A stretch of DNA of 64,000 bases from Candidatus Dormiibacterota bacterium (GTDB lineage Bacteria; Chloroflexota; Dormibacteria; Aeolococcales; Aeolococcaceae). Where the stretch lies: positions 3,697 to 67,696 of the forward strand of contig CAVZQR010000011.1 in assembly GCA_963777445.1 (NCBI GenBank). The letters are read 5' to 3'. The notes beneath the pieces were generated by a model. It did no database searches and was not told the origin of the DNA. It worked only from the letters and a program-made list of their open reading frames with translations. Below are positions 1 to 64,000 of this stretch, in pieces. Made by a program: the position numbers and the translations under genes. Positions within the stretch are counted from its first letter, which is position 1; each line of letters opens with the position of its first letter.

Positions 1-1041
1 GACACGGCGATCCGTCGGTTCGAGGAGATGCTCCGCGTGTTCGGCGAGCGGGGCGACGAGGCGAGTTGCAGCGGCGTGCTCGCGCAGATGGCGACCATCC
101 ACGCTTTGACCGGGCGCCTCGACGTTGCGCGGCAACGTGCGGCGGAGGCCCTCGAGCTCGCTCATCAGACCGAACAGGAGACGTGGATCCACGTTGCTCT
201 CACCGTACAGGCGCAGGTATCGGCCCGCGCGGGTGAACTCGGTCCGGCGCGGGCGTTGGCAGATGAGGTGCTGCGCCTGCTCGAGCTCCAGCCCGATCCG
301 GCCATCGAGTGCATGGTGAGGGCGGTGCTCGGCCTCGTCGCGCTATCGGCCGGCCAGAGTAAAGAGGCTGTCCGCCAGTTCTCGCGCGTCGACGCATTCC
401 TCGCGTCGGTGCACAACAGTGAACCAGCGGCCGACCGCGTCCACGCGGACTACGCCGAGGCGCTCATCGATGTGGGCGATCTCGACCGGGCTGAGGAGGT
501 CGTTCTTCGCATGGAGGCACGTGCTCGGGCACTTCCGAGGCCGTGGATACTGGCCGTGAGCGCGCGCAGCCGTGGCCTGATGCTGTCTGCGCGCGGCGAC
601 CTCGACAGCGCCGCGCGCTCGATGCGCGAGGCGATCGCGCGGCACGAGGGCCTCGACATGCCTTTCGAGCGGGGCCGAACGTTGCTGGCGCTCGGCCAAG
701 TGCTGCGTCGGCGCAAGGAGCGGCGCGCAGCCAGGGCGGCCTTCGAAGAGGCGCTGGCGACGTTCGAAAGCCTCGGTGCGCAGCCGTGGGTCGAGCGCGC
801 TCGCGACGAGCTCGCGCGCGTTCCGGTGCGTCGCGCGCCCGCGTTTCTGACGCCGACCGAGGAGCGGATCGCACGGCTTGCCGCGTCGGGTCTGACCAAC
901 AAGGAGATCGCCAAGCGGGCATTCGTCACCGACAAGACCGTGGAGGCGAACCTGGCTCGCGCCTACGGCAAGCTCAACGTGCACTCTCGGGCGGAGCTCG
1001 GGCGGGTGATGTTCGAACGAGAGCGAGCGGTCAAAACATAG
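1..1041 (+). CDS. Large LuxR-family transcriptional regulator (TPR region plus C-terminal LuxR HTH), 5'-partial
   Basis: Frame is open from base 1. Helical TPR-like repeats precede the LuxR HTH LTPTEERIARLAASGLTNKEIAKRAFVTDKTVEANLARAYGKL. Confidence 0.9.
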   Translation, partial: DTAIRRFEEMLRVFGERGDEASCSGVLAQMATIHALTGRLDVARQRAAEALELAHQTEQETWIHVALTVQAQVSARAGELGPARALADEVLRLLELQPDPAIECMVRAVLGLVALSAGQSKEAVRQFSRVDAFLASVHNSEPAADRVHADYAEALIDVGDLDRAEEVVLRMEARARALPRPWILAVSARSRGLMLSARGDLDSAARSMREAIARHEGLDMPFERGRTLLALGQVLRRRKERRAARAAFEEALATFESLGAQPWVERARDELARVPVRRAPAFLTPTEERIARLAASGLTNKEIAKRAFVTDKTVEANLARAYGKLNVHSRAELGRVMFERERAVKT

Positions 1042-1088
1042 GGAAACACCGGATTCGGATATCAGCCCTTCGGCCCTAGCCTCGACTC

Positions 1089-1406
1089 GTGGCCGAATCG
1101 ATGAGCTTCGTCGCCGAGTGCTTCTGGACCGGGGTCAGAGGAGACGACCTGTCCGCGCTCGACCAGCGCGCACAGCGATCCGTTGCCAACCTGGCGAGCG
1201 AGGGCGAGCAGGTCCGATACCTCGGTTCGCTGCTGGTACGCGAGGACGAGGTCGTCCTCTGCTTCTTCGAAGGTTCCGCTGCAAGTGTGCGCAGGGTCGC
1301 AGAAGAGGCCGAGATCCCTTTCGATCGAATCCTGGAGACCACAGGGTCACATTGGCCGGTATCTCCGCCAGCAACGGATGATGCGCCGCCTCCAGAAGAC
1401 GCCTGA
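1089..1406 (+). CDS. Small DUF4242/SCO4226-like protein
   Basis: FVAECFW...VRYLGSLLVREDEVVLCFFEG...VRRVAEEAEIPFDRI resembles small proteins seen downstream of large LuxR regulators. Confidence 0.6.
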   Translation: MAESMSFVAECFWTGVRGDDLSALDQRAQRSVANLASEGEQVRYLGSLLVREDEVVLCFFEGSAASVRRVAEEAEIPFDRILETTGSHWPVSPPATDDAPPPEDA

Positions 1407-1517
1407 GTTCTGGTCATGAATGTCTATCACCCGCGCCGTCAGGCGCCGCAGCGGACCCCTCATGGGAGGCACCCGTCGCCCAGGGCCGCGAACAACCAAC
1501 GCAAGAGGAGACGAGAG

Positions 1518-1970
1518 ATGTCCAAATCGGTGCTTGTAGTTCTCGCCGGATTGACCGTCGCGCTGCTCGCTGGGTGCAGCGCGTCGACGACCACAGACAC
1601 GCCGACCCCCAGCGCGACGCAAACGGCACAACCCACGCCGACGCCCACGCCCATCCCGACGCCGACCGCGACCCCGGCGCCGGCCGCGGTCGACCTATCC
1701 GGGAGTTGGTCGGGGATGTACAGTGGCCCCTTCACCGGCACCTTCACGCTGACGTGGACCCAGACCGGGTCGGGCTTGGATGGCACCATCCATCTGTCGT
1801 CTCCCGCGGACACCCTCCATATCAACGGGACCGTGACGGGCAGCGCCATCGGCTTCGGCGCGGTCGGTGTCGTGACCTACTCCGGAACGGTCTCGGGCTC
1901 GAGCATGTCCGGGTCGTACATTGACGTGGCGAATGGCCAGAGCGGCTCCTGGAGCGCGACCAAGTCCTGA
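1518..1970 (+). CDS. Lipoprotein with Thr/Pro linker and small beta-rich domain (copy 1)
   Basis: RBS GAGGAG, lipobox LLAG-C, PT-repeat linker, DLSGSWSG...WSATKS domain. Confidence 0.8.
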   Translation: MSKSVLVVLAGLTVALLAGCSASTTTDTPTPSATQTAQPTPTPTPIPTPTATPAPAAVDLSGSWSGMYSGPFTGTFTLTWTQTGSGLDGTIHLSSPADTLHINGTVTGSAIGFGAVGVVTYSGTVSGSSMSGSYIDVANGQSGSWSATKS

Positions 1971-2197
1971 TGGCGAGAGCGCTTCTCCGCCTCGAAATGT
2001 GTGAGCCAGCGCACGTGAGCGTCAGACGCGATCTCACGACGCGACGGAGTAACCGCCATGCACGTCGATAACGCAAAGAATTTGAACGACGAGGGACATC
2101 CTCGATGAAACGACAACGGTGTATCAGCATGATCGCGGTCGCCCCTCAGCACCACGAGGATCGAGAGGGAGGCCCGGCGCCGGAAGGAGAAAATGCC

Positions 2198-3808
2198 ATG
2201 GTGAGGAAGTCTTCGAGGGAGAAAGGCGCGCACCGGCGGCGCCGGGTGATCAGCGTGTGGTTGGCCGCGCCGCTGCTGGCCGGGTTCGGCGCGCTCATCC
2301 CGGCGACATCGGGGCTGGCCACCGCCAACACTTGGACAACGGTGGCTCCGATGGCAGGAGGGCCGCGGGAGTCGCTGGCAACCGCCATTGGGCCGGATGG
2401 GCGGATCTACGCTATCGGCGGCTACGACGGCAGCAATGTGCTGGACCGGGTGGAGGCGTACGACGCCAGCACCAACACCTGGAGCGCGGAGGCCCCGATG
2501 CCCGGAGGCGGGCGATACGTCTTGGCGGCCGCCACCGGGCCGGACGGACGCATCTACGCGATTGGCGGCTCCGACGGCAGCAACATTCTCAACAGGGTGG
2601 AGGCATACGACACCAACTCCAACACCTGGAGCGCGGAGGCCCCGATGCCGGGGGGTGGGCGCGGATGGCTCGCGGCAGCCACTGGTCCCGACGGAAGGAT
2701 CTACGCGATCGGTGGGTACGACGGCGCGCGCCTCAACCGCGTGGAGGCCTACGACACCAGCACCAACACTTGGACCACCGTCGCATCGATGCCCGGTGGC
2801 GGGCGCAGCGATCTGGCCGCAGTCACCGGCCCGGACGGACGCATCTACGCGATCGGCGGCTCCGACGGCACCGCCTACATCCCTCGGGTGGAGGCATACG
2901 ACACGATCAGCAACACATGGTCCACGATGGCCCCGATGCCGGCGGGTGGGCGTGGCGATCTTGGCGCTGCGATGGGGCCTGACGGGCGGATCTACGTGGT
3001 CGGCGGCGCAAACGGTCCCGGCGGCTCAGGGCCCCTCGCCGCAGTCGAGGCGTACAACGCGAGCGGCAATACTTGGACCACCGCGCAGGCGATGGCGGCC
3101 GGTGCCCGCTCCTTCGTCGCGGCGGCCGCTGGGCCAGATGGGCGGATCTACACTATCGGCGGGTACGACGGCACCAACTACCTCGACCGCGTGGAGGCGT
3201 ACACCACCATCGGCGGGCGGTTGACCTCGAGCGGGGCCAGCATCAGTGCAACCGAGGGCCGGGCGTTCAGCGGAGTGACGGTTGCCAACTTCACCGACGC
3301 CGATGAGAACACCTCAGCGAGCGTGTATTCGGCGAGCATCAATTGGGGTGACACCACCAGCTCGGCGGGCACGGTCGTATCTGACAGCTCGGGCGCGTTC
3401 ACTGTCAGCGGGGGCCACACCTATGCCGAGGAGGGATCGTTCCTGATCACGGTGCAGATCAGCGACCTCGACGGGGGCAGCATCCTGGCGAGCGGTAGTG
3501 CCACCGTGGCGGATGCGGCGCTCACCGCCGGCGGTTTCCATCTGAGGATGCACAACCACGCGGTCAACGGGGCGGTAGCTATCTTCAGCGACGCTGACCT
3601 CAACGGCACTGTCGGCGACTACGCCGCAAGCATCAACTGGGGTGACGGGACGGTGAGCGCGGGGACAGTGGCAGCCAGCGGCAGCGCCTTCACGGTATCG
3701 GGAGTTCACCACTACAGCAAGAGCAAGCAGAAGGCCACGATCAAGATCACCATCAGCGACGTGGGAGGCAGTCACGCGACTGCGACCACGATCGCCAACG
3801 TGAGCTGA
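2198..3808 (+). CDS. Secreted Kelch-repeat beta-propeller protein with two C-terminal PKD/Ig-like domains
   Basis: RBS AAGGAG and signal peptide; six GPDGRIYxxGG..VEAY repeats; two YxASINWGD...FTVSGxHxY repeats. Confidence 0.85.
   Translation: MVRKSSREKGAHRRRRVISVWLAAPLLAGFGALIPATSGLATANTWTTVAPMAGGPRESLATAIGPDGRIYAIGGYDGSNVLDRVEAYDASTNTWSAEAPMPGGGRYVLAAATGPDGRIYAIGGSDGSNILNRVEAYDTNSNTWSAEAPMPGGGRGWLAAATGPDGRIYAIGGYDGARLNRVEAYDTSTNTWTTVASMPGGGRSDLAAVTGPDGRIYAIGGSDGTAYIPRVEAYDTISNTWSTMAPMPAGGRGDLGAAMGPDGRIYVVGGANGPGGSGPLAAVEAYNASGNTWTTAQAMAAGARSFVAAAAGPDGRIYTIGGYDGTNYLDRVEAYTTIGGRLTSSGASISATEGRAFSGVTVANFTDADENTSASVYSASINWGDTTSSAGTVVSDSSGAFTVSGGHTYAEEGSFLITVQISDLDGGSILASGSATVADAALTAGGFHLRMHNHAVNGAVAIFSDADLNGTVGDYAASINWGDGTVSAGTVAASGSAFTVSGVHHYSKSKQKATIKITISDVGGSHATATTIANVS
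2330..3205 (+). repeat. Intragenic ~144-bp tandem repeats (six Kelch blades)
   Basis: Recurring ggcccggacggacgcatctacgcgatcggcggc and gtggaggcntacgac blocks. Confidence 0.8.
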
Positions 3809-3836
3809 TCTCGGACGACGTCGCACGACTTTCTCA

Positions 3837-3882
3837 CGAGTGCGCCGTCGGCAGCAGCCCTCGGTCGCTGACGGCGCACTCG
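3837..3882. terminator. Strong hairpin between convergent genes
   Basis: Perfect 13-bp inverted repeat CGAGTGCGCCGTC...GACGGCGCACTCG; a second GC hairpin lies at 3974-3999. Confidence 0.55.
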
Positions 3883-4035
3883 ATTGATTCACCATATGGC
3901 GAGCGGACTCGGCACCATCAACGCCGCAGTCTTCATCGCGGCGCTCGCGACGCATTGACCAACGTGACGAGCCGGGGGCGGCGATGTGCCGCCGCCTCCT
4001 CGAGCAGACGAAGGGCCTGGGCTACACCGCAAGCG

Positions 4036-4497
4036 TCAGGACTTGGTCGCGCTCCACGAGCCCGACTGCCCGTTTGCGATATCAACGTAGGAGCCGGACA
4101 TGGTGCTGCCGGATACCGTTCCCGAATAGGTGACCACTCCGACGGCGCCGAAGCTGATCGAACTGCCGGTCACGTTGCCGCTGATGTGCAGGGTGTCGTG
4201 GGGTGAAGACAGCACGATCGTTCCGTTGAGTGCCGCAACACTCTGCGTCCAGGTGAGCGAGAAAGTGCCGTTGAACGGGCCGCTGTACTGTCCCGTCCAC
4301 GTTCCGGACAGGTCGACAGCCGGCGGGGTTTGGCTCGCGGTCGGCGTCGGCGTGGGAACGGGCGTCGCCGTCGCGGTCGGCGTCGCGCTCGAGGTGGCGG
4401 CAGGCGTGGGTGTCCCGCCGGTTGTCGATGCGCCGCATCCCGCCAACGCGATCGCCGCCACTGCCAGAACGGGGGCAAGGGACCTGTTGCTGATCAT
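4036..4497 (-). CDS. Lipoprotein, paralog of 1518-1970 (copy 2)
   Basis: Lipobox ALAG-C, PT linker, near-identical C-terminal domain (FGAVGVVTYSGTVSGS.MSGSY.D.ANGQSGSWSATKS). Confidence 0.8.
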   Translation of the reverse strand: MISNRSLAPVLAVAAIALAGCGASTTGGTPTPAATSSATPTATATPVPTPTPTASQTPPAVDLSGTWTGQYSGPFNGTFSLTWTQSVAALNGTIVLSSPHDTLHISGNVTGSSISFGAVGVVTYSGTVSGSTMSGSYVDIANGQSGSWSATKS

Positions 4498-4980
4498 TGC
4501 ATTGGCCTCGTCTTGTTTCACGGCTGGTTGCGGACATATCCGGAGCAGGTCCGGATGATGGTTTCCGATTCTAGAGCGTTCCTGGCGGTTGTCCAGCCGA
4601 CGCGGTTTGATTCCGGGCCGGGGAGCGGGGTTGGCACGGCTGAGTTGGTCGTGGCCACCGAATGCGGCAGCGCCGTGTCGAGCTCAGCCGCGTCGGCCAC
4701 GCCGAGGCCGACCCAACCCCCAACGCGCCTGCCGGTCCTCCGGCGGCACAGATCGCCACCGTGGGCATACAAGGGCTCGGGGAACCCTGACGATCGGGTC
4801 CATCCAGTGCGCGCAGCCGATCACTGGGCCCTGAAAGCGAAGAGAAGGGGCTAGAGGAGTGGAGCCTCTGAGCCCCCGAGGGGATACGTCTCGAGGTTAC
4901 GGGTCTCGGTTTCGAAGGCCCTTCCGTGGCGCCGACCGTCGGACGTTGGGCAGCCTCGAATTCGATGAGGCGCCTCATCG

Positions 4981-6216
4981 CTAACGCACCGCAGCAACGA
5001 ACTGCTCCTTGCGCCGGCCCGCGAGGTCCACGTCACGATCTTCGCCCTGGCCCAGATCAATGCCCGGGACAGCGAGGAACCGCACCGTGAGGAACACAAG
5101 GGCCGCGTTTCGCACAGCAACGCCGACGAAGAACACAGCGCCGTAGGTGGCAACGCCACCCTGACCCACGCCGACCGGCCAGAGCGCCGGGAATATCAGC
5201 GCCGTGAGCAGGCACACGATGAACCACCGAAGCTGGAAGCCCACCGTCAGGGCGAGGAGCGGCGCCACCCAGATCAAGTACTGCGCGCTCAGCACCTTGC
5301 TGGTGCAGAGCAGCACCAGCACGACAGCGACGGCTGCCTGCCCCGCAGAGAAACGTCCTCGGAGCTGCCCCCAGTAGACGCCGATAAGCCCGCAGAGCAG
5401 CGCCGCGTCCGCCAGCGCGTTGATCACCGGGCTCATGCCGCTCACGAGGTTGAACGACCCAAAACTGATGGTGGGACTCGCCGTGGCACCGAAGATCGAA
5501 CCCAGCCAGAGCACGGTGGCGGACACCGACTCGACCTCGACAGGGCGGCGCAGGTCGTACGCGATCGAGCTGAAGCCGTGGACGGGATCGACCAACCTGG
5601 CGGCGACGAATCCTGCTGCGACGATTACGGCGTAGGACGCGACCCCGATGGCCACGTGAGTCAATCGAGAACCGGGGTCGCCTCGACGTGCATGCCAGTG
5701 GGCTATGGCGGCCACCGGGAGGAGCACGAGAGGGAAGAGCTTTATGAGCGTGGCCACCGCGAGCAATGGATAGACCACGCTGAAGCGACCACGCTGCATC
5801 AGCCATACGGCGCCCACGGTGATCAGCGCTGGCGCGAGATCGAAGCGGAAGAGAAGGGTCGCAACTCCTGCCGCGACGACGTACAGGGCGTACGCGTTTG
5901 CCTGCCGCTGGGAGATCAGTCGCCGAAAGGCGACGTAGCCCAGCACCGCAATGACACCCATCCAGAACGCGAATACGTCCGGGTAAAACGCATCCGGACC
6001 CAGCAGCGTCAGCGAGAACGGCAGAATCGAGAGAGGTGGATACTCGGTCGGCAGCAGCGGATGCGACAGGTTGCCCCAGAAGCCGAGTGCGTAAATGTGG
6101 TAGAGGTCAACGTCGCCCTTCCTCCAGTCGCCGGCTGCATAGACGCTCACGACTGCTGCAACGAGGCCTGCGACCACCAGTGCGCGGAGCCATCGGGGAG
6201 AGCGGTCTAACGTCAC
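4981..6216 (-). CDS. GT87/DUF2029-like polytopic membrane glycosyltransferase
   Basis: GDVDLY, EYPPL, RFDL, KLFP and SKVLSAQYLIW motifs; about 10 TM segments. Confidence 0.75.
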   Translation of the reverse strand: MTLDRSPRWLRALVVAGLVAAVVSVYAAGDWRKGDVDLYHIYALGFWGNLSHPLLPTEYPPLSILPFSLTLLGPDAFYPDVFAFWMGVIAVLGYVAFRRLISQRQANAYALYVVAAGVATLLFRFDLAPALITVGAVWLMQRGRFSVVYPLLAVATLIKLFPLVLLPVAAIAHWHARRGDPGSRLTHVAIGVASYAVIVAAGFVAARLVDPVHGFSSIAYDLRRPVEVESVSATVLWLGSIFGATASPTISFGSFNLVSGMSPVINALADAALLCGLIGVYWGQLRGRFSAGQAAVAVVLVLLCTSKVLSAQYLIWVAPLLALTVGFQLRWFIVCLLTALIFPALWPVGVGQGGVATYGAVFFVGVAVRNAALVFLTVRFLAVPGIDLGQGEDRDVDLAGRRKEQFVAAVR

Positions 6217-6561
6217 CGGAGAGCGACGACAATGGGCCGTCCGCAGATCTTCACGTTTGCGATATCAGCTGTCAAATTCAGCGGCGTCCATCCGGAACGA
6301 GTTACTGGGTCGTGGCCATTACAGCAATTGTGGGCCCCGGCGCATGTTGGCGAGGCCGGCCACTTTGGGTGTCGGCAAAACGACCAAACCGAGTCGCAGT
6401 TCTCACGTCGGGTCGCCCATACTCGGAGTTACGTTTGGGCGGTGTTCCCGGGTCGGACTTGGATCGTGGGGCACAAAGCGAATCCGACCGGCCCGGCGGA
6501 CGCCGTCCGCCAAACGCGAAGATCCCACGGACGGCAACACCGCTGCGTAGACTGCGAATGC

Positions 6562-7419
6562 ATGGACTGGACTCTCATCGTCCAGACGGTGACGGCATCC
6601 GCAGTCGTGCTGATTGTGATCGCCGTGGCGGTGGCGATCGTCCTGTGGATACGCCACACCAGACGGCTGGATGCCACGATGCGAAACCTCTTGGCGGGAA
6701 ACGTAACGTTGCTCGAGGCGTCCGCTCAGCAGGCTGAAGCGGCGCGAGACCTGGCGGTGAAGGCGCACGAGGATCGCGCGTTCGCCACGAGGCCTCTGCT
6801 CATCCTGCTCGACGAGCCCCCGCTGGGCATTCGTGACCAGCCGTGGGCCGCGGTTCGCGTCCGCAACGTCGGCAATGGGCCGGCACTCAACTTCGTTGTG
6901 TGGATGCTTTCCGGAGGCGACCTTTACCGTTCGGCCGGCCCCGAGGCGAATGGATTTTCAGGAGCCCTTCATCTTGCGCCGGGGGACATCTTCGAGCCCG
7001 GACCGTTCCAGAACATGCTGGTCGTCGGTAAGGCACATGGCTACCTCGACCCCGGCTCGGCGGTCGTTGGTGATCATCCGGCGGGCAACCTCACCGCATA
7101 TTGCGGTGACCACCACGGGAATCGCTACCGATTCAACCTGCGCACCGCCGACCCACCCGAGGTCTGGGAGCGCGGGGCGGACGCACCGCCGTGGGCCGGG
7201 GCGTGGGACCCCCGGCTCTCGTCAGAGGAGCCGACGCAGCATGCGGACACCCGAATGCCCCCCATGCTGGAACGGGATGTGACTCAACTTCTTTCGGCGC
7301 TGCGCGACATCCTGGAGCGGCTTCAGGATGTCGGCCTCGAGGAGACCGACGTCCGCCTCACCGGCCGCGCGTCGCGGCCGCATGACGCCGAGCGACGAGG
7401 CAACTTCGACGCCCGCTAG
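6562..7419 (+). CDS. Hypothetical single-TM protein with coiled coil and beta-rich domain
   Basis: N-terminal hydrophobic helix and VRNVGNGPALN motif; start refined to ATG 6562. Confidence 0.6.
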   Translation: MDWTLIVQTVTASAVVLIVIAVAVAIVLWIRHTRRLDATMRNLLAGNVTLLEASAQQAEAARDLAVKAHEDRAFATRPLLILLDEPPLGIRDQPWAAVRVRNVGNGPALNFVVWMLSGGDLYRSAGPEANGFSGALHLAPGDIFEPGPFQNMLVVGKAHGYLDPGSAVVGDHPAGNLTAYCGDHHGNRYRFNLRTADPPEVWERGADAPPWAGAWDPRLSSEEPTQHADTRMPPMLERDVTQLLSALRDILERLQDVGLEETDVRLTGRASRPHDAERRGNFDAR

Positions 7420-8003
7420 CTCAGGCTGCGTTTGCCGAAGATCGAGCGAGCCTCCCTCAAACCGTAAACCACGATCACGAGTCCAGCCAGGGGATCGGCC
7501 CACCACGCGCCCGCGACGGCGTTGAGCAGGAGGCCGAGGAGCACCGCGCTCGACAGGAGTCCGTCGACGAACGTCACCCTGCCCTCGGCAACCAGCACCG
7601 GGTTACCGAGCGCCTTACCGGTCTTCGCCTTCCCCGAGGCCAGACCGAACATCACCGCCGCGGTCATCGCCGTCCAGGCGATCCCGACCCCGCTCGGGCG
7701 AGCATGGTGCGCGGTCGCGAACACAATTGCGGACTGCACCACGAGGTAGATCGCGAGAAGGATGAACGCGGCGCCGATGAGGCTGAGCGCCCGGCGCTGA
7801 CGGGCCTCGCCGCTGCCCGACAGCTCCCAGAGCACGACGGTGCTCGCACCGATCTCGACCAGGCTGTCCAGCCCGAAGCCGGCCAGCGCGACCGATCCTG
7901 CCGCGATGGCGGCCACGCCCAGGACGACGATGCCGACGACGTTCCAGCCGAGGGTCAGGCGTTCCAGGTTCATGCCGCGTTGCAGCAGCGGGACTGAGCT
8001 CAT
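7416..8003 (-). CDS. Short cation-efflux (CDF-like) membrane protein
   Basis: SVALAGFGLDSLVE and WWADPLAGL motifs; no cytoplasmic C-terminal domain. Confidence 0.75.
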   Translation of the reverse strand: MSSVPLLQRGMNLERLTLGWNVVGIVVLGVAAIAAGSVALAGFGLDSLVEIGASTVVLWELSGSGEARQRRALSLIGAAFILLAIYLVVQSAIVFATAHHARPSGVGIAWTAMTAAVMFGLASGKAKTGKALGNPVLVAEGRVTFVDGLLSSAVLLGLLLNAVAGAWWADPLAGLVIVVYGLREARSIFGKRSLS

Positions 8004-8144
8004 TCAGGGAATCGTCCTATGCCATGGTCTGATGAGCGGTCCCGGCGCCTCCGGAGACGTCGGGCCGCCGACGACCACCTCATAGACTTCGATCGCGGCA
8101 AACGTTACGCTAGGGATCTGGGGCACGCTTTGGGGGATGAGGGG

Positions 8145-8351
8145 ATGGACAAGGTACGGCTGTCGCCGGCAGAACAGAACCGCGCCAGGCAGTGGCTTGC
8201 CGACCTGCACGAGGATCTGGACCTGATCCGATATCCCACTCATGTGCAACTCTGGCGCACGGTCGACGAGGCGGCCCGGAGAGCGGACAGTCTCGCGCGC
8301 CTGGAATACGCATTGCGGCTGCCCACTCCGCCGGTGAAACGAATCCGGTAA
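8145..8351 (+). CDS. Small hypothetical protein (68 aa)
   Basis: RBS GAGGGG before ATG 8145; helical, protein-like composition. Confidence 0.45.
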   Translation: MDKVRLSPAEQNRARQWLADLHEDLDLIRYPTHVQLWRTVDEAARRADSLARLEYALRLPTPPVKRIR

Positions 8352-8504
8352 CGGTTGTCCGGCCACACGCAGTCAACCCCTTTCGGCGGCGAGTAATCTT
8401 GCCCCGATGACTTGCACCGCCTTCGGTGTCGCGAACCGGGCGGGTCGGCGTGCTGACAGCCGATGCGGCGGCTCCCTCCGCGGCGCGACTGCGATGGCCG
8501 ACGC

Positions 8505-11500
8505 ATGAAGTGTCCCGCATGCGCGGCCGAGAATCGCGCCGGCATCCGGTTCTGCGTGCAGTGCGGCGCGGGGCTGGCGCGGGCGTGCCCGTCATGCGGT
8601 GCCGCCTTCAACGAGGGTGAGCGATTCTGCGGAGAGTGCGGCGCCTCGCTGTCGGGCGACTCCGCACGCTCGAGGCAGGCCGTCGGGCAATCCCAGGTCG
8701 AAACTTCGTCGCGCGTTGCAGAGCGTCGCCACGTCACGGTGCTCTTCGCGGACCTCGTCGGTTTCACCCCATTGTCCCAGCAACGCGACGCGGAGGACGT
8801 GCGCGAACTCCTCAGCCGCTACTTCGATACCGCTCGGACGATCATCACCCGCTACGGCGGTACGGTCGAGAAATTCATCGGCGACGCGGTGATGGCTGTC
8901 TGGGGTGTTCCGGCCGTCCAGGAGAATGACGCCGAGCGAGCGGTGCGCGCCGCCCTGGAATTGGTGGACGCCGTGGCGGCCTTCAGCGACGAGGTCGGCG
9001 CACCCGGGCTGCGCGCCCGCGCGGGTCTGCTGACGGGGGAGGTTGCCATCAACCTCGGCGTCGCCGGCGAGGGGATGGTCGCGGGCGACCTGGTGAACAC
9101 CGCGGCGCGTGTCCAGTCGGTCGCGGAGCCGGGAACGGTCTACGTCGGCGATTCCACGCGACGAGCCACCGAGGCCGCGATCATCTACGACGACGCTGGC
9201 GTGCACGAGCTCAAGGGCAAGCCCGAACCCGAGCGTCTCTGGCGCGCGCGGCATGTGGTGGCTGCAGCGGGCGGTGCACTGCGACCGACGGGGCTGGAAC
9301 CGCCCTTTGTCGGGCGCGACCGCGAGCTGCGCCTGCTCAAGGAGTCATTGCACGCGACGGGGGAGGAGCGCACCGCCCGACTGCTCTCGATCGTCGGCCT
9401 TGCGGGTGTCGGCAAGTCGCGATTGGCGTGGGAATTCTTCAAATACGTTGATGGCGTCACCGAGACGATCTGGTGGCACCGGGGCCGCTGCCTCGCGTAT
9501 GGCGAGGGAGTCGCCTACTGGGCGCTCAACGAGATGGTGCGCATGCGTGCGGGCATCGTCGAGAACGAACCCCCCGAGACTGCGCGTGAGAAGTTGCGCC
9601 GCACCGTCGAGGAATTCGTCGAGTTGGGCGAGGAGCGTCGCTGGGTGGAACCACGGCTCGCCCATCTCGTTGGTCTCGAGGAGCGAGCGGCCGCCGATCC
9701 GCGAGATCTCTACGCCGCGTGGCGGTTCTTCTTCGAGCGCCTCGCAGCGCAGCAGCTCACCGTTCTGGTGTTCGAGGATCTGCAGTGGGCGGATAGCGGC
9801 CTGCTCGACTTCATCGAGTACCTCCTGGAATGGTCGCGCAGCTCGCCCATCCTGGTGGTGACGCTGGCGCGCCCCGAGCTGGCGGAGCGCCGCCCCGGAT
9901 GGGGAACGGGCAAGCGGGGCCTGACCGCCCTCTACCTCGATCCGCTCTCCTCCGACGCGATGTCGCAGTTGCTCGCGGGGATGGCGCCGGGGCTGCCTGA
10001 CGATCTGACCGGGCGCATCCTTGACCGCGCTGCGGGCATCCCGCTTTACGCCGTCGAGACGGTGCGCATGCTGGTTGACCGCGGGATGCTCGTGGAGAAG
10101 GAGGGGACGTTCCACGTCGAGGGCTCGCTGGAGTCGCTCGAGGTTCCCGAGACACTGCACGCGCTCATCGCGGCACGCCTCGACAGCATCGGCGCTCCCG
10201 AGCGCCAGCTTCTCCAGGACGCCGCGGTGCTCGGCAAGTCGTTCACCGCCAGCGGCCTGCGCGCCGTGACCACGCTCCCCGACGACGCAGTCGAGCCATG
10301 CCTCGCGAGCCTGGTCAACAAGGATCTGCTCTCCATCCAGTCGGACCCACGATCGCCGGAGCGCGGCCAGTACGTCTTCGTCCAGGACCTGGTGCGCAGC
10401 GTGGCCTACGGGACCCTGGCACGCCGTGATCGCAAGGCGCGTCACCTCAGTGCGGCGGCCTACCTCGAAAGCTCATGGAGCGAGGAGGAGGGCGTTGCCG
10501 AGGTCATCGCCGCGCACCTCGCCGAGGCGTACGAAGCCGATACGGAAGCCGCTGACGCGTCAGGGCTGCGCGACCGCGCGCGCGACGCGCTCGTTCGGGC
10601 CGGCGACCATGCCGCCTCGCTCGGGGCGGCGGAGTCGGCACAGCGGTACTACGAGCGCGCCCTCGAGCTTGCCGCTCCTGATGACCGCGCCGGCCTGCAC
10701 GTCCTTGCCGGACAGATGGCGTGGCTGCGTGTGGACATCCCCGATGCGCGCCAGCACCTCGAGGAGGCGGTCGTCCTGCATATGGCCGCGGGACGCGTCG
10801 GCGCGGCAGCGCGCGCCTCCATCACCCTCGGCGAGCTCGACAGCCACGAGCTCCAGATGGAGCAGGCTGCCGACCGCATCGAGCGGGCATTCGTGACGCT
10901 GTCCGAGTCGCGGTCGGAAGGTGACGAGTACCAGGCAGATCTCGCCAGGGTGGCCGCAGAGGCCGGCCGCCGCCTCTACTTCGCGGGACGGTCCGCGGAC
11001 ATCGCGATGGAGCGTGTGGAGCTCGCCCTCGGCATCGCCGAGCGAAGTGGCGATGCCGAGGTGTTCTGCCAGGCGATCAACACCAAGGGTCTGATCCTCG
11101 GAGCGCGGGGCCGTCGCGAGGAGGGCCGGGCGCTCATCCGCTGCGCCCTCGACCACGCGCTGGCGTCGCATCTCCACGAGGCGGCGCTCCGCGCCTACAA
11201 CAACCTCGCAGCCGACGTGCAGGCCTCGGATCCAGCGTCGGCCTCAGAGTACGTGCGGGCTGGGATCGCGCTTTCGAAGCTGATGGGGCGCCGCAGGCTG
11301 GAATCGATGCTCACCAACGGGGAGGTGCCGATTCTCATCGACCTCGGCCGCTGGGACGCCGCCATCGTGATCACGTCCGATTTCCTCGAGTCGCCCGAGC
11401 GCTGGGTGGTGGAGTCCGAGCTCGGCTCCGAGGTGGTCTATGGCGTCTGGATCCATCTGTGGCGCGGCGAGCTCGCCGAGGCGCGCCATCTGATCGATCG

Positions 11501-12089
11501 TACGGCAGACCTCTCCGAACGGGCGTCGACCGAAGCCCTGCTGATCCATGACGCGGCCAGGGCTGCCTTGTTGCGTTTCCAGGGGCGCGACGCCGAAGCC
11601 TTGCGGGTCGTCGCCGACACCATCGAACGGGTCAACGACGGGGCCGATTTTCTCGATGTCACCCGCTGGGTCTTCGTCGAGCTGGCCGAAGCCGCATTCG
11701 CCGCAAATGACCTCCAGACCGTCCGGCGCCAGCTCGATGCGGTCACCAGGCGCCTCTCGCCAACCCTGGCGCCGATTCTGCATGCGCAGGCGCGTCGATT
11801 CCGAGCGCGCCTCGCCGCCCTCGAGAATCGCGACGACGAGGTGGTCAGCAACGCGCAGGCGGCCATCGACGCCTTTCAGCAGCGCCAGATGCCCTTCTGG
11901 CTGGCGGTGACTCGCCTCGAGCTCGGCGAGTGGATGGTGCAGCACGGGAAGGCGGACGGCGGAGACAGACTGCTCGCCGATGCCCGGACTGCCTTCACCG
12001 AGCTCGGCGCCACCCCGTGGATCGAGCGGGTCGACGCAGCCGTGCACGGTGGGGGCGCGACGAGCGCGGACACGGCGCTCCCTGCGTGA
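8505..12089 (+). CDS. Double Zn-ribbon / class III nucleotidyl cyclase / STAND AAA ATPase / TPR protein (copy 1)
   Basis: Four CxxC pairs; VLFADLVGFT, EKFIGDAVM, GDLVNTAARV; Walker A GLAGVGKS, Walker B VFEDLQWAD; TPR-like tail. Confidence 0.92.
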   Translation: MKCPACAAENRAGIRFCVQCGAGLARACPSCGAAFNEGERFCGECGASLSGDSARSRQAVGQSQVETSSRVAERRHVTVLFADLVGFTPLSQQRDAEDVRELLSRYFDTARTIITRYGGTVEKFIGDAVMAVWGVPAVQENDAERAVRAALELVDAVAAFSDEVGAPGLRARAGLLTGEVAINLGVAGEGMVAGDLVNTAARVQSVAEPGTVYVGDSTRRATEAAIIYDDAGVHELKGKPEPERLWRARHVVAAAGGALRPTGLEPPFVGRDRELRLLKESLHATGEERTARLLSIVGLAGVGKSRLAWEFFKYVDGVTETIWWHRGRCLAYGEGVAYWALNEMVRMRAGIVENEPPETAREKLRRTVEEFVELGEERRWVEPRLAHLVGLEERAAADPRDLYAAWRFFFERLAAQQLTVLVFEDLQWADSGLLDFIEYLLEWSRSSPILVVTLARPELAERRPGWGTGKRGLTALYLDPLSSDAMSQLLAGMAPGLPDDLTGRILDRAAGIPLYAVETVRMLVDRGMLVEKEGTFHVEGSLESLEVPETLHALIAARLDSIGAPERQLLQDAAVLGKSFTASGLRAVTTLPDDAVEPCLASLVNKDLLSIQSDPRSPERGQYVFVQDLVRSVAYGTLARRDRKARHLSAAAYLESSWSEEEGVAEVIAAHLAEAYEADTEAADASGLRDRARDALVRAGDHAASLGAAESAQRYYERALELAAPDDRAGLHVLAGQMAWLRVDIPDARQHLEEAVVLHMAAGRVGAAARASITLGELDSHELQMEQAADRIERAFVTLSESRSEGDEYQADLARVAAEAGRRLYFAGRSADIAMERVELALGIAERSGDAEVFCQAINTKGLILGARGRREEGRALIRCALDHALASHLHEAALRAYNNLAADVQASDPASASEYVRAGIALSKLMGRRRLESMLTNGEVPILIDLGRWDAAIVITSDFLESPERWVVESELGSEVVYGVWIHLWRGELAEARHLIDRTADLSERASTEALLIHDAARAALLRFQGRDAEALRVVADTIERVNDGADFLDVTRWVFVELAEAAFAANDLQTVRRQLDAVTRRLSPTLAPILHAQARRFRARLAALENRDDEVVSNAQAAIDAFQQRQMPFWLAVTRLELGEWMVQHGKADGGDRLLADARTAFTELGATPWIERVDAAVHGGGATSADTALPA

Positions 12090-12174
12090 CCATCGGGACC
12101 GACGGCGTCTCGCGGCTCTGCCAATTCGCAGACACCTTCCCGAATCTGATCGTCGAGCGGCGCTCGCGCTGCAT

Positions 12175-13950
12175 TCAGTCCGACTCGGTCTGCCCGAACG
12201 TGAGCGATGCGGAGGGGTGGGTCCTGGCCAGCCGTGACTGCGCTCGTCCCAGGGCCGTTGGCGAGAGATTTGCCACCGTCATCGCTTCGACGAAATCGGT
12301 CCCGTTGACCCGGTAGATGCTGCAGGGCGTCAGCGCCGTCACCGTGGCAGTCCGCGGACGATGCTCGAGGAGGCCGATCTCGCCGAAGTAGGTGGGCGGC
12401 GTGAGCACACCGAGTGACCGCACCACGCCGGCCTCGCCCGCGGCAAACACCTCGACCTCGCCGTCGGTGAGGACGAAGAAATCATCCGCGTCGGCGCCCT
12501 CGTGTATGAGCACCGTTCCGGCGCCGATGCGCTCCTCGACTGCGGACCTCGCAATGCGTTCCAGGGCGGCGCGGGTTGCACCGGCGAAGATGTCGAGCGT
12601 CTGCAGGACCGCTATACGCGGTTCAATCGCGGACAGCTCCCGGACCGCTCTGGTGTCCAGAACCCGGATCCAGGGGTATGCGGCGGCGGTCAGCGCGGGG
12701 ATTGCACATCCCATGATCAACAGGGTCGTGTTCAATCCCACGCTGCCGAGCAGGATTGGCATGAGCAGCGCGCCGAGGGAGATCGCCCCGAGCACCAGCG
12801 CAAAGAAGACACCGAACACGCGGGCGACGACGTCGGGGTGGACGAGACGTTGCAGCGCGGTGATCGCGAGCACATCGACGATGATCGTCCCGGCCCCTCG
12901 TATCACCTCCAACAGGAACGCGATCCACGGCGAATGCACAACCGTCAAGAGCGCGGTGGGAAGGCAGTACAACGCCATTCCGATCACGATGATGGCACCG
13001 AGGCGGCGCGCCGCGGCGATGCGATTCATGAATCCCGCCATCAGGATTCCCCCGACTCCCAGCGCGGCAAGGAGGTATCCGTAGCCGCTGCTGCCGGTTC
13101 CCAGTTGGTCCCTGCTCACCACGACGAAGAGCACCGTGTCGGTTCCGTAGACGAAGCTCGCGAGGATGCTGAAGCCCGCCAGCAGCGTTACTGGCGGCGA
13201 TGACACGAACGCCCGGAAGCCGGCGGCCATCTGCTTGAGTGGTCCGGCAGCGCCCCCCTCGGTGATGTCGGAAGCGCGGCTGCGGGTGCGGATCCGGCTG
13301 ACGACCACAGCCGAGAATCCGAAGGTTGCGGCGTTGAGGGCGAACACGACGGCCGGAGGGCTGAACAGGAGCAGCAGGCCGGCAATCGCGGGTCCCACGA
13401 TGATCGAGAGATTCTCGACCGCCGATTGGGCGCTGTTCGCGGCGGCGAGATGCTCCTCACCGACCACCGCCGGCGTGGTTGCCCGGGCCGCCGGATCGTA
13501 TGACGATGTCGTCACCGACGTCAGCGCGGCCAGCACGATCGCCAGGACAACGGGGCCGTTCAGCACGGCGACGATCGCGAGGGCGGTCTGAAGGAGGAGC
13601 GCGCCGGAGTCGAGCGTCACCATGAGGCGTACGCGTTCGATTCGGTCAGCGATCAACCCGCCGAACGGGCTGGCCACGAGTGCCGTGAGGAATCGAGTCA
13701 TCGACGCCGCGGCCACCCATGCCGGTGAGTGCGTGGCGTTGAAGACGAAGACGACGAGGGCGACGTTGTAGGCCCACGATCCGCTCATCGAGATCGTCAG
13801 ACCGCTGAAGAGCAGCCGGTAGTCGCGGATGCCGAACAGCGAGCGGTAGCCGACCCGCGGTGTCGCGTCGCCGATCCGGCGTCCGGTGATCCGGGCCACC
13901 ACGCGGCGTCGGATCGATGGCTTCCTCTCGATTGCGCCGTCAGTCGTCAC
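12175..13950 (-). CDS. MFS transporter fused to C-terminal cyclic-nucleotide-binding domain
   Basis: MFS motif A GGLIADRIER and about 12 TM; cNMP cassette GEVEV...YFGEIGLLEHRPRTATV. Start approximate (GTG 13950 or 13965). Confidence 0.88.
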   Translation of the reverse strand: MTTDGAIERKPSIRRRVVARITGRRIGDATPRVGYRSLFGIRDYRLLFSGLTISMSGSWAYNVALVVFVFNATHSPAWVAAASMTRFLTALVASPFGGLIADRIERVRLMVTLDSGALLLQTALAIVAVLNGPVVLAIVLAALTSVTTSSYDPAARATTPAVVGEEHLAAANSAQSAVENLSIIVGPAIAGLLLLFSPPAVVFALNAATFGFSAVVVSRIRTRSRASDITEGGAAGPLKQMAAGFRAFVSSPPVTLLAGFSILASFVYGTDTVLFVVVSRDQLGTGSSGYGYLLAALGVGGILMAGFMNRIAAARRLGAIIVIGMALYCLPTALLTVVHSPWIAFLLEVIRGAGTIIVDVLAITALQRLVHPDVVARVFGVFFALVLGAISLGALLMPILLGSVGLNTTLLIMGCAIPALTAAAYPWIRVLDTRAVRELSAIEPRIAVLQTLDIFAGATRAALERIARSAVEERIGAGTVLIHEGADADDFFVLTDGEVEVFAAGEAGVVRSLGVLTPPTYFGEIGLLEHRPRTATVTALTPCSIYRVNGTDFVEAMTVANLSPTALGRAQSRLARTHPSASLTFGQTESD

Positions 13951-14101
13951 ATGCAGATGTGTCACCCGAGGGTGGGGGTGGGATTCACCGGCGAAAGCGT
14001 ACTCGCGGCTCGTGCCATCTGCTCGGCGGCGCTCGGCGCCCGCGGACGGCAGGCCGGTGAGCGTTGCGAACGCCGTCGGAGCAGGCCGATACTCTGCGCA
14101 C

Positions 14102-14947
14102 ATGCGGTTGCGCCTCTGCGGGACGCGAGGGTCGACGCCGGCGCCCGGCGTCGATTTCGCCCGTTATGGGGGTCAAACGTCATGCGTGGCGGTGCTTTCG
14201 GATGACGGCCAGTGCCGGCTCATCCTCGACGCCGGCACCGGGTTGCGCCGGCTCCCTGCCGCACTGGGTGGCCAGCCGTTCACCGGCACCATCCTGCTGA
14301 CCCACCTCCACTGGGATCACACCCACGGGTTGCCGTTCTGCCCCGCCGTGGACAACCCCGACGCGCGCACCACGCTGTACATCCCCGAACAACCGGGCGG
14401 TGGCGCCGAGGAGATCCTCGCCCGCGCGATGTCACCGCCGCATTTCCCCATCCGACCGAGCGAGATGCGCGGATCGTGGGAGTTCCTGCATCTCGCGCCC
14501 GGCCGGCACCGGATTGAGGGCTTCGACGTCCTGGCGCTGGAGATTCCGCACAAGGGCGGGCGAACCTTCGGGTACCGGGTTTCGGACGGGCGGCGGGCAA
14601 TCGCATACATGCCGGACCACGCACCGAACGCTCTCGGTCCCGGCGCCCACGAGTTCGGTCCGTATCACGATGCGGCGATGGAGTTGACCAGGGGAGTGGA
14701 CATCCTCTTGCACGATTCGCAATACACCAGTGAGGAGTTCCCCGCGCGAGCACACTTCGGGCACTCCAGCATCGATTACGCGGTGGGCCTTGCCGAACAT
14801 GCCGGTGTCCAGCGGCTGGTGCTCTTCCATCACGACCCGTGGCGATCGGACGCGCAGCTGGACGCCATCATTGAGCACTGGTCGGGCGCCTCGCTCCCGG
14901 TGACCGCGGCGGTCGAATGGGACCTTCTCGACGTCGACAGCCCCTGA
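14102..14947 (+). CDS. MBL-fold metallo-hydrolase, putative cyclic-nucleotide phosphodiesterase
   Basis: GTRGS..RYGGQTSCV, DAGTG, THLHWDH (HxHxDH), PDH, GHS, FHHDP. Confidence 0.85.
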   Translation: MRLRLCGTRGSTPAPGVDFARYGGQTSCVAVLSDDGQCRLILDAGTGLRRLPAALGGQPFTGTILLTHLHWDHTHGLPFCPAVDNPDARTTLYIPEQPGGGAEEILARAMSPPHFPIRPSEMRGSWEFLHLAPGRHRIEGFDVLALEIPHKGGRTFGYRVSDGRRAIAYMPDHAPNALGPGAHEFGPYHDAAMELTRGVDILLHDSQYTSEEFPARAHFGHSSIDYAVGLAEHAGVQRLVLFHHDPWRSDAQLDAIIEHWSGASLPVTAAVEWDLLDVDSP

Positions 14948-15035
14948 TGCCGGCAGCTTTGGCATGTGACCACCGTCGAAGGCTCGGAATCCGCATGGTT
15001 GAGCGCCGCCCGCGGAGAAACGTACCCTTGACGGC

Positions 15036-18000
15036 GTGATCTGCCCTGCCTGCGCTGCCGAGAACCGACCCGGCATGCGCTTCTGCGGCCACTGCGGGAC
15101 GTCACTCAGCCGCGAGTGTCGCGCCTGCGGCGCCAAGAATGACGCCGGCCAGTTGTTCTGCGGGCAGTGCGGAGCGAAGCTCGAGGGCGAGTCTGTCGAG
15201 CGCGAACGGTCGTCGCCGCTCCCTGCGGCGCCGGGCCGGCTCCCCGCCGAACCGTCGCGGCTCGCCTCCGAGCGCCGTCACGTCACCGTGCTGTTCGCCG
15301 ACCTCGTCGGCTTCACCTCGCTGTCGGAGCAGCGTGACGCCGAGGATGTGCGCGAGCTGCTCAGCGAATACTTCGCCACGGCTCGCACGGTTATCGGCCG
15401 CTATGGCGGCACCATCGAGAAGTTCATCGGCGACGCTGTGATGGCGGTGTGGGGCGTCCGCGCCATCCACGAAAACGACGCGGAGCGCGCCGTCCGAGCG
15501 GCCCTCGAGCTCGTCGATGAGGTGGCGGCGTTCGGTGAGCATGCGGGGATCCCCGGGCTCCGAGCCCGAGCCGGCGTGCTCACCGGTGAAGCCGCGGTCA
15601 ACCTCGACGTCGAAGCCGACGGCATGGTCGCGGGAGACCTGGTGAACACCGCGAGCAGGGTGCAGTCGGTTGCGGAGCCGGGCAGTGTCTTCGTCGGCGA
15701 GAGCACTCGAAGCGCGAGCGAGGCCGCGATCGAGTATCACGACGCCGGCACACATCAGCTGAAGGGCAAGCCTGAGCCACTGCGGCTCTGGCGGGCCGCC
15801 CGCGTGATCGCGGGGGCCGGTGGGGCGCTGCGCCCCACCGGCCTCGAGCCACCCTTCGTCGGCCGGGACCGTGAACTGCGGTTGATGAAGGAATTCCTCC
15901 ACGCCACGTCGGCGGAGGGGAGAGCACGGTTGCTCTCGATCGTCGGCCTCGCGGGCGTGGGCAAGTCCAGGCTGGCCTGGGAGTTCTTCAAGTACATCGA
16001 CGGGCTCACGGAGACGATCTGGTATCAGCGCGGCAGATGCCTCGCGTACGGCGAGGGGGTCGCGTTCGCGGCGCTGACCGAGATGGTCCGGATGCGAACC
16101 GGCATTGTGGAGAACGAACCGCTGGAGAGTGCTCGGCAGAAACTGCGCCGGAGCGTCGAGGAGTTCATCCTCGACGGCGAGGAGCGCTCCTGGGTGGAAT
16201 CGCGTGTCGCTCATCTCCTCGGGCTCGAGGAGCGTGCCGGTGCGGACCCTCGTGATCTCTACGCAGCCTGGCGGGTCTTCTTCGAGCGCATCGCCCTGCA
16301 GAACACGACGCTGCTGATCTTCGAGGACCTGCAGTGGGCGGACAGTGGCCTCCTCGACTTCATCGAGTATCTGCTCGAGTGGTCGCGAAACTCCCCGATC
16401 ATGGTGGTGACCCTTGCGCGGCCCGAACTCGGCGAGCGCCGTCCCGGATGGGGCACAGGCAAGCGCGGCCTCACGTCACTCTTCCTCGAACCACTTCCGG
16501 CGGAGGCCATGGCGGAGCTGCTCAGCGGCATGGTGCCGGGACTCCCGCAGGATCTGCGCGCGCTCATCCTCGACCGTGCCGCCGGCGTCCCGCTGTATGC
16601 GGTTGAGACCGTGCGCATGCTCATCGACCAGGGGTTGCTCCTCGAGGAGCTCGGCACGTATCGCGCGCAGGGATCGCTGGATGCACTCGAAGTTCCGGAG
16701 AGCCTGCACGCGCTGATCGCGGCGCGTCTCGACAGCCTCGCGCCGTCCGAGCGGTCACTGCTGCAGGATGCCGCCGTCCTCGGCAAGTCGTTCACCGTAC
16801 CTGCGTTGAGCGCCGTGACCAACATCAACGAATCCGAGGTCGAGGCGGTGCTCACCGCGCTGGTCGGGAAGGACCTCCTCTCGATCCAGTCGGACCCGCG
16901 TTCTCCAGAGCGCGGCCAGTACGTCTTCGTGCAGGACCTGATCCGCAGCGTGGCTCACGGGACCCTGGCCCGCCGGGAGCGCAAGCTGCGCCACCTCGCG
17001 GCCGCCACGTATCTGGCGAGTTCGTGGGCTGAGGAAGAGGAGATCACCGAGGTCGTCGCCGCCCACCTGGTGGACGCGTACGACGCCGACCCCGCCGCCG
17101 CGGACGCCCCGGAAATACGCGACCGCGCCCGGCTTGCGCTCGTGCGTGCGGCCGATCACGCTCGATCGCTCGGCGCGGCTGCGTCGGCCCAGCGCTATTA
17201 CGAGCATGCGCTCGAGCTGAGCGGCGACGACGAGACGCGAGCCGATCTGCATCAGAAAGCGGGCCGATCCGCCCGGCTTCAGGGCCGAGCCACTGAGGTG
17301 AGAACGCACTATGGGGCCGCCCATGCTCTCTACGCCGCCACGGGACGGCCATTGGGCCAGGCAACGACACTGTCCGAACTTGCCACCGCCGAGTTCCAGG
17401 ACGGGAACCTCGCTGGAGCGGTGCAACTCACCAGGGACGCACTTGCCATCGTTCCGGAATCAGGCACGGATGATGAGCACCAGGAAACCTTGGCGGGCAT
17501 CGAGGCGCGTCTCGCGAGGTTCATGTACTTCAACAGCGAATACGAAGCCGCGCTCCCGCACGTGGAGCGCTCGCTACAGATTGCGGAGACCGAGGGTCTG
17601 TGGGAGGTCCTCTGCCAAGGGCTGGATACCAAGGGCTCCATCCTGGCTGCGCGCGGACGCCGCGCGGAGGCCGAGATCCTCATCCGCGGTGCGCTCACCG
17701 TTGCGCTTGAACACGAGCTCACGGAGCGCGCTTCGGGAGCCTGCATCAGCCTGGCCACCACCCTCGAGGAGGACGACCGTCTGGAGCCCTCCCTCGAGCT
17801 CTACGCCCAGGCGGAAGCGCTCTTGCAACGGCTGGGAAACCGCCCGAACGCCGCCGGCGCCCGGCTGAATCGCATCCAGGGGCTTCTCGAGCTGGGGCGC
17901 TGGGATGAGGTCGCGGCAATCTTCGCCGACTATCTCGAGGCCGACGCTGAAGACCTCGGATCTCGTATCTGGCCGGGGGCTGTCGCGATCAATGCGGCGT

Positions 18001-18639
18001 GGCTCTACCTTCTCCGCGGCGACACACCCTCGGCGCGGCGTCTGGTCGAGGCGGGCGCGCCGATCGTCGAGCACGCTCAACTCGAGATGCGTTCCCAGCA
18101 CCAGGCCGCGCTCGCCGGCGTTGCCAACGCCCAAGGGGACCATGTGCTCGCGCTGCTCACCGCGGAGCCGGTGCTCCGCGCCTGCATCGACGAGTCCTTT
18201 CCGGTGGGAATGAGGTCGGCACTCATCGAGGCGGTGGAGGCCGCCTTCCAGCTGGGCCAGGTTTCCAAGGTCGAGGAGCTGCTCCAGCTCGTTCGCGACA
18301 GCTTCCGCCCCGGGCGCCAGCCGTCGGTTGACGCTCACATCCTGAGGTGGGAGGCACGCATTGCGGCGCAGCGCGATGACCTGGAGGGCGCCCGGAGCAA
18401 ATTCGCGGCCGCGATCGAGGCGTTCACCAAATTGCAGCGCCCCTTCTGGATCGCGGTGACGCGTTGTGAGTTCGGCGAGATCCTGGTCGCTCAGGGCCGC
18501 GAGCACGACGCGGACGAGCTGCTGACCAGCGCCCGCGCCACCTTCGAACAGCTCGGCCGCAACGCCATGGCTGCACCGGGCGCGATCAGCCGTGCGGCGA
18601 GTGGGTGCCGGAATGGAGCCCGCGACCCTGGCGCAGTGA
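15036..18639 (+). CDS. Double Zn-ribbon / class III cyclase / STAND ATPase / TPR protein (copy 2), apparent +1 frameshift near 18557
   Basis: Same motifs as copy 1. Removing one C at 18557-18558 restores LGATPWL (copy 1 has LGATPWI) and a stop at 18637-18639; as given the ORF runs to 18665. Confidence 0.9.
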
Positions 18640-18661
18640 CAACGTCGCCTGCCGCGCGCGG

Positions 18662-19399
18662 CTAGCGGAAACGCTGAGCGTCCGAGGCGGCGTAGCGGGT
18701 CACGACGGCGTCGACGCCCGAGGTGCGCTCGACCAGCTCGGTGACGTCCGCCGCGGCCGCGGCGGGAATGGCGCAGGTGAGCGTGTGTGCTCCCATACCG
18801 GTGCGAGCGCGGCTCAGGGCGCATCCAACGGAGGCTGCCACGCGGCCGTGCTCATGAGCCACCGCGATGATGTGGCACTGGGGCTTCCCCTCGATCCGCA
18901 GCTCCGGAATCGCGTCGCTCATCACCATCATCCCCTGCGCGTTGAGGCGCAGCAGGATGACGCTCGGGTCCACCGGCGTGTCGGCGAGTGGCCCGTAGGT
19001 GATCAGCGCAGGTCGCTTGGTCACCGCCGGGATACCGGGAAACGCTTCCGGGCTCACCCAGCCTGACTCGACCAGGGCGGCGACATCGGCATTCGCGGCC
19101 GCCTCCTCGAGACTGAGCAGGCCGTGGGTGTAGCTGCCCACGCTGCAGTTGGCGTGATCCGCCGGCTCGGTGCTGAACGTGCGCTCGGCCGCATGCATCC
19201 AGAACACGCAGCCGGCCGCCACTCGCCCGGTGCGTCCGTCCGGTGTCGGCGCCGGCATCGCCGTATCGAACGCGGGGACGTCATCGCGCGGCGCGTCGAG
19301 GAACGTGATCGCGATTGGCGCAGCCAGCGGGTGCAGCGCGTTGGTGAGGCGTTCGGCCAGTTCCGGCCATGAGGTGCGGGGGCGAGGCGTGCTGGTCAC
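18662..19399 (-). CDS. DUF169-family Cys-rich protein
   Basis: PIAITF, AAGCVFW, DHANCSVG, GKPQCHII, SVGCALSRARTG. Confidence 0.75.
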   Translation of the reverse strand: MTSTPRPRTSWPELAERLTNALHPLAAPIAITFLDAPRDDVPAFDTAMPAPTPDGRTGRVAAGCVFWMHAAERTFSTEPADHANCSVGSYTHGLLSLEEAAANADVAALVESGWVSPEAFPGIPAVTKRPALITYGPLADTPVDPSVILLRLNAQGMMVMSDAIPELRIEGKPQCHIIAVAHEHGRVAASVGCALSRARTGMGAHTLTCAIPAAAAADVTELVERTSGVDAVVTRYAASDAQRFR

Positions 19400-19435
19400 G
19401 CGCCAATGATGCCTGACGGTCCCGTCGAAACGGCC

Positions 19436-20836
19436 TCAGGCGCCGAGCCTGACACCGGCACCGGCGAGTTGAGCCGTCGTGGGCTCCGCGCAGCAGAACC
19501 AGGGCTCGCTCAGCCGAGGCGGGGCGTCCCGTTCCGGCGGCAGCGCGCTGCCGGCGTCCGGCCAGGGGAGCCCCGCGGCGGCAGCCGCGACGGCGGTGAT
19601 CCCGCGGATCGCCGCGTGCGTGGACCGCGGCGCCACCCCTGCATCCGCATCCGCCGCGACCAGTTCCGCGATCTCCGCCTGGAGCGCGTCCATCGCCGCA
19701 TCGGGATGCTGCCAGAGATGGCTGAAACCTGCGGGATCGTAGCCGCGCAGGTGCTCGCGCATCTCCGGCAAGCTCAGGAGCAGCGAGCCCGGTGGCACCA
19801 GCAGGCGGATGCTCAACTGGACGGGGTCGACGCTGTCGATGAGATCGTTGGCGGCGATCATGTCGAGCAGGTCGAGCTGGTCGCCGAGCGTGCTCCAGGG
19901 CGTGAACGGCAGGAGGGAGGGCCGCAGCTCGACCCCCAGCGAGCGGCAGATGCGGAGTGCGGTGAGGACGTCGTCAGCCGAGTGTCCCTTGGCGAGGAGC
20001 TCGAGCACACGGGGGCTGGTGGACTCCACGGCCGAAACGATGAAGAGCAGGCCAAGCTCGCGCAGCTGGGCGATCACCTCTGGGTGCTCGAGGATGTGCT
20101 CCACCTTGGTCGTGATGTCGAAGGTGAGCTCCGGGCAGCGCTCGTGCACCGCGCGGACGACAGCGGTTGCGTGCGGCACGGCATTCAGAAAGTCCGGATC
20201 CCCGAAGGTGAGGTGGCGCATGCCCTCTTCCCAGAGCCGGACCACGTCGTCCACGAGTACCTCCCGCTGCCAGACGCGAATCCGACCGTCGTACACCGCG
20301 GGGACCGGGCAGTGACGGCAGCGGTGCACGCAGCCGCGCGTCGCCTCCACATAGCCCGTCAGCCGCTCCTCGCCGTCGACACGGAGCCGGGTATAGCGAT
20401 CGAGTGGCGGCAGCAGGTCGCGAGCGGGCAGGAGGAAGCGAAGCCGGTCGAGCACGACCGCCCGCGAGCCGGCGGCGCCGTTGGCGATGGCGACCAGCGC
20501 CTGCTCGTACTCACCCCCAACGAACGCATCGACGAGGCCAGCTTCGAGCGTCGGACCGCAGAGTGGAGCGTAGAGGCCGAAGAGCACGATGCGCACGTGC
20601 CCCCCGCGACGGGCGCGGATAGCCTGCGCCGCGGGAACGGCCATGCGCATCGCGGTGTGCATGGGGACCGCGATCGCCACCAGGTCGGGGGCGTCGAGAT
20701 CGGCCTCGCCGATGGTCTGGACAGAGAGGTCGACCGCGCGGACGTCATGACCCGACGCGCGCAGAAAGGCCGCGGCCGACGCGACGTGAAGTGGCTGATG
20801 GCCGAGCTCGTAGCACGAGACCAGGAGAACCCTCAC
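19436..20836 (-). CDS. CUAEP/CCAEP-tail radical SAM protein (Cys form)
   Basis: LVSCYELGHQP N-terminus, RGCVHRCRHC (CxxxCxxC), C-terminal PRLSEPWFCCAEP encoded by TGC TGC. Confidence 0.85.
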   Translation of the reverse strand: MRVLLVSCYELGHQPLHVASAAAFLRASGHDVRAVDLSVQTIGEADLDAPDLVAIAVPMHTAMRMAVPAAQAIRARRGGHVRIVLFGLYAPLCGPTLEAGLVDAFVGGEYEQALVAIANGAAGSRAVVLDRLRFLLPARDLLPPLDRYTRLRVDGEERLTGYVEATRGCVHRCRHCPVPAVYDGRIRVWQREVLVDDVVRLWEEGMRHLTFGDPDFLNAVPHATAVVRAVHERCPELTFDITTKVEHILEHPEVIAQLRELGLLFIVSAVESTSPRVLELLAKGHSADDVLTALRICRSLGVELRPSLLPFTPWSTLGDQLDLLDMIAANDLIDSVDPVQLSIRLLVPPGSLLLSLPEMREHLRGYDPAGFSHLWQHPDAAMDALQAEIAELVAADADAGVAPRSTHAAIRGITAVAAAAAGLPWPDAGSALPPERDAPPRLSEPWFCCAEPTTAQLAGAGVRLGA

Positions 20837-20960
20837 GAGCAGCCGAACAGCACGGCGGCCGGGAGCGGTGGAAATCGCACCGGAGCGGCTATCTCGTGGC
20901 CGCCCGGATAGTGGGGTGATCCATGTGTCGTGGTCATCATGGCACCGGCGACCGAGCCCA

Positions 20961-22433
20961 TCACGGCTGGCCGGACGGGAAACCGTTGCGCACGTAGAAC
21001 AGCAGCTCGCCACTCTGGATCAGGTGGAAGTTCGCGGTGACGTACGCCCGGAGTTGCGCGTCGGGGGGGATGTCCCAGTTGGCGAAGGGCGTACTGGTCA
21101 GCATGTAGTCGGCTTGTTCGACCATGCCGGTCCAGAGGCGCTGCGCACCTGGCGAACCGTATCCGTACGAGAGCGTCGCGCCCTCAGGGTCGATCAGGGC
21201 ATTGCAGGCGGACTTGGTCGACACGAACCGGTTGGTGGTCACCAACTTGGACGGCGCGTCCGAGAGCGTGCATCCTCCTGCGGGAATCACCGCATCGACA
21301 ACCCCGGCGATGTCAGGAGTCGTGGATCCGCTGATCGCGAAGGCCTGATGGGTGAACAGGATCGCCACTGCGAGTGCTGCGATCGCCACGGCAATTCGCT
21401 CCGATCGATGCTCGACGAGACGCCCGACCGAGATCCCGAGGAGCAGGCCCAGAAAGGGCGCCACGAAGGCGGTGTAGTTGGCGAAGTAGTAGGAGGGGCC
21501 GAGTTGAGCGAGCGACGCAAGCACGGTGGCCGCGATCGCGAACCATTCGAGCGTCGTCGGTCGCCGGCGTGGCAGCAGGAACGCGGCAGCCACGAGCATC
21601 ACGATCACGACCGTCGCGATGATCGACGCCGAGGCGTCGCCGAACGCTGAGGTGCCGGTGATATCCCCGAGCCGCACGGGGACCGACACGCGGTTGCCCG
21701 CCGGGATGCTGCTCAGTGGCGTGATGATGACGTCGCGGATGAAGGCTGCGGGCGCCATGAGGAAGAACGGCAACGTCGGGATGCCGAACCCCGCGACGAC
21801 ACCGCCGACGAACGGAATGAACCGATTTCGCAGGTCGGAGAGGCAGAGCACGGCGAGCACGACCACCGGAACGATCGCCGGCGCCTTGACCGTCCCGGCG
21901 ATCCCGAATGCGACGCCACCGGCGAGAACCCGCCGTCGCGAGGCGGCGACGGAATCGCCCTGGAACAACAGCGCCGCCCCAGCGAGGCAGAAGAACGCGA
22001 CGACGGATTCGAGCAGCCCGCTCCGAAGCGCGTACAACTCGGCGGGATACAACGCCATGACGCCGCACGCGACGATCACCGCGACGCGCCCGTGGATGCG
22101 TACCAGCCTGCCCATCAGCAGGACGCTCGCCGCCGAAAGCAGTGGTGTGCACAGACGCAGGAGCGCGAGCGCATCGCGCGTGCCGATCGATTTGGACAGG
22201 AGCGCGAGAGGGCTCGCGAGCAATGGGAATCCCGGCGGCTGGAGCAGGTCGAAGTCGCGGTACGGCATGGCTCCGTTGACGAGCCGGATCGATCCGCCGA
22301 GCCAGGCGGAGATATCGGGTGTGATGCCGAACAGGAATCCGGGACGGGTCAGTTGATAGGACGTGATGACCGCTGCGAGCGCAGCGATCAACCTGATGAT
22401 CACCGTGCTGGTTGGATCGACCGTCCGCTTCAT
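20961..22433 (-). CDS. ArnT/PMT-like (GT-C) membrane glycosyltransferase
   Basis: PYRDFDLLQPPG motif, LLES, many TM segments, soluble C-terminal domain. Confidence 0.7.
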   Translation of the reverse strand: MKRTVDPTSTVIIRLIAALAAVITSYQLTRPGFLFGITPDISAWLGGSIRLVNGAMPYRDFDLLQPPGFPLLASPLALLSKSIGTRDALALLRLCTPLLSAASVLLMGRLVRIHGRVAVIVACGVMALYPAELYALRSGLLESVVAFFCLAGAALLFQGDSVAASRRRVLAGGVAFGIAGTVKAPAIVPVVVLAVLCLSDLRNRFIPFVGGVVAGFGIPTLPFFLMAPAAFIRDVIITPLSSIPAGNRVSVPVRLGDITGTSAFGDASASIIATVVIVMLVAAAFLLPRRRPTTLEWFAIAATVLASLAQLGPSYYFANYTAFVAPFLGLLLGISVGRLVEHRSERIAVAIAALAVAILFTHQAFAISGSTTPDIAGVVDAVIPAGGCTLSDAPSKLVTTNRFVSTKSACNALIDPEGATLSYGYGSPGAQRLWTGMVEQADYMLTSTPFANWDIPPDAQLRAYVTANFHLIQSGELLFYVRNGFPSGQP

Positions 22434-22564
22434 TCGAACCCCAAGCCGGAGGATGGGTGGCCCCGGATTGTGAACCGTAGCGGGTCGGGGATCGAGTGGT
22501 TCTGGAACGTTGGTGCGGTGCCAGTCGCGGGCGCTGGGCCAAGCGGGCGGTCAAACTCGCGGTC

Positions 22565-23098
22565 ATGAGTTTCCAAACAGCGCTTCTGGGTTGGCACGAC
22601 TTCTATTCGATAACTGGGACGGCAACCGCGAGCCTGGTCGGGCTTCTGTTCGTGGGACTCTCGCTCCATCTCAGGGTCGTGGTGACACGTCCCGAGGTGC
22701 AGAGCCTGGCGAGGGTCACCTTGACCGGGTTCGCGGTGACTCTGGTGGTGGCGCTCTTCATGGTCGTTCCGCGCGTCAGCGATCCTTCATCGATTGGGTG
22801 GGATCTCGTCGGGTTGGGCGCGGTCGGCGGCGTGCTGGTCGTCCGAAGCCTGGTGGCCGGGGTTCGGAGCCAGTACCGCACCCTGAGCGTACAGCGTCTC
22901 TTCCTGCGATTCGGGTCGAGCGCGATCGCCATCGTCGGCTTGATCGCCGTCGGGGGCGTCTTCGTGGCGAACGACTATCAGGACGGGTTCGCCTGGCTGT
23001 CCGGGGTCGCCATCTTCCTGCTGCTCACCTCCCTGCGCAACTCGTGGGATCTGCTGGTCAGTGTCGGCGCCGCCATTCAGAGCGCAGCGCGATCCTGA
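22565..23098 (+). CDS. Hypothetical 5-6 TM membrane protein
   Basis: WHDFY..GTATASLVGLLFVGLSL...NSWDLL, a recurrent small membrane-protein pattern. Confidence 0.7.
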   Translation: MSFQTALLGWHDFYSITGTATASLVGLLFVGLSLHLRVVVTRPEVQSLARVTLTGFAVTLVVALFMVVPRVSDPSSIGWDLVGLGAVGGVLVVRSLVAGVRSQYRTLSVQRLFLRFGSSAIAIVGLIAVGGVFVANDYQDGFAWLSGVAIFLLLTSLRNSWDLLVSVGAAIQSAARS

Positions 23099-23190
23099 CG
23101 AGCCGGCCGGCGGCGACGCCGTGCCGGTCGTCGCCGAGGTCGACCGGCTCGTCGCTGGGCTCACCACCGCGTTCGCGCGATGGGGGGAGC

Positions 23191-25242
23191 TTAGCTCCCG
23201 GCGACCAACCCCGCGGAGCTCTCCGGATCCCCTGAGACGTCGGCCCGGCCCGACACCAGGTCGAGCTCATGGCGCGCGAGCAGCCGCAATGCCGCAATCA
23301 GCGGGGTCTCGTCGGTGTGTGGCTCGGCGATATCGAGAGGAACGTCGAGCCGCGCCACGCCGGTGGAACTGTGGCGGACGGTGCCACCGAGGCCGCGCGC
23401 CAGGCGAAGCACATCATCGTTCTCCCACTGGACGTAGCCGCAGAACCTGTGGATACCGTTCTGAAGGGCGATGAGGGCGAGCGCCTCGAGCAACACCGTT
23501 GCGATGCCGCGGTGCTGATACTCATCTATCACGGTGACCGCGGCTTCGGCGCACTCGGGTTCGTCAGCGAGGCGGATGTATCGGGCGATGGCCACGCCCG
23601 GCTGGTCCGGCGCGTCGACATCCCATGCGCCGAGCGCCATGTGATTCGTGTAGTCGATCGTCGTGAGATAGCGCAGCATCGAGTCGCTCAGCGACGCCGG
23701 TGGATTGAAGAAGCGGCGCACCCGCGACTCCGCTGACAGGCGCTCGAATCCCCGGACGATTGCGCCCTTGTCGGCCGTGACGATCGGGCGGATGCGAATC
23801 CGCCTGCCGTCGCGAAGCGCGACTTCCGTTGTGCATGCCGCGATCCGTGGGTCATCGGTGCTGGCAATCCCCGTCACCTCGGGCGGAGCCGGACGCGCGT
23901 GCCGGTTCACCCGCGCGACGCATTCAAGGCGAAGGTGCTCGAGTTGCTCCGAAACGATAACCGGCATCGGCTCAGCACCCTGCAGGCGTCGTGCACTCTC
24001 GGGGAGGTTGTCGATGTCCGTGTTGAGCCTGTCGCGCAGGGTCGCGAGCGACTCACGCTCGACGATCCGCTCACCGGCGATCATCACCGGGACGAGGAGC
24101 GGCTCGCGTTCCGCGATGTCCTCCTCGCGAAGTCCCAGAACATCCCCACCCAGGTGCAGGTTGCGGAAGACCTGCTTGGCGCCGGGGAGGCTGGCCTTCC
24201 CGGCCGACAGCTTGAGCACCGGTCTGCCGGCGTAGGCGACGAGCTTGTAGGCGCTCTCGAGTGACGGGGCGTCAGCCGACACCGCCATCTTCGTGCCGAC
24301 CCCGAATGCGTCAACGGGGGCGCCGCTCTGGACCAGCTCTGCGATGTCGTACTCGTCGAGCCCCCCACTCACAACGATCTGTGCGCTCGGACATCCTGCC
24401 GCATCGAGCTGCCGGCGGACCTGCCGCGCAAGCGCGTCGAGGTCACCGCTGTCCAGGCGCACGGAAAACGCATCGCCGAGGCCTCGTTCCTTGGCGGCGC
24501 GGATGGCTGATTCAACGCCCTGCTCGGTGTCGTACGTGTCGACAAGGAAGGTCGGGTGATCTGGGAAGTCTTCCGCGAACGCGCGGAACGCCTCGTGTTC
24601 ATCCTCGAAGGCTTCGATGTACGAGTGCGCCATGGTGCCCGAGGTCGCGAGCTCATACTGCTGTGCCGCCGCCACGTTGCTCGTCGCCGAGAAGCCCGCG
24701 ATCGCGGACAGCCGTGCAAGTGCCATGGCGGCGTCGGTGCCATGCGTGCGTCGGAAGCCGAAGTCGATCAGCGTCCGGCCGCGACTCGCGAGCCGGCACC
24801 TTGCCGCCTTGCTCGCGATCGCCGACTGGAACGTCACCTGGTTGAGCAGGTAGGTTTCGACCACCTGGGCTTCGGCGATTGGCGCCGTCACCTCAAGCAG
24901 CGGCTCGTTCTCGAACACGATTCGCCCTTCCGGCACCGCCCAGACGTCACCGGTGAACCGCAGACGTGCGAGGGCGCGCCGGTCGGCAGGCGTCAGGCCC
25001 GCAACCCCGGCCAGGTATATGCGCGCAGCCCGATCGGCACCGAACCCGCTGAGAAAGGTGAGGCAGTCCTCCAGGCCCGCGGCGACCAGAAAGCCTCGCC
25101 CCGGCGGCAACCGGCGCACGAACAGGCTGAACGTTGCCATGCCGTCCATGCCTCGGCGGAGGTAGCTCGCGGCCATTCGCAGCTCGTACGAGTCGGTGAG
25201 CAACAGCCCGCCGACTCTCTTCAAAGGCATTGCAGCGTTCAT
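23191..25242 (-). CDS. pncB: Nicotinate phosphoribosyltransferase fused to C-terminal GNAT acetyltransferase
   Basis: LLTDSY, DFGFRR, TSNV, GTMAHS, LVDTYD, VRLDSGD, SGGLDE, FGVGT, YKL; then LRDGRRIRIRPI...[11 protein letters not shown]...AEAAVTVIDEYQHRGIAT. Confidence 0.88.
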   Translation of the reverse strand: MNAAMPLKRVGGLLLTDSYELRMAASYLRRGMDGMATFSLFVRRLPPGRGFLVAAGLEDCLTFLSGFGADRAARIYLAGVAGLTPADRRALARLRFTGDVWAVPEGRIVFENEPLLEVTAPIAEAQVVETYLLNQVTFQSAIASKAARCRLASRGRTLIDFGFRRTHGTDAAMALARLSAIAGFSATSNVAAAQQYELATSGTMAHSYIEAFEDEHEAFRAFAEDFPDHPTFLVDTYDTEQGVESAIRAAKERGLGDAFSVRLDSGDLDALARQVRRQLDAAGCPSAQIVVSGGLDEYDIAELVQSGAPVDAFGVGTKMAVSADAPSLESAYKLVAYAGRPVLKLSAGKASLPGAKQVFRNLHLGGDVLGLREEDIAEREPLLVPVMIAGERIVERESLATLRDRLNTDIDNLPESARRLQGAEPMPVIVSEQLEHLRLECVARVNRHARPAPPEVTGIASTDDPRIAACTTEVALRDGRRIRIRPIVTADKGAIVRGFERLSAESRVRRFFNPPASLSDSMLRYLTTIDYTNHMALGAWDVDAPDQPGVAIARYIRLADEPECAEAAVTVIDEYQHRGIATVLLEALALIALQNGIHRFCGYVQWENDDVLRLARGLGGTVRHSSTGVARLDVPLDIAEPHTDETPLIAALRLLARHELDLVSGRADVSGDPESSAGLVAGS

Positions 25243-25292
25243 CCCACTTGGTCGTGATCGGCGTCGGTCGTCAAAAAGTTAGCCTCGGTATC

Positions 25293-25901
25293 GTGAATGT
25301 AGCCCGAACCCATGACGGCGCAGAGGCGGCGCGGCTGCTGGCGGGCGGAGGCCGGCTGCGCCGGCTCGCCCACGACATGGCGGCCGATCTCCGCGCGACC
25401 AGGATCGCGGCTCCTCACGCCACCCCGCCAGGGCTGGTCCTTGGGCCGCTCGACGCCGATCCAACCAGCATCGCCGACGCCGCCGCGGCGGCAACCATGC
25501 CGGGGCACGTCGACCATGGGATCTGGCTGAGGGTCGATCGCGGCGAGTACTGGAGGCGGTTATTGGACGGCGACGGCCCGTGCGGACCGGTCCTGCCGGC
25601 GGCGTCACGCCTCGCGATCGATGCCGACGGTGCTGTTGCCGGTGTGGTGGTGGTGACCGAGATGCCTGCCACCACGTGGTGGGACGGAGATCCATGGATT
25701 CCGGAGATCTTCGTGGTCTCCAGCTTCCAGGGACGCGGGATTGGCGGCCGGCTCCTCGAGCATGCGGTCGGTTCGTGCGCCCGGGCCGGGAGCGAGCGCC
25801 TCGGACTCACAGTCAGTGAGGGCAATCCCGCCAGGCACCTCTACGAGCGTTTCGGGTTTGAGGCATTTCGATCCACGTGGCTCATCGACCGGAGAGACTG
25901 A
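25293..25901 (+). CDS. GNAT family N-acetyltransferase
   Basis: FVVSSFQGRGIGGRLL (motif A), LTVSEGNPARHLYERFGF. Start uncertain. Confidence 0.75.
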   Translation: MNVARTHDGAEAARLLAGGGRLRRLAHDMAADLRATRIAAPHATPPGLVLGPLDADPTSIADAAAAATMPGHVDHGIWLRVDRGEYWRRLLDGDGPCGPVLPAASRLAIDADGAVAGVVVVTEMPATTWWDGDPWIPEIFVVSSFQGRGIGGRLLEHAVGSCARAGSERLGLTVSEGNPARHLYERFGFEAFRSTWLIDRRD

Positions 25902-25905
25902 GCAC

Positions 25906-27123
25906 GTGACGGAGCGTCAGTTGCCGAAGTGGTCCGAGATCCGGCCGCTGCTGCGTGCGAGACGTGTGCAGCTCAACGCGACCGACCGCCGGCTGGCTCG
26001 GGCGCTCACCATTGCCGACCTGCGCACCGCGGCGCGCCGGCTCGTCCCCCGGGCCGTGTTCGATTACACCGACGGCGCCGCCGATGGTGAGATCAGCCTG
26101 CGTCGCGCCCGGCGGATGTTCCAGACGCTGGAGTTCACACCGTCGGCGCTCCACGATGTGTCCGGCGTTGACACGGCCGCCACCGTTCTGGGCCGCCGCT
26201 GCGCGGCGCCGTTTGCGTTCGCGCCCACCGGCTTCACACGGCTGATGCACCACGAGGGCGAGCGCGCAGTGGCGCGTGTCGCAGAGCGCCACGGCATCCC
26301 GTATGCGCTGTCCACCATGGGGACCACGTCGATCGAGGACGTTGCATCGGCTGCGCCCAGCGCGCGGAAGTGGTTTCAGCTGTATGTGTGGAAGGATCGC
26401 GGGGCCGGCGCGGAGTTGATGATGCGCGCCAGGGCGGCGGGCTTCGAGGCGCTGATGCTCACGGTCGACGTCCCGGTCGCCGGGAATCGGCTGCGTGACG
26501 TACGCAACGGCTTCTCGATTCCGCCGACGCTCACCGTCAAGACGGTGGCCGACATCGCCACGCATCCGGCGTGGTGGGCGAACCTCCTGACCACGAAACC
26601 GCTGACCTTTGCGTCACTCAGCGCCTGGGACCGCACCATCGCCGAGTTGATCGACGAGCTGTTCGATCCGACCATGACCATGGCGGACCTCGAGTGGGTA
26701 CGGTCCTGCTGGGGCGGCCCACTGATCATCAAGGGCATCCAGTCGGTCGGCGACGCACGGCGCATGGCGGATGCGGGTGTCGACGCGATCGTCCTGTCGA
26801 ACCACGGCGGCCGTCAACTTGACCGGGCGCCGGTGCCGTTGAGCCTGGTCCCCGAGGTCGTCGACACCGTCGGGGATCGGACCGAGATCTGGGTGGACAC
26901 GGGAGTCATGAGCGGCGCCGACATCGTGGCGGCTGTCGCCCTCGGCGCTCGGACCGTTCTCGTCGGCCGCGCATACCTCTATGGGCTCATGGCCGGCGGC
27001 GAGCGCGGCGTTGAGCGAGCCACCAGCATCCTCGTGCGCGAGCTGCGCCGGACCATGCAACTCCTCGGAGTGCGCGGCCTGTCAGAGCTTGATCGTCGCC
27101 ACGTCAGTCTCCGGCGGGACTGA
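25906..27123 (+). CDS. FMN-dependent alpha-hydroxy-acid dehydrogenase/oxidase (LldD-like)
   Basis: FDYTDGAA, APTG, WFQLY, LTVD, IKG, LSNHGGRQLD. Confidence 0.9.
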   Translation: MTERQLPKWSEIRPLLRARRVQLNATDRRLARALTIADLRTAARRLVPRAVFDYTDGAADGEISLRRARRMFQTLEFTPSALHDVSGVDTAATVLGRRCAAPFAFAPTGFTRLMHHEGERAVARVAERHGIPYALSTMGTTSIEDVASAAPSARKWFQLYVWKDRGAGAELMMRARAAGFEALMLTVDVPVAGNRLRDVRNGFSIPPTLTVKTVADIATHPAWWANLLTTKPLTFASLSAWDRTIAELIDELFDPTMTMADLEWVRSCWGGPLIIKGIQSVGDARRMADAGVDAIVLSNHGGRQLDRAPVPLSLVPEVVDTVGDRTEIWVDTGVMSGADIVAAVALGARTVLVGRAYLYGLMAGGERGVERATSILVRELRRTMQLLGVRGLSELDRRHVSLRRD

Positions 27124-28090
27124 TCGGACCCGCCTCGGGTGGATCCGGAAGTGCCTCGAGGAAATCCTGGGACGGCACGAAGAACAGGGCGCCGCTGACC
27201 GCCGTTGAGAAGTCGAGGATTCGATCGTAGTTGCCCGGCGGGTCACCGATGAACATGTTGCTGAGCATCCGTTCGGTGATTCGCGGCGTGCTCGCATAGG
27301 CGATGTAGTACGTGCCGAACTCACCGCTTCCGACACGGCCGAACGGCATGTTGTCGCGCAGGATCTTGAGCTCGGTGCCGTCTGAGTCGGTGAGGACGTT
27401 GAGCGCGACGTGGGAGTTGGCCGGCTTCTCGTCGTCCGCAAGCTCGATGTCGGCGAGCTTGGTGCGCCCCACCGCCTTTTCCTGAGCCTCGACCGGGAGC
27501 GCGTTCCATGCATCGAGGTCGTGCAGATACTGCTGCACGATCACGTAACTCCCGCCGGCGAATGCGGGGTCGCCGGCTGCGATGGTCACCGCGTCATAGG
27601 CGGCCTCGCCGCTTGGATTCTCGGTTCCGTCGACGAAGCCGAGAAGGTCGCGCTCGTCGAAATACTTGAAGCCGTGGATCTCCTCGACGACGGTGACCTT
27701 CCCCCGCAGCCGGTTCATGATCTGGCCGGCAAGCTCGAAGCAGAGATCCATCTCCGCCGCACGGATGTGGAAGAGCAGATCGCCCGGAGTGGACACGGCG
27801 CGATGCCTGTCGCCGACGAACTCGGGAAGTGGGTGCAGCTCGGCCGGCCGGCGCCCGCTGAACAACCGGTCCCACGCTGCCGATCCCACCCCGACGACGC
27901 TCGTGAGGCCGCCGTCCGGGATCCGGAAGCCGACCGACCGCTGCAGCCCTGCGCAGTCGGCGAGGAGGTCCCGAGCCACGGGCTCGCCGCCGGGATCGAT
28001 GGTGACGACGAGGAAGATCGCGGTCCCGGTGAGCGGGCTGAGCACCGGCTGCGCGATGGGTCCCCTGCTGGCGTCGGGCGTCGCGGTCAA
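27104..28090 (-). CDS. Dyp-type peroxidase
   Basis: GDLLFHIRA, RDLLGFVDGTENP (GxxDG), SHV, ILRDNMPFG. Start uncertain. Confidence 0.9.
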   Translation of the reverse strand: MTATPDASRGPIAQPVLSPLTGTAIFLVVTIDPGGEPVARDLLADCAGLQRSVGFRIPDGGLTSVVGVGSAAWDRLFSGRRPAELHPLPEFVGDRHRAVSTPGDLLFHIRAAEMDLCFELAGQIMNRLRGKVTVVEEIHGFKYFDERDLLGFVDGTENPSGEAAYDAVTIAAGDPAFAGGSYVIVQQYLHDLDAWNALPVEAQEKAVGRTKLADIELADDEKPANSHVALNVLTDSDGTELKILRDNMPFGRVGSGEFGTYYIAYASTPRITERMLSNMFIGDPPGNYDRILDFSTAVSGALFFVPSQDFLEALPDPPEAGPISPAGD

Positions 28091-28149
28091 GAGTGGTCGC
28101 TCCTCGAGGTTCGAGGCGGGTTGGCGACCCAAATTGTACGTGGGCTCAG

Positions 28150-28176
28150 CTATTAGTCTAATATCTAGGCTAATAG
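28150..28176. promoter_or_regulatory. Probable GntR/YtrA operator
   Basis: AT-rich inverted repeat CTATTAGTCTA-ATATC-TAGGCTAATAG (10/11 match) 25 bp before the gntR start. Confidence 0.7.
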
Positions 28177-28201
28177 ATAAACTACATCGGAGGCCCAGCC
28201 G

Positions 28202-28591
28202 ATGATCGCGTTCCGGCTCAGCTCGACCTCGGGACTCTCCACGTACCTCCAGATCGCGCAGCAGGTGCGGCAGGCACTGCGCCTGGGGACTCTGCAGCCC
28301 GGTGACCAGCTCCCGACCGTGAAGGAGGTCGTGGGCGCCCTGGCGATCAATCCCAACACCGTCCTGAAGGCGTACCGGGTTCTCGAGTCGGAGGGCCTGA
28401 TCCAGGGACGGCCGGGTCAGGGAACCTTCGTCATCCGATCGCTCCCGGGAGCCACATCGCCGAACTACGAGTTGCTGCGTCGCGGTCTCGAGCGCTGGGT
28501 TCGGGAGGCGCTCGGTTCCGGGCTCGACCCCGACGCCCTGGACGCCATGTTCGATGCGGCCCTGCGTTCGGCGCAGGAGGGCGTCGCGTGA
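28202..28591 (+). CDS. GntR (YtrA subfamily) transcriptional regulator
   Basis: YLQIAQQVR..L.PGDQLPTV...INPNTVLKAYRVLE.EGLI..RPGQGTFV; short C-terminus. Confidence 0.9.
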   Translation: MIAFRLSSTSGLSTYLQIAQQVRQALRLGTLQPGDQLPTVKEVVGALAINPNTVLKAYRVLESEGLIQGRPGQGTFVIRSLPGATSPNYELLRRGLERWVREALGSGLDPDALDAMFDAALRSAQEGVA

Positions 28592-29493
28592 GTGGTATCG
28601 AAGCCGCGGGGCTCGGCAAGCGCTACCGTTCGCGCTGGGCGCTTCGCGATTGCAACCTGCGCGTCCCTCGCGGGCGAATCGTCGCGCTGGTGGGGCCGAA
28701 CGGCAGCGGGAAGACCACCCTGCTGCACCTCGCCGCCGGGCTGATCCGACCCACTGCGGGCGATATCACCATCGACGGGGCGGTCCCCGGTCGGGACCCG
28801 GGACTCGTTTCGAGGGTGGGCCTGGTCGCGCAGGATGTCCCGCTCTACCCGCGATTCACGGTCAAGGAGACGCTCGAGCTCGGGCGGCGTCTCAACCCCG
28901 GATGGGAGGACGCCGTCGCGCGAACGCGTATCGACCAGCTCGGCATTCCAGAGGGGCAGCGTGTCGGTGAGCTCTCCGGAGGCCAGCGAGCGCAGGTCGC
29001 CCTGGCGCTCGCGCTTGGGAAACGCCCCGAGGTGCTGCTGCTCGACGAGCCGCTTGCCAACCTCGACCCCCTGGCGCGCCGCGCATTCATGCAGACCCTG
29101 CTTGAATGTGCAGCTGATACCGGCGTCACGGTCGTGCTGTCGTCGCACCTCGTGGCCGATCTCGAGCGCACCTGCGACTATCTGATTCTGCTTGCGTCCT
29201 CGCGCGTCCAGGTTGCCGGGGATATCGACGAGCTGCTCGGTAGCCATCGCGTGCTGACCGGGGTTCGCTCCGAAGTGCGGCGCATCGCCGGCGTCGTCTC
29301 GATCGTGGAGGAGCAGCACACTGACCGGCAGACCACGCTGCTGGTGCGCACCGACGGCCCGGTCACCGATCCGTCGTGGTCCTCGGAGAGCATCAATCTC
29401 GAGGATCTGGTCCTCGCATATCTCGGCCACCCCTCGGTGTCGGCGTTGCCGCCACCACGGATTGCGGTGGCAGCGGGCGAGGCCGGGTCGTGA
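28588..29493 (+). CDS. ABC transporter ATP-binding protein
   Basis: GPNGSGKTT, LSGGQ, LLLDEP, SSH; 4-bp overlap with gntR. Confidence 0.92.
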   Translation: MSGIEAAGLGKRYRSRWALRDCNLRVPRGRIVALVGPNGSGKTTLLHLAAGLIRPTAGDITIDGAVPGRDPGLVSRVGLVAQDVPLYPRFTVKETLELGRRLNPGWEDAVARTRIDQLGIPEGQRVGELSGGQRAQVALALALGKRPEVLLLDEPLANLDPLARRAFMQTLLECAADTGVTVVLSSHLVADLERTCDYLILLASSRVQVAGDIDELLGSHRVLTGVRSEVRRIAGVVSIVEEQHTDRQTTLLVRTDGPVTDPSWSSESINLEDLVLAYLGHPSVSALPPPRIAVAAGEAGS

Positions 29494-30494
29494 TCTGGCT
29501 CACCTGGCGCCAGCATCGTTTTCAGCTGCTGGCGGGCGCCGGCGCGCTGGTTGGCTTACTTGCTTTCCTCGTTCTCACCGGGGTTGGGATGCAGTCCTCG
29601 TTCACCGACTCGGGGCTGGCGGCCTGCCTCGCAAGCAACGCGACCAGCTGCTCGTCGCAGGCAGGCGCCTGGTCGAGCCAGTACGCCGGCTATCAATTCG
29701 TGATTCCGCTCTTCCTCGTTCTTCCCGGCATCCTCGGCGTGTTCTGGGGCGGTCCGCTCATCGCTCGAGAGTTCGAGCAGGGCACGCATCGGATGGTCTG
29801 GACACAGTCGGTCGGTCGGACGCACTGGCTGGCGGTCAAGCTGGCCGCTCTCGGGCTGGCCGTGATCGCCGGATCGATCGTGCTCACAGTCGTGCTGGAG
29901 TGGTGGTCCGGCCCCCTGGTGGCCGCCGCGGGCAACGATCGATTCATGCCGGGCGTCTTCGACCTGCTCGGGGTGGTTCCGCTCGCATACGGCGTGTTTG
30001 CGTTCGGGCTTGGTGTGGCGGCCGGCGCGATCATCGGGCGAACCGTTCCGGCGATGGGCGCCACGCTGCTGACATTTGCCGGGGCGCGAGTCCTGGTCGA
30101 GTTCGTGTTCCGCCCCAACTACGAGCAAGCGCTCACCGTCTCCTCCCAGCTGGCCGGCGGTGCGACGACGACCAAGTCGATGATGCCCGGCACATGGCAG
30201 ATGTCGGCCGAGACCGTGGACCGGGCGGGGCACCTGGTCGGGAGCGGCATGGGCATCGACTTCAACAAGGTCATCGGCGACTGCCCGAACCTCGCCGGTC
30301 CGGGGGGCGGCGGTCTTCCGAATCCGTCGAATATCGATGCCTGCATTCGACAGGCCGGCATCCACGTGATCGCGACCTATCAGCCGGCGGACCGCTACTG
30401 GCTGTTTCAGGGCATCGAGGCGGCCGTGTTCCTTGTGCTGGCAGCCGGGCTGGTCGCAGCGACGTTCTGGTGGATTCGCCGCCGGGCGCGCTAA
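29490..30494 (+). CDS. ABC-2 type permease
   Basis: IWLTWRQHR, GVFWGGPLIAREFEQGT, YQPADRYWLFQ; overlaps the ATPase stop codon. Confidence 0.85.
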   Translation: MIWLTWRQHRFQLLAGAGALVGLLAFLVLTGVGMQSSFTDSGLAACLASNATSCSSQAGAWSSQYAGYQFVIPLFLVLPGILGVFWGGPLIAREFEQGTHRMVWTQSVGRTHWLAVKLAALGLAVIAGSIVLTVVLEWWSGPLVAAAGNDRFMPGVFDLLGVVPLAYGVFAFGLGVAAGAIIGRTVPAMGATLLTFAGARVLVEFVFRPNYEQALTVSSQLAGGATTTKSMMPGTWQMSAETVDRAGHLVGSGMGIDFNKVIGDCPNLAGPGGGGLPNPSNIDACIRQAGIHVIATYQPADRYWLFQGIEAAVFLVLAAGLVAATFWWIRRRAR

Positions 30495-30536
30495 GCCCGG
30501 CGATGCGACCGAGGGGAGGGAGGGGCGGTACCGATG

Positions 30537-30577
30537 TTGACGCTTTCTCTAACGTGCGTCTACACTTACCGTAAGTG
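30537..30577 (+). promoter_or_regulatory. Sigma70-like promoter with ArsR operator over the start codon
   Basis: TTGACG-N18-TACACT; perfect palindrome CACTTAC-C-GTAAGTG (30563-30577) includes the GTG start. Confidence 0.65.
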
Positions 30578-30895
30578 ATAGCTAACCTAGAGCCGCTGAC
30601 CGTCCTCGGCGATCCGACGCGGCGGGCCATCTTCGAGCGCCTCGCCGCCGGCCCGATGCCCGTGGGTGCGATCGCCCGCGGCCTGCCGGTCAGCCGGCCC
30701 GCCGTCTCGCAGCATCTGCGTGTCCTGAAGCATGCGGGCCTGGTGATCGACCGGGCCGAGGCGAATCGGCGCTTCTACAGCATCGACCAGCGGGGCATCG
30801 CCGAGCTGCGCGCGTATTTCGAGCGATTCTGGGACCAGGCGCTCAGTGCGTTTCGGACAGCAGCAGAACAATCACCGGACAAGGAGGAGGTATGA
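30575..30895 (+). CDS. ArsR/SmtB family regulator
   Basis: LGDPTRRAIFERL...VSRPAVSQHLRVLK.AGLV. Confidence 0.9.
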   Translation: MIANLEPLTVLGDPTRRAIFERLAAGPMPVGAIARGLPVSRPAVSQHLRVLKHAGLVIDRAEANRRFYSIDQRGIAELRAYFERFWDQALSAFRTAAEQSPDKEEV

Positions 30896-31371
30896 CCACC
30901 CAGACAGCAGGAGCATCGGTTCGCGCATCGGTGCTTGTCGAGGCGCCGATCGCCCACGCGTTCATGGTCTTCACGGAGCGGATGGGCACGTGGTGGCCTG
31001 CGGATCACCACGTCCTCGAAGGCGAGCTGAGTGCGATGGTCTTCGAGCCGCGTATCGGCGGCCATATCTTCGACCGCGCCACCGACGGCACGGAGTCGCA
31101 CTGGTCGCGCGTGCTCGCCTACGACCCACCCCACCGGCTCGTCTTCAGTTGGGACGTCAGCATGCAATGGCAGATCGAGACCGACCCTGAGCGCACGAGC
31201 GAGGTCGAGGTCACCTTCGTCGCCGAGGGACCGAGCCGCACGCGCGTCGACCTCGAGCACCGCCGGCTCGACCGCCACGGCAGCGGCTGGGAGTCGATGC
31301 GCGACTCTGTAGGGGGAGACGAGGGCTGGCAGAAGGGCCTCAACGCCTTCGTGAAGGCGGCGGCCGCGTAA
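30892..31371 (+). CDS. SRPBCC (Aha1-like) domain protein
   Basis: AFMVFTE.MGTWWP, YDPPHRLVFSW, SEVEVTF, TRVDLEHR; typical ArsR-SRPBCC pair. Confidence 0.85.
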   Translation: MTTQTAGASVRASVLVEAPIAHAFMVFTERMGTWWPADHHVLEGELSAMVFEPRIGGHIFDRATDGTESHWSRVLAYDPPHRLVFSWDVSMQWQIETDPERTSEVEVTFVAEGPSRTRVDLEHRRLDRHGSGWESMRDSVGGDEGWQKGLNAFVKAAAA

Positions 31372-31380
31372 CGGAGATCG

Positions 31381-31415
31381 TTGGGGAGGAGCCGCCCGAA
31401 GGCGGCTCCTCCCAA
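31381..31415. terminator. Bidirectional hairpin terminator
   Basis: TTGGGGAGGAGCCGCC-CGAA-GGCGGCTCCTCCCAA between convergent genes. Confidence 0.75.
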
Positions 31416-31424
31416 CTGGTCACG

Positions 31425-33041
31425 TCAGCGAGGGCAGGGGTTGTTCGGCAGGTTCTTCTGGAAGTCGTTGTATGAGAACGAGGCAACGCCTCCAGGTCCG
31501 GTGTACGCGACCTTGAGCAGCTGCCCGTACTGCTGGTGCGCGCCGTAGTTGTTGGTGCTGAAGCCGGGGTACATCTGACCGACGGTCCACGCGCATCCAC
31601 CCAGCGCGGCGCCGGTGGTGTAGTACGGGTAGAACTGCGCCGGAGTCCCCTCGTCAGTCGGCGGGATGATCGTGCAGCCTGCGCCCGTGTTGTTGTCGCA
31701 CGTGCCGAGCTGACCCTCGATCGCCGGAAGGTCCGTGTTGAACCCGACCGACGAATAGTTGGTGTGGTAACCCTGCCCCGTGAGCGGGCTGGTGAAGATG
31801 AACGGGGTCGGGCGGGACGAGCTGCCGTTCGGCCAGTCGTTGAGGTACGGGGTCCCGTCGTAACCGACGTTGGATCCCTCGCAGGCACCGATCTTGATGA
31901 GGCCCGATGCCGATCCGGGCCAGCAGCCGTAGTCGTCGCCGTCCGCCGACTCGGTGTTGCTCCCGATGCCCTCATTGCCGATGCAGCCGCCCGTGGTGGC
32001 GTCAACCGAGCTGCAGTAGTCGAAGTGTCCGATCTCGGTGTCGAACGCCACGTTGTAGGTTGCCGCCGCCCACGGAACGGTGGTCTGGGTGCTGGAGGTG
32101 GCGTACATCGGATGGAAGTTGTACGGGATGTTCTTGCACTGGGTCGAGGGGCTGGGTGCGAACTTCACCTGGCCGAAGCCGTTGGCGGCGCTTGCCGTCA
32201 TCGAGCCGGAGGTGCCATTGGTGGTGTCCTTGACGACCGCCTGGAGGCCGCTTGGCGTGTCATGCAGCGTCACCGCGAACGTGTCGCCCTGGTTGAGGAA
32301 CTCGACCTTGTGCGGGTCGGGTGTTCCGGACGCGAGCGCCTGGAACTGCACGGGGTTCGGCGGCCCCTGGGGCTTGCCGCTGTGGGTGAGGTAGGCGAAG
32401 TTCACATACTCCTCGCCGACCAGGCTCTCGCAGGTCGAGTTGAGCTGCTGACCGGTCAGCGAGTTCAGAGCGAGACTGTCGATCGTCAAAGCGACGCACC
32501 ACTGAGTGGGGGCGCAGCTGTACCCGTTCCACTGCTGCACGTATCCCGGGGGATAGAACTGCAGCTCCATATACGCGGAGCCCGGGTGGTAGGGGCTCTT
32601 GGCCGCGTTCACGATGTTGACATTGCTGTCTGGAACGCAGGAGTTGACCAGCTCCGGATACGACTGCGAGTCGCACATCGCCATGCCGAACCAGAAGGCA
32701 GGCGTGTACTCGAAACTGTACACGTGCTTGCCTGGAACGTTGGTTGGAGACGGCTCAGTGGGCAGCACGCCGCTGTACTGCATCTCGTTGCCCGAGCCGT
32801 TCTTGTTCGAATAGAAGAGCACGCTGGGCTCGTCGTGGCCGACGTAGTGGCCGAAGACGGAATCCGAATCACGCACCTCGGTGCAGATGAACCGGTTGCC
32901 GTTGCTACAGTCGATGTGTGTCGGTGCCTTGGGGGCGGCCGACGACGCCGACGACGTGAGCCCACCGCCGGCCAGCGCCGCGGGCACGGCCAGGGCTGCT
33001 ACGAAGAGCGAGGCTGTGAACCTCCATCGAGGGTGTCCCAT
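31425..33041 (-). CDS. Secreted Cys-rich protein of unknown function
   Basis: RBS GGAGG, signal peptide, GHYVGHDEPS and AYMELQFYPPG motifs, 16 Cys. Confidence 0.8.
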   Translation of the reverse strand: MGHPRWRFTASLFVAALAVPAALAGGGLTSSASSAAPKAPTHIDCSNGNRFICTEVRDSDSVFGHYVGHDEPSVLFYSNKNGSGNEMQYSGVLPTEPSPTNVPGKHVYSFEYTPAFWFGMAMCDSQSYPELVNSCVPDSNVNIVNAAKSPYHPGSAYMELQFYPPGYVQQWNGYSCAPTQWCVALTIDSLALNSLTGQQLNSTCESLVGEEYVNFAYLTHSGKPQGPPNPVQFQALASGTPDPHKVEFLNQGDTFAVTLHDTPSGLQAVVKDTTNGTSGSMTASAANGFGQVKFAPSPSTQCKNIPYNFHPMYATSSTQTTVPWAAATYNVAFDTEIGHFDYCSSVDATTGGCIGNEGIGSNTESADGDDYGCWPGSASGLIKIGACEGSNVGYDGTPYLNDWPNGSSSRPTPFIFTSPLTGQGYHTNYSSVGFNTDLPAIEGQLGTCDNNTGAGCTIIPPTDEGTPAQFYPYYTTGAALGGCAWTVGQMYPGFSTNNYGAHQQYGQLLKVAYTGPGGVASFSYNDFQKNLPNNPCPR

Positions 33042-33193
33042 CGCGTCCTCCGTGAGTGGAGGTTTTAGAGGTCGCGGAGACCGGTCCCCCCACAGTGAAC
33101 GTCCACTCCTGCCGTTCCTGATCGCCCGCAGGCTAGCAGTGTTGTGCCCGGCGTCGCAACCGGCTGCCGACCGTGCCCCGAGATCGCCAGGAG

Positions 33194-34063
33194 TCAGCCC
33201 TCGCGGCCGCGGATCTGCACGCGGCCGGCGACCTCTCGAGTCTCGAATTGCGGTTGCGGAAATGTCGCGGGACCACCCAGCACCGCGCCGTCGCGAAGGC
33301 GGAATCGGGAACCGTGCCAGGGGCAGACGACGTCGCCGTCTGCGATGGTGCCTTCGTTCAAGGGACCACCAGCATGCGTGCAGGTGTTCTCGACTGCGCA
33401 CAGGGCACCGTCCACCCGTGTGAGCAGGATCTTGCGGTCGTCCACGTCCACCACCGTCGGTGCTCCCTCAGTCACGTCGTTGTCGTCGGCCACATCGGTC
33501 CACTCCGCGGGTCCGGACAGCCACGCGGTGTGGTTGACGGCGAGGGCTCGATCGAGCACCAGGTCGCCGCCAAGATATGCGGCTGCGGTCCCGGTGGCGA
33601 GCCCGACCACCGAAAGCAACCGGGCACGGCCTTTCCGTCCGCGCATGCGCGCGCCGAGCGATGCGAGTTGCAGGCCCAGGACGGCGGTGTTGACGAGCCC
33701 GTGGACCAACGCAAGCCGCCGATCGCGACCATAGGTGACCGACCAGTCGGCCGTTCCTGTTGCAGCGGTCGCGGCCGACGCGATGCAGCCAACGGCGGTG
33801 AGCATGGTCGCGCCGGCGTCGTCACCGATCAGGTCGAGGAGCGGCACGCTGGTCCACATCCCAAGCGGCACATCGCTCAGGGCCGGGTGGAGCGCGTGTC
33901 CGAGCCAGCGACCGTGGAGCAGATCCATCAGGGATCGCCGGCGGGTCAGTGGGTCGAGAGACTTGACGAGCCACTCGCTGAGGCTCTCCAGGCCGGGGAG
34001 CTCCTCGATGACCGCGACGACCTTCGCGTACGGGGGCTGGGAGTGTTCCCGCTGATCGCTCAC
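33194..34063 (-). CDS. DUF2231 membrane domain plus Rieske [2Fe-2S] protein
   Basis: LHGRWLGHALHPALSDVPLG; CTHAGGPL...CPWHGSRF. Confidence 0.88.
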   Translation of the reverse strand: MSDQREHSQPPYAKVVAVIEELPGLESLSEWLVKSLDPLTRRRSLMDLLHGRWLGHALHPALSDVPLGMWTSVPLLDLIGDDAGATMLTAVGCIASAATAATGTADWSVTYGRDRRLALVHGLVNTAVLGLQLASLGARMRGRKGRARLLSVVGLATGTAAAYLGGDLVLDRALAVNHTAWLSGPAEWTDVADDNDVTEGAPTVVDVDDRKILLTRVDGALCAVENTCTHAGGPLNEGTIADGDVVCPWHGSRFRLRDGAVLGGPATFPQPQFETREVAGRVQIRGREG

Positions 34064-34260
34064 TCTGATAACACTCGCACTCTCATGACACGCGGAAGCT
34101 TCTGGGTCGGCCCTCAGGCGTTTGCCGTCGCACAAGCGTACATGCCGTGTACCGAGTACAGCCGTCGGTCCACAGAGCCGAGGTGCGCAGGAGCGCTGAC
34201 GCCGTACCTGCCACTCGGGACCGCAGTTGGTCGCGCCGAGGGCGTGCGAGACTCGGTCGC

Positions 34261-34884
34261 GTGAACGCGCGGAGCCGGCTGGCCGTCTGCCTTGGCCTCG
34301 GAGTGATCGGCTTCGGCGTGGCGCTGGTGCTGACCGAGTGGCAGGTGGCGATCCTCGCCGGCTGGGATGTGACCTCCGCCGCGTTCATCCTCATCGTGTT
34401 CTTGGGGATTCGCGGCAAGGACGCCGCCGCGACGAAACGAGCCGCGGTCGGCGAAGACGACTCACGGACTGCATCCGAGGCGATTCTTGTCGGTGCGAAT
34501 ATCGCGAGCCTCGTGGGCGTGGCCTTCGCGCTGATCGCAGCGGGATCAACGCACGGGTTCATCAAGTCCGCGATCACCACGCTCGTCGTCCTGAGTGTCG
34601 TTCTGTCGTGGGCAGCCGTCCACGTGGTGTTCACGCTGCGCTATGCGCGGCTCTACTACGCAATCGGAAGCGGCATCAATTTCCATGCCGACCAGGCCCC
34701 CGACTTCAAGGACTTCCTGTACGTCGCGCTCACCATCGGCATGACGTTCCAGGTGTCTGACACAGATCTCAACGCCAAGGCGATTCGCATGACCGCGATC
34801 CGCCACGCACTTTTGTCATACCTGTTCGGTGTCGTCGTCTTCTCGACGACGATCAACGTCATCGCCACGCTGCTGGCCAAGTAG
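34261..34884 (+). CDS. DUF1345 membrane protein
   Basis: FTLRYARLYY, PDFKDFLYVALTIGMTFQVSDT, HALLSYLFG. Confidence 0.85.
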   Translation: MNARSRLAVCLGLGVIGFGVALVLTEWQVAILAGWDVTSAAFILIVFLGIRGKDAAATKRAAVGEDDSRTASEAILVGANIASLVGVAFALIAAGSTHGFIKSAITTLVVLSVVLSWAAVHVVFTLRYARLYYAIGSGINFHADQAPDFKDFLYVALTIGMTFQVSDTDLNAKAIRMTAIRHALLSYLFGVVVFSTTINVIATLLAK

Positions 34885-34948
34885 CTCGACCACCGCGGCA
34901 CGCGGTCGTGGCGCGCGGCCGACCTCACCGTAGTGCGCGGACAGGCGG

Positions 34949-34969
34949 TATCATCGAACAAATGTTCGA
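34949..34969 (+). promoter_or_regulatory. LexA (SOS/Cheo) box overlapping the -10 element and helicase start codon
   Basis: TCGAAC-AAAT-GTTCGA at 34954-34969; TATCAT at 34949-34954; ATG at 34962. Confidence 0.8.
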
Positions 34970-37028
34970 GTGGCTCGATCATCTGACCGACCCCCAGCGG
35001 GTTGCCGTCACCCATGAGGGCGGCCCGCTCAGAATCCTCGCGGGCGCCGGCACGGGGAAGACCACCACGCTCTCAGCCCGGGTTGCCTGGCTGCTGGCGA
35101 CCGGCGCGCTCCCTGAGCGTCTGCTCCTGCTCACGTTCACCCGGCGGGCGGCGCGGCAGATGCTTGCGCGCACCTCGTCGCTGATGAGTGCGGCAGGACT
35201 CGACCGCGGAGCCGGGTCCCCGGCAGGACGGGTGGTGGGGGGGACGTTCCATGCGATCGCGCATCGGACGCTTCGCCGCTACGCGGCTTCGCTGGGAATG
35301 CCGGAAGGGTTCTCGGTGCTCGACACGGCTGATGCGGCCGACGTCATCGACATGGTGCGTGACGAGCACGGGCATGCTGCATCGACAAACCGGCGTTTTC
35401 CCCGCAAGACGCTGCTCGTCGACCTGTACTCGGCTGCGGTGAACACCGGCCGGCCGTTGTCCGCGATCGTGCCCGAAATAGCGCCCTGGGCGGAGGACTT
35501 CATCGACCCCATCTCGGAGATCTGCCGGGCGTACGTTCGTCGCAAACGATCGGCGGGGCTGGTCGACCTCGATGACCTGCTGCTGTTCTGGCGCGCGGCC
35601 GTGCAGGACGATCGTCTCGGCCCCCGGCTCGCGAGCGCTGTCGACCACGTGCTGGTCGACGAGTATCAGGACGTCAACGGGCTCCAGGTGGACATCCTGA
35701 CCGGCCTCCGGCGCGCCGACCCGCGAATCACCGTCGTCGGCGACGATGCACAGGCGCTGTACTCGTTCCGCGCCGCCGAGCCGCGTCACATCCTCGAGTT
35801 CGACGGCGTCTTTCCCGGATCGACGACCGTCATCCTCGAGACGAACTACCGATCGAGCCAGCAGATCCTCGATGTCGCCAACGCGGTCGGAGCCGACGCG
35901 ACGGTCGGCTTCTCGGCGGTGCTCCAAGCGGCGAGGACCGGAGCCGGGATGGGCCCGCAGCTGGTGCGCTGCGCCGACGAGGACACCCAGACCGACGCTG
36001 TCTGCGACCGAATCCTCGCGCACCGCGAGGCCGGAGTCGCGCTGCACGAGCAGGCTGTGCTGGTGCGAGCTGCTCATCATTCGGCGCTCCTCGAGCTCGA
36101 ACTCGGCTTACGGCGAATTCCCTACGTCAAGTACGGCGGTCTGCGCTTCATCGAGGCTGCGCATGTCAAGGACATGCTCGCGGGGTTTCGCCTCGCCGAC
36201 AATCCCCGTGACGTCGTCGCCTGGTTCAGGCTGCTGCAGCTGATCGTGGGGGTCGGTCCTGCGACAGCGCATCGCGTGGTGGCCGAGCTCGGGCTCCTGG
36301 GCCCGGACGAGGTACCGCGGGAAGGGGACGTCCTGGAGTCTTGGGCACGCGCGTCCGAGCATCTGCCCGACGCCGCGCGACCGGCGGCGCAGGACCTCGT
36401 GATGGCGTTCAGGTCGCGCCCGGGGGAGGCGATTCCGACGCACGCCGAGCGGATCCGGGTGGCCGTCGCACCGCTGGTCGAGGCGGCATACCCGGCGGCG
36501 TCCGCGCAACTCGCCGACCTTGACACCCTGGTCGCCGCCAGCGCAAAGGTCGGGCGCCTCTCCGACGTTGCGGCCGACCACGTCCTCGAGCCGCCGCGGT
36601 CCACGGGAAACCTTGCCGGACCTCCGGTCATCGATGAGGACTGGCTGGTCATCTCGACCGTGCACTCGGCGAAGGGGCTCGAGTGGGACGTCGTTCATCT
36701 CCTGCACGTGACCGACGGCAACATTCCGTCGGACATGGCACTCGGTTCGCCCGCGGGCCTCGAGGAGGAGCGACGTGTCTTCTACGTTGCTTTGACGCGC
36801 GCCCGAAACGCGCTGCACCTGTACGTCCCGCAGCGTTATCACCATCACCCCAACGGGCGCGACGACCGGCACGGCTGGGCGCAGCCGTCCCGTTTCCTCT
36901 CTGAACGGGTCGTCTCGCGTTGCGAACAGCTGACCGAGACAGGCCGCCGGACGGACTCGATCGCGGCGATCCCGCGGGTTGACGCCGGCGAGCAGATCGG
37001 GGTGACGCTCGACGCGTTGTGGTCGTAG
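34962..37028 (+). CDS. UvrD/PcrA-like SF1 ATP-dependent DNA helicase
   Basis: AGAGTGKT, LTFTRRAA, VDEYQD, VGDDAQ, NYRS, STVHSAKGLEW, EEERRVFYVALTRAR. Confidence 0.92.
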   Translation: MFEWLDHLTDPQRVAVTHEGGPLRILAGAGTGKTTTLSARVAWLLATGALPERLLLLTFTRRAARQMLARTSSLMSAAGLDRGAGSPAGRVVGGTFHAIAHRTLRRYAASLGMPEGFSVLDTADAADVIDMVRDEHGHAASTNRRFPRKTLLVDLYSAAVNTGRPLSAIVPEIAPWAEDFIDPISEICRAYVRRKRSAGLVDLDDLLLFWRAAVQDDRLGPRLASAVDHVLVDEYQDVNGLQVDILTGLRRADPRITVVGDDAQALYSFRAAEPRHILEFDGVFPGSTTVILETNYRSSQQILDVANAVGADATVGFSAVLQAARTGAGMGPQLVRCADEDTQTDAVCDRILAHREAGVALHEQAVLVRAAHHSALLELELGLRRIPYVKYGGLRFIEAAHVKDMLAGFRLADNPRDVVAWFRLLQLIVGVGPATAHRVVAELGLLGPDEVPREGDVLESWARASEHLPDAARPAAQDLVMAFRSRPGEAIPTHAERIRVAVAPLVEAAYPAASAQLADLDTLVAASAKVGRLSDVAADHVLEPPRSTGNLAGPPVIDEDWLVISTVHSAKGLEWDVVHLLHVTDGNIPSDMALGSPAGLEEERRVFYVALTRARNALHLYVPQRYHHHPNGRDDRHGWAQPSRFLSERVVSRCEQLTETGRRTDSIAAIPRVDAGEQIGVTLDALWS

Positions 37029-37079
37029 GCTCCGAAGCACGACGCCACCACCGCCGGAAGCAGCCTATGCTGATTGCAG

Positions 37080-37229
37080 ATGAGTACCGAGCAGCAGGAT
37101 CGCAAGCCCGAGGATGAGGCGACCAAGGAGCAGGGTCAGGCGGACGACCGCCGGCGCAAGGACCAGGTCGAGAAGCTCGAGCGCGATCGTGCCGACGAGG
37201 CAGGGCGTCGCTCGCGTGAGGGTACCTGA
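37080..37229 (+). CDS. Small highly charged peptide (49 aa)
   Basis: MSTEQQDRKPEDEATKEQGQADDRRRKDQVEKLERDRADEAGRRSREGT; high-GC3 codons; fills the intergenic gap; below the ORF-track cutoff. Confidence 0.5.
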   Translation: MSTEQQDRKPEDEATKEQGQADDRRRKDQVEKLERDRADEAGRRSREGT

Positions 37230-37244
37230 CAGGCTCCTGAAGTC

Positions 37245-38426
37245 TCAGGTCGAGGGCGCGCGCGCAGTCCCCGCATGACTGGAAGGCGGAGCCGCTGACC
37301 TTCGCGCGAGCAGCAGCGATCCCAGGGTGGCGGGGATGAGCGTCAGGCACCCGCCCGCGACCAGGGCGGCCGCTTCGGCGGGTCCCAGGAGCCCCGAACT
37401 CAACCCGAGGCTCGCGGCAGCGGCCGGCATTCCCAACTGCGCGGACGCGGCCAATCCGGTGGCGATGTATCGCTCGTGACCCGCGACGCGTGCTGCGATG
37501 ACGTGGGTGATCACCGCGGCAAGTCCGAGACCGATCGCGAGCAGGATCCGCGACGGCGAGGTGAGCAGCGCCCGCAGGTCGAGCTCCGCCCCGAGGAGCA
37601 CGAAGAACAATGGCACGAAGAAGCCGTTTGCGACACCGGAGAACTGCAGGGCGAGCCGATCCGACTCATGCAATCGCACCAGCACCATGCCCGCCAGGAA
37701 TCCCGCGACGAGCGTGCTCGCGCCGGTCTCCTGCGCGATCGCCGAGAGGCCGAGGAGCAGCACGAGCGAGATGCGCACTTGCCATGCCCACCCGCGCTGC
37801 AAGGACTCGTTGCGCATCTGCTGCACGAAGCTCCTTCGACGCGACCGGGCCGCCAGGAACAGCACACCCACCCCCGCCGCAATGATCGCCGCATCGCCAC
37901 CGATCGCCTCAAGCGGATTCCCGGACTTGGCGAGCGTGAGCGGCATGATCACCACGGTCACCGAGTCGGCGAGCGCGACCCAGGCGATCAGGAAGGCGAC
38001 GTTGGGGCCGTCAAGCTTGCGCTCCTCGATGATCGGGAAGGCAATCGCCGCCGAGCTTCCGGTGACGATCACCGCGATCAGCGCCGGGTGACCGACACCG
38101 AGGGAATGGTCGAGCAGCAGGCCGATGGGCACGGCGGTGACGGCGACGACCGCGAGAGCGAGCAGGCCGCGCGCGAACCCCTGACGTATCGCCGGGGAGC
38201 CGATGTCCACGTGGGTCCCGGCGCTGAACATGAGCATCGCGAACCCGATGGCGCTGAGAACCGGCAGGGGCTGGGTCGCCGAGTTGATGACCCCGAACCC
38301 GGTATGACCCAGAACGAAGCCGGCGAAGAGCTCTCCGATCACGACTGGAATCAGCCCTCGCCGGCCGAACGCCAGCAGCGGGCCGGCCAGTCCCGCGAGC
38401 ACGAGGATCGTCAGCTGCGCGAACAT
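37245..38426 (-). CDS. Cation:proton antiporter (CPA2-like)
   Basis: PVVIGELFAG.VLG..G, LMFSAG, GFFVPLFFVLLGAEL; about 12 TM. Confidence 0.8.
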   Translation of the reverse strand: MFAQLTILVLAGLAGPLLAFGRRGLIPVVIGELFAGFVLGHTGFGVINSATQPLPVLSAIGFAMLMFSAGTHVDIGSPAIRQGFARGLLALAVVAVTAVPIGLLLDHSLGVGHPALIAVIVTGSSAAIAFPIIEERKLDGPNVAFLIAWVALADSVTVVIMPLTLAKSGNPLEAIGGDAAIIAAGVGVLFLAARSRRRSFVQQMRNESLQRGWAWQVRISLVLLLGLSAIAQETGASTLVAGFLAGMVLVRLHESDRLALQFSGVANGFFVPLFFVLLGAELDLRALLTSPSRILLAIGLGLAAVITHVIAARVAGHERYIATGLAASAQLGMPAAAASLGLSSGLLGPAEAAALVAGGCLTLIPATLGSLLLARRSAAPPSSHAGTARAPST

Positions 38427-38435
38427 CGCGAGATC

Positions 38436-39539
38436 ATGCCCCGAAATTCGGCGCTCGTGTCCATCGTGGCGGCGACCCGGAGTTATGAGTCGTGGGTGGG
38501 CCGGCAGGTCCCCCTGGTGCGATCCGATATCGCCTTCAAGCACGAGCAGATGGCGCTCGCGCCCTTTCCCTTCCTCCGCTCGACGTTCTATCGCTGGGTC
38601 CAGGCCTGGGAGGAGCGGTGCCCGGAGCTGGCGCGAGCGCCGAAGGTGCTGGCGGTGGGGGACCTGCACACGGAGAACTTCGGGACCTGGCGTGACACCG
38701 AGGGTCGACTGATCTGGGGGATCAACGACTTCGACGAGGCCTTTCCGATGGCGTATACGAACGACCTGGTCCGGCTGGCGACCTCGGCGCGGCTGTCGAT
38801 CTCCGCGGGAACCCTGGTGCTCACGCCGCGGGCCGCGTGCAGCGCCATCCTCGACGGATATCGCGCGTCACTCCTGCGCGGGGGCAGACCGTTTGTGCTC
38901 GCCGAGGCGCATCCGGTGCTCCGACACGACGCTCAGTCCGAGTTGCGAGACCCGGTTCGATTCTGGGCCGCCATGGGGGGATTGCCCCCGGCGCGCCATC
39001 CGGCGGCTGCGGCGGTGACCCTCCTGCGCCGCCAGTTCCGGAGCAGCGAGGACCCTCGCTACGTGACCCGACGTGCGGGTCTCGGCAGCCTCGGGCATCC
39101 GCGCTTTGTCGCCGTCGCCGAGCATTCGGGTGGCTGGATCGCCCGCGAAGCCAAGCAACTGGTCGCATCGGGCGTCGCCTGGGCGGCAGGGGACCCCGGG
39201 GCCGTCGCGATCCATTACCCCACGATCGTCCGGCGGGCGGTGCGCTGCGCCGATCCCTTCCTGGAAATCCGCGGCCGCTGGGTGCTCCGCCGCCTGGCCC
39301 CCGACTGCAGCCGCATCGAGTTCACGGTGGCGCGCCTGGCGTCCGAGCAGACGGAGTTGCTCCATGCGATGGGCGCCGAGACGGCCAATGTCCACATCGG
39401 GTCGGGCACAAGCCGGATGAGGGCGGTCACCGCGGACCTCGACAAACGCCCCGCCGACTGGCTCAAGGTCGCGTCGCGCGCCATGGAACGAGCGACCACC
39501 GCCGACTATCTCGACTGGCAGCACGCGCAGCGCGGCTGA
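38436..39539 (+). CDS. DUF2252 family protein
   Basis: PFPFLRSTFY, GDLHTENFG, INDFDEA, AGLGSLG. Start may be GTG 38457. Confidence 0.8.
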   Translation: MPRNSALVSIVAATRSYESWVGRQVPLVRSDIAFKHEQMALAPFPFLRSTFYRWVQAWEERCPELARAPKVLAVGDLHTENFGTWRDTEGRLIWGINDFDEAFPMAYTNDLVRLATSARLSISAGTLVLTPRAACSAILDGYRASLLRGGRPFVLAEAHPVLRHDAQSELRDPVRFWAAMGGLPPARHPAAAAVTLLRRQFRSSEDPRYVTRRAGLGSLGHPRFVAVAEHSGGWIAREAKQLVASGVAWAAGDPGAVAIHYPTIVRRAVRCADPFLEIRGRWVLRRLAPDCSRIEFTVARLASEQTELLHAMGAETANVHIGSGTSRMRAVTADLDKRPADWLKVASRAMERATTADYLDWQHAQRG

Positions 39540-39542
39540 CCG

Positions 39543-41687
39543 CTACACGCGGAGCAGCGCGACCAGTGATCGCCCGGCCACGGTCATCTCTTCACCGGGA
39601 TGGTGATGCCGCGTCGATGGGGTGACGTCACGTTCGGCGGTATCGGCGAAGACCGACCACAGGTCGCCCCATCCGCTCGGAATGGTCCAGACGATCTGGT
39701 CCTCCCCGGCATGGAGCAGCACCATCAACGTGCCACCGCGGATGCGCCGGCCCCGCGGGTCGCGATCGGGGATCTCGTCGCCGTTGAGGATCATCCCGAG
39801 CGAGCGCTGGCCCTCGTCGAACCACTCGCGGTCGCCGACCTCGCGCCCGGACGGCAGGAACCAGGCGATGTCCTTGCGGCCCGACCCGTGGACGGCCTGT
39901 CCCGAGAAGAAGTTGCGCCTGCGCAGCACCGGGTCGCTGCGCCGCAGCGCGACCATCCGGGCGACGAAGGCGAGCATCGGCTCGTCGAGATGCTCCCAGT
40001 CGATCCACGAGACCTCGTTGTCCTGGCAGTACGCATTGTTGTTGCCGTGCTGGGTGCGGCCGATCTCGTCGCCGCCCAGCAGCATCGGGCATCCCTCCGA
40101 CAGCAGGACCGTGGCGATCAGGTTGCGGCGCTGGCGTGCACGCAACTCGAGGATCGCCGGGTCGTCACTTGGGCCCTCGACCCCGCAATTCCATGAGCGG
40201 TTGTCGTCGTTGCCGTCCTTGTTGCTCTCGCCGTTCTCCAGGTTGTGCTTCTCGTTGTACGAAACGAGGTCCGTCAGCGTGAAGCCGTCGTGGGCGGTGA
40301 CGAAGTTGATGCTCGCCGACGGTTGACGACCGTCACCCTGGTACAGGTCACTCGATCCCGTGAGCCGGTACGCAAGGTCGCGGATGCCGGTGGTGCCGCG
40401 CCAGAAGTCGCGCACCGTGTCGCGGAACGCGCCGTTCCACTCCGCCCAGCGAACCGGGAAATTGCCGACCTGGTACCCACCCGCACCGACATCCCACGGT
40501 TCGGCGACGAGCTTCACGCGCGACAGCACAGGATCCTGGTGGATGATGTCGAAGAATGCCGAGAGGCGGTCGACATCGTAGAACTGGCGCGCAAGAGCAG
40601 AGGCGAGATCGAAGCGGAACCCGTCCACGTGCATCTCGATGACCCAGTAGCGAAGACTGTCCATGATGAGCTGCAGCGTGTGCGGATTTCGGACGTTGAG
40701 ACTGTTCCCGGTGCCGGTGACATCGAAGTAGAAGCGAGGGTCCTCGTCCTCGAGCCGGTAGTACGCCGGGTTGTCGATCCCGCGAAAGCTCAGCGTCGGC
40801 CCCAGGTGGTTGCCCTCGCCGGTGTGGTTGTAGACGACGTCGAGGATCACCTCGAGTCCCGCGGCGTGGAGCGCGCGCACCATCGCCTTGAACTCACGCA
40901 CCTGTTCGCCGTTGGTCCCGGACGACGAGTACCGTCCCTCCGGTGCGAAGTAGCCGATCGAGTCGTATCCCCAGTAGTTGACGAGGTTGCGTTCCACGAG
41001 CTGTGCCGAGTCGAACCAGTGATGCACCGGCATCAGCTCGACGGCGGTCACGCCGATCCGGGTGAGGTGCTCGATCGCCGCGGGGTGTGCGAGGCCGGCG
41101 TACGTGCCGCGGAGCGACTCGGGGACGTCCGGATGGCGCCTGGTGAATCCCTTGACGTGGAGCTCATAGATGATCGTGTCCGACCAGGGGGTGTTGGGGC
41201 GCCGGTCATCCCCCCATGGGAACGACTGGTCGACGACGACGCAGCGGGGCATCGCGGGCGCGGAGTCGACGCCGCTGATGCGCATGTCGTCGCCGCCCAC
41301 CCGGTACCCGAACAGGGCGCGCCCGTGGCGGAACCGTCCGGCGATGGCACGGGCATAGGGATCGAGGAGCAGCTTGGCCGGGTTGTGGCGCAGCCCGTCG
41401 TGAGGTGCGTACCGACCGTGCACCCGGAACCCGTATCGCTGACCCGGGCCGACGTTGGCGATGTAGCCGTGCCAGACCAGGTCCGTCCGCTCAACCAGTG
41501 GATGGGTCGCGAGCTCGGCGCCTCGCTCGTCGAAGAGCACGAGGTCGATGGCCTCGGCGCTCTCGGAGAAGATCGCGAAGTTGGTCCCCGACCCGTCCCA
41601 GGTGGCGCCGAGCGGGGCGTCGGTCCCCGGCCAGGCGGAACGTCCGTCGGGCGCGCGTCCGGCGGCAGAAGGCTCTGGAACAGTCAT
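39543..41687 (-). CDS. glgX: Glycogen debranching enzyme
   Basis: PLGATWDG, YELHVKGFT, NYWGYD, DVVYNHT, DGFRFDLA, AEPWD, FVTAHDGFTL. Confidence 0.95.
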   Translation of the reverse strand: MTVPEPSAAGRAPDGRSAWPGTDAPLGATWDGSGTNFAIFSESAEAIDLVLFDERGAELATHPLVERTDLVWHGYIANVGPGQRYGFRVHGRYAPHDGLRHNPAKLLLDPYARAIAGRFRHGRALFGYRVGGDDMRISGVDSAPAMPRCVVVDQSFPWGDDRRPNTPWSDTIIYELHVKGFTRRHPDVPESLRGTYAGLAHPAAIEHLTRIGVTAVELMPVHHWFDSAQLVERNLVNYWGYDSIGYFAPEGRYSSSGTNGEQVREFKAMVRALHAAGLEVILDVVYNHTGEGNHLGPTLSFRGIDNPAYYRLEDEDPRFYFDVTGTGNSLNVRNPHTLQLIMDSLRYWVIEMHVDGFRFDLASALARQFYDVDRLSAFFDIIHQDPVLSRVKLVAEPWDVGAGGYQVGNFPVRWAEWNGAFRDTVRDFWRGTTGIRDLAYRLTGSSDLYQGDGRQPSASINFVTAHDGFTLTDLVSYNEKHNLENGESNKDGNDDNRSWNCGVEGPSDDPAILELRARQRRNLIATVLLSEGCPMLLGGDEIGRTQHGNNNAYCQDNEVSWIDWEHLDEPMLAFVARMVALRRSDPVLRRRNFFSGQAVHGSGRKDIAWFLPSGREVGDREWFDEGQRSLGMILNGDEIPDRDPRGRRIRGGTLMVLLHAGEDQIVWTIPSGWGDLWSVFADTAERDVTPSTRHHHPGEEMTVAGRSLVALLRV

Positions 41688-41722
41688 GACTCCACTCAGG
41701 TCGATGATTGCGGTCTCCCGAC

Positions 41723-43606
41723 GTGAGCGGCGCCGTGCGACGGGGCCGCCGGGCCACATGGGGAGTCCAGAGAGAGTACGTGGATGCGGCGCGCGCGCGC
41801 CGGAGGGTCAGCGCCGAGCACGCGCGGGCGGTGGAGGCGTGCATGCGCCCCGTCGACGAAGCCGGGTCCACGCCGGCGTTCGTCCCGCCGGGAGCGCGGC
41901 TGCCGAGCGGCGTGCGGAGCATCGAGCTCGAAGATGGTGGCGAGCTGGCGGGCGGTTCGGTCCTCGGTCGTGACGCGCCCTTCGGCTACCACAGGCTCGT
42001 CCTGCGCGACGGCCGCCGGGTCCCGATGGTCACCAGCCCGAGGAGATGTGCCCTTCCGGACGCGCTGACGGGATGGGGCTGGGCGGCGCAGTTGTATGCC
42101 GTTCGGTCCCGGGACGGATGGGGCGTCGGCGATCTCGGTGACCTCCGGGCGCTGGGGTCGTGGTCGCGGAAACAGGGTGCATCGATGCTCCTCGTCAACC
42201 CGCTGCACGGTGTGCGGCCTGGGATCCCCCAGGAGCCGAGCCCCTACTTTCCCTCGAGCCGTCTCTACCGCAACCCTCTGTATCTGCGCATCCAGGACAT
42301 CCACGGAGCTCGTGGTGACCCGGTGGTCGGCGAGCTGCTGCGCGAAGCCGAGAGGCTGCGCGATGCGCCGATCCTCGACCGCGACCGGGTCATGCCGCTC
42401 AAGCTTCGCGCGCTCGAGGCGCTCTGGTCTCGCTTCGGCGGCGACCCCGGCTTCGATGCCTACGTGGCGCGTGAAGGGTTGCTCCTCGAGCGTTACGCCT
42501 GCTTCTGCGTCCTTGCAGAGCGCCACACCGGCTCGTGGACCGCATGGCCCGCGCGCTACCGGCGCGCTGACGGCTCCGCGGTGCGTGAGCTCGTGAGCAG
42601 TGATCGCCCGAGGGTCAACTTCCACCGCTGGCTGCAATGGCTGCTCGACACCCAGCTCGCGCGTGCCGGCCGCGAAACGCCCCTGGTGCACGATCTCGCA
42701 GTCGGCTTCGCTCCGGATGGCGCCGATGCCTGGCTCTGGCAGGACGAGGTCGCCTCCGGCGCGCGGATCGGCGCCCCCTCCGACGACTTCAATCCAGCCG
42801 GCCAGGACTGGGGCGTGCCGCCGTTCGACCCGGCCCGGCTGCGCGCGGCCGCCTACGCACCGCTGATCGCGACGATGCGCCGGATGATGAGTGCGGGCAT
42901 CGCGCTGCGCATCGACCACGTCATGGGCCTCTTTCGCCTCTGGTGGGTCCCCCTTGGCTCCGGAGATCCGTCGTCCGGCGCCTACGTGCGCTATCCGGCG
43001 AGTGAGCTGCTCGACATCCTCGCCCTGGAAAGCACGCGGGCCGGCTGCGGGGTGGTCGGCGAGGACCTCGGCACCGTCGAGTCGGGGGTCCGCCCAGAGC
43101 TGCGCCGCCGAGGCCTGCTCTCGTACCGGTTGGCCTGGTTCGAATCGAAGCCGCCGGAGCGGTATCCAGCTCAGGCCCTCGCAGCACTGACAACGCACGA
43201 CCTGCCGACCACCGCCGGGGTATGGACCGGCGCGGATATCGCCGAGATGGAGTCAACCGGCCGTCCGGTCAACCGGGCAGCAGAGCTTGGCGTGCGGCGC
43301 AGGCTGCAGCGCCTCACCGGCGCCGCCGACGGCGATCCGGCGTCGCTCGTTGTCGAGCGCGCCTACGCGGCGCTGGCCCGCGCTCCGAGCAGGCTCGTGG
43401 TGGCCACCCTTGACGACGCGTGCCTGGCGTCCCGGCGTCCGAATCTGCCGGGCGACCTGGAGCGGCCCAACTGGTCCATCCCACTTCCGCGAACGCTGGA
43501 GCAACTGCGACGCGACCCGTTGCCCCGCCGTATCGCGGGGGCGCTCAACGCCCGCGGCTCGAGCCGGCCGTCAGGCCTCGGCGCCGACCTGTCCGGCGGG
43601 AACTGA
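41723..43606 (+). CDS. malQ: 4-alpha-glucanotransferase (GH77)
   Basis: QLYAVRS, SPYFPSSR, HDLAVG, LRIDH, GEDLG, TTHDLPT. Start uncertain. Confidence 0.9.
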   Translation: MSGAVRRGRRATWGVQREYVDAARARRRVSAEHARAVEACMRPVDEAGSTPAFVPPGARLPSGVRSIELEDGGELAGGSVLGRDAPFGYHRLVLRDGRRVPMVTSPRRCALPDALTGWGWAAQLYAVRSRDGWGVGDLGDLRALGSWSRKQGASMLLVNPLHGVRPGIPQEPSPYFPSSRLYRNPLYLRIQDIHGARGDPVVGELLREAERLRDAPILDRDRVMPLKLRALEALWSRFGGDPGFDAYVAREGLLLERYACFCVLAERHTGSWTAWPARYRRADGSAVRELVSSDRPRVNFHRWLQWLLDTQLARAGRETPLVHDLAVGFAPDGADAWLWQDEVASGARIGAPSDDFNPAGQDWGVPPFDPARLRAAAYAPLIATMRRMMSAGIALRIDHVMGLFRLWWVPLGSGDPSSGAYVRYPASELLDILALESTRAGCGVVGEDLGTVESGVRPELRRRGLLSYRLAWFESKPPERYPAQALAALTTHDLPTTAGVWTGADIAEMESTGRPVNRAAELGVRRRLQRLTGAADGDPASLVVERAYAALARAPSRLVVATLDDACLASRRPNLPGDLERPNWSIPLPRTLEQLRRDPLPRRIAGALNARGSSRPSGLGADLSGGN

Positions 43607-43984
43607 CTCCGCGGCCGCTCGCGCGGCGGTTGCCGCCTGACTGGGATCGTCGCCGATCGCAGCGATCCCGGCGGTGAGCGTCAGCTCGAGCGCGAGCCGG
43701 CGCATCTGCACGAAGACCCGCTCGGCGAGCGCCTTGCCGGAGGCGATCCCACCATCCCGGACCAGAACCAGTGCCGCGCCATCGTCGAGCACGCACACGG
43801 GCTCGTCGGCACGTGAGAACGCCATCACGAGGGAGGCGTAACCGCCGCGCGCTGCCGGTGGGATGGAGGAGTCGACGACGAAGGCGCAGCAGGCGCCGTC
43901 GGGACCGACCTCGGCGGCCGTCTGGTTGAACTCGGCAAGCGTGACCTGCCAGGGCAGGAGCGAAAGGGTGCGCGGCTCGCTCAT
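43571..43984 (-). CDS. Hypothetical protein, possible degenerate GGDEF-like fold
   Basis: SRADEPVCVLDDGAALVLV...LTAGIA resembles GGDEF topology without the signature motif. Confidence 0.5.
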   Translation of the reverse strand: MSEPRTLSLLPWQVTLAEFNQTAAEVGPDGACCAFVVDSSIPPAARGGYASLVMAFSRADEPVCVLDDGAALVLVRDGGIASGKALAERVFVQMRRLALELTLTAGIAAIGDDPSQAATAARAAAESVPAGQVGAEA

Positions 43985-44018
43985 CGCGATGATGGTCGCA
44001 TGCGCATGATCTTGGCGC

Positions 44019-44465
44019 TCATGCGCCGACGAGGAAGATCTGCTCGAGCTCCGCAAGTGCGGCCTGGCGCTCGGCGACCGGGCTGCCACCCGCCTCGCGC
44101 CAGCGCAACAATGCCTCGACGGCCTCCACGAGTTCGCGAGCCAGGAGCGGCTTGCTGAGCGCGCCGACACCTGCGACGGGTTGCCGCCGGGCGCGGATTG
44201 CGCCGGTGACGAAGCTGATCGGGAGCCGTTCGAACGCCGGGTCTTCGAGGATTGCGCGAGCCAGGCCCATGCCGTGCATGTCGGGCAGGATTCCGTCGAT
44301 CAGGATCACGGCTGTCGCGGACCCGCGGAGCACCGCCATCGCCTCCTCACCCGTGCGCACCCCGACCGCGAGATAGCCGCCGGCCTCCAGGGCGAAGCTC
44401 AGGAATCCGCGGACGCCGGCATCGTCTTCGACGATGAGCACTGCAGGAGCATCGGTTTCGACCAT
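44019..44465 (-). CDS. Single-domain response regulator
   Basis: LIVEDD, LIDGILPDMHG, VTG, SKP. Confidence 0.85.
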   Translation of the reverse strand: MVETDAPAVLIVEDDAGVRGFLSFALEAGGYLAVGVRTGEEAMAVLRGSATAVILIDGILPDMHGMGLARAILEDPAFERLPISFVTGAIRARRQPVAGVGALSKPLLARELVEAVEALLRWREAGGSPVAERQAALAELEQIFLVGA

Positions 44466-44521
44466 CGCGGCCGGATCATAACCGCCGCCCTCGAGTTGCA
44501 CGCCCGATCAGTGCACACCTT

Positions 44522-45523
44522 TCATCGACCCGTCACGGTCTGCGAGCGGCGATGCGCGCAGTCATTGGTGTTGTGGTGGCAGCCGCAGGTGTCCATCGTC
44601 TCGAGGAGCAGGAGGTCGCTGCCGGGGTAGTGGAGCACCGGTACGCCGTCAGATGAGCTGGCGGTGGCCACGCGAGCGGATTTGACGTACACGGCTCTGC
44701 CCTCACGCATCACCCAGGGGAGCATGTTGGGGGCGCCGGCCCGCACCATCCGCTCGGCTTCCTCTGCTGACCCCGCCTCGTCCAGCGAACGGTGCCCGAC
44801 GGAGGTGCGATAGGAGGACGTTGCCATGTCGGGCGGGATGCCCGGGGCGTCGTGGAGGAGCCCGTCCACCGCCTCGGGCAGCAGCGCCATGCCGGCTTCG
44901 ACCAGCCGCCTGGTCAGCGTTCCCGCAGTGTCGCCCGGGAGGATCGGCACCCTGGCCTGGGCAAGGATCGGGCCCGAATCAACCTTCGGCGCGGCCTTGT
45001 GCATGGAGATGCCGGTGATCGGCGCGCCATCAGCGATCGCCCAATACACCGGCTCGGGGCCTCGGTACGCGGGGAGCAGGCTCGGGTGGACGTTGAGCCA
45101 GCCATGCTTGGGGAGCGCGAGCGCCCGCGGTCCGACGATCTGGTCGAAGCTCGCCATCACCACGGCGTCGAGGCCGAGCTCGTCGAGCTCGAATCGTGAG
45201 TGCTCGTCGTTGATCCGCCACGCGCGGATCAGCGGGATGCCGAGGTGATCGGCGATCCGGCTCAGCGCGTTGTCGCCGAGGATCGCCGGGTGCGCGCCCG
45301 GTGACGTGATGATGCCCACGGGCTGGACGTCGAGCTGCAGGAGCCGGAGCAGGAAGGCGAGGCTGAAGTCCGATGGGAAGCCGGCGAAGGCGACGCGGGG
45401 CCCGCTGCCGGGCGTGATCGTGCCCGGCGGCGGCGGCAGATCGCGATCAGGGATGAACGTGAGGATCTCGCGGGCCCAGAGGCCCCGGCCGACCGCGTCG
45501 AGGTATGCGGAAGAGGTGGCCAC
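44522..45523 (-). CDS. Formyltransferase family protein (Fmt-like N-terminal domain)
   Basis: NVHPSLLPAYRGPEP, VDSGPIL; GTG start just after the glycosylase stop. Confidence 0.8.
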   Translation of the reverse strand: MATSSAYLDAVGRGLWAREILTFIPDRDLPPPPGTITPGSGPRVAFAGFPSDFSLAFLLRLLQLDVQPVGIITSPGAHPAILGDNALSRIADHLGIPLIRAWRINDEHSRFELDELGLDAVVMASFDQIVGPRALALPKHGWLNVHPSLLPAYRGPEPVYWAIADGAPITGISMHKAAPKVDSGPILAQARVPILPGDTAGTLTRRLVEAGMALLPEAVDGLLHDAPGIPPDMATSSYRTSVGHRSLDEAGSAEEAERMVRAGAPNMLPWVMREGRAVYVKSARVATASSSDGVPVLHYPGSDLLLLETMDTCGCHHNTNDCAHRRSQTVTGR

Positions 45524-45524
45524 G

Positions 45525-46385
45525 TCAATTGATCCTAACCATGCGCGGGGTCGGACCAACCAATCCCTCGTGGACGAGGGCATCGAGCACCACGGCGATG
45601 TCTGTCGAGGTCCGCGCAGCGGCCGGCGCACCCGCTCGCGTCTGCAGGTCGGCGATGGTTCGCGGCGGCGGGTCGGCGAGCATGGCGCGCAACACGGCAC
45701 CGCGAAGCTCTCGTGTGCTCCCGCGATATCGCGGCGAGCGTCGCAGCGGCTCGGGTGGCGCGGCGGTGAGCCGGCTTCGCGACCGGCAGGCCGCGGCGAG
45801 CGGGCATCCGTGACAGAGCGGCCGCGCTCTGCAGTGGAGCGCTCCGGCATCGAAGAGCGCGTACGTGAAGTCGCGTGCGCTCATTCCCCGGGGTCGCCCT
45901 GCCGCGAGTTGCTCCTCGATGGAGGTTCGCCCGACCTCACCCGGCTCTCTGCCGAGAGCGGCCCTCGCCGTGATCCTGGCGATATTCACGTCCTGAGGCG
46001 GGACCGACGACGCTCCGAACCCCAGGACCCTCAGCGCCCTCGCCGTGTAGGGACCAACCCCTGGGAGAGCCCGCAAGCCCGCCTCGGTGTCCGGCCAGCC
46101 GGCGGCGCCGACCGCTCGGGCCGTGTCGTGAAGTGCCCGGGCTCGTCGCGGGTAGCCCAGTCCCTGCCACTCGCGCAGCACCGCGGCGAGCGGCGTCGCC
46201 GCGCACGCCTCCGGCGTGGGCCAGCGTTCGAGGAACGCCTCCCAGCGGCCCGCAACGCGGGCAACCTGGGTCTGCTGGAGCATCACCTCGCTGACGAGGA
46301 TCGCCCAGGGCTCGGCAGTCGCTCGCCACGGCAGGTCGTGCCGTCCCTCCAACCGGTACCAACGCGCGAGCCCGCGGGTCCACAC
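45525..46385 (-). CDS. mutY: A/G-specific adenine glycosylase, MutY-like (short form)
   Basis: [21 protein letters not shown], Hh[13 protein letters not shown], four-Cys cluster motif. Confidence 0.75.
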
Positions 46386-46438
46386 GCGGCGCAGTTTGTC
46401 AGACTGCGTGCTTCCGGCATCTTGAGGAGACCACCAGC

Positions 46439-47530
46439 ATGGCGCAGCACACGATCACGTTGATTCCCGGCGATGGCGTGGGACCCGAGGTCAGCGATGC
46501 GGCACGCCGCGTCATCGACGCGACCGGCGTTGCCATCGACTGGGAGGTGCACGATGCCGGGCTCGGCGTCATGGAGGAGTACGGGGATCCGCTGCCGGCG
46601 CACGTGCTGGATTCGATCCGGCGCAACAAGGTGGCGATCAAGGGTCCGCTGACGACTCCGATCGGCAAGGGCATCCGGTCGGTGAACGTCGCGTTGCGGC
46701 GCGAGCTCGATCTCTTCGCGCTGATCCGCCCGTGCAAGTCATATCCCGGCGTGCGCAGCCGCTACGAGAACGTCGACCTGGTGGTGATCCGGGAGAACAG
46801 CGAGGATCTGTATGCCGGCATCGAGTTCGCCGAGGGCGAACCGGGAACGCTCGAACTGATCGCCGATATCGAACGTCTCGGTGGGCGCAAGATCGCCGCC
46901 AACTCGGGCATCAGCATCAAGCCCGCGTCCATCACGGCCACGCAGCGCGTGTTCCGCTACGGTTTCCAGTGGGCCATCGACAACGGACGCCACAAGGTGA
47001 CCGCCGTGCACAAGGCAAACATCATGAAATTCACGGAGGGGCTCTGGCTGCGCGTTGCCGAGGAGGTGAGCCACGAGTTTCCGCAGATCGAGTTCGAGGA
47101 CCGCATCGTCGACAACATGTCGATGCAGCTGGTGCAGAGGCCCGAGCTGTACGACGTGATGGTGATGCCGAACCTGTTCGGCGACATCCTCAGCGACCTG
47201 TGCGCCGGCCTCACCGGCGGACTGGGTCTTGCCCCCGGAGCCAACATCGGCGACGACGTCGCGGTGTTCGAGGCAACCCACGGCAGCGCACCCAAGTACG
47301 CCGGGCAGAACAAAGCCAACCCGATGGCGATGATGCTCAGCGGCGTGCTCATGCTTCGTCATATCGGTGAACTCTCGGCGGGCGACCGCCTCGAGCAGGC
47401 AGTCGCCCGGGTCATCGCCGAGGGTCGCAGCGTCACCTATGACATGAAGCCGGAGCGCGACGATCCCACGGCGGTCGGCACATCCCAGGTTGCGGACGCC
47501 GTCATCGAGGCCATGAGCCCGGCGCACTGA
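46439..47530 (+). CDS. Isocitrate/isopropylmalate dehydrogenase family (NAD-ICDH-like)
   Basis: [55 protein letters not shown]. Confidence 0.9.
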
Positions 47531-47627
47531 CGCGGCGCACTGATCGCTCGTCGCCCCTGGCGGGCCTGGAGCACCTGAGCCCTGCGCTCCGACTTCACAA
47601 AACAGTGAAGGCGCGGCAATTCGCGAA

Positions 47628-50303
47628 TTGGGGCTGATACTGGACGGTGCCTTGAGCACTGCGACCCTTGTGCTGTCGTGGGCTTTGGGGGGCGCCTGCA
47701 TCCTGCTGGGCGCATTCACCGTCGACGGGTGGCTGCGCCGGCGTGATCGCACGCGTGCATTTCTCGCCGTGTCGATCGTGCTGCTGTGCGGCTGCGGGGT
47801 TGCGGTCGGCGCCACGATGCTCAGCCGGGACCGGGCGGCCTGGAGCAGCGAGCTCGCGATCACACTCTTCCTCGCCTCCGGCCTGGCGTTCTTTGGTTTC
47901 CGCGCAGCGATGGACCGGCTTGCCGTTGCCTTCAGCGTTGCAGTCGGCGCCGTGGTCGTGGCCACCGTGGTGCTCGTCGGCATCGCCGGCATCTCCTTCG
48001 GCGGCGCGCAGTCGACCGGCCAGCGGCTTGTCGTGGTGCTGCTTGCCGCCGTCTGGCTCGGATGCGTCGTGGAGCCCGCCATCCGGTTGTGGGGGATCTC
48101 GGCGGCGATGCCCCGAGTGCAGCGCGCCAGGCTCCGCTCGATCGCCCTCGCCTACGGTGGTGTGGTCGTCGCCCTCCTGCTGTCGATCGGCATGGCTGTG
48201 CTCCTTGGGCGCGATCATCCTGAGATCACGGTCGCGATCCCGGCCCTTGCGGTGCTGCCGTTCTTCTACATCGGCTTCGAGCCGCCGCGCTGGTTGCTCG
48301 CCTTCTGGCGCCAGCGCGAGGAGGGCCATTTCCGCGAGGCGTTCACCGACCTCGTGCTCTATTCGCCCGACCGCCAGCGGCTCGCGGAGCGTGCCGTGGA
48401 ATGGGCGGCGCGTCTGGTCGGCGCCGACGGAGCGGTGATCGCCACGGAAGACGGCGAGGTGCTGGCCGTGCACGGGCTGGACCGGACCGCCGGCTGGAAG
48501 CTCGTCTCGGAGATGACCGGATACGGCGACACGCGCTCGGTCACGACGCATCCGACGAACTCGCGTGGGGTGATTCGGGTCGTGCTCGAGGCGCAGCTCA
48601 GCCGGGGCATCATGGCGGTCACCTCGGGGCCGCTCACGCCGCTCTTCGGCGACGAGGAGGCGCTCCGGCTGACCCAGTACGGAACGGCGCTGGCTCCCGC
48701 GCTCGACCGGGTTCTGCTCGTCGAGCGAATGCGCCGCACTTCACAGCTCCTCGACCTCGCGTACGACGCAGTCACCACATGGAACGTGCGCACCCAGTTG
48801 ATCACCTTCTGGAACAAGGGGGCAGAGGAGCTGTACGGGTGGAGCAGCAACGAGGCGATCGGCCGCAACCCGGGCGAATTGCTGCACTCGGAGTTGCCGG
48901 AGAGCCGCGACGCCATCCTCGCCGTCCTGCGCGCCGAGGGGCGGTGGGAAGGCGAGATCACCCAGACGACCAAGACAGGAAATCGCGTCAGCGTTGCGGT
49001 GCGCTGGGCGCTGCAGAAGGACAGCGTGGGCTGGCCGGACGCGGTCATCGAGATCGGCCGCGACGTGACCGCAGACAAGGTGGCGGCGGCCGACCTGCGC
49101 GAGGCGCGCGACGTCGCCGAGCAGGCGTCGCAGGCGAAGAGCGAGTACCTGTCGCGCATGAGCCACGAGCTGCGCACACCGCTCACCGCGATCATCGGCT
49201 ACAGCGACCTGCTCGAGATGCGCGAACCGCGCGACGACCAGACCGAGGCCATCGCCGCCGTGCAGGAGGCGAGCGGCCATCTGCTCAGCCTGGTCAACGA
49301 CGTGCTCGACATTGCCCGCATCGAGTTGGGTCGAGAGACGTTCGCGCTCGAACCGGTCGCGCTCGAGGCGACGGTGGAGGAGTGCGTGCGACTGGTGGCG
49401 CCCTCGGCGCTCAGCCGCCACATCAAGATCACGCGATCGCTCGGCGACTGCGCTGGGGATTACGTGCTCGCCGATCGTCAGCGGCTCGTGCAGGCGTTGC
49501 TGAACCTGCTCTCGAACGCCGTCAAATACTCGGGCATCGACGCACACATCTTCGTCGAGGCGTCACATGAGTGGGAGACCGACGGACCCGCGGGATCCAA
49601 CGGGGCCGGGGGTGCCAGGAGCGAGTTCCTCCGCATTGCGGTCCGCGACACCGGCCCGGGGTTCGGTGACGATGAGAAGGCGCGGCTCTTCCAGCCCTTC
49701 GAGCGACTCGGCGCCGAGCGCACGACCGTCCCGGGGACCGGTCTCGGCCTCGCCCTGACGCGCAAGCTCGTCCAGGGGATGCACGGCACCATCGGCGTCG
49801 AGAGCGTCCGCGGAGCTGGAAGCACGTTCTGGATCAGGCTCAACCGCTCACCGATCTCGGCGCCCAAACCGCGAGTGCGGCGCAAGCCACCGGTGGCGGC
49901 GCCCGTCGTCGATTGCGACCGCACGGTGCTCTACGTTGAGGACAACCTCGCGACGATCGGGCTGATGGAGGAGGTGTTCTCGATGCGGCCCCAAATCCAT
50001 CTGCTCACCGCCATGCAGGGCGGGCTCACCCTGGAACTGGCACGCGAGCATCATCCCGATCTGATCGTCCTGGACCTGCACCTTCCGGACATCCAGGGTG
50101 ACGAGGTGCTCGCGCAATTGCGCGCGGATCCACGCACCGCCGGCATCCCGGTTGTGATGTGCAGCGCCGACGCCACCGAACGGCGCCGCAAGCAGCTGAT
50201 GGCCGCCGGTGCTCACGCATACTTGACGAAACCCGTGAAAGTGCAACGGTTTCTGCGCATGCTCGACGAGGTGCTCAACAGCATCCCGGTCATTCCCGCG
50301 TGA
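47628..50303 (+). CDS. Membrane hybrid sensor histidine kinase (TM / GAF-like / PAS / HisKA / HATPase / REC)
   Basis: About 7 TM; PAS FWNKGAEELYGW; SHELRTPL; NLLSNAVKY; DTGPG; GTGLGL; YVEDN, LDLHLPD, TKP. Confidence 0.9.
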   Translation: MGLILDGALSTATLVLSWALGGACILLGAFTVDGWLRRRDRTRAFLAVSIVLLCGCGVAVGATMLSRDRAAWSSELAITLFLASGLAFFGFRAAMDRLAVAFSVAVGAVVVATVVLVGIAGISFGGAQSTGQRLVVVLLAAVWLGCVVEPAIRLWGISAAMPRVQRARLRSIALAYGGVVVALLLSIGMAVLLGRDHPEITVAIPALAVLPFFYIGFEPPRWLLAFWRQREEGHFREAFTDLVLYSPDRQRLAERAVEWAARLVGADGAVIATEDGEVLAVHGLDRTAGWKLVSEMTGYGDTRSVTTHPTNSRGVIRVVLEAQLSRGIMAVTSGPLTPLFGDEEALRLTQYGTALAPALDRVLLVERMRRTSQLLDLAYDAVTTWNVRTQLITFWNKGAEELYGWSSNEAIGRNPGELLHSELPESRDAILAVLRAEGRWEGEITQTTKTGNRVSVAVRWALQKDSVGWPDAVIEIGRDVTADKVAAADLREARDVAEQASQAKSEYLSRMSHELRTPLTAIIGYSDLLEMREPRDDQTEAIAAVQEASGHLLSLVNDVLDIARIELGRETFALEPVALEATVEECVRLVAPSALSRHIKITRSLGDCAGDYVLADRQRLVQALLNLLSNAVKYSGIDAHIFVEASHEWETDGPAGSNGAGGARSEFLRIAVRDTGPGFGDDEKARLFQPFERLGAERTTVPGTGLGLALTRKLVQGMHGTIGVESVRGAGSTFWIRLNRSPISAPKPRVRRKPPVAAPVVDCDRTVLYVEDNLATIGLMEEVFSMRPQIHLLTAMQGGLTLELAREHHPDLIVLDLHLPDIQGDEVLAQLRADPRTAGIPVVMCSADATERRRKQLMAAGAHAYLTKPVKVQRFLRMLDEVLNSIPVIPA

Positions 50304-50313
50304 GCGGCTGACA

Positions 50314-51132
50314 TTGCCGCCGGTTTTCGAGGTCCTCAGCGCAGTCACCGCCGGCGAGCCGGTCGCAGCCGAAGTTCCGTATGGAGGCCCGCTGCGTTTT
50401 CCCGCGTCGCCGCGACCCTACGTCGTCGCGAACTTCGTCGCGTCAATCGACGGTGTCGCATCGCTGGGGCTGACCGACGGCACAGATTCGACGACGCTGA
50501 GCGGCAGCTCGCGAGCCGACCGCTACCTGATGGCGCTGCTGCGGGCGAGCGCCGACGCGGTGGTGATCGGCGCCGGCAACCTGCGCGCGACGCCGGGCCA
50601 CCAGTGGACCCCGGCGGCGGTGGCGGGCGACGACGCCGCGGCCATCGAGGCGTATCGCTTCCAGCGGACCGGAGCCGCCGAGCCAGCGCCGCTGGTTGTG
50701 GTCTCGGCGACCGGCGATCTCCCCCCGCACGTCGCGCTCGACCGACCTGACGCCAGCGTCGCCGTGGTCACCTCAGCGGCAGGAGCGCTCAAGGTTCGCG
50801 CTGCTCATCCGCTCGTGAACGTGATCGAGATGGACCGGCAGGACGGTGTGGGCGGGGCCGGGATCGTGGCGGCGGTGACGTCAGCGCTCGGCCCCGGGTT
50901 GCTGCTCTGCGAGGGTGGGCCGTCACTGTTCGGCCGCCTGATGGCGGACGAGGCGGTGCACGAACTGTTCCTGACCATCTCGCCACGAATCGCGGGACGC
51001 GACCACGACCAGCCGCGGCCGGGTGTCGTGGACGCGTGGGCCGCCTCGGCGGCTGCGCTGCGCACCGCCACCATCGACTCGGTGCGGCGGTCCGACGACC
51101 ACCTCTTTCTGCGGTACCACATCCAGTCCTGA
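50314..51132 (+). CDS. RibD C-terminal / DHFR-like reductase
   Basis: NFVASIDG, ADAVVIGAG, LLCEGGP, ELFLTISP. Confidence 0.85.
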   Translation: MPPVFEVLSAVTAGEPVAAEVPYGGPLRFPASPRPYVVANFVASIDGVASLGLTDGTDSTTLSGSSRADRYLMALLRASADAVVIGAGNLRATPGHQWTPAAVAGDDAAAIEAYRFQRTGAAEPAPLVVVSATGDLPPHVALDRPDASVAVVTSAAGALKVRAAHPLVNVIEMDRQDGVGGAGIVAAVTSALGPGLLLCEGGPSLFGRLMADEAVHELFLTISPRIAGRDHDQPRPGVVDAWAASAAALRTATIDSVRRSDDHLFLRYHIQS

Positions 51133-51279
51133 GCTCCAGACGCGGCGGACCGCGTCGGTCAGGAGATCCTCGACCCTCTGACCGGTCTCACCGGCGCCGC
51201 GACGGGCGACCGTGAGCAACTCGGGGTTGCTGCGCAGGAAGCGGGTCGCGGCGTCGATGATGACGGCGTTCTCGGGCAT
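50923..51279 (-). CDS. Possible small hypothetical protein
   Basis: First ~50 codons look protein-like and fill the gap after padR, but the rest overlaps the ribD-like gene by ~200 bp. Confidence 0.3.
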   Translation of the reverse strand: MPENAVIIDAATRFLRSNPELLTVARRGAGETGQRVEDLLTDAVRRVWSSGLDVVPQKEVVVGPPHRVDGGGAQRSRRGGPRVHDTRPRLVVVASRDSWRDGQEQFVHRLVRHQAAEQ

Positions 51280-51318
51280 GCCCCCATCGTGGGACGCGCC
51301 GGCGACAGGTGCCTGTCG

Positions 51319-52017
51319 TCAGTCCTCGGTCTTCTCGGATGGGGACTCGGTCCCGGCGAGCAGCAGGTAGAGCCTTCGGCGCGCATCGCGGAGGATGGAG
51401 CGCGCCTCGGCGATGTGGCCGGCGTCTCCGGTCCGGCTGACCTGCCAGACCGCCGCGAGCAGCTGGAACGCCTGATCGCGGAGGTCCCGATGATCCCCAC
51501 CCATGGAGCCCGCGGCCTCGGCCCAGGGTGCGGGACCGGTGGCGAGCTTGGTCGCCTCCTCGCGGCCCGAGTCGGTGAGTTCGAAGACGCGGCGACCACC
51601 GTCAGCCTCGACCGCGCGGACCAAGCCCTCGTCTTCGAGCTGCTGGAGCGTGGGGTACACCGAGCCGGGGCTTGCCCTCCACGCGCCATCGCTGCGGCGC
51701 TCGAGCTCCTGGATGATCTGGTAGCCGTGCGACGGCTTCTCGGCGAGGAGGACGAGGATCGCGGCGCGGACATCACCGCGCGCCGCGCGCCTGCCCGGTC
51801 CGAACGGCTGGCCGAAGCCTCCGGGACCACCGAAACCGGCGGCGAAGTCGGGGGCATCGAAGGGCGGCCATCCCCGGCGATGGCGGTTCCGGGCGCCATG
51901 CTCGAGGTGCTCCCGGACGTGGTGGTGGAAGCGTGCGGCGGCTTCGTGATGGGCCCATGCGCGCTCGTCGTGCTGGGTTGGGTGAGGGTGTTCCCTGGTC
52001 ATGTCGATTCGCTCCAT
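51319..52017 (-). CDS. PadR family regulator with His-rich N-terminus
   Basis: RGDVRAAILVLLAEKPSHGYQIIQEL...SPGSVYPTLQQLEDEGLV. Confidence 0.9.
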   Translation of the reverse strand: MERIDMTREHPHPTQHDERAWAHHEAAARFHHHVREHLEHGARNRHRRGWPPFDAPDFAAGFGGPGGFGQPFGPGRRAARGDVRAAILVLLAEKPSHGYQIIQELERRSDGAWRASPGSVYPTLQQLEDEGLVRAVEADGGRRVFELTDSGREEATKLATGPAPWAEAAGSMGGDHRDLRDQAFQLLAAVWQVSRTGDAGHIAEARSILRDARRRLYLLLAGTESPSEKTED

Positions 52018-52038
52018 GGCGGCTGATTCGATGTACCA

Positions 52039-52067
52039 ACGATATATCGAGACCGGTCGCTTGTCAA
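52039..52067 (-). promoter_or_regulatory. Sigma70 promoter of padR with overlapping palindromic operator
   Basis: Minus strand TTGACA-N17-TATCGT; palindrome CGATATATCG at 52040-52049. Confidence 0.7.
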
Positions 52068-52073
52068 ATGGCG

Positions 52074-53138
52074 CTACCCACTCGCAGCCCAGTCCAGGTT
52101 CATCTGAGCGAGCATCTCGGCCGCGACGACCGGCGCCGAGATCAGGTCGATATCCAGCTCGTGGTTGCGCGCGAAGCCGCCGCCCGACCAGTTGGCGCTG
52201 CCGAAGAGCACCGACGTCGCGTCGGCGACGATCGCCTTGGCGTGGAGCAACTCACCGTGGCTCCGATACCAGCGGACCTCGATACCGTCGCTGAGCAGGG
52301 CCGCGTACGAGGGATCACTCGATGGCTGCGACGGGTCGAGGAGGACGCGGACGGCGACCCCGCGGAGCGCCGCCGCCTCGAGTGCGTGCACGACACCTGT
52401 GTCGGTGAGGACGAACAACTCCAGGTCGAGCGCGTGGCGAGCGCCGTCGATCAGCCCCAGCGCGAGCGGCCGGATGTCGGCCCCCGGGAGGGTCGCCGCA
52501 ACATCGATCGATGGGTCGGGCATGGAGTCGGGCACCGCGACGTCGCGGCCGCACGTGACCAGGTCGCGAGCGAACACGCGATCCAGGTTGCGGACCACGG
52601 GGCCACGCAGCTCGGCGTCGTAGTCGTGATTCGCCGGAGAATTCACACCCCAGTTGATGCCGCCAACGACCGCAACCGCCGCATCGACGACCAGGAGCTT
52701 GACGTGGTCGATCATCTGCCGGCGGACCGGGTAATCGACGACATCGACGCCGGCGGTGCGGAGGATCGCGGCGGTTGCGACGCTGCTCACCTCCGATGGA
52801 TCGTCGATGACGGTGACCGCGACACCCCTCGAGTGAGCTGCGATGAGTGCTTCCGCGAGCCCGCGCCGGCCGAATTCGTAGATCTCAACGTGAATGCTCA
52901 CCCGAGCCCCGCGGATCAGCGAGTCGAGGCGCGCGAACGTGGATGGCCCGCTCCGGAGCAGCGCCACCTGGTCGGGCCCGACCAACGTCGCTGGGGCGGG
53001 ACCGAGGAGTGGAGCCGGCCTCGCGGGCGGCACCGCCGACGCCTGGACCTGGGCGCATCCGACCACCACCGCGGCTGCTGCGAGTGCGGCAATGAGGCAG
53101 CGCCAGACGGATCCGAAGACCGTACGCAAGATGGACAT
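52074..53138 (-). CDS. Exported phospholipase D-family protein
   Basis: Two HKD motifs (HVKLLVVD, HAKAIVAD..GSANW); lipobox-like VVGC. Confidence 0.85.
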   Translation of the reverse strand: MSILRTVFGSVWRCLIAALAAAAVVVGCAQVQASAVPPARPAPLLGPAPATLVGPDQVALLRSGPSTFARLDSLIRGARVSIHVEIYEFGRRGLAEALIAAHSRGVAVTVIDDPSEVSSVATAAILRTAGVDVVDYPVRRQMIDHVKLLVVDAAVAVVGGINWGVNSPANHDYDAELRGPVVRNLDRVFARDLVTCGRDVAVPDSMPDPSIDVAATLPGADIRPLALGLIDGARHALDLELFVLTDTGVVHALEAAALRGVAVRVLLDPSQPSSDPSYAALLSDGIEVRWYRSHGELLHAKAIVADATSVLFGSANWSGGGFARNHELDIDLISAPVVAAEMLAQMNLDWAASG

Positions 53139-53261
53139 GTTGCGGCCAAAGTACCACAGATCCGCGTAGGTATGATGCGATGGCCCAGGCACGTTCACGG
53201 GAGTGGATCGCGCCAATGGACCTATACTCGGCCGGATGCATTGTCAAGGAGGCGTTGTTGG

Positions 53262-53495
53262 GTGAAGACGGCTCTCACCGTGGCGCAGGTGGTGGTCGGG
53301 GTCTTGGCGATGCTTGGCATCCTCCTCCAGACCCCGAAGTCAACCGGCCTCGGCGGAACCATCGGTGGTGGAGGAGACTCCGGCGGCGGGTACCGGCGCC
53401 GGCGAGGGTTGGAGGCGAGCCTGCTGCGCTTCTCGGCAGCGATGATCGCGCTCTTCGTCGTCATCTCGGTTCTCGCCACCTACGTCACCAAGTAA
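53262..53495 (+). CDS. secG: Preprotein translocase subunit SecG
   Basis: RBS AAGGAGG; ILLQ.PK..GLGGTIGG...RRGLE; two TM segments. Confidence 0.88.
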   Translation: MKTALTVAQVVVGVLAMLGILLQTPKSTGLGGTIGGGGDSGGGYRRRRGLEASLLRFSAAMIALFVVISVLATYVTK

Positions 53496-53524
53496 GGTGG
53501 CTCCGCCGCCATAGGCCGATCGAG

Positions 53525-55102
53525 GTGCTCGCCGGGACGGCACTCGGGCTGGTGGCGGTCGGTGGCCTCGGGTTTGCGCTTTCGCTGCATTTCGGGCTGA
53601 TCGGCGGGCCCCAGTTCACCGAGGGCCTGGTCGTGAGCGAGCGCCCGATGTCGCTGAACCCGCTTGTCGGCGCGTCCGACCCGGCTGTCGTCGACGTCGG
53701 CCACCTCCTGTACCGATCGCTGCTCAAACTCGACAGCACCGGCTACCCGACGACCGATCTCGCGCAGTCGTACACGGTGAGCAGTAACGGGCTCGTCTAC
53801 GCGGTCTCGCTCCCGTCGGGCCTCGAGTGGTCGAACGGCGCCCCGATCACCGTCGCCGACGTTGCAGCCACCGACGCCTTCGCGCTCTCCCGGCAGGCGA
53901 GCGATCCGACCTTGGCAACCGCACTCACGGGCGTCAAGGTCGCGACGTCGTTCTCGACGGTGACCTTCACGCTGTCCTCGCCGCGCTCGTCGTTCGCCGC
54001 GACGCTCACCCAGATGCCGATCCTCCCGTTGGGCGCACTCAGCGAACCAGCGCTGCTCAACGCCGGCGCGCATCCCACGTCGCCGCTGCCGACGTCGGGA
54101 CCCTACGACGTGGCGTCCACGGCCGCGCTCGCGATCGTGCTCCAGCCCAACCCGCATGCCGCCGTACACCCGGTCATCAAGAGCTACGAGCTCCGCCTCT
54201 TCGTCACATTTGCAGACGCCGCGTATGCCTTTTCCCAGGGGACGGTTGGCGCGCTCCTCGCGACGACACCCGAGGAGCTGTCGACGCTCATGGCCGTGAA
54301 GGGAGCGCAGGCGCAGAGCATGACGACACCCGAGTTCGTCGATCTGATGTTCAACGAGCGCGTCCCGGGCCTTGCGGAGTCGGCGGTCCGCCATGCCATC
54401 GGCATCGCCATCAATCGATCGGCAGTGGTGTCCGGCGCGTTGGACGGACGTGGGGGAGTGGTTCAGACGGGCCCGTACTCGGCGGGCATCCCGTGGGTCG
54501 GTCCTCCGGCCACGGAGGCGATCTCGCCGACAGCAGCTTCCTCGGTCCTGGAGAGCAACGGGTGGGTCGCCGGATCGGGCGGCATCCGCCAGCGCGGCAC
54601 GACACGGCTCGCCTTCACGCTCGCCGTCCCCGATATCAACCCACTCCCCGTGGTTGCGCACGAGGTGGCGACCCAGCTGGCGGCGATCGGCATCCAGGCA
54701 ACGGTGGATGCCGTCCCACCCGCCAGCTTTCTCGCCGGCACGCTCGTCAGTGGCGACTTCCAGCTTGCGATCGACGTCTGGAGCCCGGTCCCGGATCCCG
54801 ATGTCAGTGCCTTCTGGCGCTCCAACGCGGTTCCGCCGCACGGATACAACGTGTCCGGCGGCACACCCGACCCTTTCCTCGACGCTGCGCTGGACATGCT
54901 CGCCCAGTCTCAGGATCGTGGTGTCCGCATCACCTCGGCAGCGCAGGTGGCGTCTCTTGTCGCTGCCGATGCCCCGGCTGTTTTCCTGTACACCCCCAAG
55001 GTCTTCATGGTCTTCAGATCACCCGCACCCACCGCACCGATTCCCTCGCTCGGACCGGAATCCGCGCGCTACGACGAGATCGCGTCGTGGGAAATCCATT
55101 GA
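53525..55102 (+). CDS. Peptide/nickel ABC transporter substrate-binding protein (family 5)
   Basis: SLNPL, WSNGAPITVADV, SGPY, VRHAIGIAINR. Start uncertain. Confidence 0.85.
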   Translation: MLAGTALGLVAVGGLGFALSLHFGLIGGPQFTEGLVVSERPMSLNPLVGASDPAVVDVGHLLYRSLLKLDSTGYPTTDLAQSYTVSSNGLVYAVSLPSGLEWSNGAPITVADVAATDAFALSRQASDPTLATALTGVKVATSFSTVTFTLSSPRSSFAATLTQMPILPLGALSEPALLNAGAHPTSPLPTSGPYDVASTAALAIVLQPNPHAAVHPVIKSYELRLFVTFADAAYAFSQGTVGALLATTPEELSTLMAVKGAQAQSMTTPEFVDLMFNERVPGLAESAVRHAIGIAINRSAVVSGALDGRGGVVQTGPYSAGIPWVGPPATEAISPTAASSVLESNGWVAGSGGIRQRGTTRLAFTLAVPDINPLPVVAHEVATQLAAIGIQATVDAVPPASFLAGTLVSGDFQLAIDVWSPVPDPDVSAFWRSNAVPPHGYNVSGGTPDPFLDAALDMLAQSQDRGVRITSAAQVASLVAADAPAVFLYTPKVFMVFRSPAPTAPIPSLGPESARYDEIASWEIH

Positions 55103-55156
55103 GCGCGAGTGCGCTGGGCACGGCGCTGCGCCGCTGCTACCATCTCGGGGCACCTC

Positions 55157-55240
55157 GCCGAGGTGGTGGAACTGGTAGACACGCAGCGTTCAGGGCGCTG
55201 TGCTCGTAAGGGCGTAAGGGTTCGATTCCCTTCCTCGGCA
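55157..55240 (+). tRNA. tRNA-Leu(CAG)
   Basis: Acceptor GCCGAGG/CCTCGGC-A; anticodon arm CAGCG-TTCAGGG-CGCTG; long variable arm; GGTTCGATTCC; CCA not encoded. Confidence 0.95.
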
Positions 55241-55384
55241 CTCTCGGAAACGGGTGTCTCAATACGAATTGGTGCCCTGGAATGCCCCCGAAATGACTCC
55301 CTGAAGGGTCAGATAAAGGGTCAACCTCCGGAGATTCGGCCTGCGTCGACACGAGCACCCTCATTCGGGCTCGGAGAGGCATCG

Positions 55385-55525
55385 CTACGAGCGTCCAGTC
55401 GGTGCGGTGGGTGTCGGCGCTCCTGTCGGCGAGAGCGCTGGCCGCACGGTCGGCGTGGCTGTCGACCCACAAGCTCCGGGGCCGACCACGGCGATAGCAG
55501 TACCGATGATGGCGATGTACTTCAT
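55385..55525 (-). pseudogene. Truncated paralog of the adjacent lipoprotein (signal peptide and PT linker only)
   Basis: MKYIAIIGTAIAVVGPGACGS.. versus MKLTTVIGTAIAVVELAACGS..; stops after 46 aa. Confidence 0.6.
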
Positions 55526-55543
55526 AGCGGCTTTGCCTGGCGG

Positions 55544-56698
55544 CTACGCTGGCGGCACCCCTAAAGCGCCTACCGGTAAGTCGGAGGAGATTCTCACGGG
55601 GCTCGTGAAGCTGCGCGAGAGCAACCAAGCCCCCGGCTGGTACTGGCCCTGGCCGACAACGAGGCGACCATCGGAAAGCCAGACCGCGGGCGCGTAGTTG
55701 CGCAGGGTGGCGACCGCCGAGTTGGTCCTCAGATCCACGACATGGGTCTCGTAGTACCCACTAGCGAAGTTGCCGATGTAGGAGCCGTAGGCCAGATAGC
55801 GACCGTCGGCGGAAACGGTGACGGCGCCGTACTCGGTGGCGTTGAGGGGTTGCATGGCAAGGGTCGTGGTGCCCGAGGTCTGCACCACCTGCAGCTTGGA
55901 GGGATCAGAGCTTGCCGGGCTCGCCTGGGTGACGCACACCGAACCGGAGGGGTTGGAGGCCGGGCACTGCAGGGACTTCTCGAGAACCTTGGTGGTGGGA
56001 TCGAAGGTGACGGCGCCGAACTCAGCGAAGCTGCCGAACGGAGCGGCGCCACCGAGCCCCTTGGGCTGCTGGGAGACGGAGATCCCGGCGCTGTTCCAGG
56101 CGAAGGGGAGCAGGACCTGGCCGCCGTTGGTGGTGTCGTTGGCGTCGTTGTAGACCAGGGTTGCGGAAGCGGCAGTGCCGCCCACGGGCTCGGTCCAGAG
56201 CTGGGAGTGGTCAGATGTCGCTCCGTTATCACCAGCGACTGCAAGGGGGATACCGAACACGATGGTGGTCTCGTCGGGAGAGACGGCAAAAGTGGTGTAG
56301 GCCTGGCGGTCGGCCGCGGTGACGGTGCTGCTCAGCTGGGGAATCTGACCTGCCACGCTGATACTGCCGTCACGAGCAAGCGCCTTCACTTCGGTGCCGG
56401 AGACGAAGTAGACGTGATCCGTGCCGACGGAGTAGTCATTGCCGTCGATGCCCACGGGGATGGAGACTGTGGCGACGACGCTGCCGTCCTCGCCTACCAG
56501 GGAGAGCTGCTTCAGAGTCTGGCTCCCCGCGACGGTAACCACCAGCGGTGGAGGCGCCGTGGGCGTGGGTGATGGAGTTGGCACCGGCGTTGCGGTCGGC
56601 GAAGGGGTACGGCTCGCTGCCGGGGTGCCGGAACTTGATCCACAAGCTGCGAGTTCAACGACGGCGATCGCCGTGCCGATGACCGTTGTGAGTTTCAT
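55544..56698 (-). CDS. Lipoprotein with PT linker and probable beta-propeller (TolB/WD40-like)
   Basis: RBS GGAGG, lipobox LAAC, AVSPDETTIVF and VSADGRYLAY blade-like motifs. Confidence 0.75.
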   Translation of the reverse strand: MKLTTVIGTAIAVVELAACGSSSGTPAASRTPSPTATPVPTPSPTPTAPPPLVVTVAGSQTLKQLSLVGEDGSVVATVSIPVGIDGNDYSVGTDHVYFVSGTEVKALARDGSISVAGQIPQLSSTVTAADRQAYTTFAVSPDETTIVFGIPLAVAGDNGATSDHSQLWTEPVGGTAASATLVYNDANDTTNGGQVLLPFAWNSAGISVSQQPKGLGGAAPFGSFAEFGAVTFDPTTKVLEKSLQCPASNPSGSVCVTQASPASSDPSKLQVVQTSGTTTLAMQPLNATEYGAVTVSADGRYLAYGSYIGNFASGYYETHVVDLRTNSAVATLRNYAPAVWLSDGRLVVGQGQYQPGAWLLSRSFTSPVRISSDLPVGALGVPPA

Positions 56699-57059
56699 CT
56701 CGGCCTCCACCCATTCAACGGGAAAACGTTCCCAATAGTGACGGTAGGAGCGAAGCAGGACAGAGCAAAGAGGCGAACGTCCTCGCGGCGCGCGTCTTAT
56801 GTCACAGAGTTGGCCGGAACCGAGAAGAGAGGACCGCCGGCGCTCGATCCCCGGCGATGTCACGATCGTCGCCGGCCGGCACTTCGTGTGCGAACTCTGC
56901 ACTCGGGCAGCGGCGAGAACCCGCCGGGAAAGGTCCACGCCGATTCTGCAGGCGACGAATCTGCCCTTCGGTAATCAGCCCATTGGAGATGGCCTTCAAG
57001 ATGACCTACGGCTGCAGCATTGGATTGTCGAAGGGATAGAAGTATCGCCGCGATTGTCC

Positions 57060-57276
57060 AGAGCGTGAGGACATCACCTCGTACCGGACTGGCGAGTTCG
57101 TTCAGGTGACGTGCGAAGGCCGGTATGTCATAAGGCTTGCCAACGATGGCCGTCATCGGCTCCCTAACGGCTCCGGCCGAGAAGTAGCCAACTTCGTCTT
57201 TGCCCGCGAGCGCACACGCATTCAGCACACGCTCGAAGAGACTTCCTGGCCGAGTGCTTCGTGTAGCTCACTGGTA
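57060..57276 (-). pseudogene. Fragment resembling the C-terminal winged helix of a bacterial Cdc6/Orc1-like AAA ATPase
   Basis: AYQ*ATRSTRPGSLFERVLNACALAGKDEVGYFSAGAVREPMTAIVGKPYDIPAFARHLNEL; internal stop; no ATPase domain. Family assignment is from recall. Confidence 0.45.
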
Positions 57277-57332
57277 AGCGCACGTCGCCGGTGCCGGTCA
57301 GCCTCTACGCGTTCTCGTCGTCGGCAGTCGGG

Positions 57333-57864
57333 TCAGTTCACCGGCGCGTATGTGTAGTCGTCGGCCGCCGAAGGCTGCGCGCCACGTGAGGTACAGGCGC
57401 TGGTCTTCGCGATGATGCCGTCGGTCGAGGTTTGTCCGGGCCTGGGCGGCAGCCATGGGGTGCCGGCCGTGTAGGTCATCGTGAGTTGGGCGTGCGAGTT
57501 CACCTGGAAGAGATTGCCGAAGGTGCTCCACTTCAGGAGTGGGGCGTTGACCGTCAGCGTGCCTAAGCCGGTCAGCGATCCCCCTGATTCTGGCAATGCT
57601 GTCCGCCCGTCCAACAAAGCACGCCGAGCCACACATGCGAGTTGGGGGCCAGCGCGCCGTCAGCCTGGCACGCGGTCAGCGTGAGCGTTACGGGTTGACC
57701 CGCCGTGAGGCTTGCGGTTGTAGCAATTGGGTCTGGGGAAAGCACGAACGAAGCTGCGCGGTTGGTCAGAGTGCCCGCCTGAGCGACAACGACCGGAGCC
57801 AGAGCCGTAGCGGCCATGGTGGCTCCCACGGCTGCCGTGGTGAATAGTGCCTTTTGAGTCTCAT
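57333..57864 (-). pseudogene. Secreted protein (~177 aa) split by two homopolymer frameshifts
   Basis: RBS AAGGGAG and ATG 57864. Adding one base to the runs at 57852-57855 and 57580-57584 joins MRLKKALFTTAAVG..AQA / ..CQNQG / GSLTGLGTLTVN..YTYAPVN. Confidence 0.6.
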
Positions 57865-58013
57865 GGTGTCTCCCTTCTGCCCCTGCATGCGTCCTGGACG
57901 CCACGGCCCCGGCTGCTCAACGAGCGTACCGGATCGCGTGAGGATCTACCTTAGAGCGGGCCGGGCCGCGTCAGCTTGAGGTTTGGCGGCGGGTCGAGGC
58001 CAGATACCGGAGG

Positions 58014-58102
58014 GCGCTGATCTCGCGCTCATAGTCTGAGCGCGCTGATCTCGCGCTCATAGTCTGAGCGCGCTGATCTCGCGCTCATAGTCTGAGCGCG
58101 CT
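58014..58102. repeat. Perfect 28-bp tandem repeat (3 copies plus 5 bp) with internal hairpin
   Basis: Unit GCGCTGATCTCGCGCTCATAGTCTGAGC at 58014, 58042 and 58070; stem-loop CGCGCTCA-TAGTC-TGAGCGCG. Confidence 0.95.
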
Positions 58103-58129
58103 TTGTTCGCCGCCCGGGTTCAGCCGGCC

Positions 58130-58332
58130 GGTCTACAACCGAGGGCTGAAGCGCTCCGACCCAGCCGCATGCCGTCGTATTCGACACCAAGCCGATCGCG
58201 TTCGCCGTCCACGACGCCCTCGCTGCCGCCGGCACGACGATCATCTCAGCACCCGTCGACGGGCCGTTCGGCCGCACTTTCACGTTTACGGACCCCGACG
58301 GCTACCAGGTGACCCTCCACGACCGCGGCTGA
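58130..58332 (+). pseudogene. VOC/glyoxalase remnant
   Basis: PHAVVFDTKPIAFAV|HDALAAAGTTIISAPVDGPFGRTFTFTDPDGYQVTLHDRG*; no start codon; central part appears deleted. Confidence 0.7.
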
Positions 58333-58386
58333 GCCGGGCGTCCATGTCGGTCCCCCGAAGTGCCGGAGGCCTCATAAACTCCGCGC

Positions 58387-60232
58387 ATGCGAAGGGGCCT
58401 CAATCGCAGCCGGCGACTGCTGACCGCCTCGGGCATCAGAGAAACCGGAGTCATCGCGGGCATGCTGGTTGTCGGGCTCCTCGTCCGGCTTCCGAATCTG
58501 AATGCGCCGCTCCTGGCAATCTCCGCATTCCGGCAGACCGAGACGGCGTATCCGGCGCTGATCTATCACCAACAGGGAATCAACCTCCTCTTCCCGCAAC
58601 TGCCGGTTCTCGGGAAGCCGTGGCAGGTCCCGTTCGAGTTTCCACTCTTTCAGGCCATGGCTGCGGTGATCATGGATCTCGGCGGTGGAGTCGATTGGGC
58701 CATGCGAGTGAGCGCCGTGATCTGTTTCATGGCGACGGCGGTGGCCGTCTGGGGCATGGTTCGCCACCTCTCGACGCGCACGGCCGCGGGACTTGCGGTG
58801 CTCGTTTTCCTCGCATCACCGTTCGCTATCTGGTGGAGCCGGGCTTCGATGATCGAGTACATGGCGACGGCCTTCTCGGTCGGATACGTCTGGGCGGGCA
58901 TGATCTGGATCGACCGCCGGCAACGACGCTTCGCCGTCCTCGCGATCACCCTCGGCACGCTCGCGATGCTCGTCAAAGTCACCAGCGCGGTGTTCTGGAT
59001 GGTCCCGCTGTTTCTGTACCTGGGTGCGGTTTCGCGGCCGCCATGGCGCGAATGGCTGCGTGAGCGGCTGCGCACATCAGCCGTGCTGTTTGCCATCCCT
59101 TTGGTTGCCTGCGTGCTCTGGACCAATCATGCGGACGACATCAAGGCCGCGAGTGCCGCGACCAGCTGGATGACCAGTCAGGCGCTGGTCGGATTCAACT
59201 TCGGTTACGTGAGTTAGCGGTTCGATCTCCACCAATGGAGCAGGATCATCCACCCGTTCGACGCACAGGTCACGGGACTGCCGTTCTGGATCTTCGCCAT
59301 TGCCTGCGTGATCGCGATCCTGCGCGAGCGACGCGCTGTGTGGGTCGGCATCATCCTGGCGGGGGTTCTGCCCATCCTCACCTTCATGAACCTGTACGCG
59401 GTGCAGGGCTACTACCTGGCTGCGGTGACACCGGCCGCGGCCGCGATTCTCGGATACGCTCTGGACGGTGTCATCCGCCACTGGAAGCCGCTGCCCTATC
59501 GTGCTGCGGCCGCGCTCCTGATCATCGGCGTGGCTTGGAGCGACCCTGTACATCCAGCGCGATTTCGTCGCGTCGAGCTACGCGATTCCCACATCCGACC
59601 CGTCGAATGTCCTGCCGCAGGCACGAGAGCTCGACGCGGGCACCCGACCGCAGGATCTCATCGTTTTCGATGGACTCACGTGGTCGCCGGCCGTTCCCTA
59701 TTACGCGCGCCGCCGAGGCATGATGCTGCTCCAGATCATCGACACTCCTGCCGTGCTCAATTCCCTGCCCGCGCAGGGATACACCTATCTCTACACCGTC
59801 ACCAAGCAACCGGACAGCTTCTCAGCAGCCGCGCTCGCGGTGATCCAGCGTTGGACGTGGTTCGGCGAGATCAGCCCGCATCTGTTCCGACTCGGGACGA
59901 CGTATGCGAGCGTCGACCGCGCGGCTGTCGCCGCCACGCCAGAGCCCTTCCATCCGTCGGGTAACGCCGTTTCGCTCATCCGTGGTCCCCTGCCCGTCGT
60001 CTGTGACGGATCGACTACCGAGGTCGCCGTGCCTGTGGGCATCGCCATCACCCTGGAGTTCGGCGTGCCACCACCGGCGGATGGCATGGCACTCGATGTC
60101 GATGGACGTTGGCTTCCGGCCGAGAGAACCGTTGTGATCAATCCGGGCGCATCCTCGAATGGCTCGTTACGCCTCGCGTGCGCCGGGGGGACCGAGATTG
60201 CGCTCGACGCCGGGTATGCGCAAAAGCCATGA
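58387..60232 (+). pseudogene. ArnT/GT39-like glycosyltransferase interrupted by an in-frame TAG and a frameshift
   Basis: AFRQTETA, PFEFPLFQ, WSRASMIE; TAG at 59215-59217 with in-frame continuation; frame change near 59540 into ...WSPAVPYYARRRGMML. Confidence 0.75.
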
Positions 60233-60303
60233 CGCCGCGGCTCAGTTGAGCCCGACAGCCTCTATATACTCGGGCACCCCAGGCACAACCAAGGAGGACT
60301 GTG

Positions 60304-60591
60304 ATGTACGGATCTGTCTCGCGCTGGCGTGTCAAGGAAGGCAGGCAAGACGAACTCGAACAGCTCGCAGCGGAGGTGATGAACGACCGGGCGCCCGGGT
60401 CGCGGGCGGTGTACATGTACCGGGCCGACGCGGACCCACGTGAGTACTGGGTCGCCGGCGTCTGGGAGAGCCGCGAGGCGTACACGTCGAACAGTTCGAC
60501 GCCCGAGCAGGATGCACGCTTTGGGCGCCTGCGTGCCCTCCTGGAGTCCGATCCGGAATGGCATGACGGGGAGATCGTGGTCTCGGGCTGA
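60304..60591 (+). CDS. Antibiotic-biosynthesis-monooxygenase-like dimeric alpha/beta-barrel protein
   Basis: RBS AGGAGG; WRVKEGRQDEL, VWESREAY, PEWHDGEIV. Confidence 0.75.
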   Translation: MYGSVSRWRVKEGRQDELEQLAAEVMNDRAPGSRAVYMYRADADPREYWVAGVWESREAYTSNSSTPEQDARFGRLRALLESDPEWHDGEIVVSG

Positions 60592-60665
60592 CGCTCCGGC
60601 GCGCCCTCGCTCGGCGTGATCACCGCCGCATCCGGCGCGCCGCCGCCGCTTGAGTCCCGTCGCGC

Positions 60666-60938
60666 ATGACGACGATTGCCGTACGCGTGCGGGCTCGAGC
60701 GTCGCGTGCTCGACAAGACTGGGACGGGACGACGCTGGCGCTGTGGGTTGTGGAACCGGCCGTGGACGGTCAGGCCAACGCGGCGGTGATCGGCGCGATC
60801 GCGCGCTGGCTCGGCGTCCCGCGCGGTGACGTGACCATACGCTCCGGCCATTTCGCCCGGACCAAGCTTGTCGAGGTGGCCGGTGACGTCACCCTCCCAA
60901 GGCCCATATTTGATAGTGGGAGCCACGGGGAACACTAG
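60666..60938 (+). CDS. DUF167 (YggU-like) protein
   Basis: VRVRARASR, PAVDGQANAA, GHFARTKLV. Confidence 0.8.
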   Translation: MTTIAVRVRARASRARQDWDGTTLALWVVEPAVDGQANAAVIGAIARWLGVPRGDVTIRSGHFARTKLVEVAGDVTLPRPIFDSGSHGEH

Positions 60939-61073
60939 GAGTAAGGGGGCACGCGCCAACGACAGTCTGGAACCGCAAGAATCAGGAAGGCGACCGACGC
61001 AGTCACCCACCCCGTCTTGTGCGTCGTGCCTCCGACTAGGTCGGTGGCTCCTCCCGCGTGGCGGGACCTCGCC

Positions 61074-61740
61074 TCAGCTGCTCCGGTCCTGCATCTCCCA
61101 GGCATGGTCGAGCGCGTGCCACGCAACGCGTCGAGCGCCGTAGCGCGGCGCCCATCCGCCTTCGCGACCGGGCTGCCCAGTTCGATCGGCACGGATGACC
61201 TCGAGGATCGCCTGACGCCTCGCGTTGACGGCGGCGGCGTCACCTCCAGGTGTGCGCCCGCCAACACCGAGCTTTCCCGCGTACGCGTGCTCGGCGGCGA
61301 CCACGTGCTGGTACATGGCATCGCGATCGCGGCCGCCGCCGCGGGGACCCTTGCGCAGCTGCGCAGGCGCGGACGCAACGGCCTCGTCCAGCACTGCCCA
61401 GGCGGTCTCGAGCAGCGTCGCCACGCGAGCGGCATCCTGGGCTGAGACGGGTCCAACCTCGACCCTCGCCGCGATGCTGGGAGCTCCGAACTCGGTCGTC
61501 GCGTTCCCCTCGAACTTCCTCGACGACCACAAACGATTGGGCACCCCTCACCGCCGGCAGCGGGAGCCCCGCCTTGGTCGCCACCGCCAGGTAGCGCGGG
61601 GCGTAATCGGCGAGCGCCTCGAGCGCGGCCTCCGGTGTCCGCCCACTCCGGCACCAACCGGGCCACTCGAGCGCCGACGCGAACGAGCGTTTCGGCATCG
61701 CCTCGACCACGACGTCGATGTGCGAACCCGCCTTGACCAT
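61074..61740 (-). CDS. Conserved hypothetical protein (HicB-like N-terminus, DinB-like C-terminus), frameshift near 61512
   Basis: KRSFASALEWPGWCRSGRT..VVEEV joins EGNATTEFGAP..LRKGPRGGGRDRD..WHALDHAWEMQDR if one base is removed. Confidence 0.7.
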
Positions 61741-61798
61741 GGCGGCGGAGTCTGACAAATGCAGACCCTGCCGCCACGGTCGCGGTAGGATCAAGGCG

Positions 61799-64000
61799 TT
61801 ACGCGGCTGCGGAGACCTCGGTCACGACAGGCTCGAGGGCCACGTTGATGGCCTCCTCGACGCGGCTCGCCAGATGGAACGTCATCACGTCGCGCACGCT
61901 CTCGGGCACGTCCTCGATGTCCTTCTCGTTGCGCCGCGGCAGGATCACCTCACGCAACCCCATGCGATGGGCCGCGAGGACCTTCTGCTTGACGCCGCCG
62001 ATCGGCAGGACGAGACCCTGAAGGGTCACCTCCCCGGTCATCGCGACGCTGCTGCGCATCGGCCGTCCGGTCAGGAGGCTGACCATCGCCGTCGTCATCG
62101 CGACACCCGCCGACGGACCGTCCTTCGGCACGGCACCGGCAGGCACGTGCACGTGGATGCTCTGGCGCGCAGCCTCGGGATCGATTCCCAGGGCGACTGC
62201 ATGAGCACGGACATACGAGAGGGCGATCTGCGCCGATTCCTTCATGACGTCGCCGAGCTGGCCGGTGAGCGTGAGCGTCCCGTCGCCCGGGGCATTGGCG
62301 GCCTCGATGAACAGGACGTCACCGCCGGTACCCGTGACGGCGAGGCCGGTGGCGACGCCGGCGACCGCAGTCCGCTCGGCAACCTCGTTGTCGAACTTCG
62401 GCTTGCCGAGGAGCTCGCGCACCTGCGCCGGTGTGATCTCCAGCGGCGGCACCAGGTCGTCCCCGGCGATCCGTGTCGCGACCTTGCGGGTCATCTTGCC
62501 GAGCTCGCGCTCGAGGTTGCGCACGCCCGCCTCGCGGGTGTGATCGGTGATGACGGCGAGGATCGCGTCGTCGGTGACAGTCACCTCGTCGGGTCGGAGC
62601 CCCGCGTGCTCAACCTGGCGGCGGAGGAGATGATCGCGCGCGATCGCCACCTTCTCGTTCTCGGTGTAACCGTCGAGGCGGATCAGCTCCATGCGGTCGA
62701 GCAGGGGCGCCGGGATCGTCTCCCAGACGTTCGCGGTCGGGATGAAGAGCACCTCCGAGAGGTCGAGGTCGACCTCGAGGTAGTGGTCGCGGAAGGTGCT
62801 GTTCTGCGCAGGATCGAGCACCTCGAGCAGCGCCGAGGACGGGTCGCCCCGCCAGTCACTGCCGACCTTGTCGATCTCGTCGAGCATGATCACGGGATTC
62901 TTGGTCCCGGCTTCCTTCAGCGCGCGCACGATGCGTCCTGGCAGCGCGCCGACGTACGTGCGCCGGTGCCCGCGGATGTCGGCCTCATCGTGGATGCCGC
63001 CGAGGGAGATGCGAGCGAACTTCCGACCGAGGGCCCGCGCGACCAACTCGCCGAGTGAGGTCTTGCCGACACCGGGAGGGCCGACCAGCGTGATGATCGC
63101 GCCGGATCCGCTGCCCAGCACCGTGATCCCGCGCTCGCTGCGCAGCTTCCTGACCGCCAGGAACTCGATGATGCGTTGCTTCACGTCCTCGAGGCCGGTG
63201 TGATCCTCGTCGAGGATGCGTCGGGCCTCGCCGAGGTCGAGGTTGTCCTCGGAGCGCACGTTCCAGGGAATCTCGAACATCCAGTCGAGGTATGTCCTGA
63301 TCCACCCGTGCTCAGGGCTCTGCTCACTGGTCCGCTCGAAGCGGTCCAGCTCACGTTCGACCTCGGTGCGCACGTTCTCCGGCATCCCGGCACTCTCGAG
63401 GCGGCTCCGGTACCCGGCGGCGATGTCGTCACCGCCCTCGCCGAGCTGCTTCTTGATCGCCTCGAGCTGCTGACGCAGCAGGAAGTCTCGCTGCGTCTTC
63501 TCCATCCCCTCGTTGACCTCGGTGCGTACCTTCTCGCGCACCGACGCGTCGGCGAGGACATCCTTCGTCCAGCCGATGAGGCGGGTGAGGCGCTGCTCGA
63601 GGTCGAGCGTCTCGAGAACCTCGACCTTCTGCTCGATGCTGAAATCAGGCGAGTAGCCGGCCAGGTCGGCAAGGTGTCCGGGGTGGCGAACCGACCGGAC
63701 CGCCTCGATGGCGCGGCCGGCGCCGCGGAGCTCGAGCAGATTCTCGATCAGGGCGCGGTACTCGCGCGCCAGCTCACGCGCCGCGTCGCTCGGTTCTCCG
63801 TCGGGCAGCGGTTCGACCTGGACCCAGAGCGCTCCGCCGATGTCGGATTGACCGCCTCCGAGGCGGGCGCGATGCAGGCCCTTGAGGATGGAGACCTCCG
63901 CTCCCGAGGGGAGCTGTCCTGACTCGACCACCTGCGCGACCGTGCCGATCGCCGAGAACTGACCGTCAACCCGCGGCACCAGCAGGATCAGGCGGTTGCC
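61799..64000 (-). CDS. lon: ATP-dependent Lon protease, 5'-partial
   Basis: GPPGVGKTS, GHRRTYVGALPG, LDEIDK, PKDGPSAG (catalytic Ser), IGGVKQK. Confidence 0.95.
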   Translation of the reverse strand, partial: GNRLILLVPRVDGQFSAIGTVAQVVESGQLPSGAEVSILKGLHRARLGGGQSDIGGALWVQVEPLPDGEPSDAARELAREYRALIENLLELRGAGRAIEAVRSVRHPGHLADLAGYSPDFSIEQKVEVLETLDLEQRLTRLIGWTKDVLADASVREKVRTEVNEGMEKTQRDFLLRQQLEAIKKQLGEGGDDIAAGYRSRLESAGMPENVRTEVERELDRFERTSEQSPEHGWIRTYLDWMFEIPWNVRSEDNLDLGEARRILDEDHTGLEDVKQRIIEFLAVRKLRSERGITVLGSGSGAIITLVGPPGVGKTSLGELVARALGRKFARISLGGIHDEADIRGHRRTYVGALPGRIVRALKEAGTKNPVIMLDEIDKVGSDWRGDPSSALLEVLDPAQNSTFRDHYLEVDLDLSEVLFIPTANVWETIPAPLLDRMELIRLDGYTENEKVAIARDHLLRRQVEHAGLRPDEVTVTDDAILAVITDHTREAGVRNLERELGKMTRKVATRIAGDDLVPPLEITPAQVRELLGKPKFDNEVAERTAVAGVATGLAVTGTGGDVLFIEAANAPGDGTLTLTGQLGDVMKESAQIALSYVRAHAVALGIDPEAARQSIHVHVPAGAVPKDGPSAGVAMTTAMVSLLTGRPMRSSVAMTGEVTLQGLVLPIGGVKQKVLAAHRMGLREVILPRRNEKDIEDVPESVRDVMTFHLASRVEEAINVALEPVVTEVSAAA

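Follow-up and report, generated by a model that had tools for sequence, protein, structure and literature searches.

A cluster of four genes lies within a 64-kb stretch of DNA (the window) from a Candidatus Dormibacterota bacterium, a soil organism of a little-known phylum, and is surrounded there by housekeeping genes. The domains assigned in the earlier note to the cyclases, the transporter and the MBL protein proved correct at Pfam scores above the cut-offs, and Pfam and the translations place the four genes essentially where it had put them:

8505..12089, plus strand: CYC1, zinc ribbon, class III cyclase, AAA_16 STAND NTPase and TPR-like C-terminal region, 1194 aa
12175..13950, minus strand: MFS-cNMP, MFS_3 (DHA3 / EntS-like) transporter with a C-terminal cNMP-binding domain, 591 aa
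13951..14101, no strand: intergenic region between the divergent MFS-cNMP and MBL genes, 151 nt, two short conserved boxes
14102..14947, plus strand: MBL, MBL-fold (Lactamase_B_2) hydrolase, candidate cNMP phosphodiesterase, 281 aa
15036..18665, plus strand: CYC2, a CYC1 paralogue of equal architecture

CYC1 and CYC2 are the sole cyclase-STAND copies in the window (tblastn, E <= 1e-5) and flank the MFS-cNMP/MBL pair, CYC2 starting 88 nt past the MBL gene. As it stands, the CYC2 frame ends at 18665; an ortholog-like C-terminal tail lies in the +1 frame (a frameshift), the stop of which, 18639, is the end coordinate given earlier. The two cyclases are built from the following parts:

8511..8642, plus strand: CYC1 double zinc ribbon, PF12773 DZR, 38.2 bits (cut-off 27.3), CxxC pairs visible in translation
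8727..9227, plus strand: CYC1 class III cyclase catalytic domain, PF00211 Guanylate_cyc, 78.2 bits (cut-off 21.9)
9303..9860, plus strand: CYC1 AAA_16 (STAND) NTPase, PF13191, 78.3 bits (cut-off 32.6)
10665..12086, plus strand: CYC1 C-terminal helical-repeat (TPR-like) putative sensor region, aligned with the CYC2 TPR region at 37% identity
15273..15773, plus strand: CYC2 class III cyclase domain, PF00211, 79.6 bits
15852..16409, plus strand: CYC2 AAA_16 NTPase, PF13191, 71.7 bits
17157..17705, plus strand: CYC2 TPR region (MalT-like), PF17874 TPR_MalT 47.2 (cut-off 45), PF13424 TPR_12 53.7 (cut-off 30.1)

The N-terminal double zinc ribbon, absent from the earlier account, is present in both proteins (40.1 bits in CYC2, Pfam). 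Walker A and B motifs are legible in both translations, reading GLAGVGKS (Walker A) and VFEDLQWAD (Walker B-like) in CYC1. The description of these cyclases as NLR-like holds in the broad STAND sense, the NTPase being AAA_16, but not strictly, since neither NACHT nor NB-ARC gave a Pfam match at E <= 0.01. The closest solved structure to the CYC1 cyclase is 2w01 (E = 1e-22, 84.5 bits), and the key cyclase positions of CYC1 and CYC2 read D-K-D-M-N-R. Among the 61 cyclase copies in the window and in the Dormibacterota loci described below, 56 show the pattern D-K-D-[M/L/S/I]-N-R, two are truncated at its first position and three belong to other cyclase types. The catalytic set D, K, D, N and R, placed by alignment to solved cyclases, is retained in the STAND-linked cyclases. 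The second substrate-specifying position, a point not raised before, is Met in CYC1 and CYC2, not Asp; Met, Leu, Ile or Ser in place of the Asp of canonical adenylyl cyclases makes the cyclase product uncertain.

Sequence conservation is unevenly distributed along these proteins. CYC1 and CYC2 are 59% identical overall; identity reaches about 80% across the cyclase and AAA_16 domains and drops to 37% in the TPR part at the C-terminus. In CYC1 that part gives a weak Pfam signal of its own (SNAP, E = 8e-4). Across twelve homologues, identity in the cyclase and AAA_16 domains is 74-97%, against 43-73% in the TPR part, with the closest CYC1 set at 90-97% in the domains; the CYC1 AAA_16 shares 90-97% identity with five of six compared homologues and 82% with that of locus L031. 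Orthologues of CYC1 occur at 73-82% identity in L005 and L010-L021, and those of CYC2 at 80-93% in L001, L003, L005 and L006. As paralogous receptor-cyclases, CYC1 and CYC2 may each sense a different cue via the diverged C-terminal TPR region. The AAA_16 STAND NTPase would switch or oligomerise, and the N-terminal class III cyclase domains, thereby joined as active dimers, would produce cNMP.

The transporter ORF is open to 14103, and its start was placed at 591 aa by the lengths of its homologues (574-591 aa, 78-96% identity). Two domains make up the protein:

12772..13812, minus strand: MFS membrane domain, PF07690, profile positions 1-346 of 347
12280..12531, minus strand: cNMP-binding domain, PF00027, 69.4 bits, phosphate-binding cassette intact (FGEIGLL...PRTATV)

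Its Pfam scores are 101.6 for MFS_3 (cut-off 27), 99.6 for MFS_1 (33.4) and 69.4 for cNMP_binding (27.5). The cNMP-binding domain is alignable with those of PKA and PKG, and 42 homologues, with identities as low as 33%, all keep the cassette residues G523, E524, G526, R533 and A535, in agreement with the intact cassette recorded in the earlier note. The fusion is widespread (907 cluster representatives at E <= 1e-30); a literature search found no functional study of any cNMP-gated MFS transporter. MFS_3 is the 'transmembrane secretion effector' or EntS family (Pfam, NCBIfam). Binding of cNMP by the C-terminal domain would alter the transport activity of this putative DHA3 / EntS-like exporter.

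Gene linkage was followed in a single genome scan that gave 641 MFS-cNMP relatives, the best 80 of which yielded 49 loci, all from Dormibacterota. The transporter is conserved in every locus recovered, at 53-96% identity across the phylum. A cyclase-STAND gene lies within the examined flanks in 38 of the 49 loci; in 25 it lies no more than 300 nt from the transporter, and in four more it is separated from it by the MBL gene alone. Its orientation varies, being upstream co-directional, downstream co-directional or convergent, and the linkage is seen in each major clade of the transporter tree, with at least five state changes. Five of the 11 loci without a cyclase-STAND gene in the examined flanks (L007, L023, L026, L041, L048) have at least one cut flank, which is very short only in L023 and L048. 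MBL adjoins the transporter in 10 loci, representing one clade and one separate case in two arrangements, and is not adjacent in 39. An S8 peptidase gene adjoins the transporter in 17 loci, and neighbours sampled in 12 include a GAF protein, a CRP-type regulator and a small cNMP-binding protein. Given that MBL is adjacent in only 10 of 49 loci, that cyclases per locus number from zero to at least three and that the S8 peptidase is a further partner, the idea of a self-contained four-gene module was not sustained: the conserved core is the cyclase-STAND and MFS-cNMP pair, and MBL is a recurrent, non-obligatory third part.

Because the loci come from related genomes, shared synteny is partly inheritance. 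Neighbourhood by inheritance alone, with no joint function, would agree with the restriction of all 49 loci to one phylum, with the variable flanks and with the 11 loci lacking a cyclase-STAND gene. However, the adjacency survives changes in order and strand and appears in all major clades despite the state changes; the core genes stay together although flank genes are unshared (one match, GT87 in L005, from eight window flank queries); and MBL/cNMP-gene pairs recur in other phyla. We consider inheritance alone extremely improbable.

The putative eraser is identified by one motif in particular:

14300..14320, plus strand: MBL THLHWDH metal-binding motif, read in translation

The protein matches Lactamase_B_2 (PF12706) at 72.7 bits (cut-off 27), and H68, H70, D72 and H73 do not vary among 27 sequences. 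It is the HxHxDH hydrolase of the earlier note and is divergent from the transporter across 151 nt. The two short boxes in the intervening region are conserved in an alignment with L001-L009 and may be promoters; a promoter consensus scan of the region found none. The sole end-to-end NCBIfam match, in all 27 family members, is the cNMP-degrading phosphodiesterase model NF041851, at about 40 bits, far under its cut-off of 400. A structure model (pLDDT 85.9) has YhfI (6kns) as its top fold match and is about equally near RNase Z, ELAC1, PhnP and YhfI (E-values 7e-13 to 1e-11), with Apyc1 (7t28) at rank 45; the family sequence profile retrieved neither YhfI nor Apyc1 from the PDB at E <= 1. Close homologues are 58-66% identical, and those with a named source are from Actinomycetota.

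MBL homologues from Actinomycetota and Alphaproteobacteria have as neighbours an MFS-cNMP gene, class III cyclases, or an ABC transporter together with a cNMP-binding protein. In the actinobacterium Miltoncostaea oceani, the MBL gene overlaps the MFS-cNMP gene start by 4 nt, a cyclase-AAA_16-kinase gene lies 5 kb upstream of the pair, and MBL is preceded by an 88-aa protein with an S8 peptidase near. The Ensifer MBL gene overlaps a CHASE2-cyclase gene, and the Mesorhizobium one lies 7 nt after a cNMP-binding protein gene, itself after an ABC transporter. A Guanylate_cyc protein lies within 8 kb of MBL in six of ten rhizobial plasmid loci; these ten are related to one another and are a non-random choice from the 25 highest-ranking of 250 matching records.

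Cyclase-transporter coupling could be real and MBL nevertheless act on an exported compound or its precursor, a nucleic acid or a 2',3'-cyclic phosphate rather than on cNMP. Its fold and sequence are as near to RNase Z, ELAC1 and PhnP, with PqqB also listed; JGI annotates its homologues as 'phosphoribosyl 1,2-cyclic phosphodiesterase' or 'ribonuclease BN'; in rhizobia, genes for glycosyltransferase and polysaccharide deacetylase surround its copies; and in M. oceani the 88-aa protein, which weakly matches Frankia_peptide, and the S8 peptidase would fit an operon for peptide processing and export. Yet the NCBIfam RNase Z model reaches only 52 bits (cut-off 293) and the PhnP model 21 (cut-off 272), the RNase Z matches span just about 60 C-terminal residues, and no phn genes occur in the window surroundings. 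The recurring neighbours across three phyla are cyclases and cNMP-binding proteins, and THLHWDH conforms to [T/S]HXHXDH, the atypical class II PDE signature (PMC9293780). A substrate other than cNMP is therefore rather unlikely, and a role for MBL as a cNMP eraser, with putative phosphodiesterase activity, is plausible.

NHLP and TOMM bacteriocin systems combine a kinase/cyclase-ATPase-TPR regulator with cNMP-binding transport-associated proteins, and the cluster might, in parallel, regulate export of a peptide or secondary product. This is a refinement more than a true rival. TIGR03903 aligns with the cyclase-ATPase-TPR parts of both cyclases (219 and 207 bits, under the cut-off of 705.75), and TIGR03896, a bacteriocin-type transport-associated cNMP-binding protein model, weakly matches the cNMP-binding domain. 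The S8 peptidases of the 17 loci and of M. oceani, the secretion-effector family of the transporter and the NHLP bacteriocin export genes adjoining the Ensifer MBL-cyclase pair point the same way. Against it, the window holds no recognisable precursor peptide or modification enzyme, and the M. oceani protein, which scores 27.2 for Frankia_peptide (cut-off 48), gives no tblastn match at E <= 1e-3 to either the window or the Dormibacterota loci; we regard peptide or secondary-product export as improbable.

A role in immunity, as suggested in the earlier note, is not supported by the housekeeping context, the high conservation and the lack of nearby defence genes. Under an anti-phage scheme of Pycsar or NLR type, the TPR regions would sense phage proteins, the cyclases would make a cNMP alarm, the cNMP-bound transporter would collapse the membrane potential (abortive infection), and MBL would prevent self-activation. 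The analogous pairing of a cyclase with a cNMP-binding membrane protein, the tandem paralogues with conserved enzymatic domains and diverged TPR parts, and the resemblance of MBL to low-ranked Apyc1 would suit such a scheme, as would PADLOC matches of PycC models to the cyclase domains (66.4 and 64 bits) and of PycTIR/effector models to the cNMP-binding domain (40.1 bits). These matches, however, span generic domains only, and the cyclase is much nearer to canonical adenylyl/guanylyl cyclases (2w01) than to low-ranked cyclase chains. Known Pycsar effectors are small proteins of 2-4 helices, whereas the candidate effector here is a full MFS transporter, conserved in every locus recovered from the best 80 relatives. 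PADLOC gave no match for 19 of 20 ORFs in the neighbourhood, and the S8 peptidase, GAF, small cNMP-binding and CRP-type neighbours are typical of physiological signalling. The generic matches, conserved housekeeping context and full transporter speak against Pycsar membership; an anti-phage function is very improbable, and the cluster looks like ordinary signalling, not virus defence.

The domains observed here, with their catalytic and ligand-binding residues intact and their genes linked in a conserved way, are those of what is probably a chromosomal cyclic-nucleotide signalling cluster, with cAMP as the most likely nucleotide. The cyclases would supply cNMP, which would act on MFS transport, and hydrolysis of cNMP by the MBL-fold enzyme would reset the signal. 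The earlier grouping of cyclase, cNMP-binding transporter and MBL as genes that belong with one another gains support from the rearranged Dormibacterota loci and from MBL/cNMP-gene neighbours elsewhere. On the same two grounds, coupling of writer and reader (cyclase and transporter) is well supported and the eraser role plausible. A literature search found no prior description of this gene arrangement.

Several known systems share parts of this arrangement. Pycsar is a pyrimidine cyclase anti-phage system, and Apyc1 is its phage antagonist, an MBL-fold cNMP nuclease. The present cluster resembles Pycsar in pairing a class III-type cyclase with a membrane protein bearing a cNMP-binding domain; unlike Apyc1, its MBL is chromosomal, not phage-borne. 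The MFS-cNMP fusion is not new as an architecture, given the cNMP-binding domains that M. tuberculosis Rv3239c and Rv3728 presumably carry. Both are listed as MFS efflux proteins in PMC6300501. MBL shares with Rv1339, CpdA of C. glutamicum and YhfI the PF12706 fold, the [T/S]HXHXDH motif and a length near 270-280 aa; in vivo, Rv1339 reduces cAMP (PMC9293780; PMC9995111). This likeness is one of family, motif, size and fold, and, unlike those enzymes, MBL is encoded beside a cNMP-binding transporter and STAND cyclases.

The cyclases themselves have two sets of counterparts. TIGR03903, the TOMM system kinase/cyclase fusion, aligns with their cyclase-ATPase-TPR parts over about 670-770 residues, but CYC1 and CYC2 have no kinase domain and score far under the model's cut-off. 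TOMM-type regulators accompany exported-peptide clusters, and a figure legend of PMC2887384 mentions the large Ser/Thr kinase. Unlike CYC1 and CYC2, the M. oceani relative includes a kinase, which follows its AAA_16 domain. M. tuberculosis Rv0386, Rv1358 and Rv2488c reportedly combine a class III cyclase, ATPase, TPR and LuxR helix-turn-helix, and Rv0386 is said to have non-canonical substrate-specifying residues. On this architecture, CYC1 and CYC2 resemble them in the order of parts, with the class III cyclase at the N-terminal side, then the AAA_16/STAND-type NTPase and then TPR repeats. They differ in having an N-terminal double zinc ribbon, in being genetically tied to a cNMP-binding transporter and in lacking the LuxR DNA-binding domain, so that their output can only be the nucleotide.

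The segment between 8.5 and 18.7 kb of the window, whose G+C content is 64-72% per 2-kb bin, consists of four long, codon-biased ORFs. The ORFs, their Pfam domains and their translations bear out the four-gene layout described in the earlier note, in which two paralogous cyclase-STAND proteins (CYC1 and CYC2) flank a transporter with a cyclic nucleotide (cNMP)-binding domain (MFS-cNMP) and a hydrolase (MBL).

Genes of the cluster in the window (Pfam scores in bits)
8505-12089, + strand: CYC1, double zinc ribbon, Guanylate_cyc (78.2), AAA_16 (78.3)
start at 13950, - strand: MFS-cNMP, MFS_3 (101.6), MFS_1 (99.6), C-terminal cNMP_binding (69.4)
14102-14947, + strand: MBL, Lactamase_B_2 (72.7), THLHWDH read in the translation
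15036-18665, + strand: CYC2, double zinc ribbon, Guanylate_cyc (79.6), AAA_16 (71.7), repeats of the TPR_12 and MalT types, both above the Pfam cut-offs

Two gene boundaries required adjustment. The transporter ORF extends open to 14103, and its start was placed at 13950 because its homologues are 574-591 aa long; with this start, the divergent intergenic region between transporter and MBL spans 151 nt. Near its 3' end (window 18540-18665), CYC2 carries a one-base frameshift relative to its orthologues, which touches only the last 30 or so residues and could be an assembly error. It is the +1 frame that encodes the tail common to the orthologues (…ATPW…LAQ). The end previously assigned to the gene, 18639, is the stop of that frame, but the frame actually present runs to 18665.

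The MFS-MBL intergenic region (window 13951-14101 and its equivalents in nine related loci, L001-L009) contains two short conserved boxes, …AGTATCG…, which lies some 10 nt from the start of MBL, and …GAGTACGCTTCCGC-TGAAT…. Both are retained in L003, L006 and L009, where the region is only about 90 nt long. They may represent back-to-back promoters with a leaderless MBL transcript. No conserved CRP-type palindrome was seen when the intergenic alignment was inspected by eye. A promoter and terminator scan, which returned no promoters and six terminator-like sites (3.6 expected) that all lie away from gene ends, was uninformative, as was an Rfam search of window 7000-20000, with no matches.

Both cyclase domains score well above the PF00211 cut-off of 21.9 bits, and their nearest solved relative is 2w01 (E = 1e-22). 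The FADLVGFT, IGD and VNTAAR segments line up with the catalytic residues of solved cyclases. In an alignment of 61 cyclase-domain copies from the window and related loci, the pattern D-K-D-x-N-R occurs in 56; two more copies are cut at the first position, and the other three belong to other cyclase types. The two Asp residues, which we take to be metal-binding, the Lys, and the Asn and Arg, presumably transition-state residues, are all kept in CYC1 and CYC2. Inactive cyclase domains had been named as an outcome that would undermine the proposed module; with the catalytic residues aligned and kept in both proteins, the domains look active. Position x is Asp in canonical adenylyl cyclases, Met in CYC1 and CYC2, and Met, Leu, Ser or Ile among the paralogues. 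Of the canonical Lys and Asp pair that specifies substrate, the Lys is thus kept and the Asp absent, and because Met occupies the Asp position, the product is not readable from the sequence.

The AAA_16 matches of both proteins likewise exceed their cut-off (32.6 bits), and a Walker A motif (GLAGVGKS) and a Walker B-like motif (FEDLQWAD) are readable in both translations. The P-loop NTPase lies between an effector domain and C-terminal repeats, as in the STAND layout; the repeats of CYC1 are assigned by alignment to CYC2 only. Calling these cyclases NLR-like holds in that they are of the AAA_16 STAND type with Walker motifs, but not in the strict sense, since neither NACHT nor NB-ARC was matched in Pfam at E <= 0.01. 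CYC1 and CYC2 are 59% identical overall, a figure that rises to 80% for the cyclase domain and 82% for AAA_16 and falls to 37% for the C-terminal repeats. A similar gradient is seen in five of the six closest CYC1-like homologues, in which cyclase and AAA_16 are 87-97% identical and the TPR region 56-68%. This conservation of the enzymatic domains argues for strong constraint, with no arms-race pattern.

The window holds no further cyclase-STAND copy. At positions 1-1041 lies the C-terminal end of another STAND-type regulator, with MalT-like TPR and a LuxR/GerE helix-turn-helix, which is too dissimilar to the cyclases for a tblastn match. Split-frame or shortened cyclase-STAND copies occur in related loci (L003:8571-9035, L005:5397-5762, L006:11840-15377, L014:2795-9962 and L020:5383-9600) and reflect either paralogues in decay or faulty assembly of the bins.

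The transporter matches PF05977 (MFS_3; cut-off 27) and PF00027 (cNMP binding; cut-off 27.5) and falls below the NCBIfam cut-offs for TIGR00900 (164.7 against 319.6 bits) and EntS (92.4 against 324). Its phosphate-binding cassette, FGEIGLL…PRTATV, aligns with those of PKA and PKG, and G523, E524, G526, R533 and A535 are invariant in 42 transporter homologues, down to 33% identity. The cNMP cassette therefore appears intact, as the earlier note had judged. Fusions of this kind are numerous, with 907 cluster representatives at E <= 1e-30, and the named homologues of both transporter and MBL come from Candidatus Dormibacterota metagenome bins.

A genome scan with a 15-sequence transporter alignment returned only Dormibacterota loci, 49 in all (L001-L049), from the best 80 of 641 relatives, and in each the transporter is 53-89% identical to that of the window. 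Seven of these (L015, L016, L028, L030 and L039-L041) come from bins named Saccharimonadales, Acidiferrales, Chloroflexia or Chloroflexi. Their transporters are 59-81% identical to the window's and are nested among Dormibacterota on the tree, and the bins are probably mislabelled.

Linkage was counted by tblastn of the window proteins against the 49 loci. A cyclase-STAND homologue lies within the available flanks in 38; in 25 it is less than 300 nt from the transporter, and in four more MBL alone separates the two. The arrangement varies: the cyclase-STAND gene is convergent with the transporter in the window, L003, L005 and L006; directly upstream on the same strand in most of L010-L036, with operon-like gaps of 14-122 nt; and downstream of the transporter, again co-directional, in L010, L017, L018 and L042. 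The number of copies per locus ranges from none to at least three. Among the 11 loci without a cyclase-STAND gene, at least one flank is cut in five (L007, L023, L026, L041 and L048), and the flanks of L023 and L048 are very short. MBL adjoins the transporter in 10 of the 49 loci. Nine of these, L001-L009, share the window's divergent layout, with MBL 87-227 nt upstream; in L032 it is convergent and 14 nt downstream. Within the 49 loci, the co-occurrence that the earlier note proposed to look for around such fusions is thus found mainly for cyclase-STAND genes, and MBL adjacency is confined to those 10.

On a quick transporter tree (IQ-TREE, LG+G4), L001-L009 group with the window in a single clade (SH-aLRT 98). 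L032 is placed elsewhere, so that MBL adjacency requires two changes. Cyclase adjacency is found in every major transporter clade, with at least five changes when six short-flank loci are excluded. The order cyclase, transporter, MBL, cyclase recurs in L003, L005 and L006, and clear orthologues of both CYC1 (82%) and CYC2 (83%) occur in L005 only. Synteny alone, with no shared function, would also place these genes side by side. However, among eight queries from the window's flanks, a single match was obtained in the 49 loci (GT87 in L005); the core genes thus stay linked while their surroundings change, and mere synteny is a most improbable explanation.

A Pfam survey of neighbours in 12 representative loci revealed further companions. 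In clade B and L040, the transporter is accompanied by a CRP-type regulator, a small cNMP-binding protein that stands alone, and an S8 peptidase whose gene overlaps that of a GAF-domain protein; L040 additionally has a response-regulator cyclase. The tblastn comparison found the S8 gene in 17 of the 49 loci and the GAF gene in 15, in addition to a weak 27% match in L005. No MBL occurs in the S8/GAF loci. Given these variable companions, the window's four genes represent one lineage's version of a larger, variable neighbourhood, and the self-contained module that had been proposed is not supported. The small S8 gene overlapping the GAF gene lies beside the transporter in L010-L024, L026, L040, L041 and L048 (for example, L012:11714-14037 and L022:11711-14622), and the sampled loci usually add a CRP-type regulator and a cNMP-binding protein of 120-140 aa.

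Searching PLSDB plasmids by tblastn extended the comparison beyond the phylum. One match is an 816-kb replicon of Miltoncostaea oceani (Actinomycetota, Thermoleophilia). Its MBL homologue (43% identical) shares 4 nt with the beginning of an MFS-cNMP gene (31% identical), in whose product the MFS_1, MFS_3 and cNMP_binding domains were confirmed. S8, GAF and 88-aa protein genes precede MBL on the same strand, and a gene for a cyclase-AAA_16-protein kinase lies 5 kb upstream. The S8/GAF pair (L050:7291-8684) is 46-51% and 44-47% identical, respectively, to its Dormibacterota counterparts. The 88-aa helical protein between GAF and MBL (L050:8826-9092) scores 27.2 bits for the ribosomal-peptide family Frankia_peptide against a cut-off of 48 and has no tblastn match in the window or the Dormibacterota loci.

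Rhizobial plasmids contributed 250 records with MBL matches at 31-37% identity. Ten loci, related to each other, were inspected as a non-random selection from the best 25 of these. In six (L051, L053, L055, L058, L059 and L060), a Guanylate_cyc protein is encoded less than 8 kb from MBL; in L052, a cNMP-binding protein lies 5 kb away, and L054, L056 and L057 have no cyclase among the scanned ORFs. DUF3095 occurs in eight of the ten. In Mesorhizobium, an ABC transporter comes first, then a cNMP-binding protein gene and, 7 nt further on, MBL; a cyclase lies at a distance of 5 kb. In L053-L060, the MBL homologue sits in a conserved block (for example, L053:10877-15358) with a ferredoxin-cyclase fusion, DUF3095, glycosyltransferases, a polysaccharide deacetylase and an ABC transporter of about 900 aa. 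In Ensifer, MBL overlaps a CHASE2-cyclase gene beside NHLP bacteriocin export genes. Such a setting brings to mind cNMP-regulated export of a peptide or other product, akin to NHLP/TOMM clusters, which would refine the favoured reading more than truly rival it and, for the window, has a low probability.

MBL matches PF12706 above the cut-off of 27, and the HxHxDH hydrolase motif noted earlier is upheld, with THLHWDH present and the metal ligands invariant across 27 homologues. THLHWDH fits [T/S]HXHXDH, given as the signature of the atypical class II PDEs Rv1339, CpdA and YhfI (PMC9293780), of which Rv1339 is described as lowering cAMP in mycobacteria (PMC9293780; PMC9995111). A PDB sequence search with MBL reached only RNase Z-family chains, through local matches, and neither the single sequence nor a family profile reached YhfI or Apyc1. 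Only a fold search with an AlphaFold model (pLDDT 85.9) suggests a link to these two. YhfI (6kns) ranks first (E = 7.3e-13) and RNase Z next (9.2e-13); E-values for RNase Z, ELAC1 and PhnP lie within roughly a factor of ten of the YhfI value, and Apyc1 (7t28) is at rank 45. In NCBIfam, the sole end-to-end match is NF041851, 'cyclic nucleotide-degrading phosphodiesterase', found in all 27 family members at about 40 bits (40.5 for MBL itself) against a cut-off of 400.

Two specific identities were not borne out. For an equivalog-level assignment to RNase Z, TIGR02651 gives 52.3 bits against 292.95, with matches confined to residues 189-250; the PhnP model also leaves MBL far below its cut-off. 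For Apyc1, the Pfam family PF23023 is absent from all 27 MBL family members, the fold rank is low, and the setting differs: Apyc1 is a phage-encoded MBL nuclease, whereas the window's MBL is chromosomal. PF23023 is annotated on four of the 120 listed MBL homologues and on 20% of the members of one Atlas cluster. Below the Dormibacterota set in that list stand relatives with 58-66% identity, and all 11 with a source name are Actinomycetota.

That MBL is not a cNMP phosphodiesterase, as the closeness of RNase Z, ELAC1 and PhnP in the fold search might suggest, is unlikely, although it carries more weight than any other alternative considered here. With sequence, NCBIfam, fold, motif and extra-phylum neighbourhoods taken together, MBL is best read as a candidate cNMP phosphodiesterase. 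The neighbourhoods also raise a broader possibility, tentative and somewhat short of an even chance: a trio recurring over at least three phyla, composed of a class III cyclase, a transporter reading the nucleotide through a cNMP-binding domain that is fused to it or adjacent, and a dedicated phosphodiesterase of the MBL fold, in which the Dormibacterota cyclase would be gated by an NLR-style STAND-TPR receptor.

The combination of cyclases, STAND modules and a cNMP-binding membrane protein also resembles a Pycsar or NLR-like defence system, and PADLOC PycC models do match the cyclases, at 66 and 64 bits. Those matches, however, cover 134-136 residues of the generic cyclase domain, whose nearest solved relatives are canonical cyclases. 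Among 20 neighbouring ORFs, 19 have no PADLOC match, and the remaining one, an ArsR-type helix-turn-helix protein, matches Csa3. The hallmarks of Pycsar are a defence-island context and a patchy distribution; here the neighbours are housekeeping genes, every one of the 49 loci has kept the transporter, and, throughout the phylum's recovered loci, the genes are conserved. Outside the cluster, the window carries ordinary chromosomal genes, such as those for Lon protease, UvrD helicase, glycogen enzymes, isocitrate/isopropylmalate dehydrogenase, NAPRTase, a Dyp peroxidase and a hybrid histidine kinase. In addition, the effector is a full transporter and the companion genes are regulators. The cluster does not look like a novel immune system, and the immunity role entertained in the earlier note is now very improbable.

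Two other genes of the window deserve mention. The gene at 23191-25278 encodes nicotinate phosphoribosyltransferase extended by a fused C-terminal GNAT acetyltransferase domain, and at 2105-3808 a 567-aa protein carries five Kelch repeats (243 bits). Kelch-repeat proteins are uncommon in bacteria.

The reading we favour, with moderate confidence, is a signalling circuit that controls membrane transport. The parts, their conserved residues and their linkage are observed; for the biochemical steps, we infer the following sequence. Cues sensed by the TPR repeats would switch the STAND NTPase, and the cyclase domains would then dimerise and make a cNMP, probably cAMP because the Lys is present. 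The transporter's cNMP-binding domain would read this nucleotide and modulate export, and MBL would reset the signal. In Dormibacterota, tandem receptor-cyclases with diverged TPR sensors could feed several signals into one exporter. If the trio is real, it would constitute an undescribed form of second-messenger control of membrane export and its MBL would represent a new and widespread bacterial clade of cNMP phosphodiesterases.

Genomes commonly encode multidomain cyclase-ATPase-TPR proteins and transporters with fused cNMP-binding domains, yet, to our knowledge, an input, output or partner has been established for almost none of them. The repeated pairing of cyclase and transporter turns them into a concrete, testable circuit, in terms of the nucleotide made, the gating of export and the cargo. 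It also supplies a genetic argument that an MBL clade common to Actinomycetota and rhizobia belongs to cNMP turnover, and it opens a first functional route into the signalling of Dormibacterota, a phylum represented almost exclusively by metagenomes. As the earlier note had supposed, no description of the genetic pairing of cyclase-STAND, MFS-cNMP and MBL was found in the literature covered, which excludes subscription journals and supplements. Each part nevertheless has its precedent: cyclase-ATPase-TPR proteins in the Mycobacterium tuberculosis Rv0386 group and, through an NCBIfam match, in TIGR03903; MFS-cNMP fusions; and MBL-fold cNMP phosphodiesterases.
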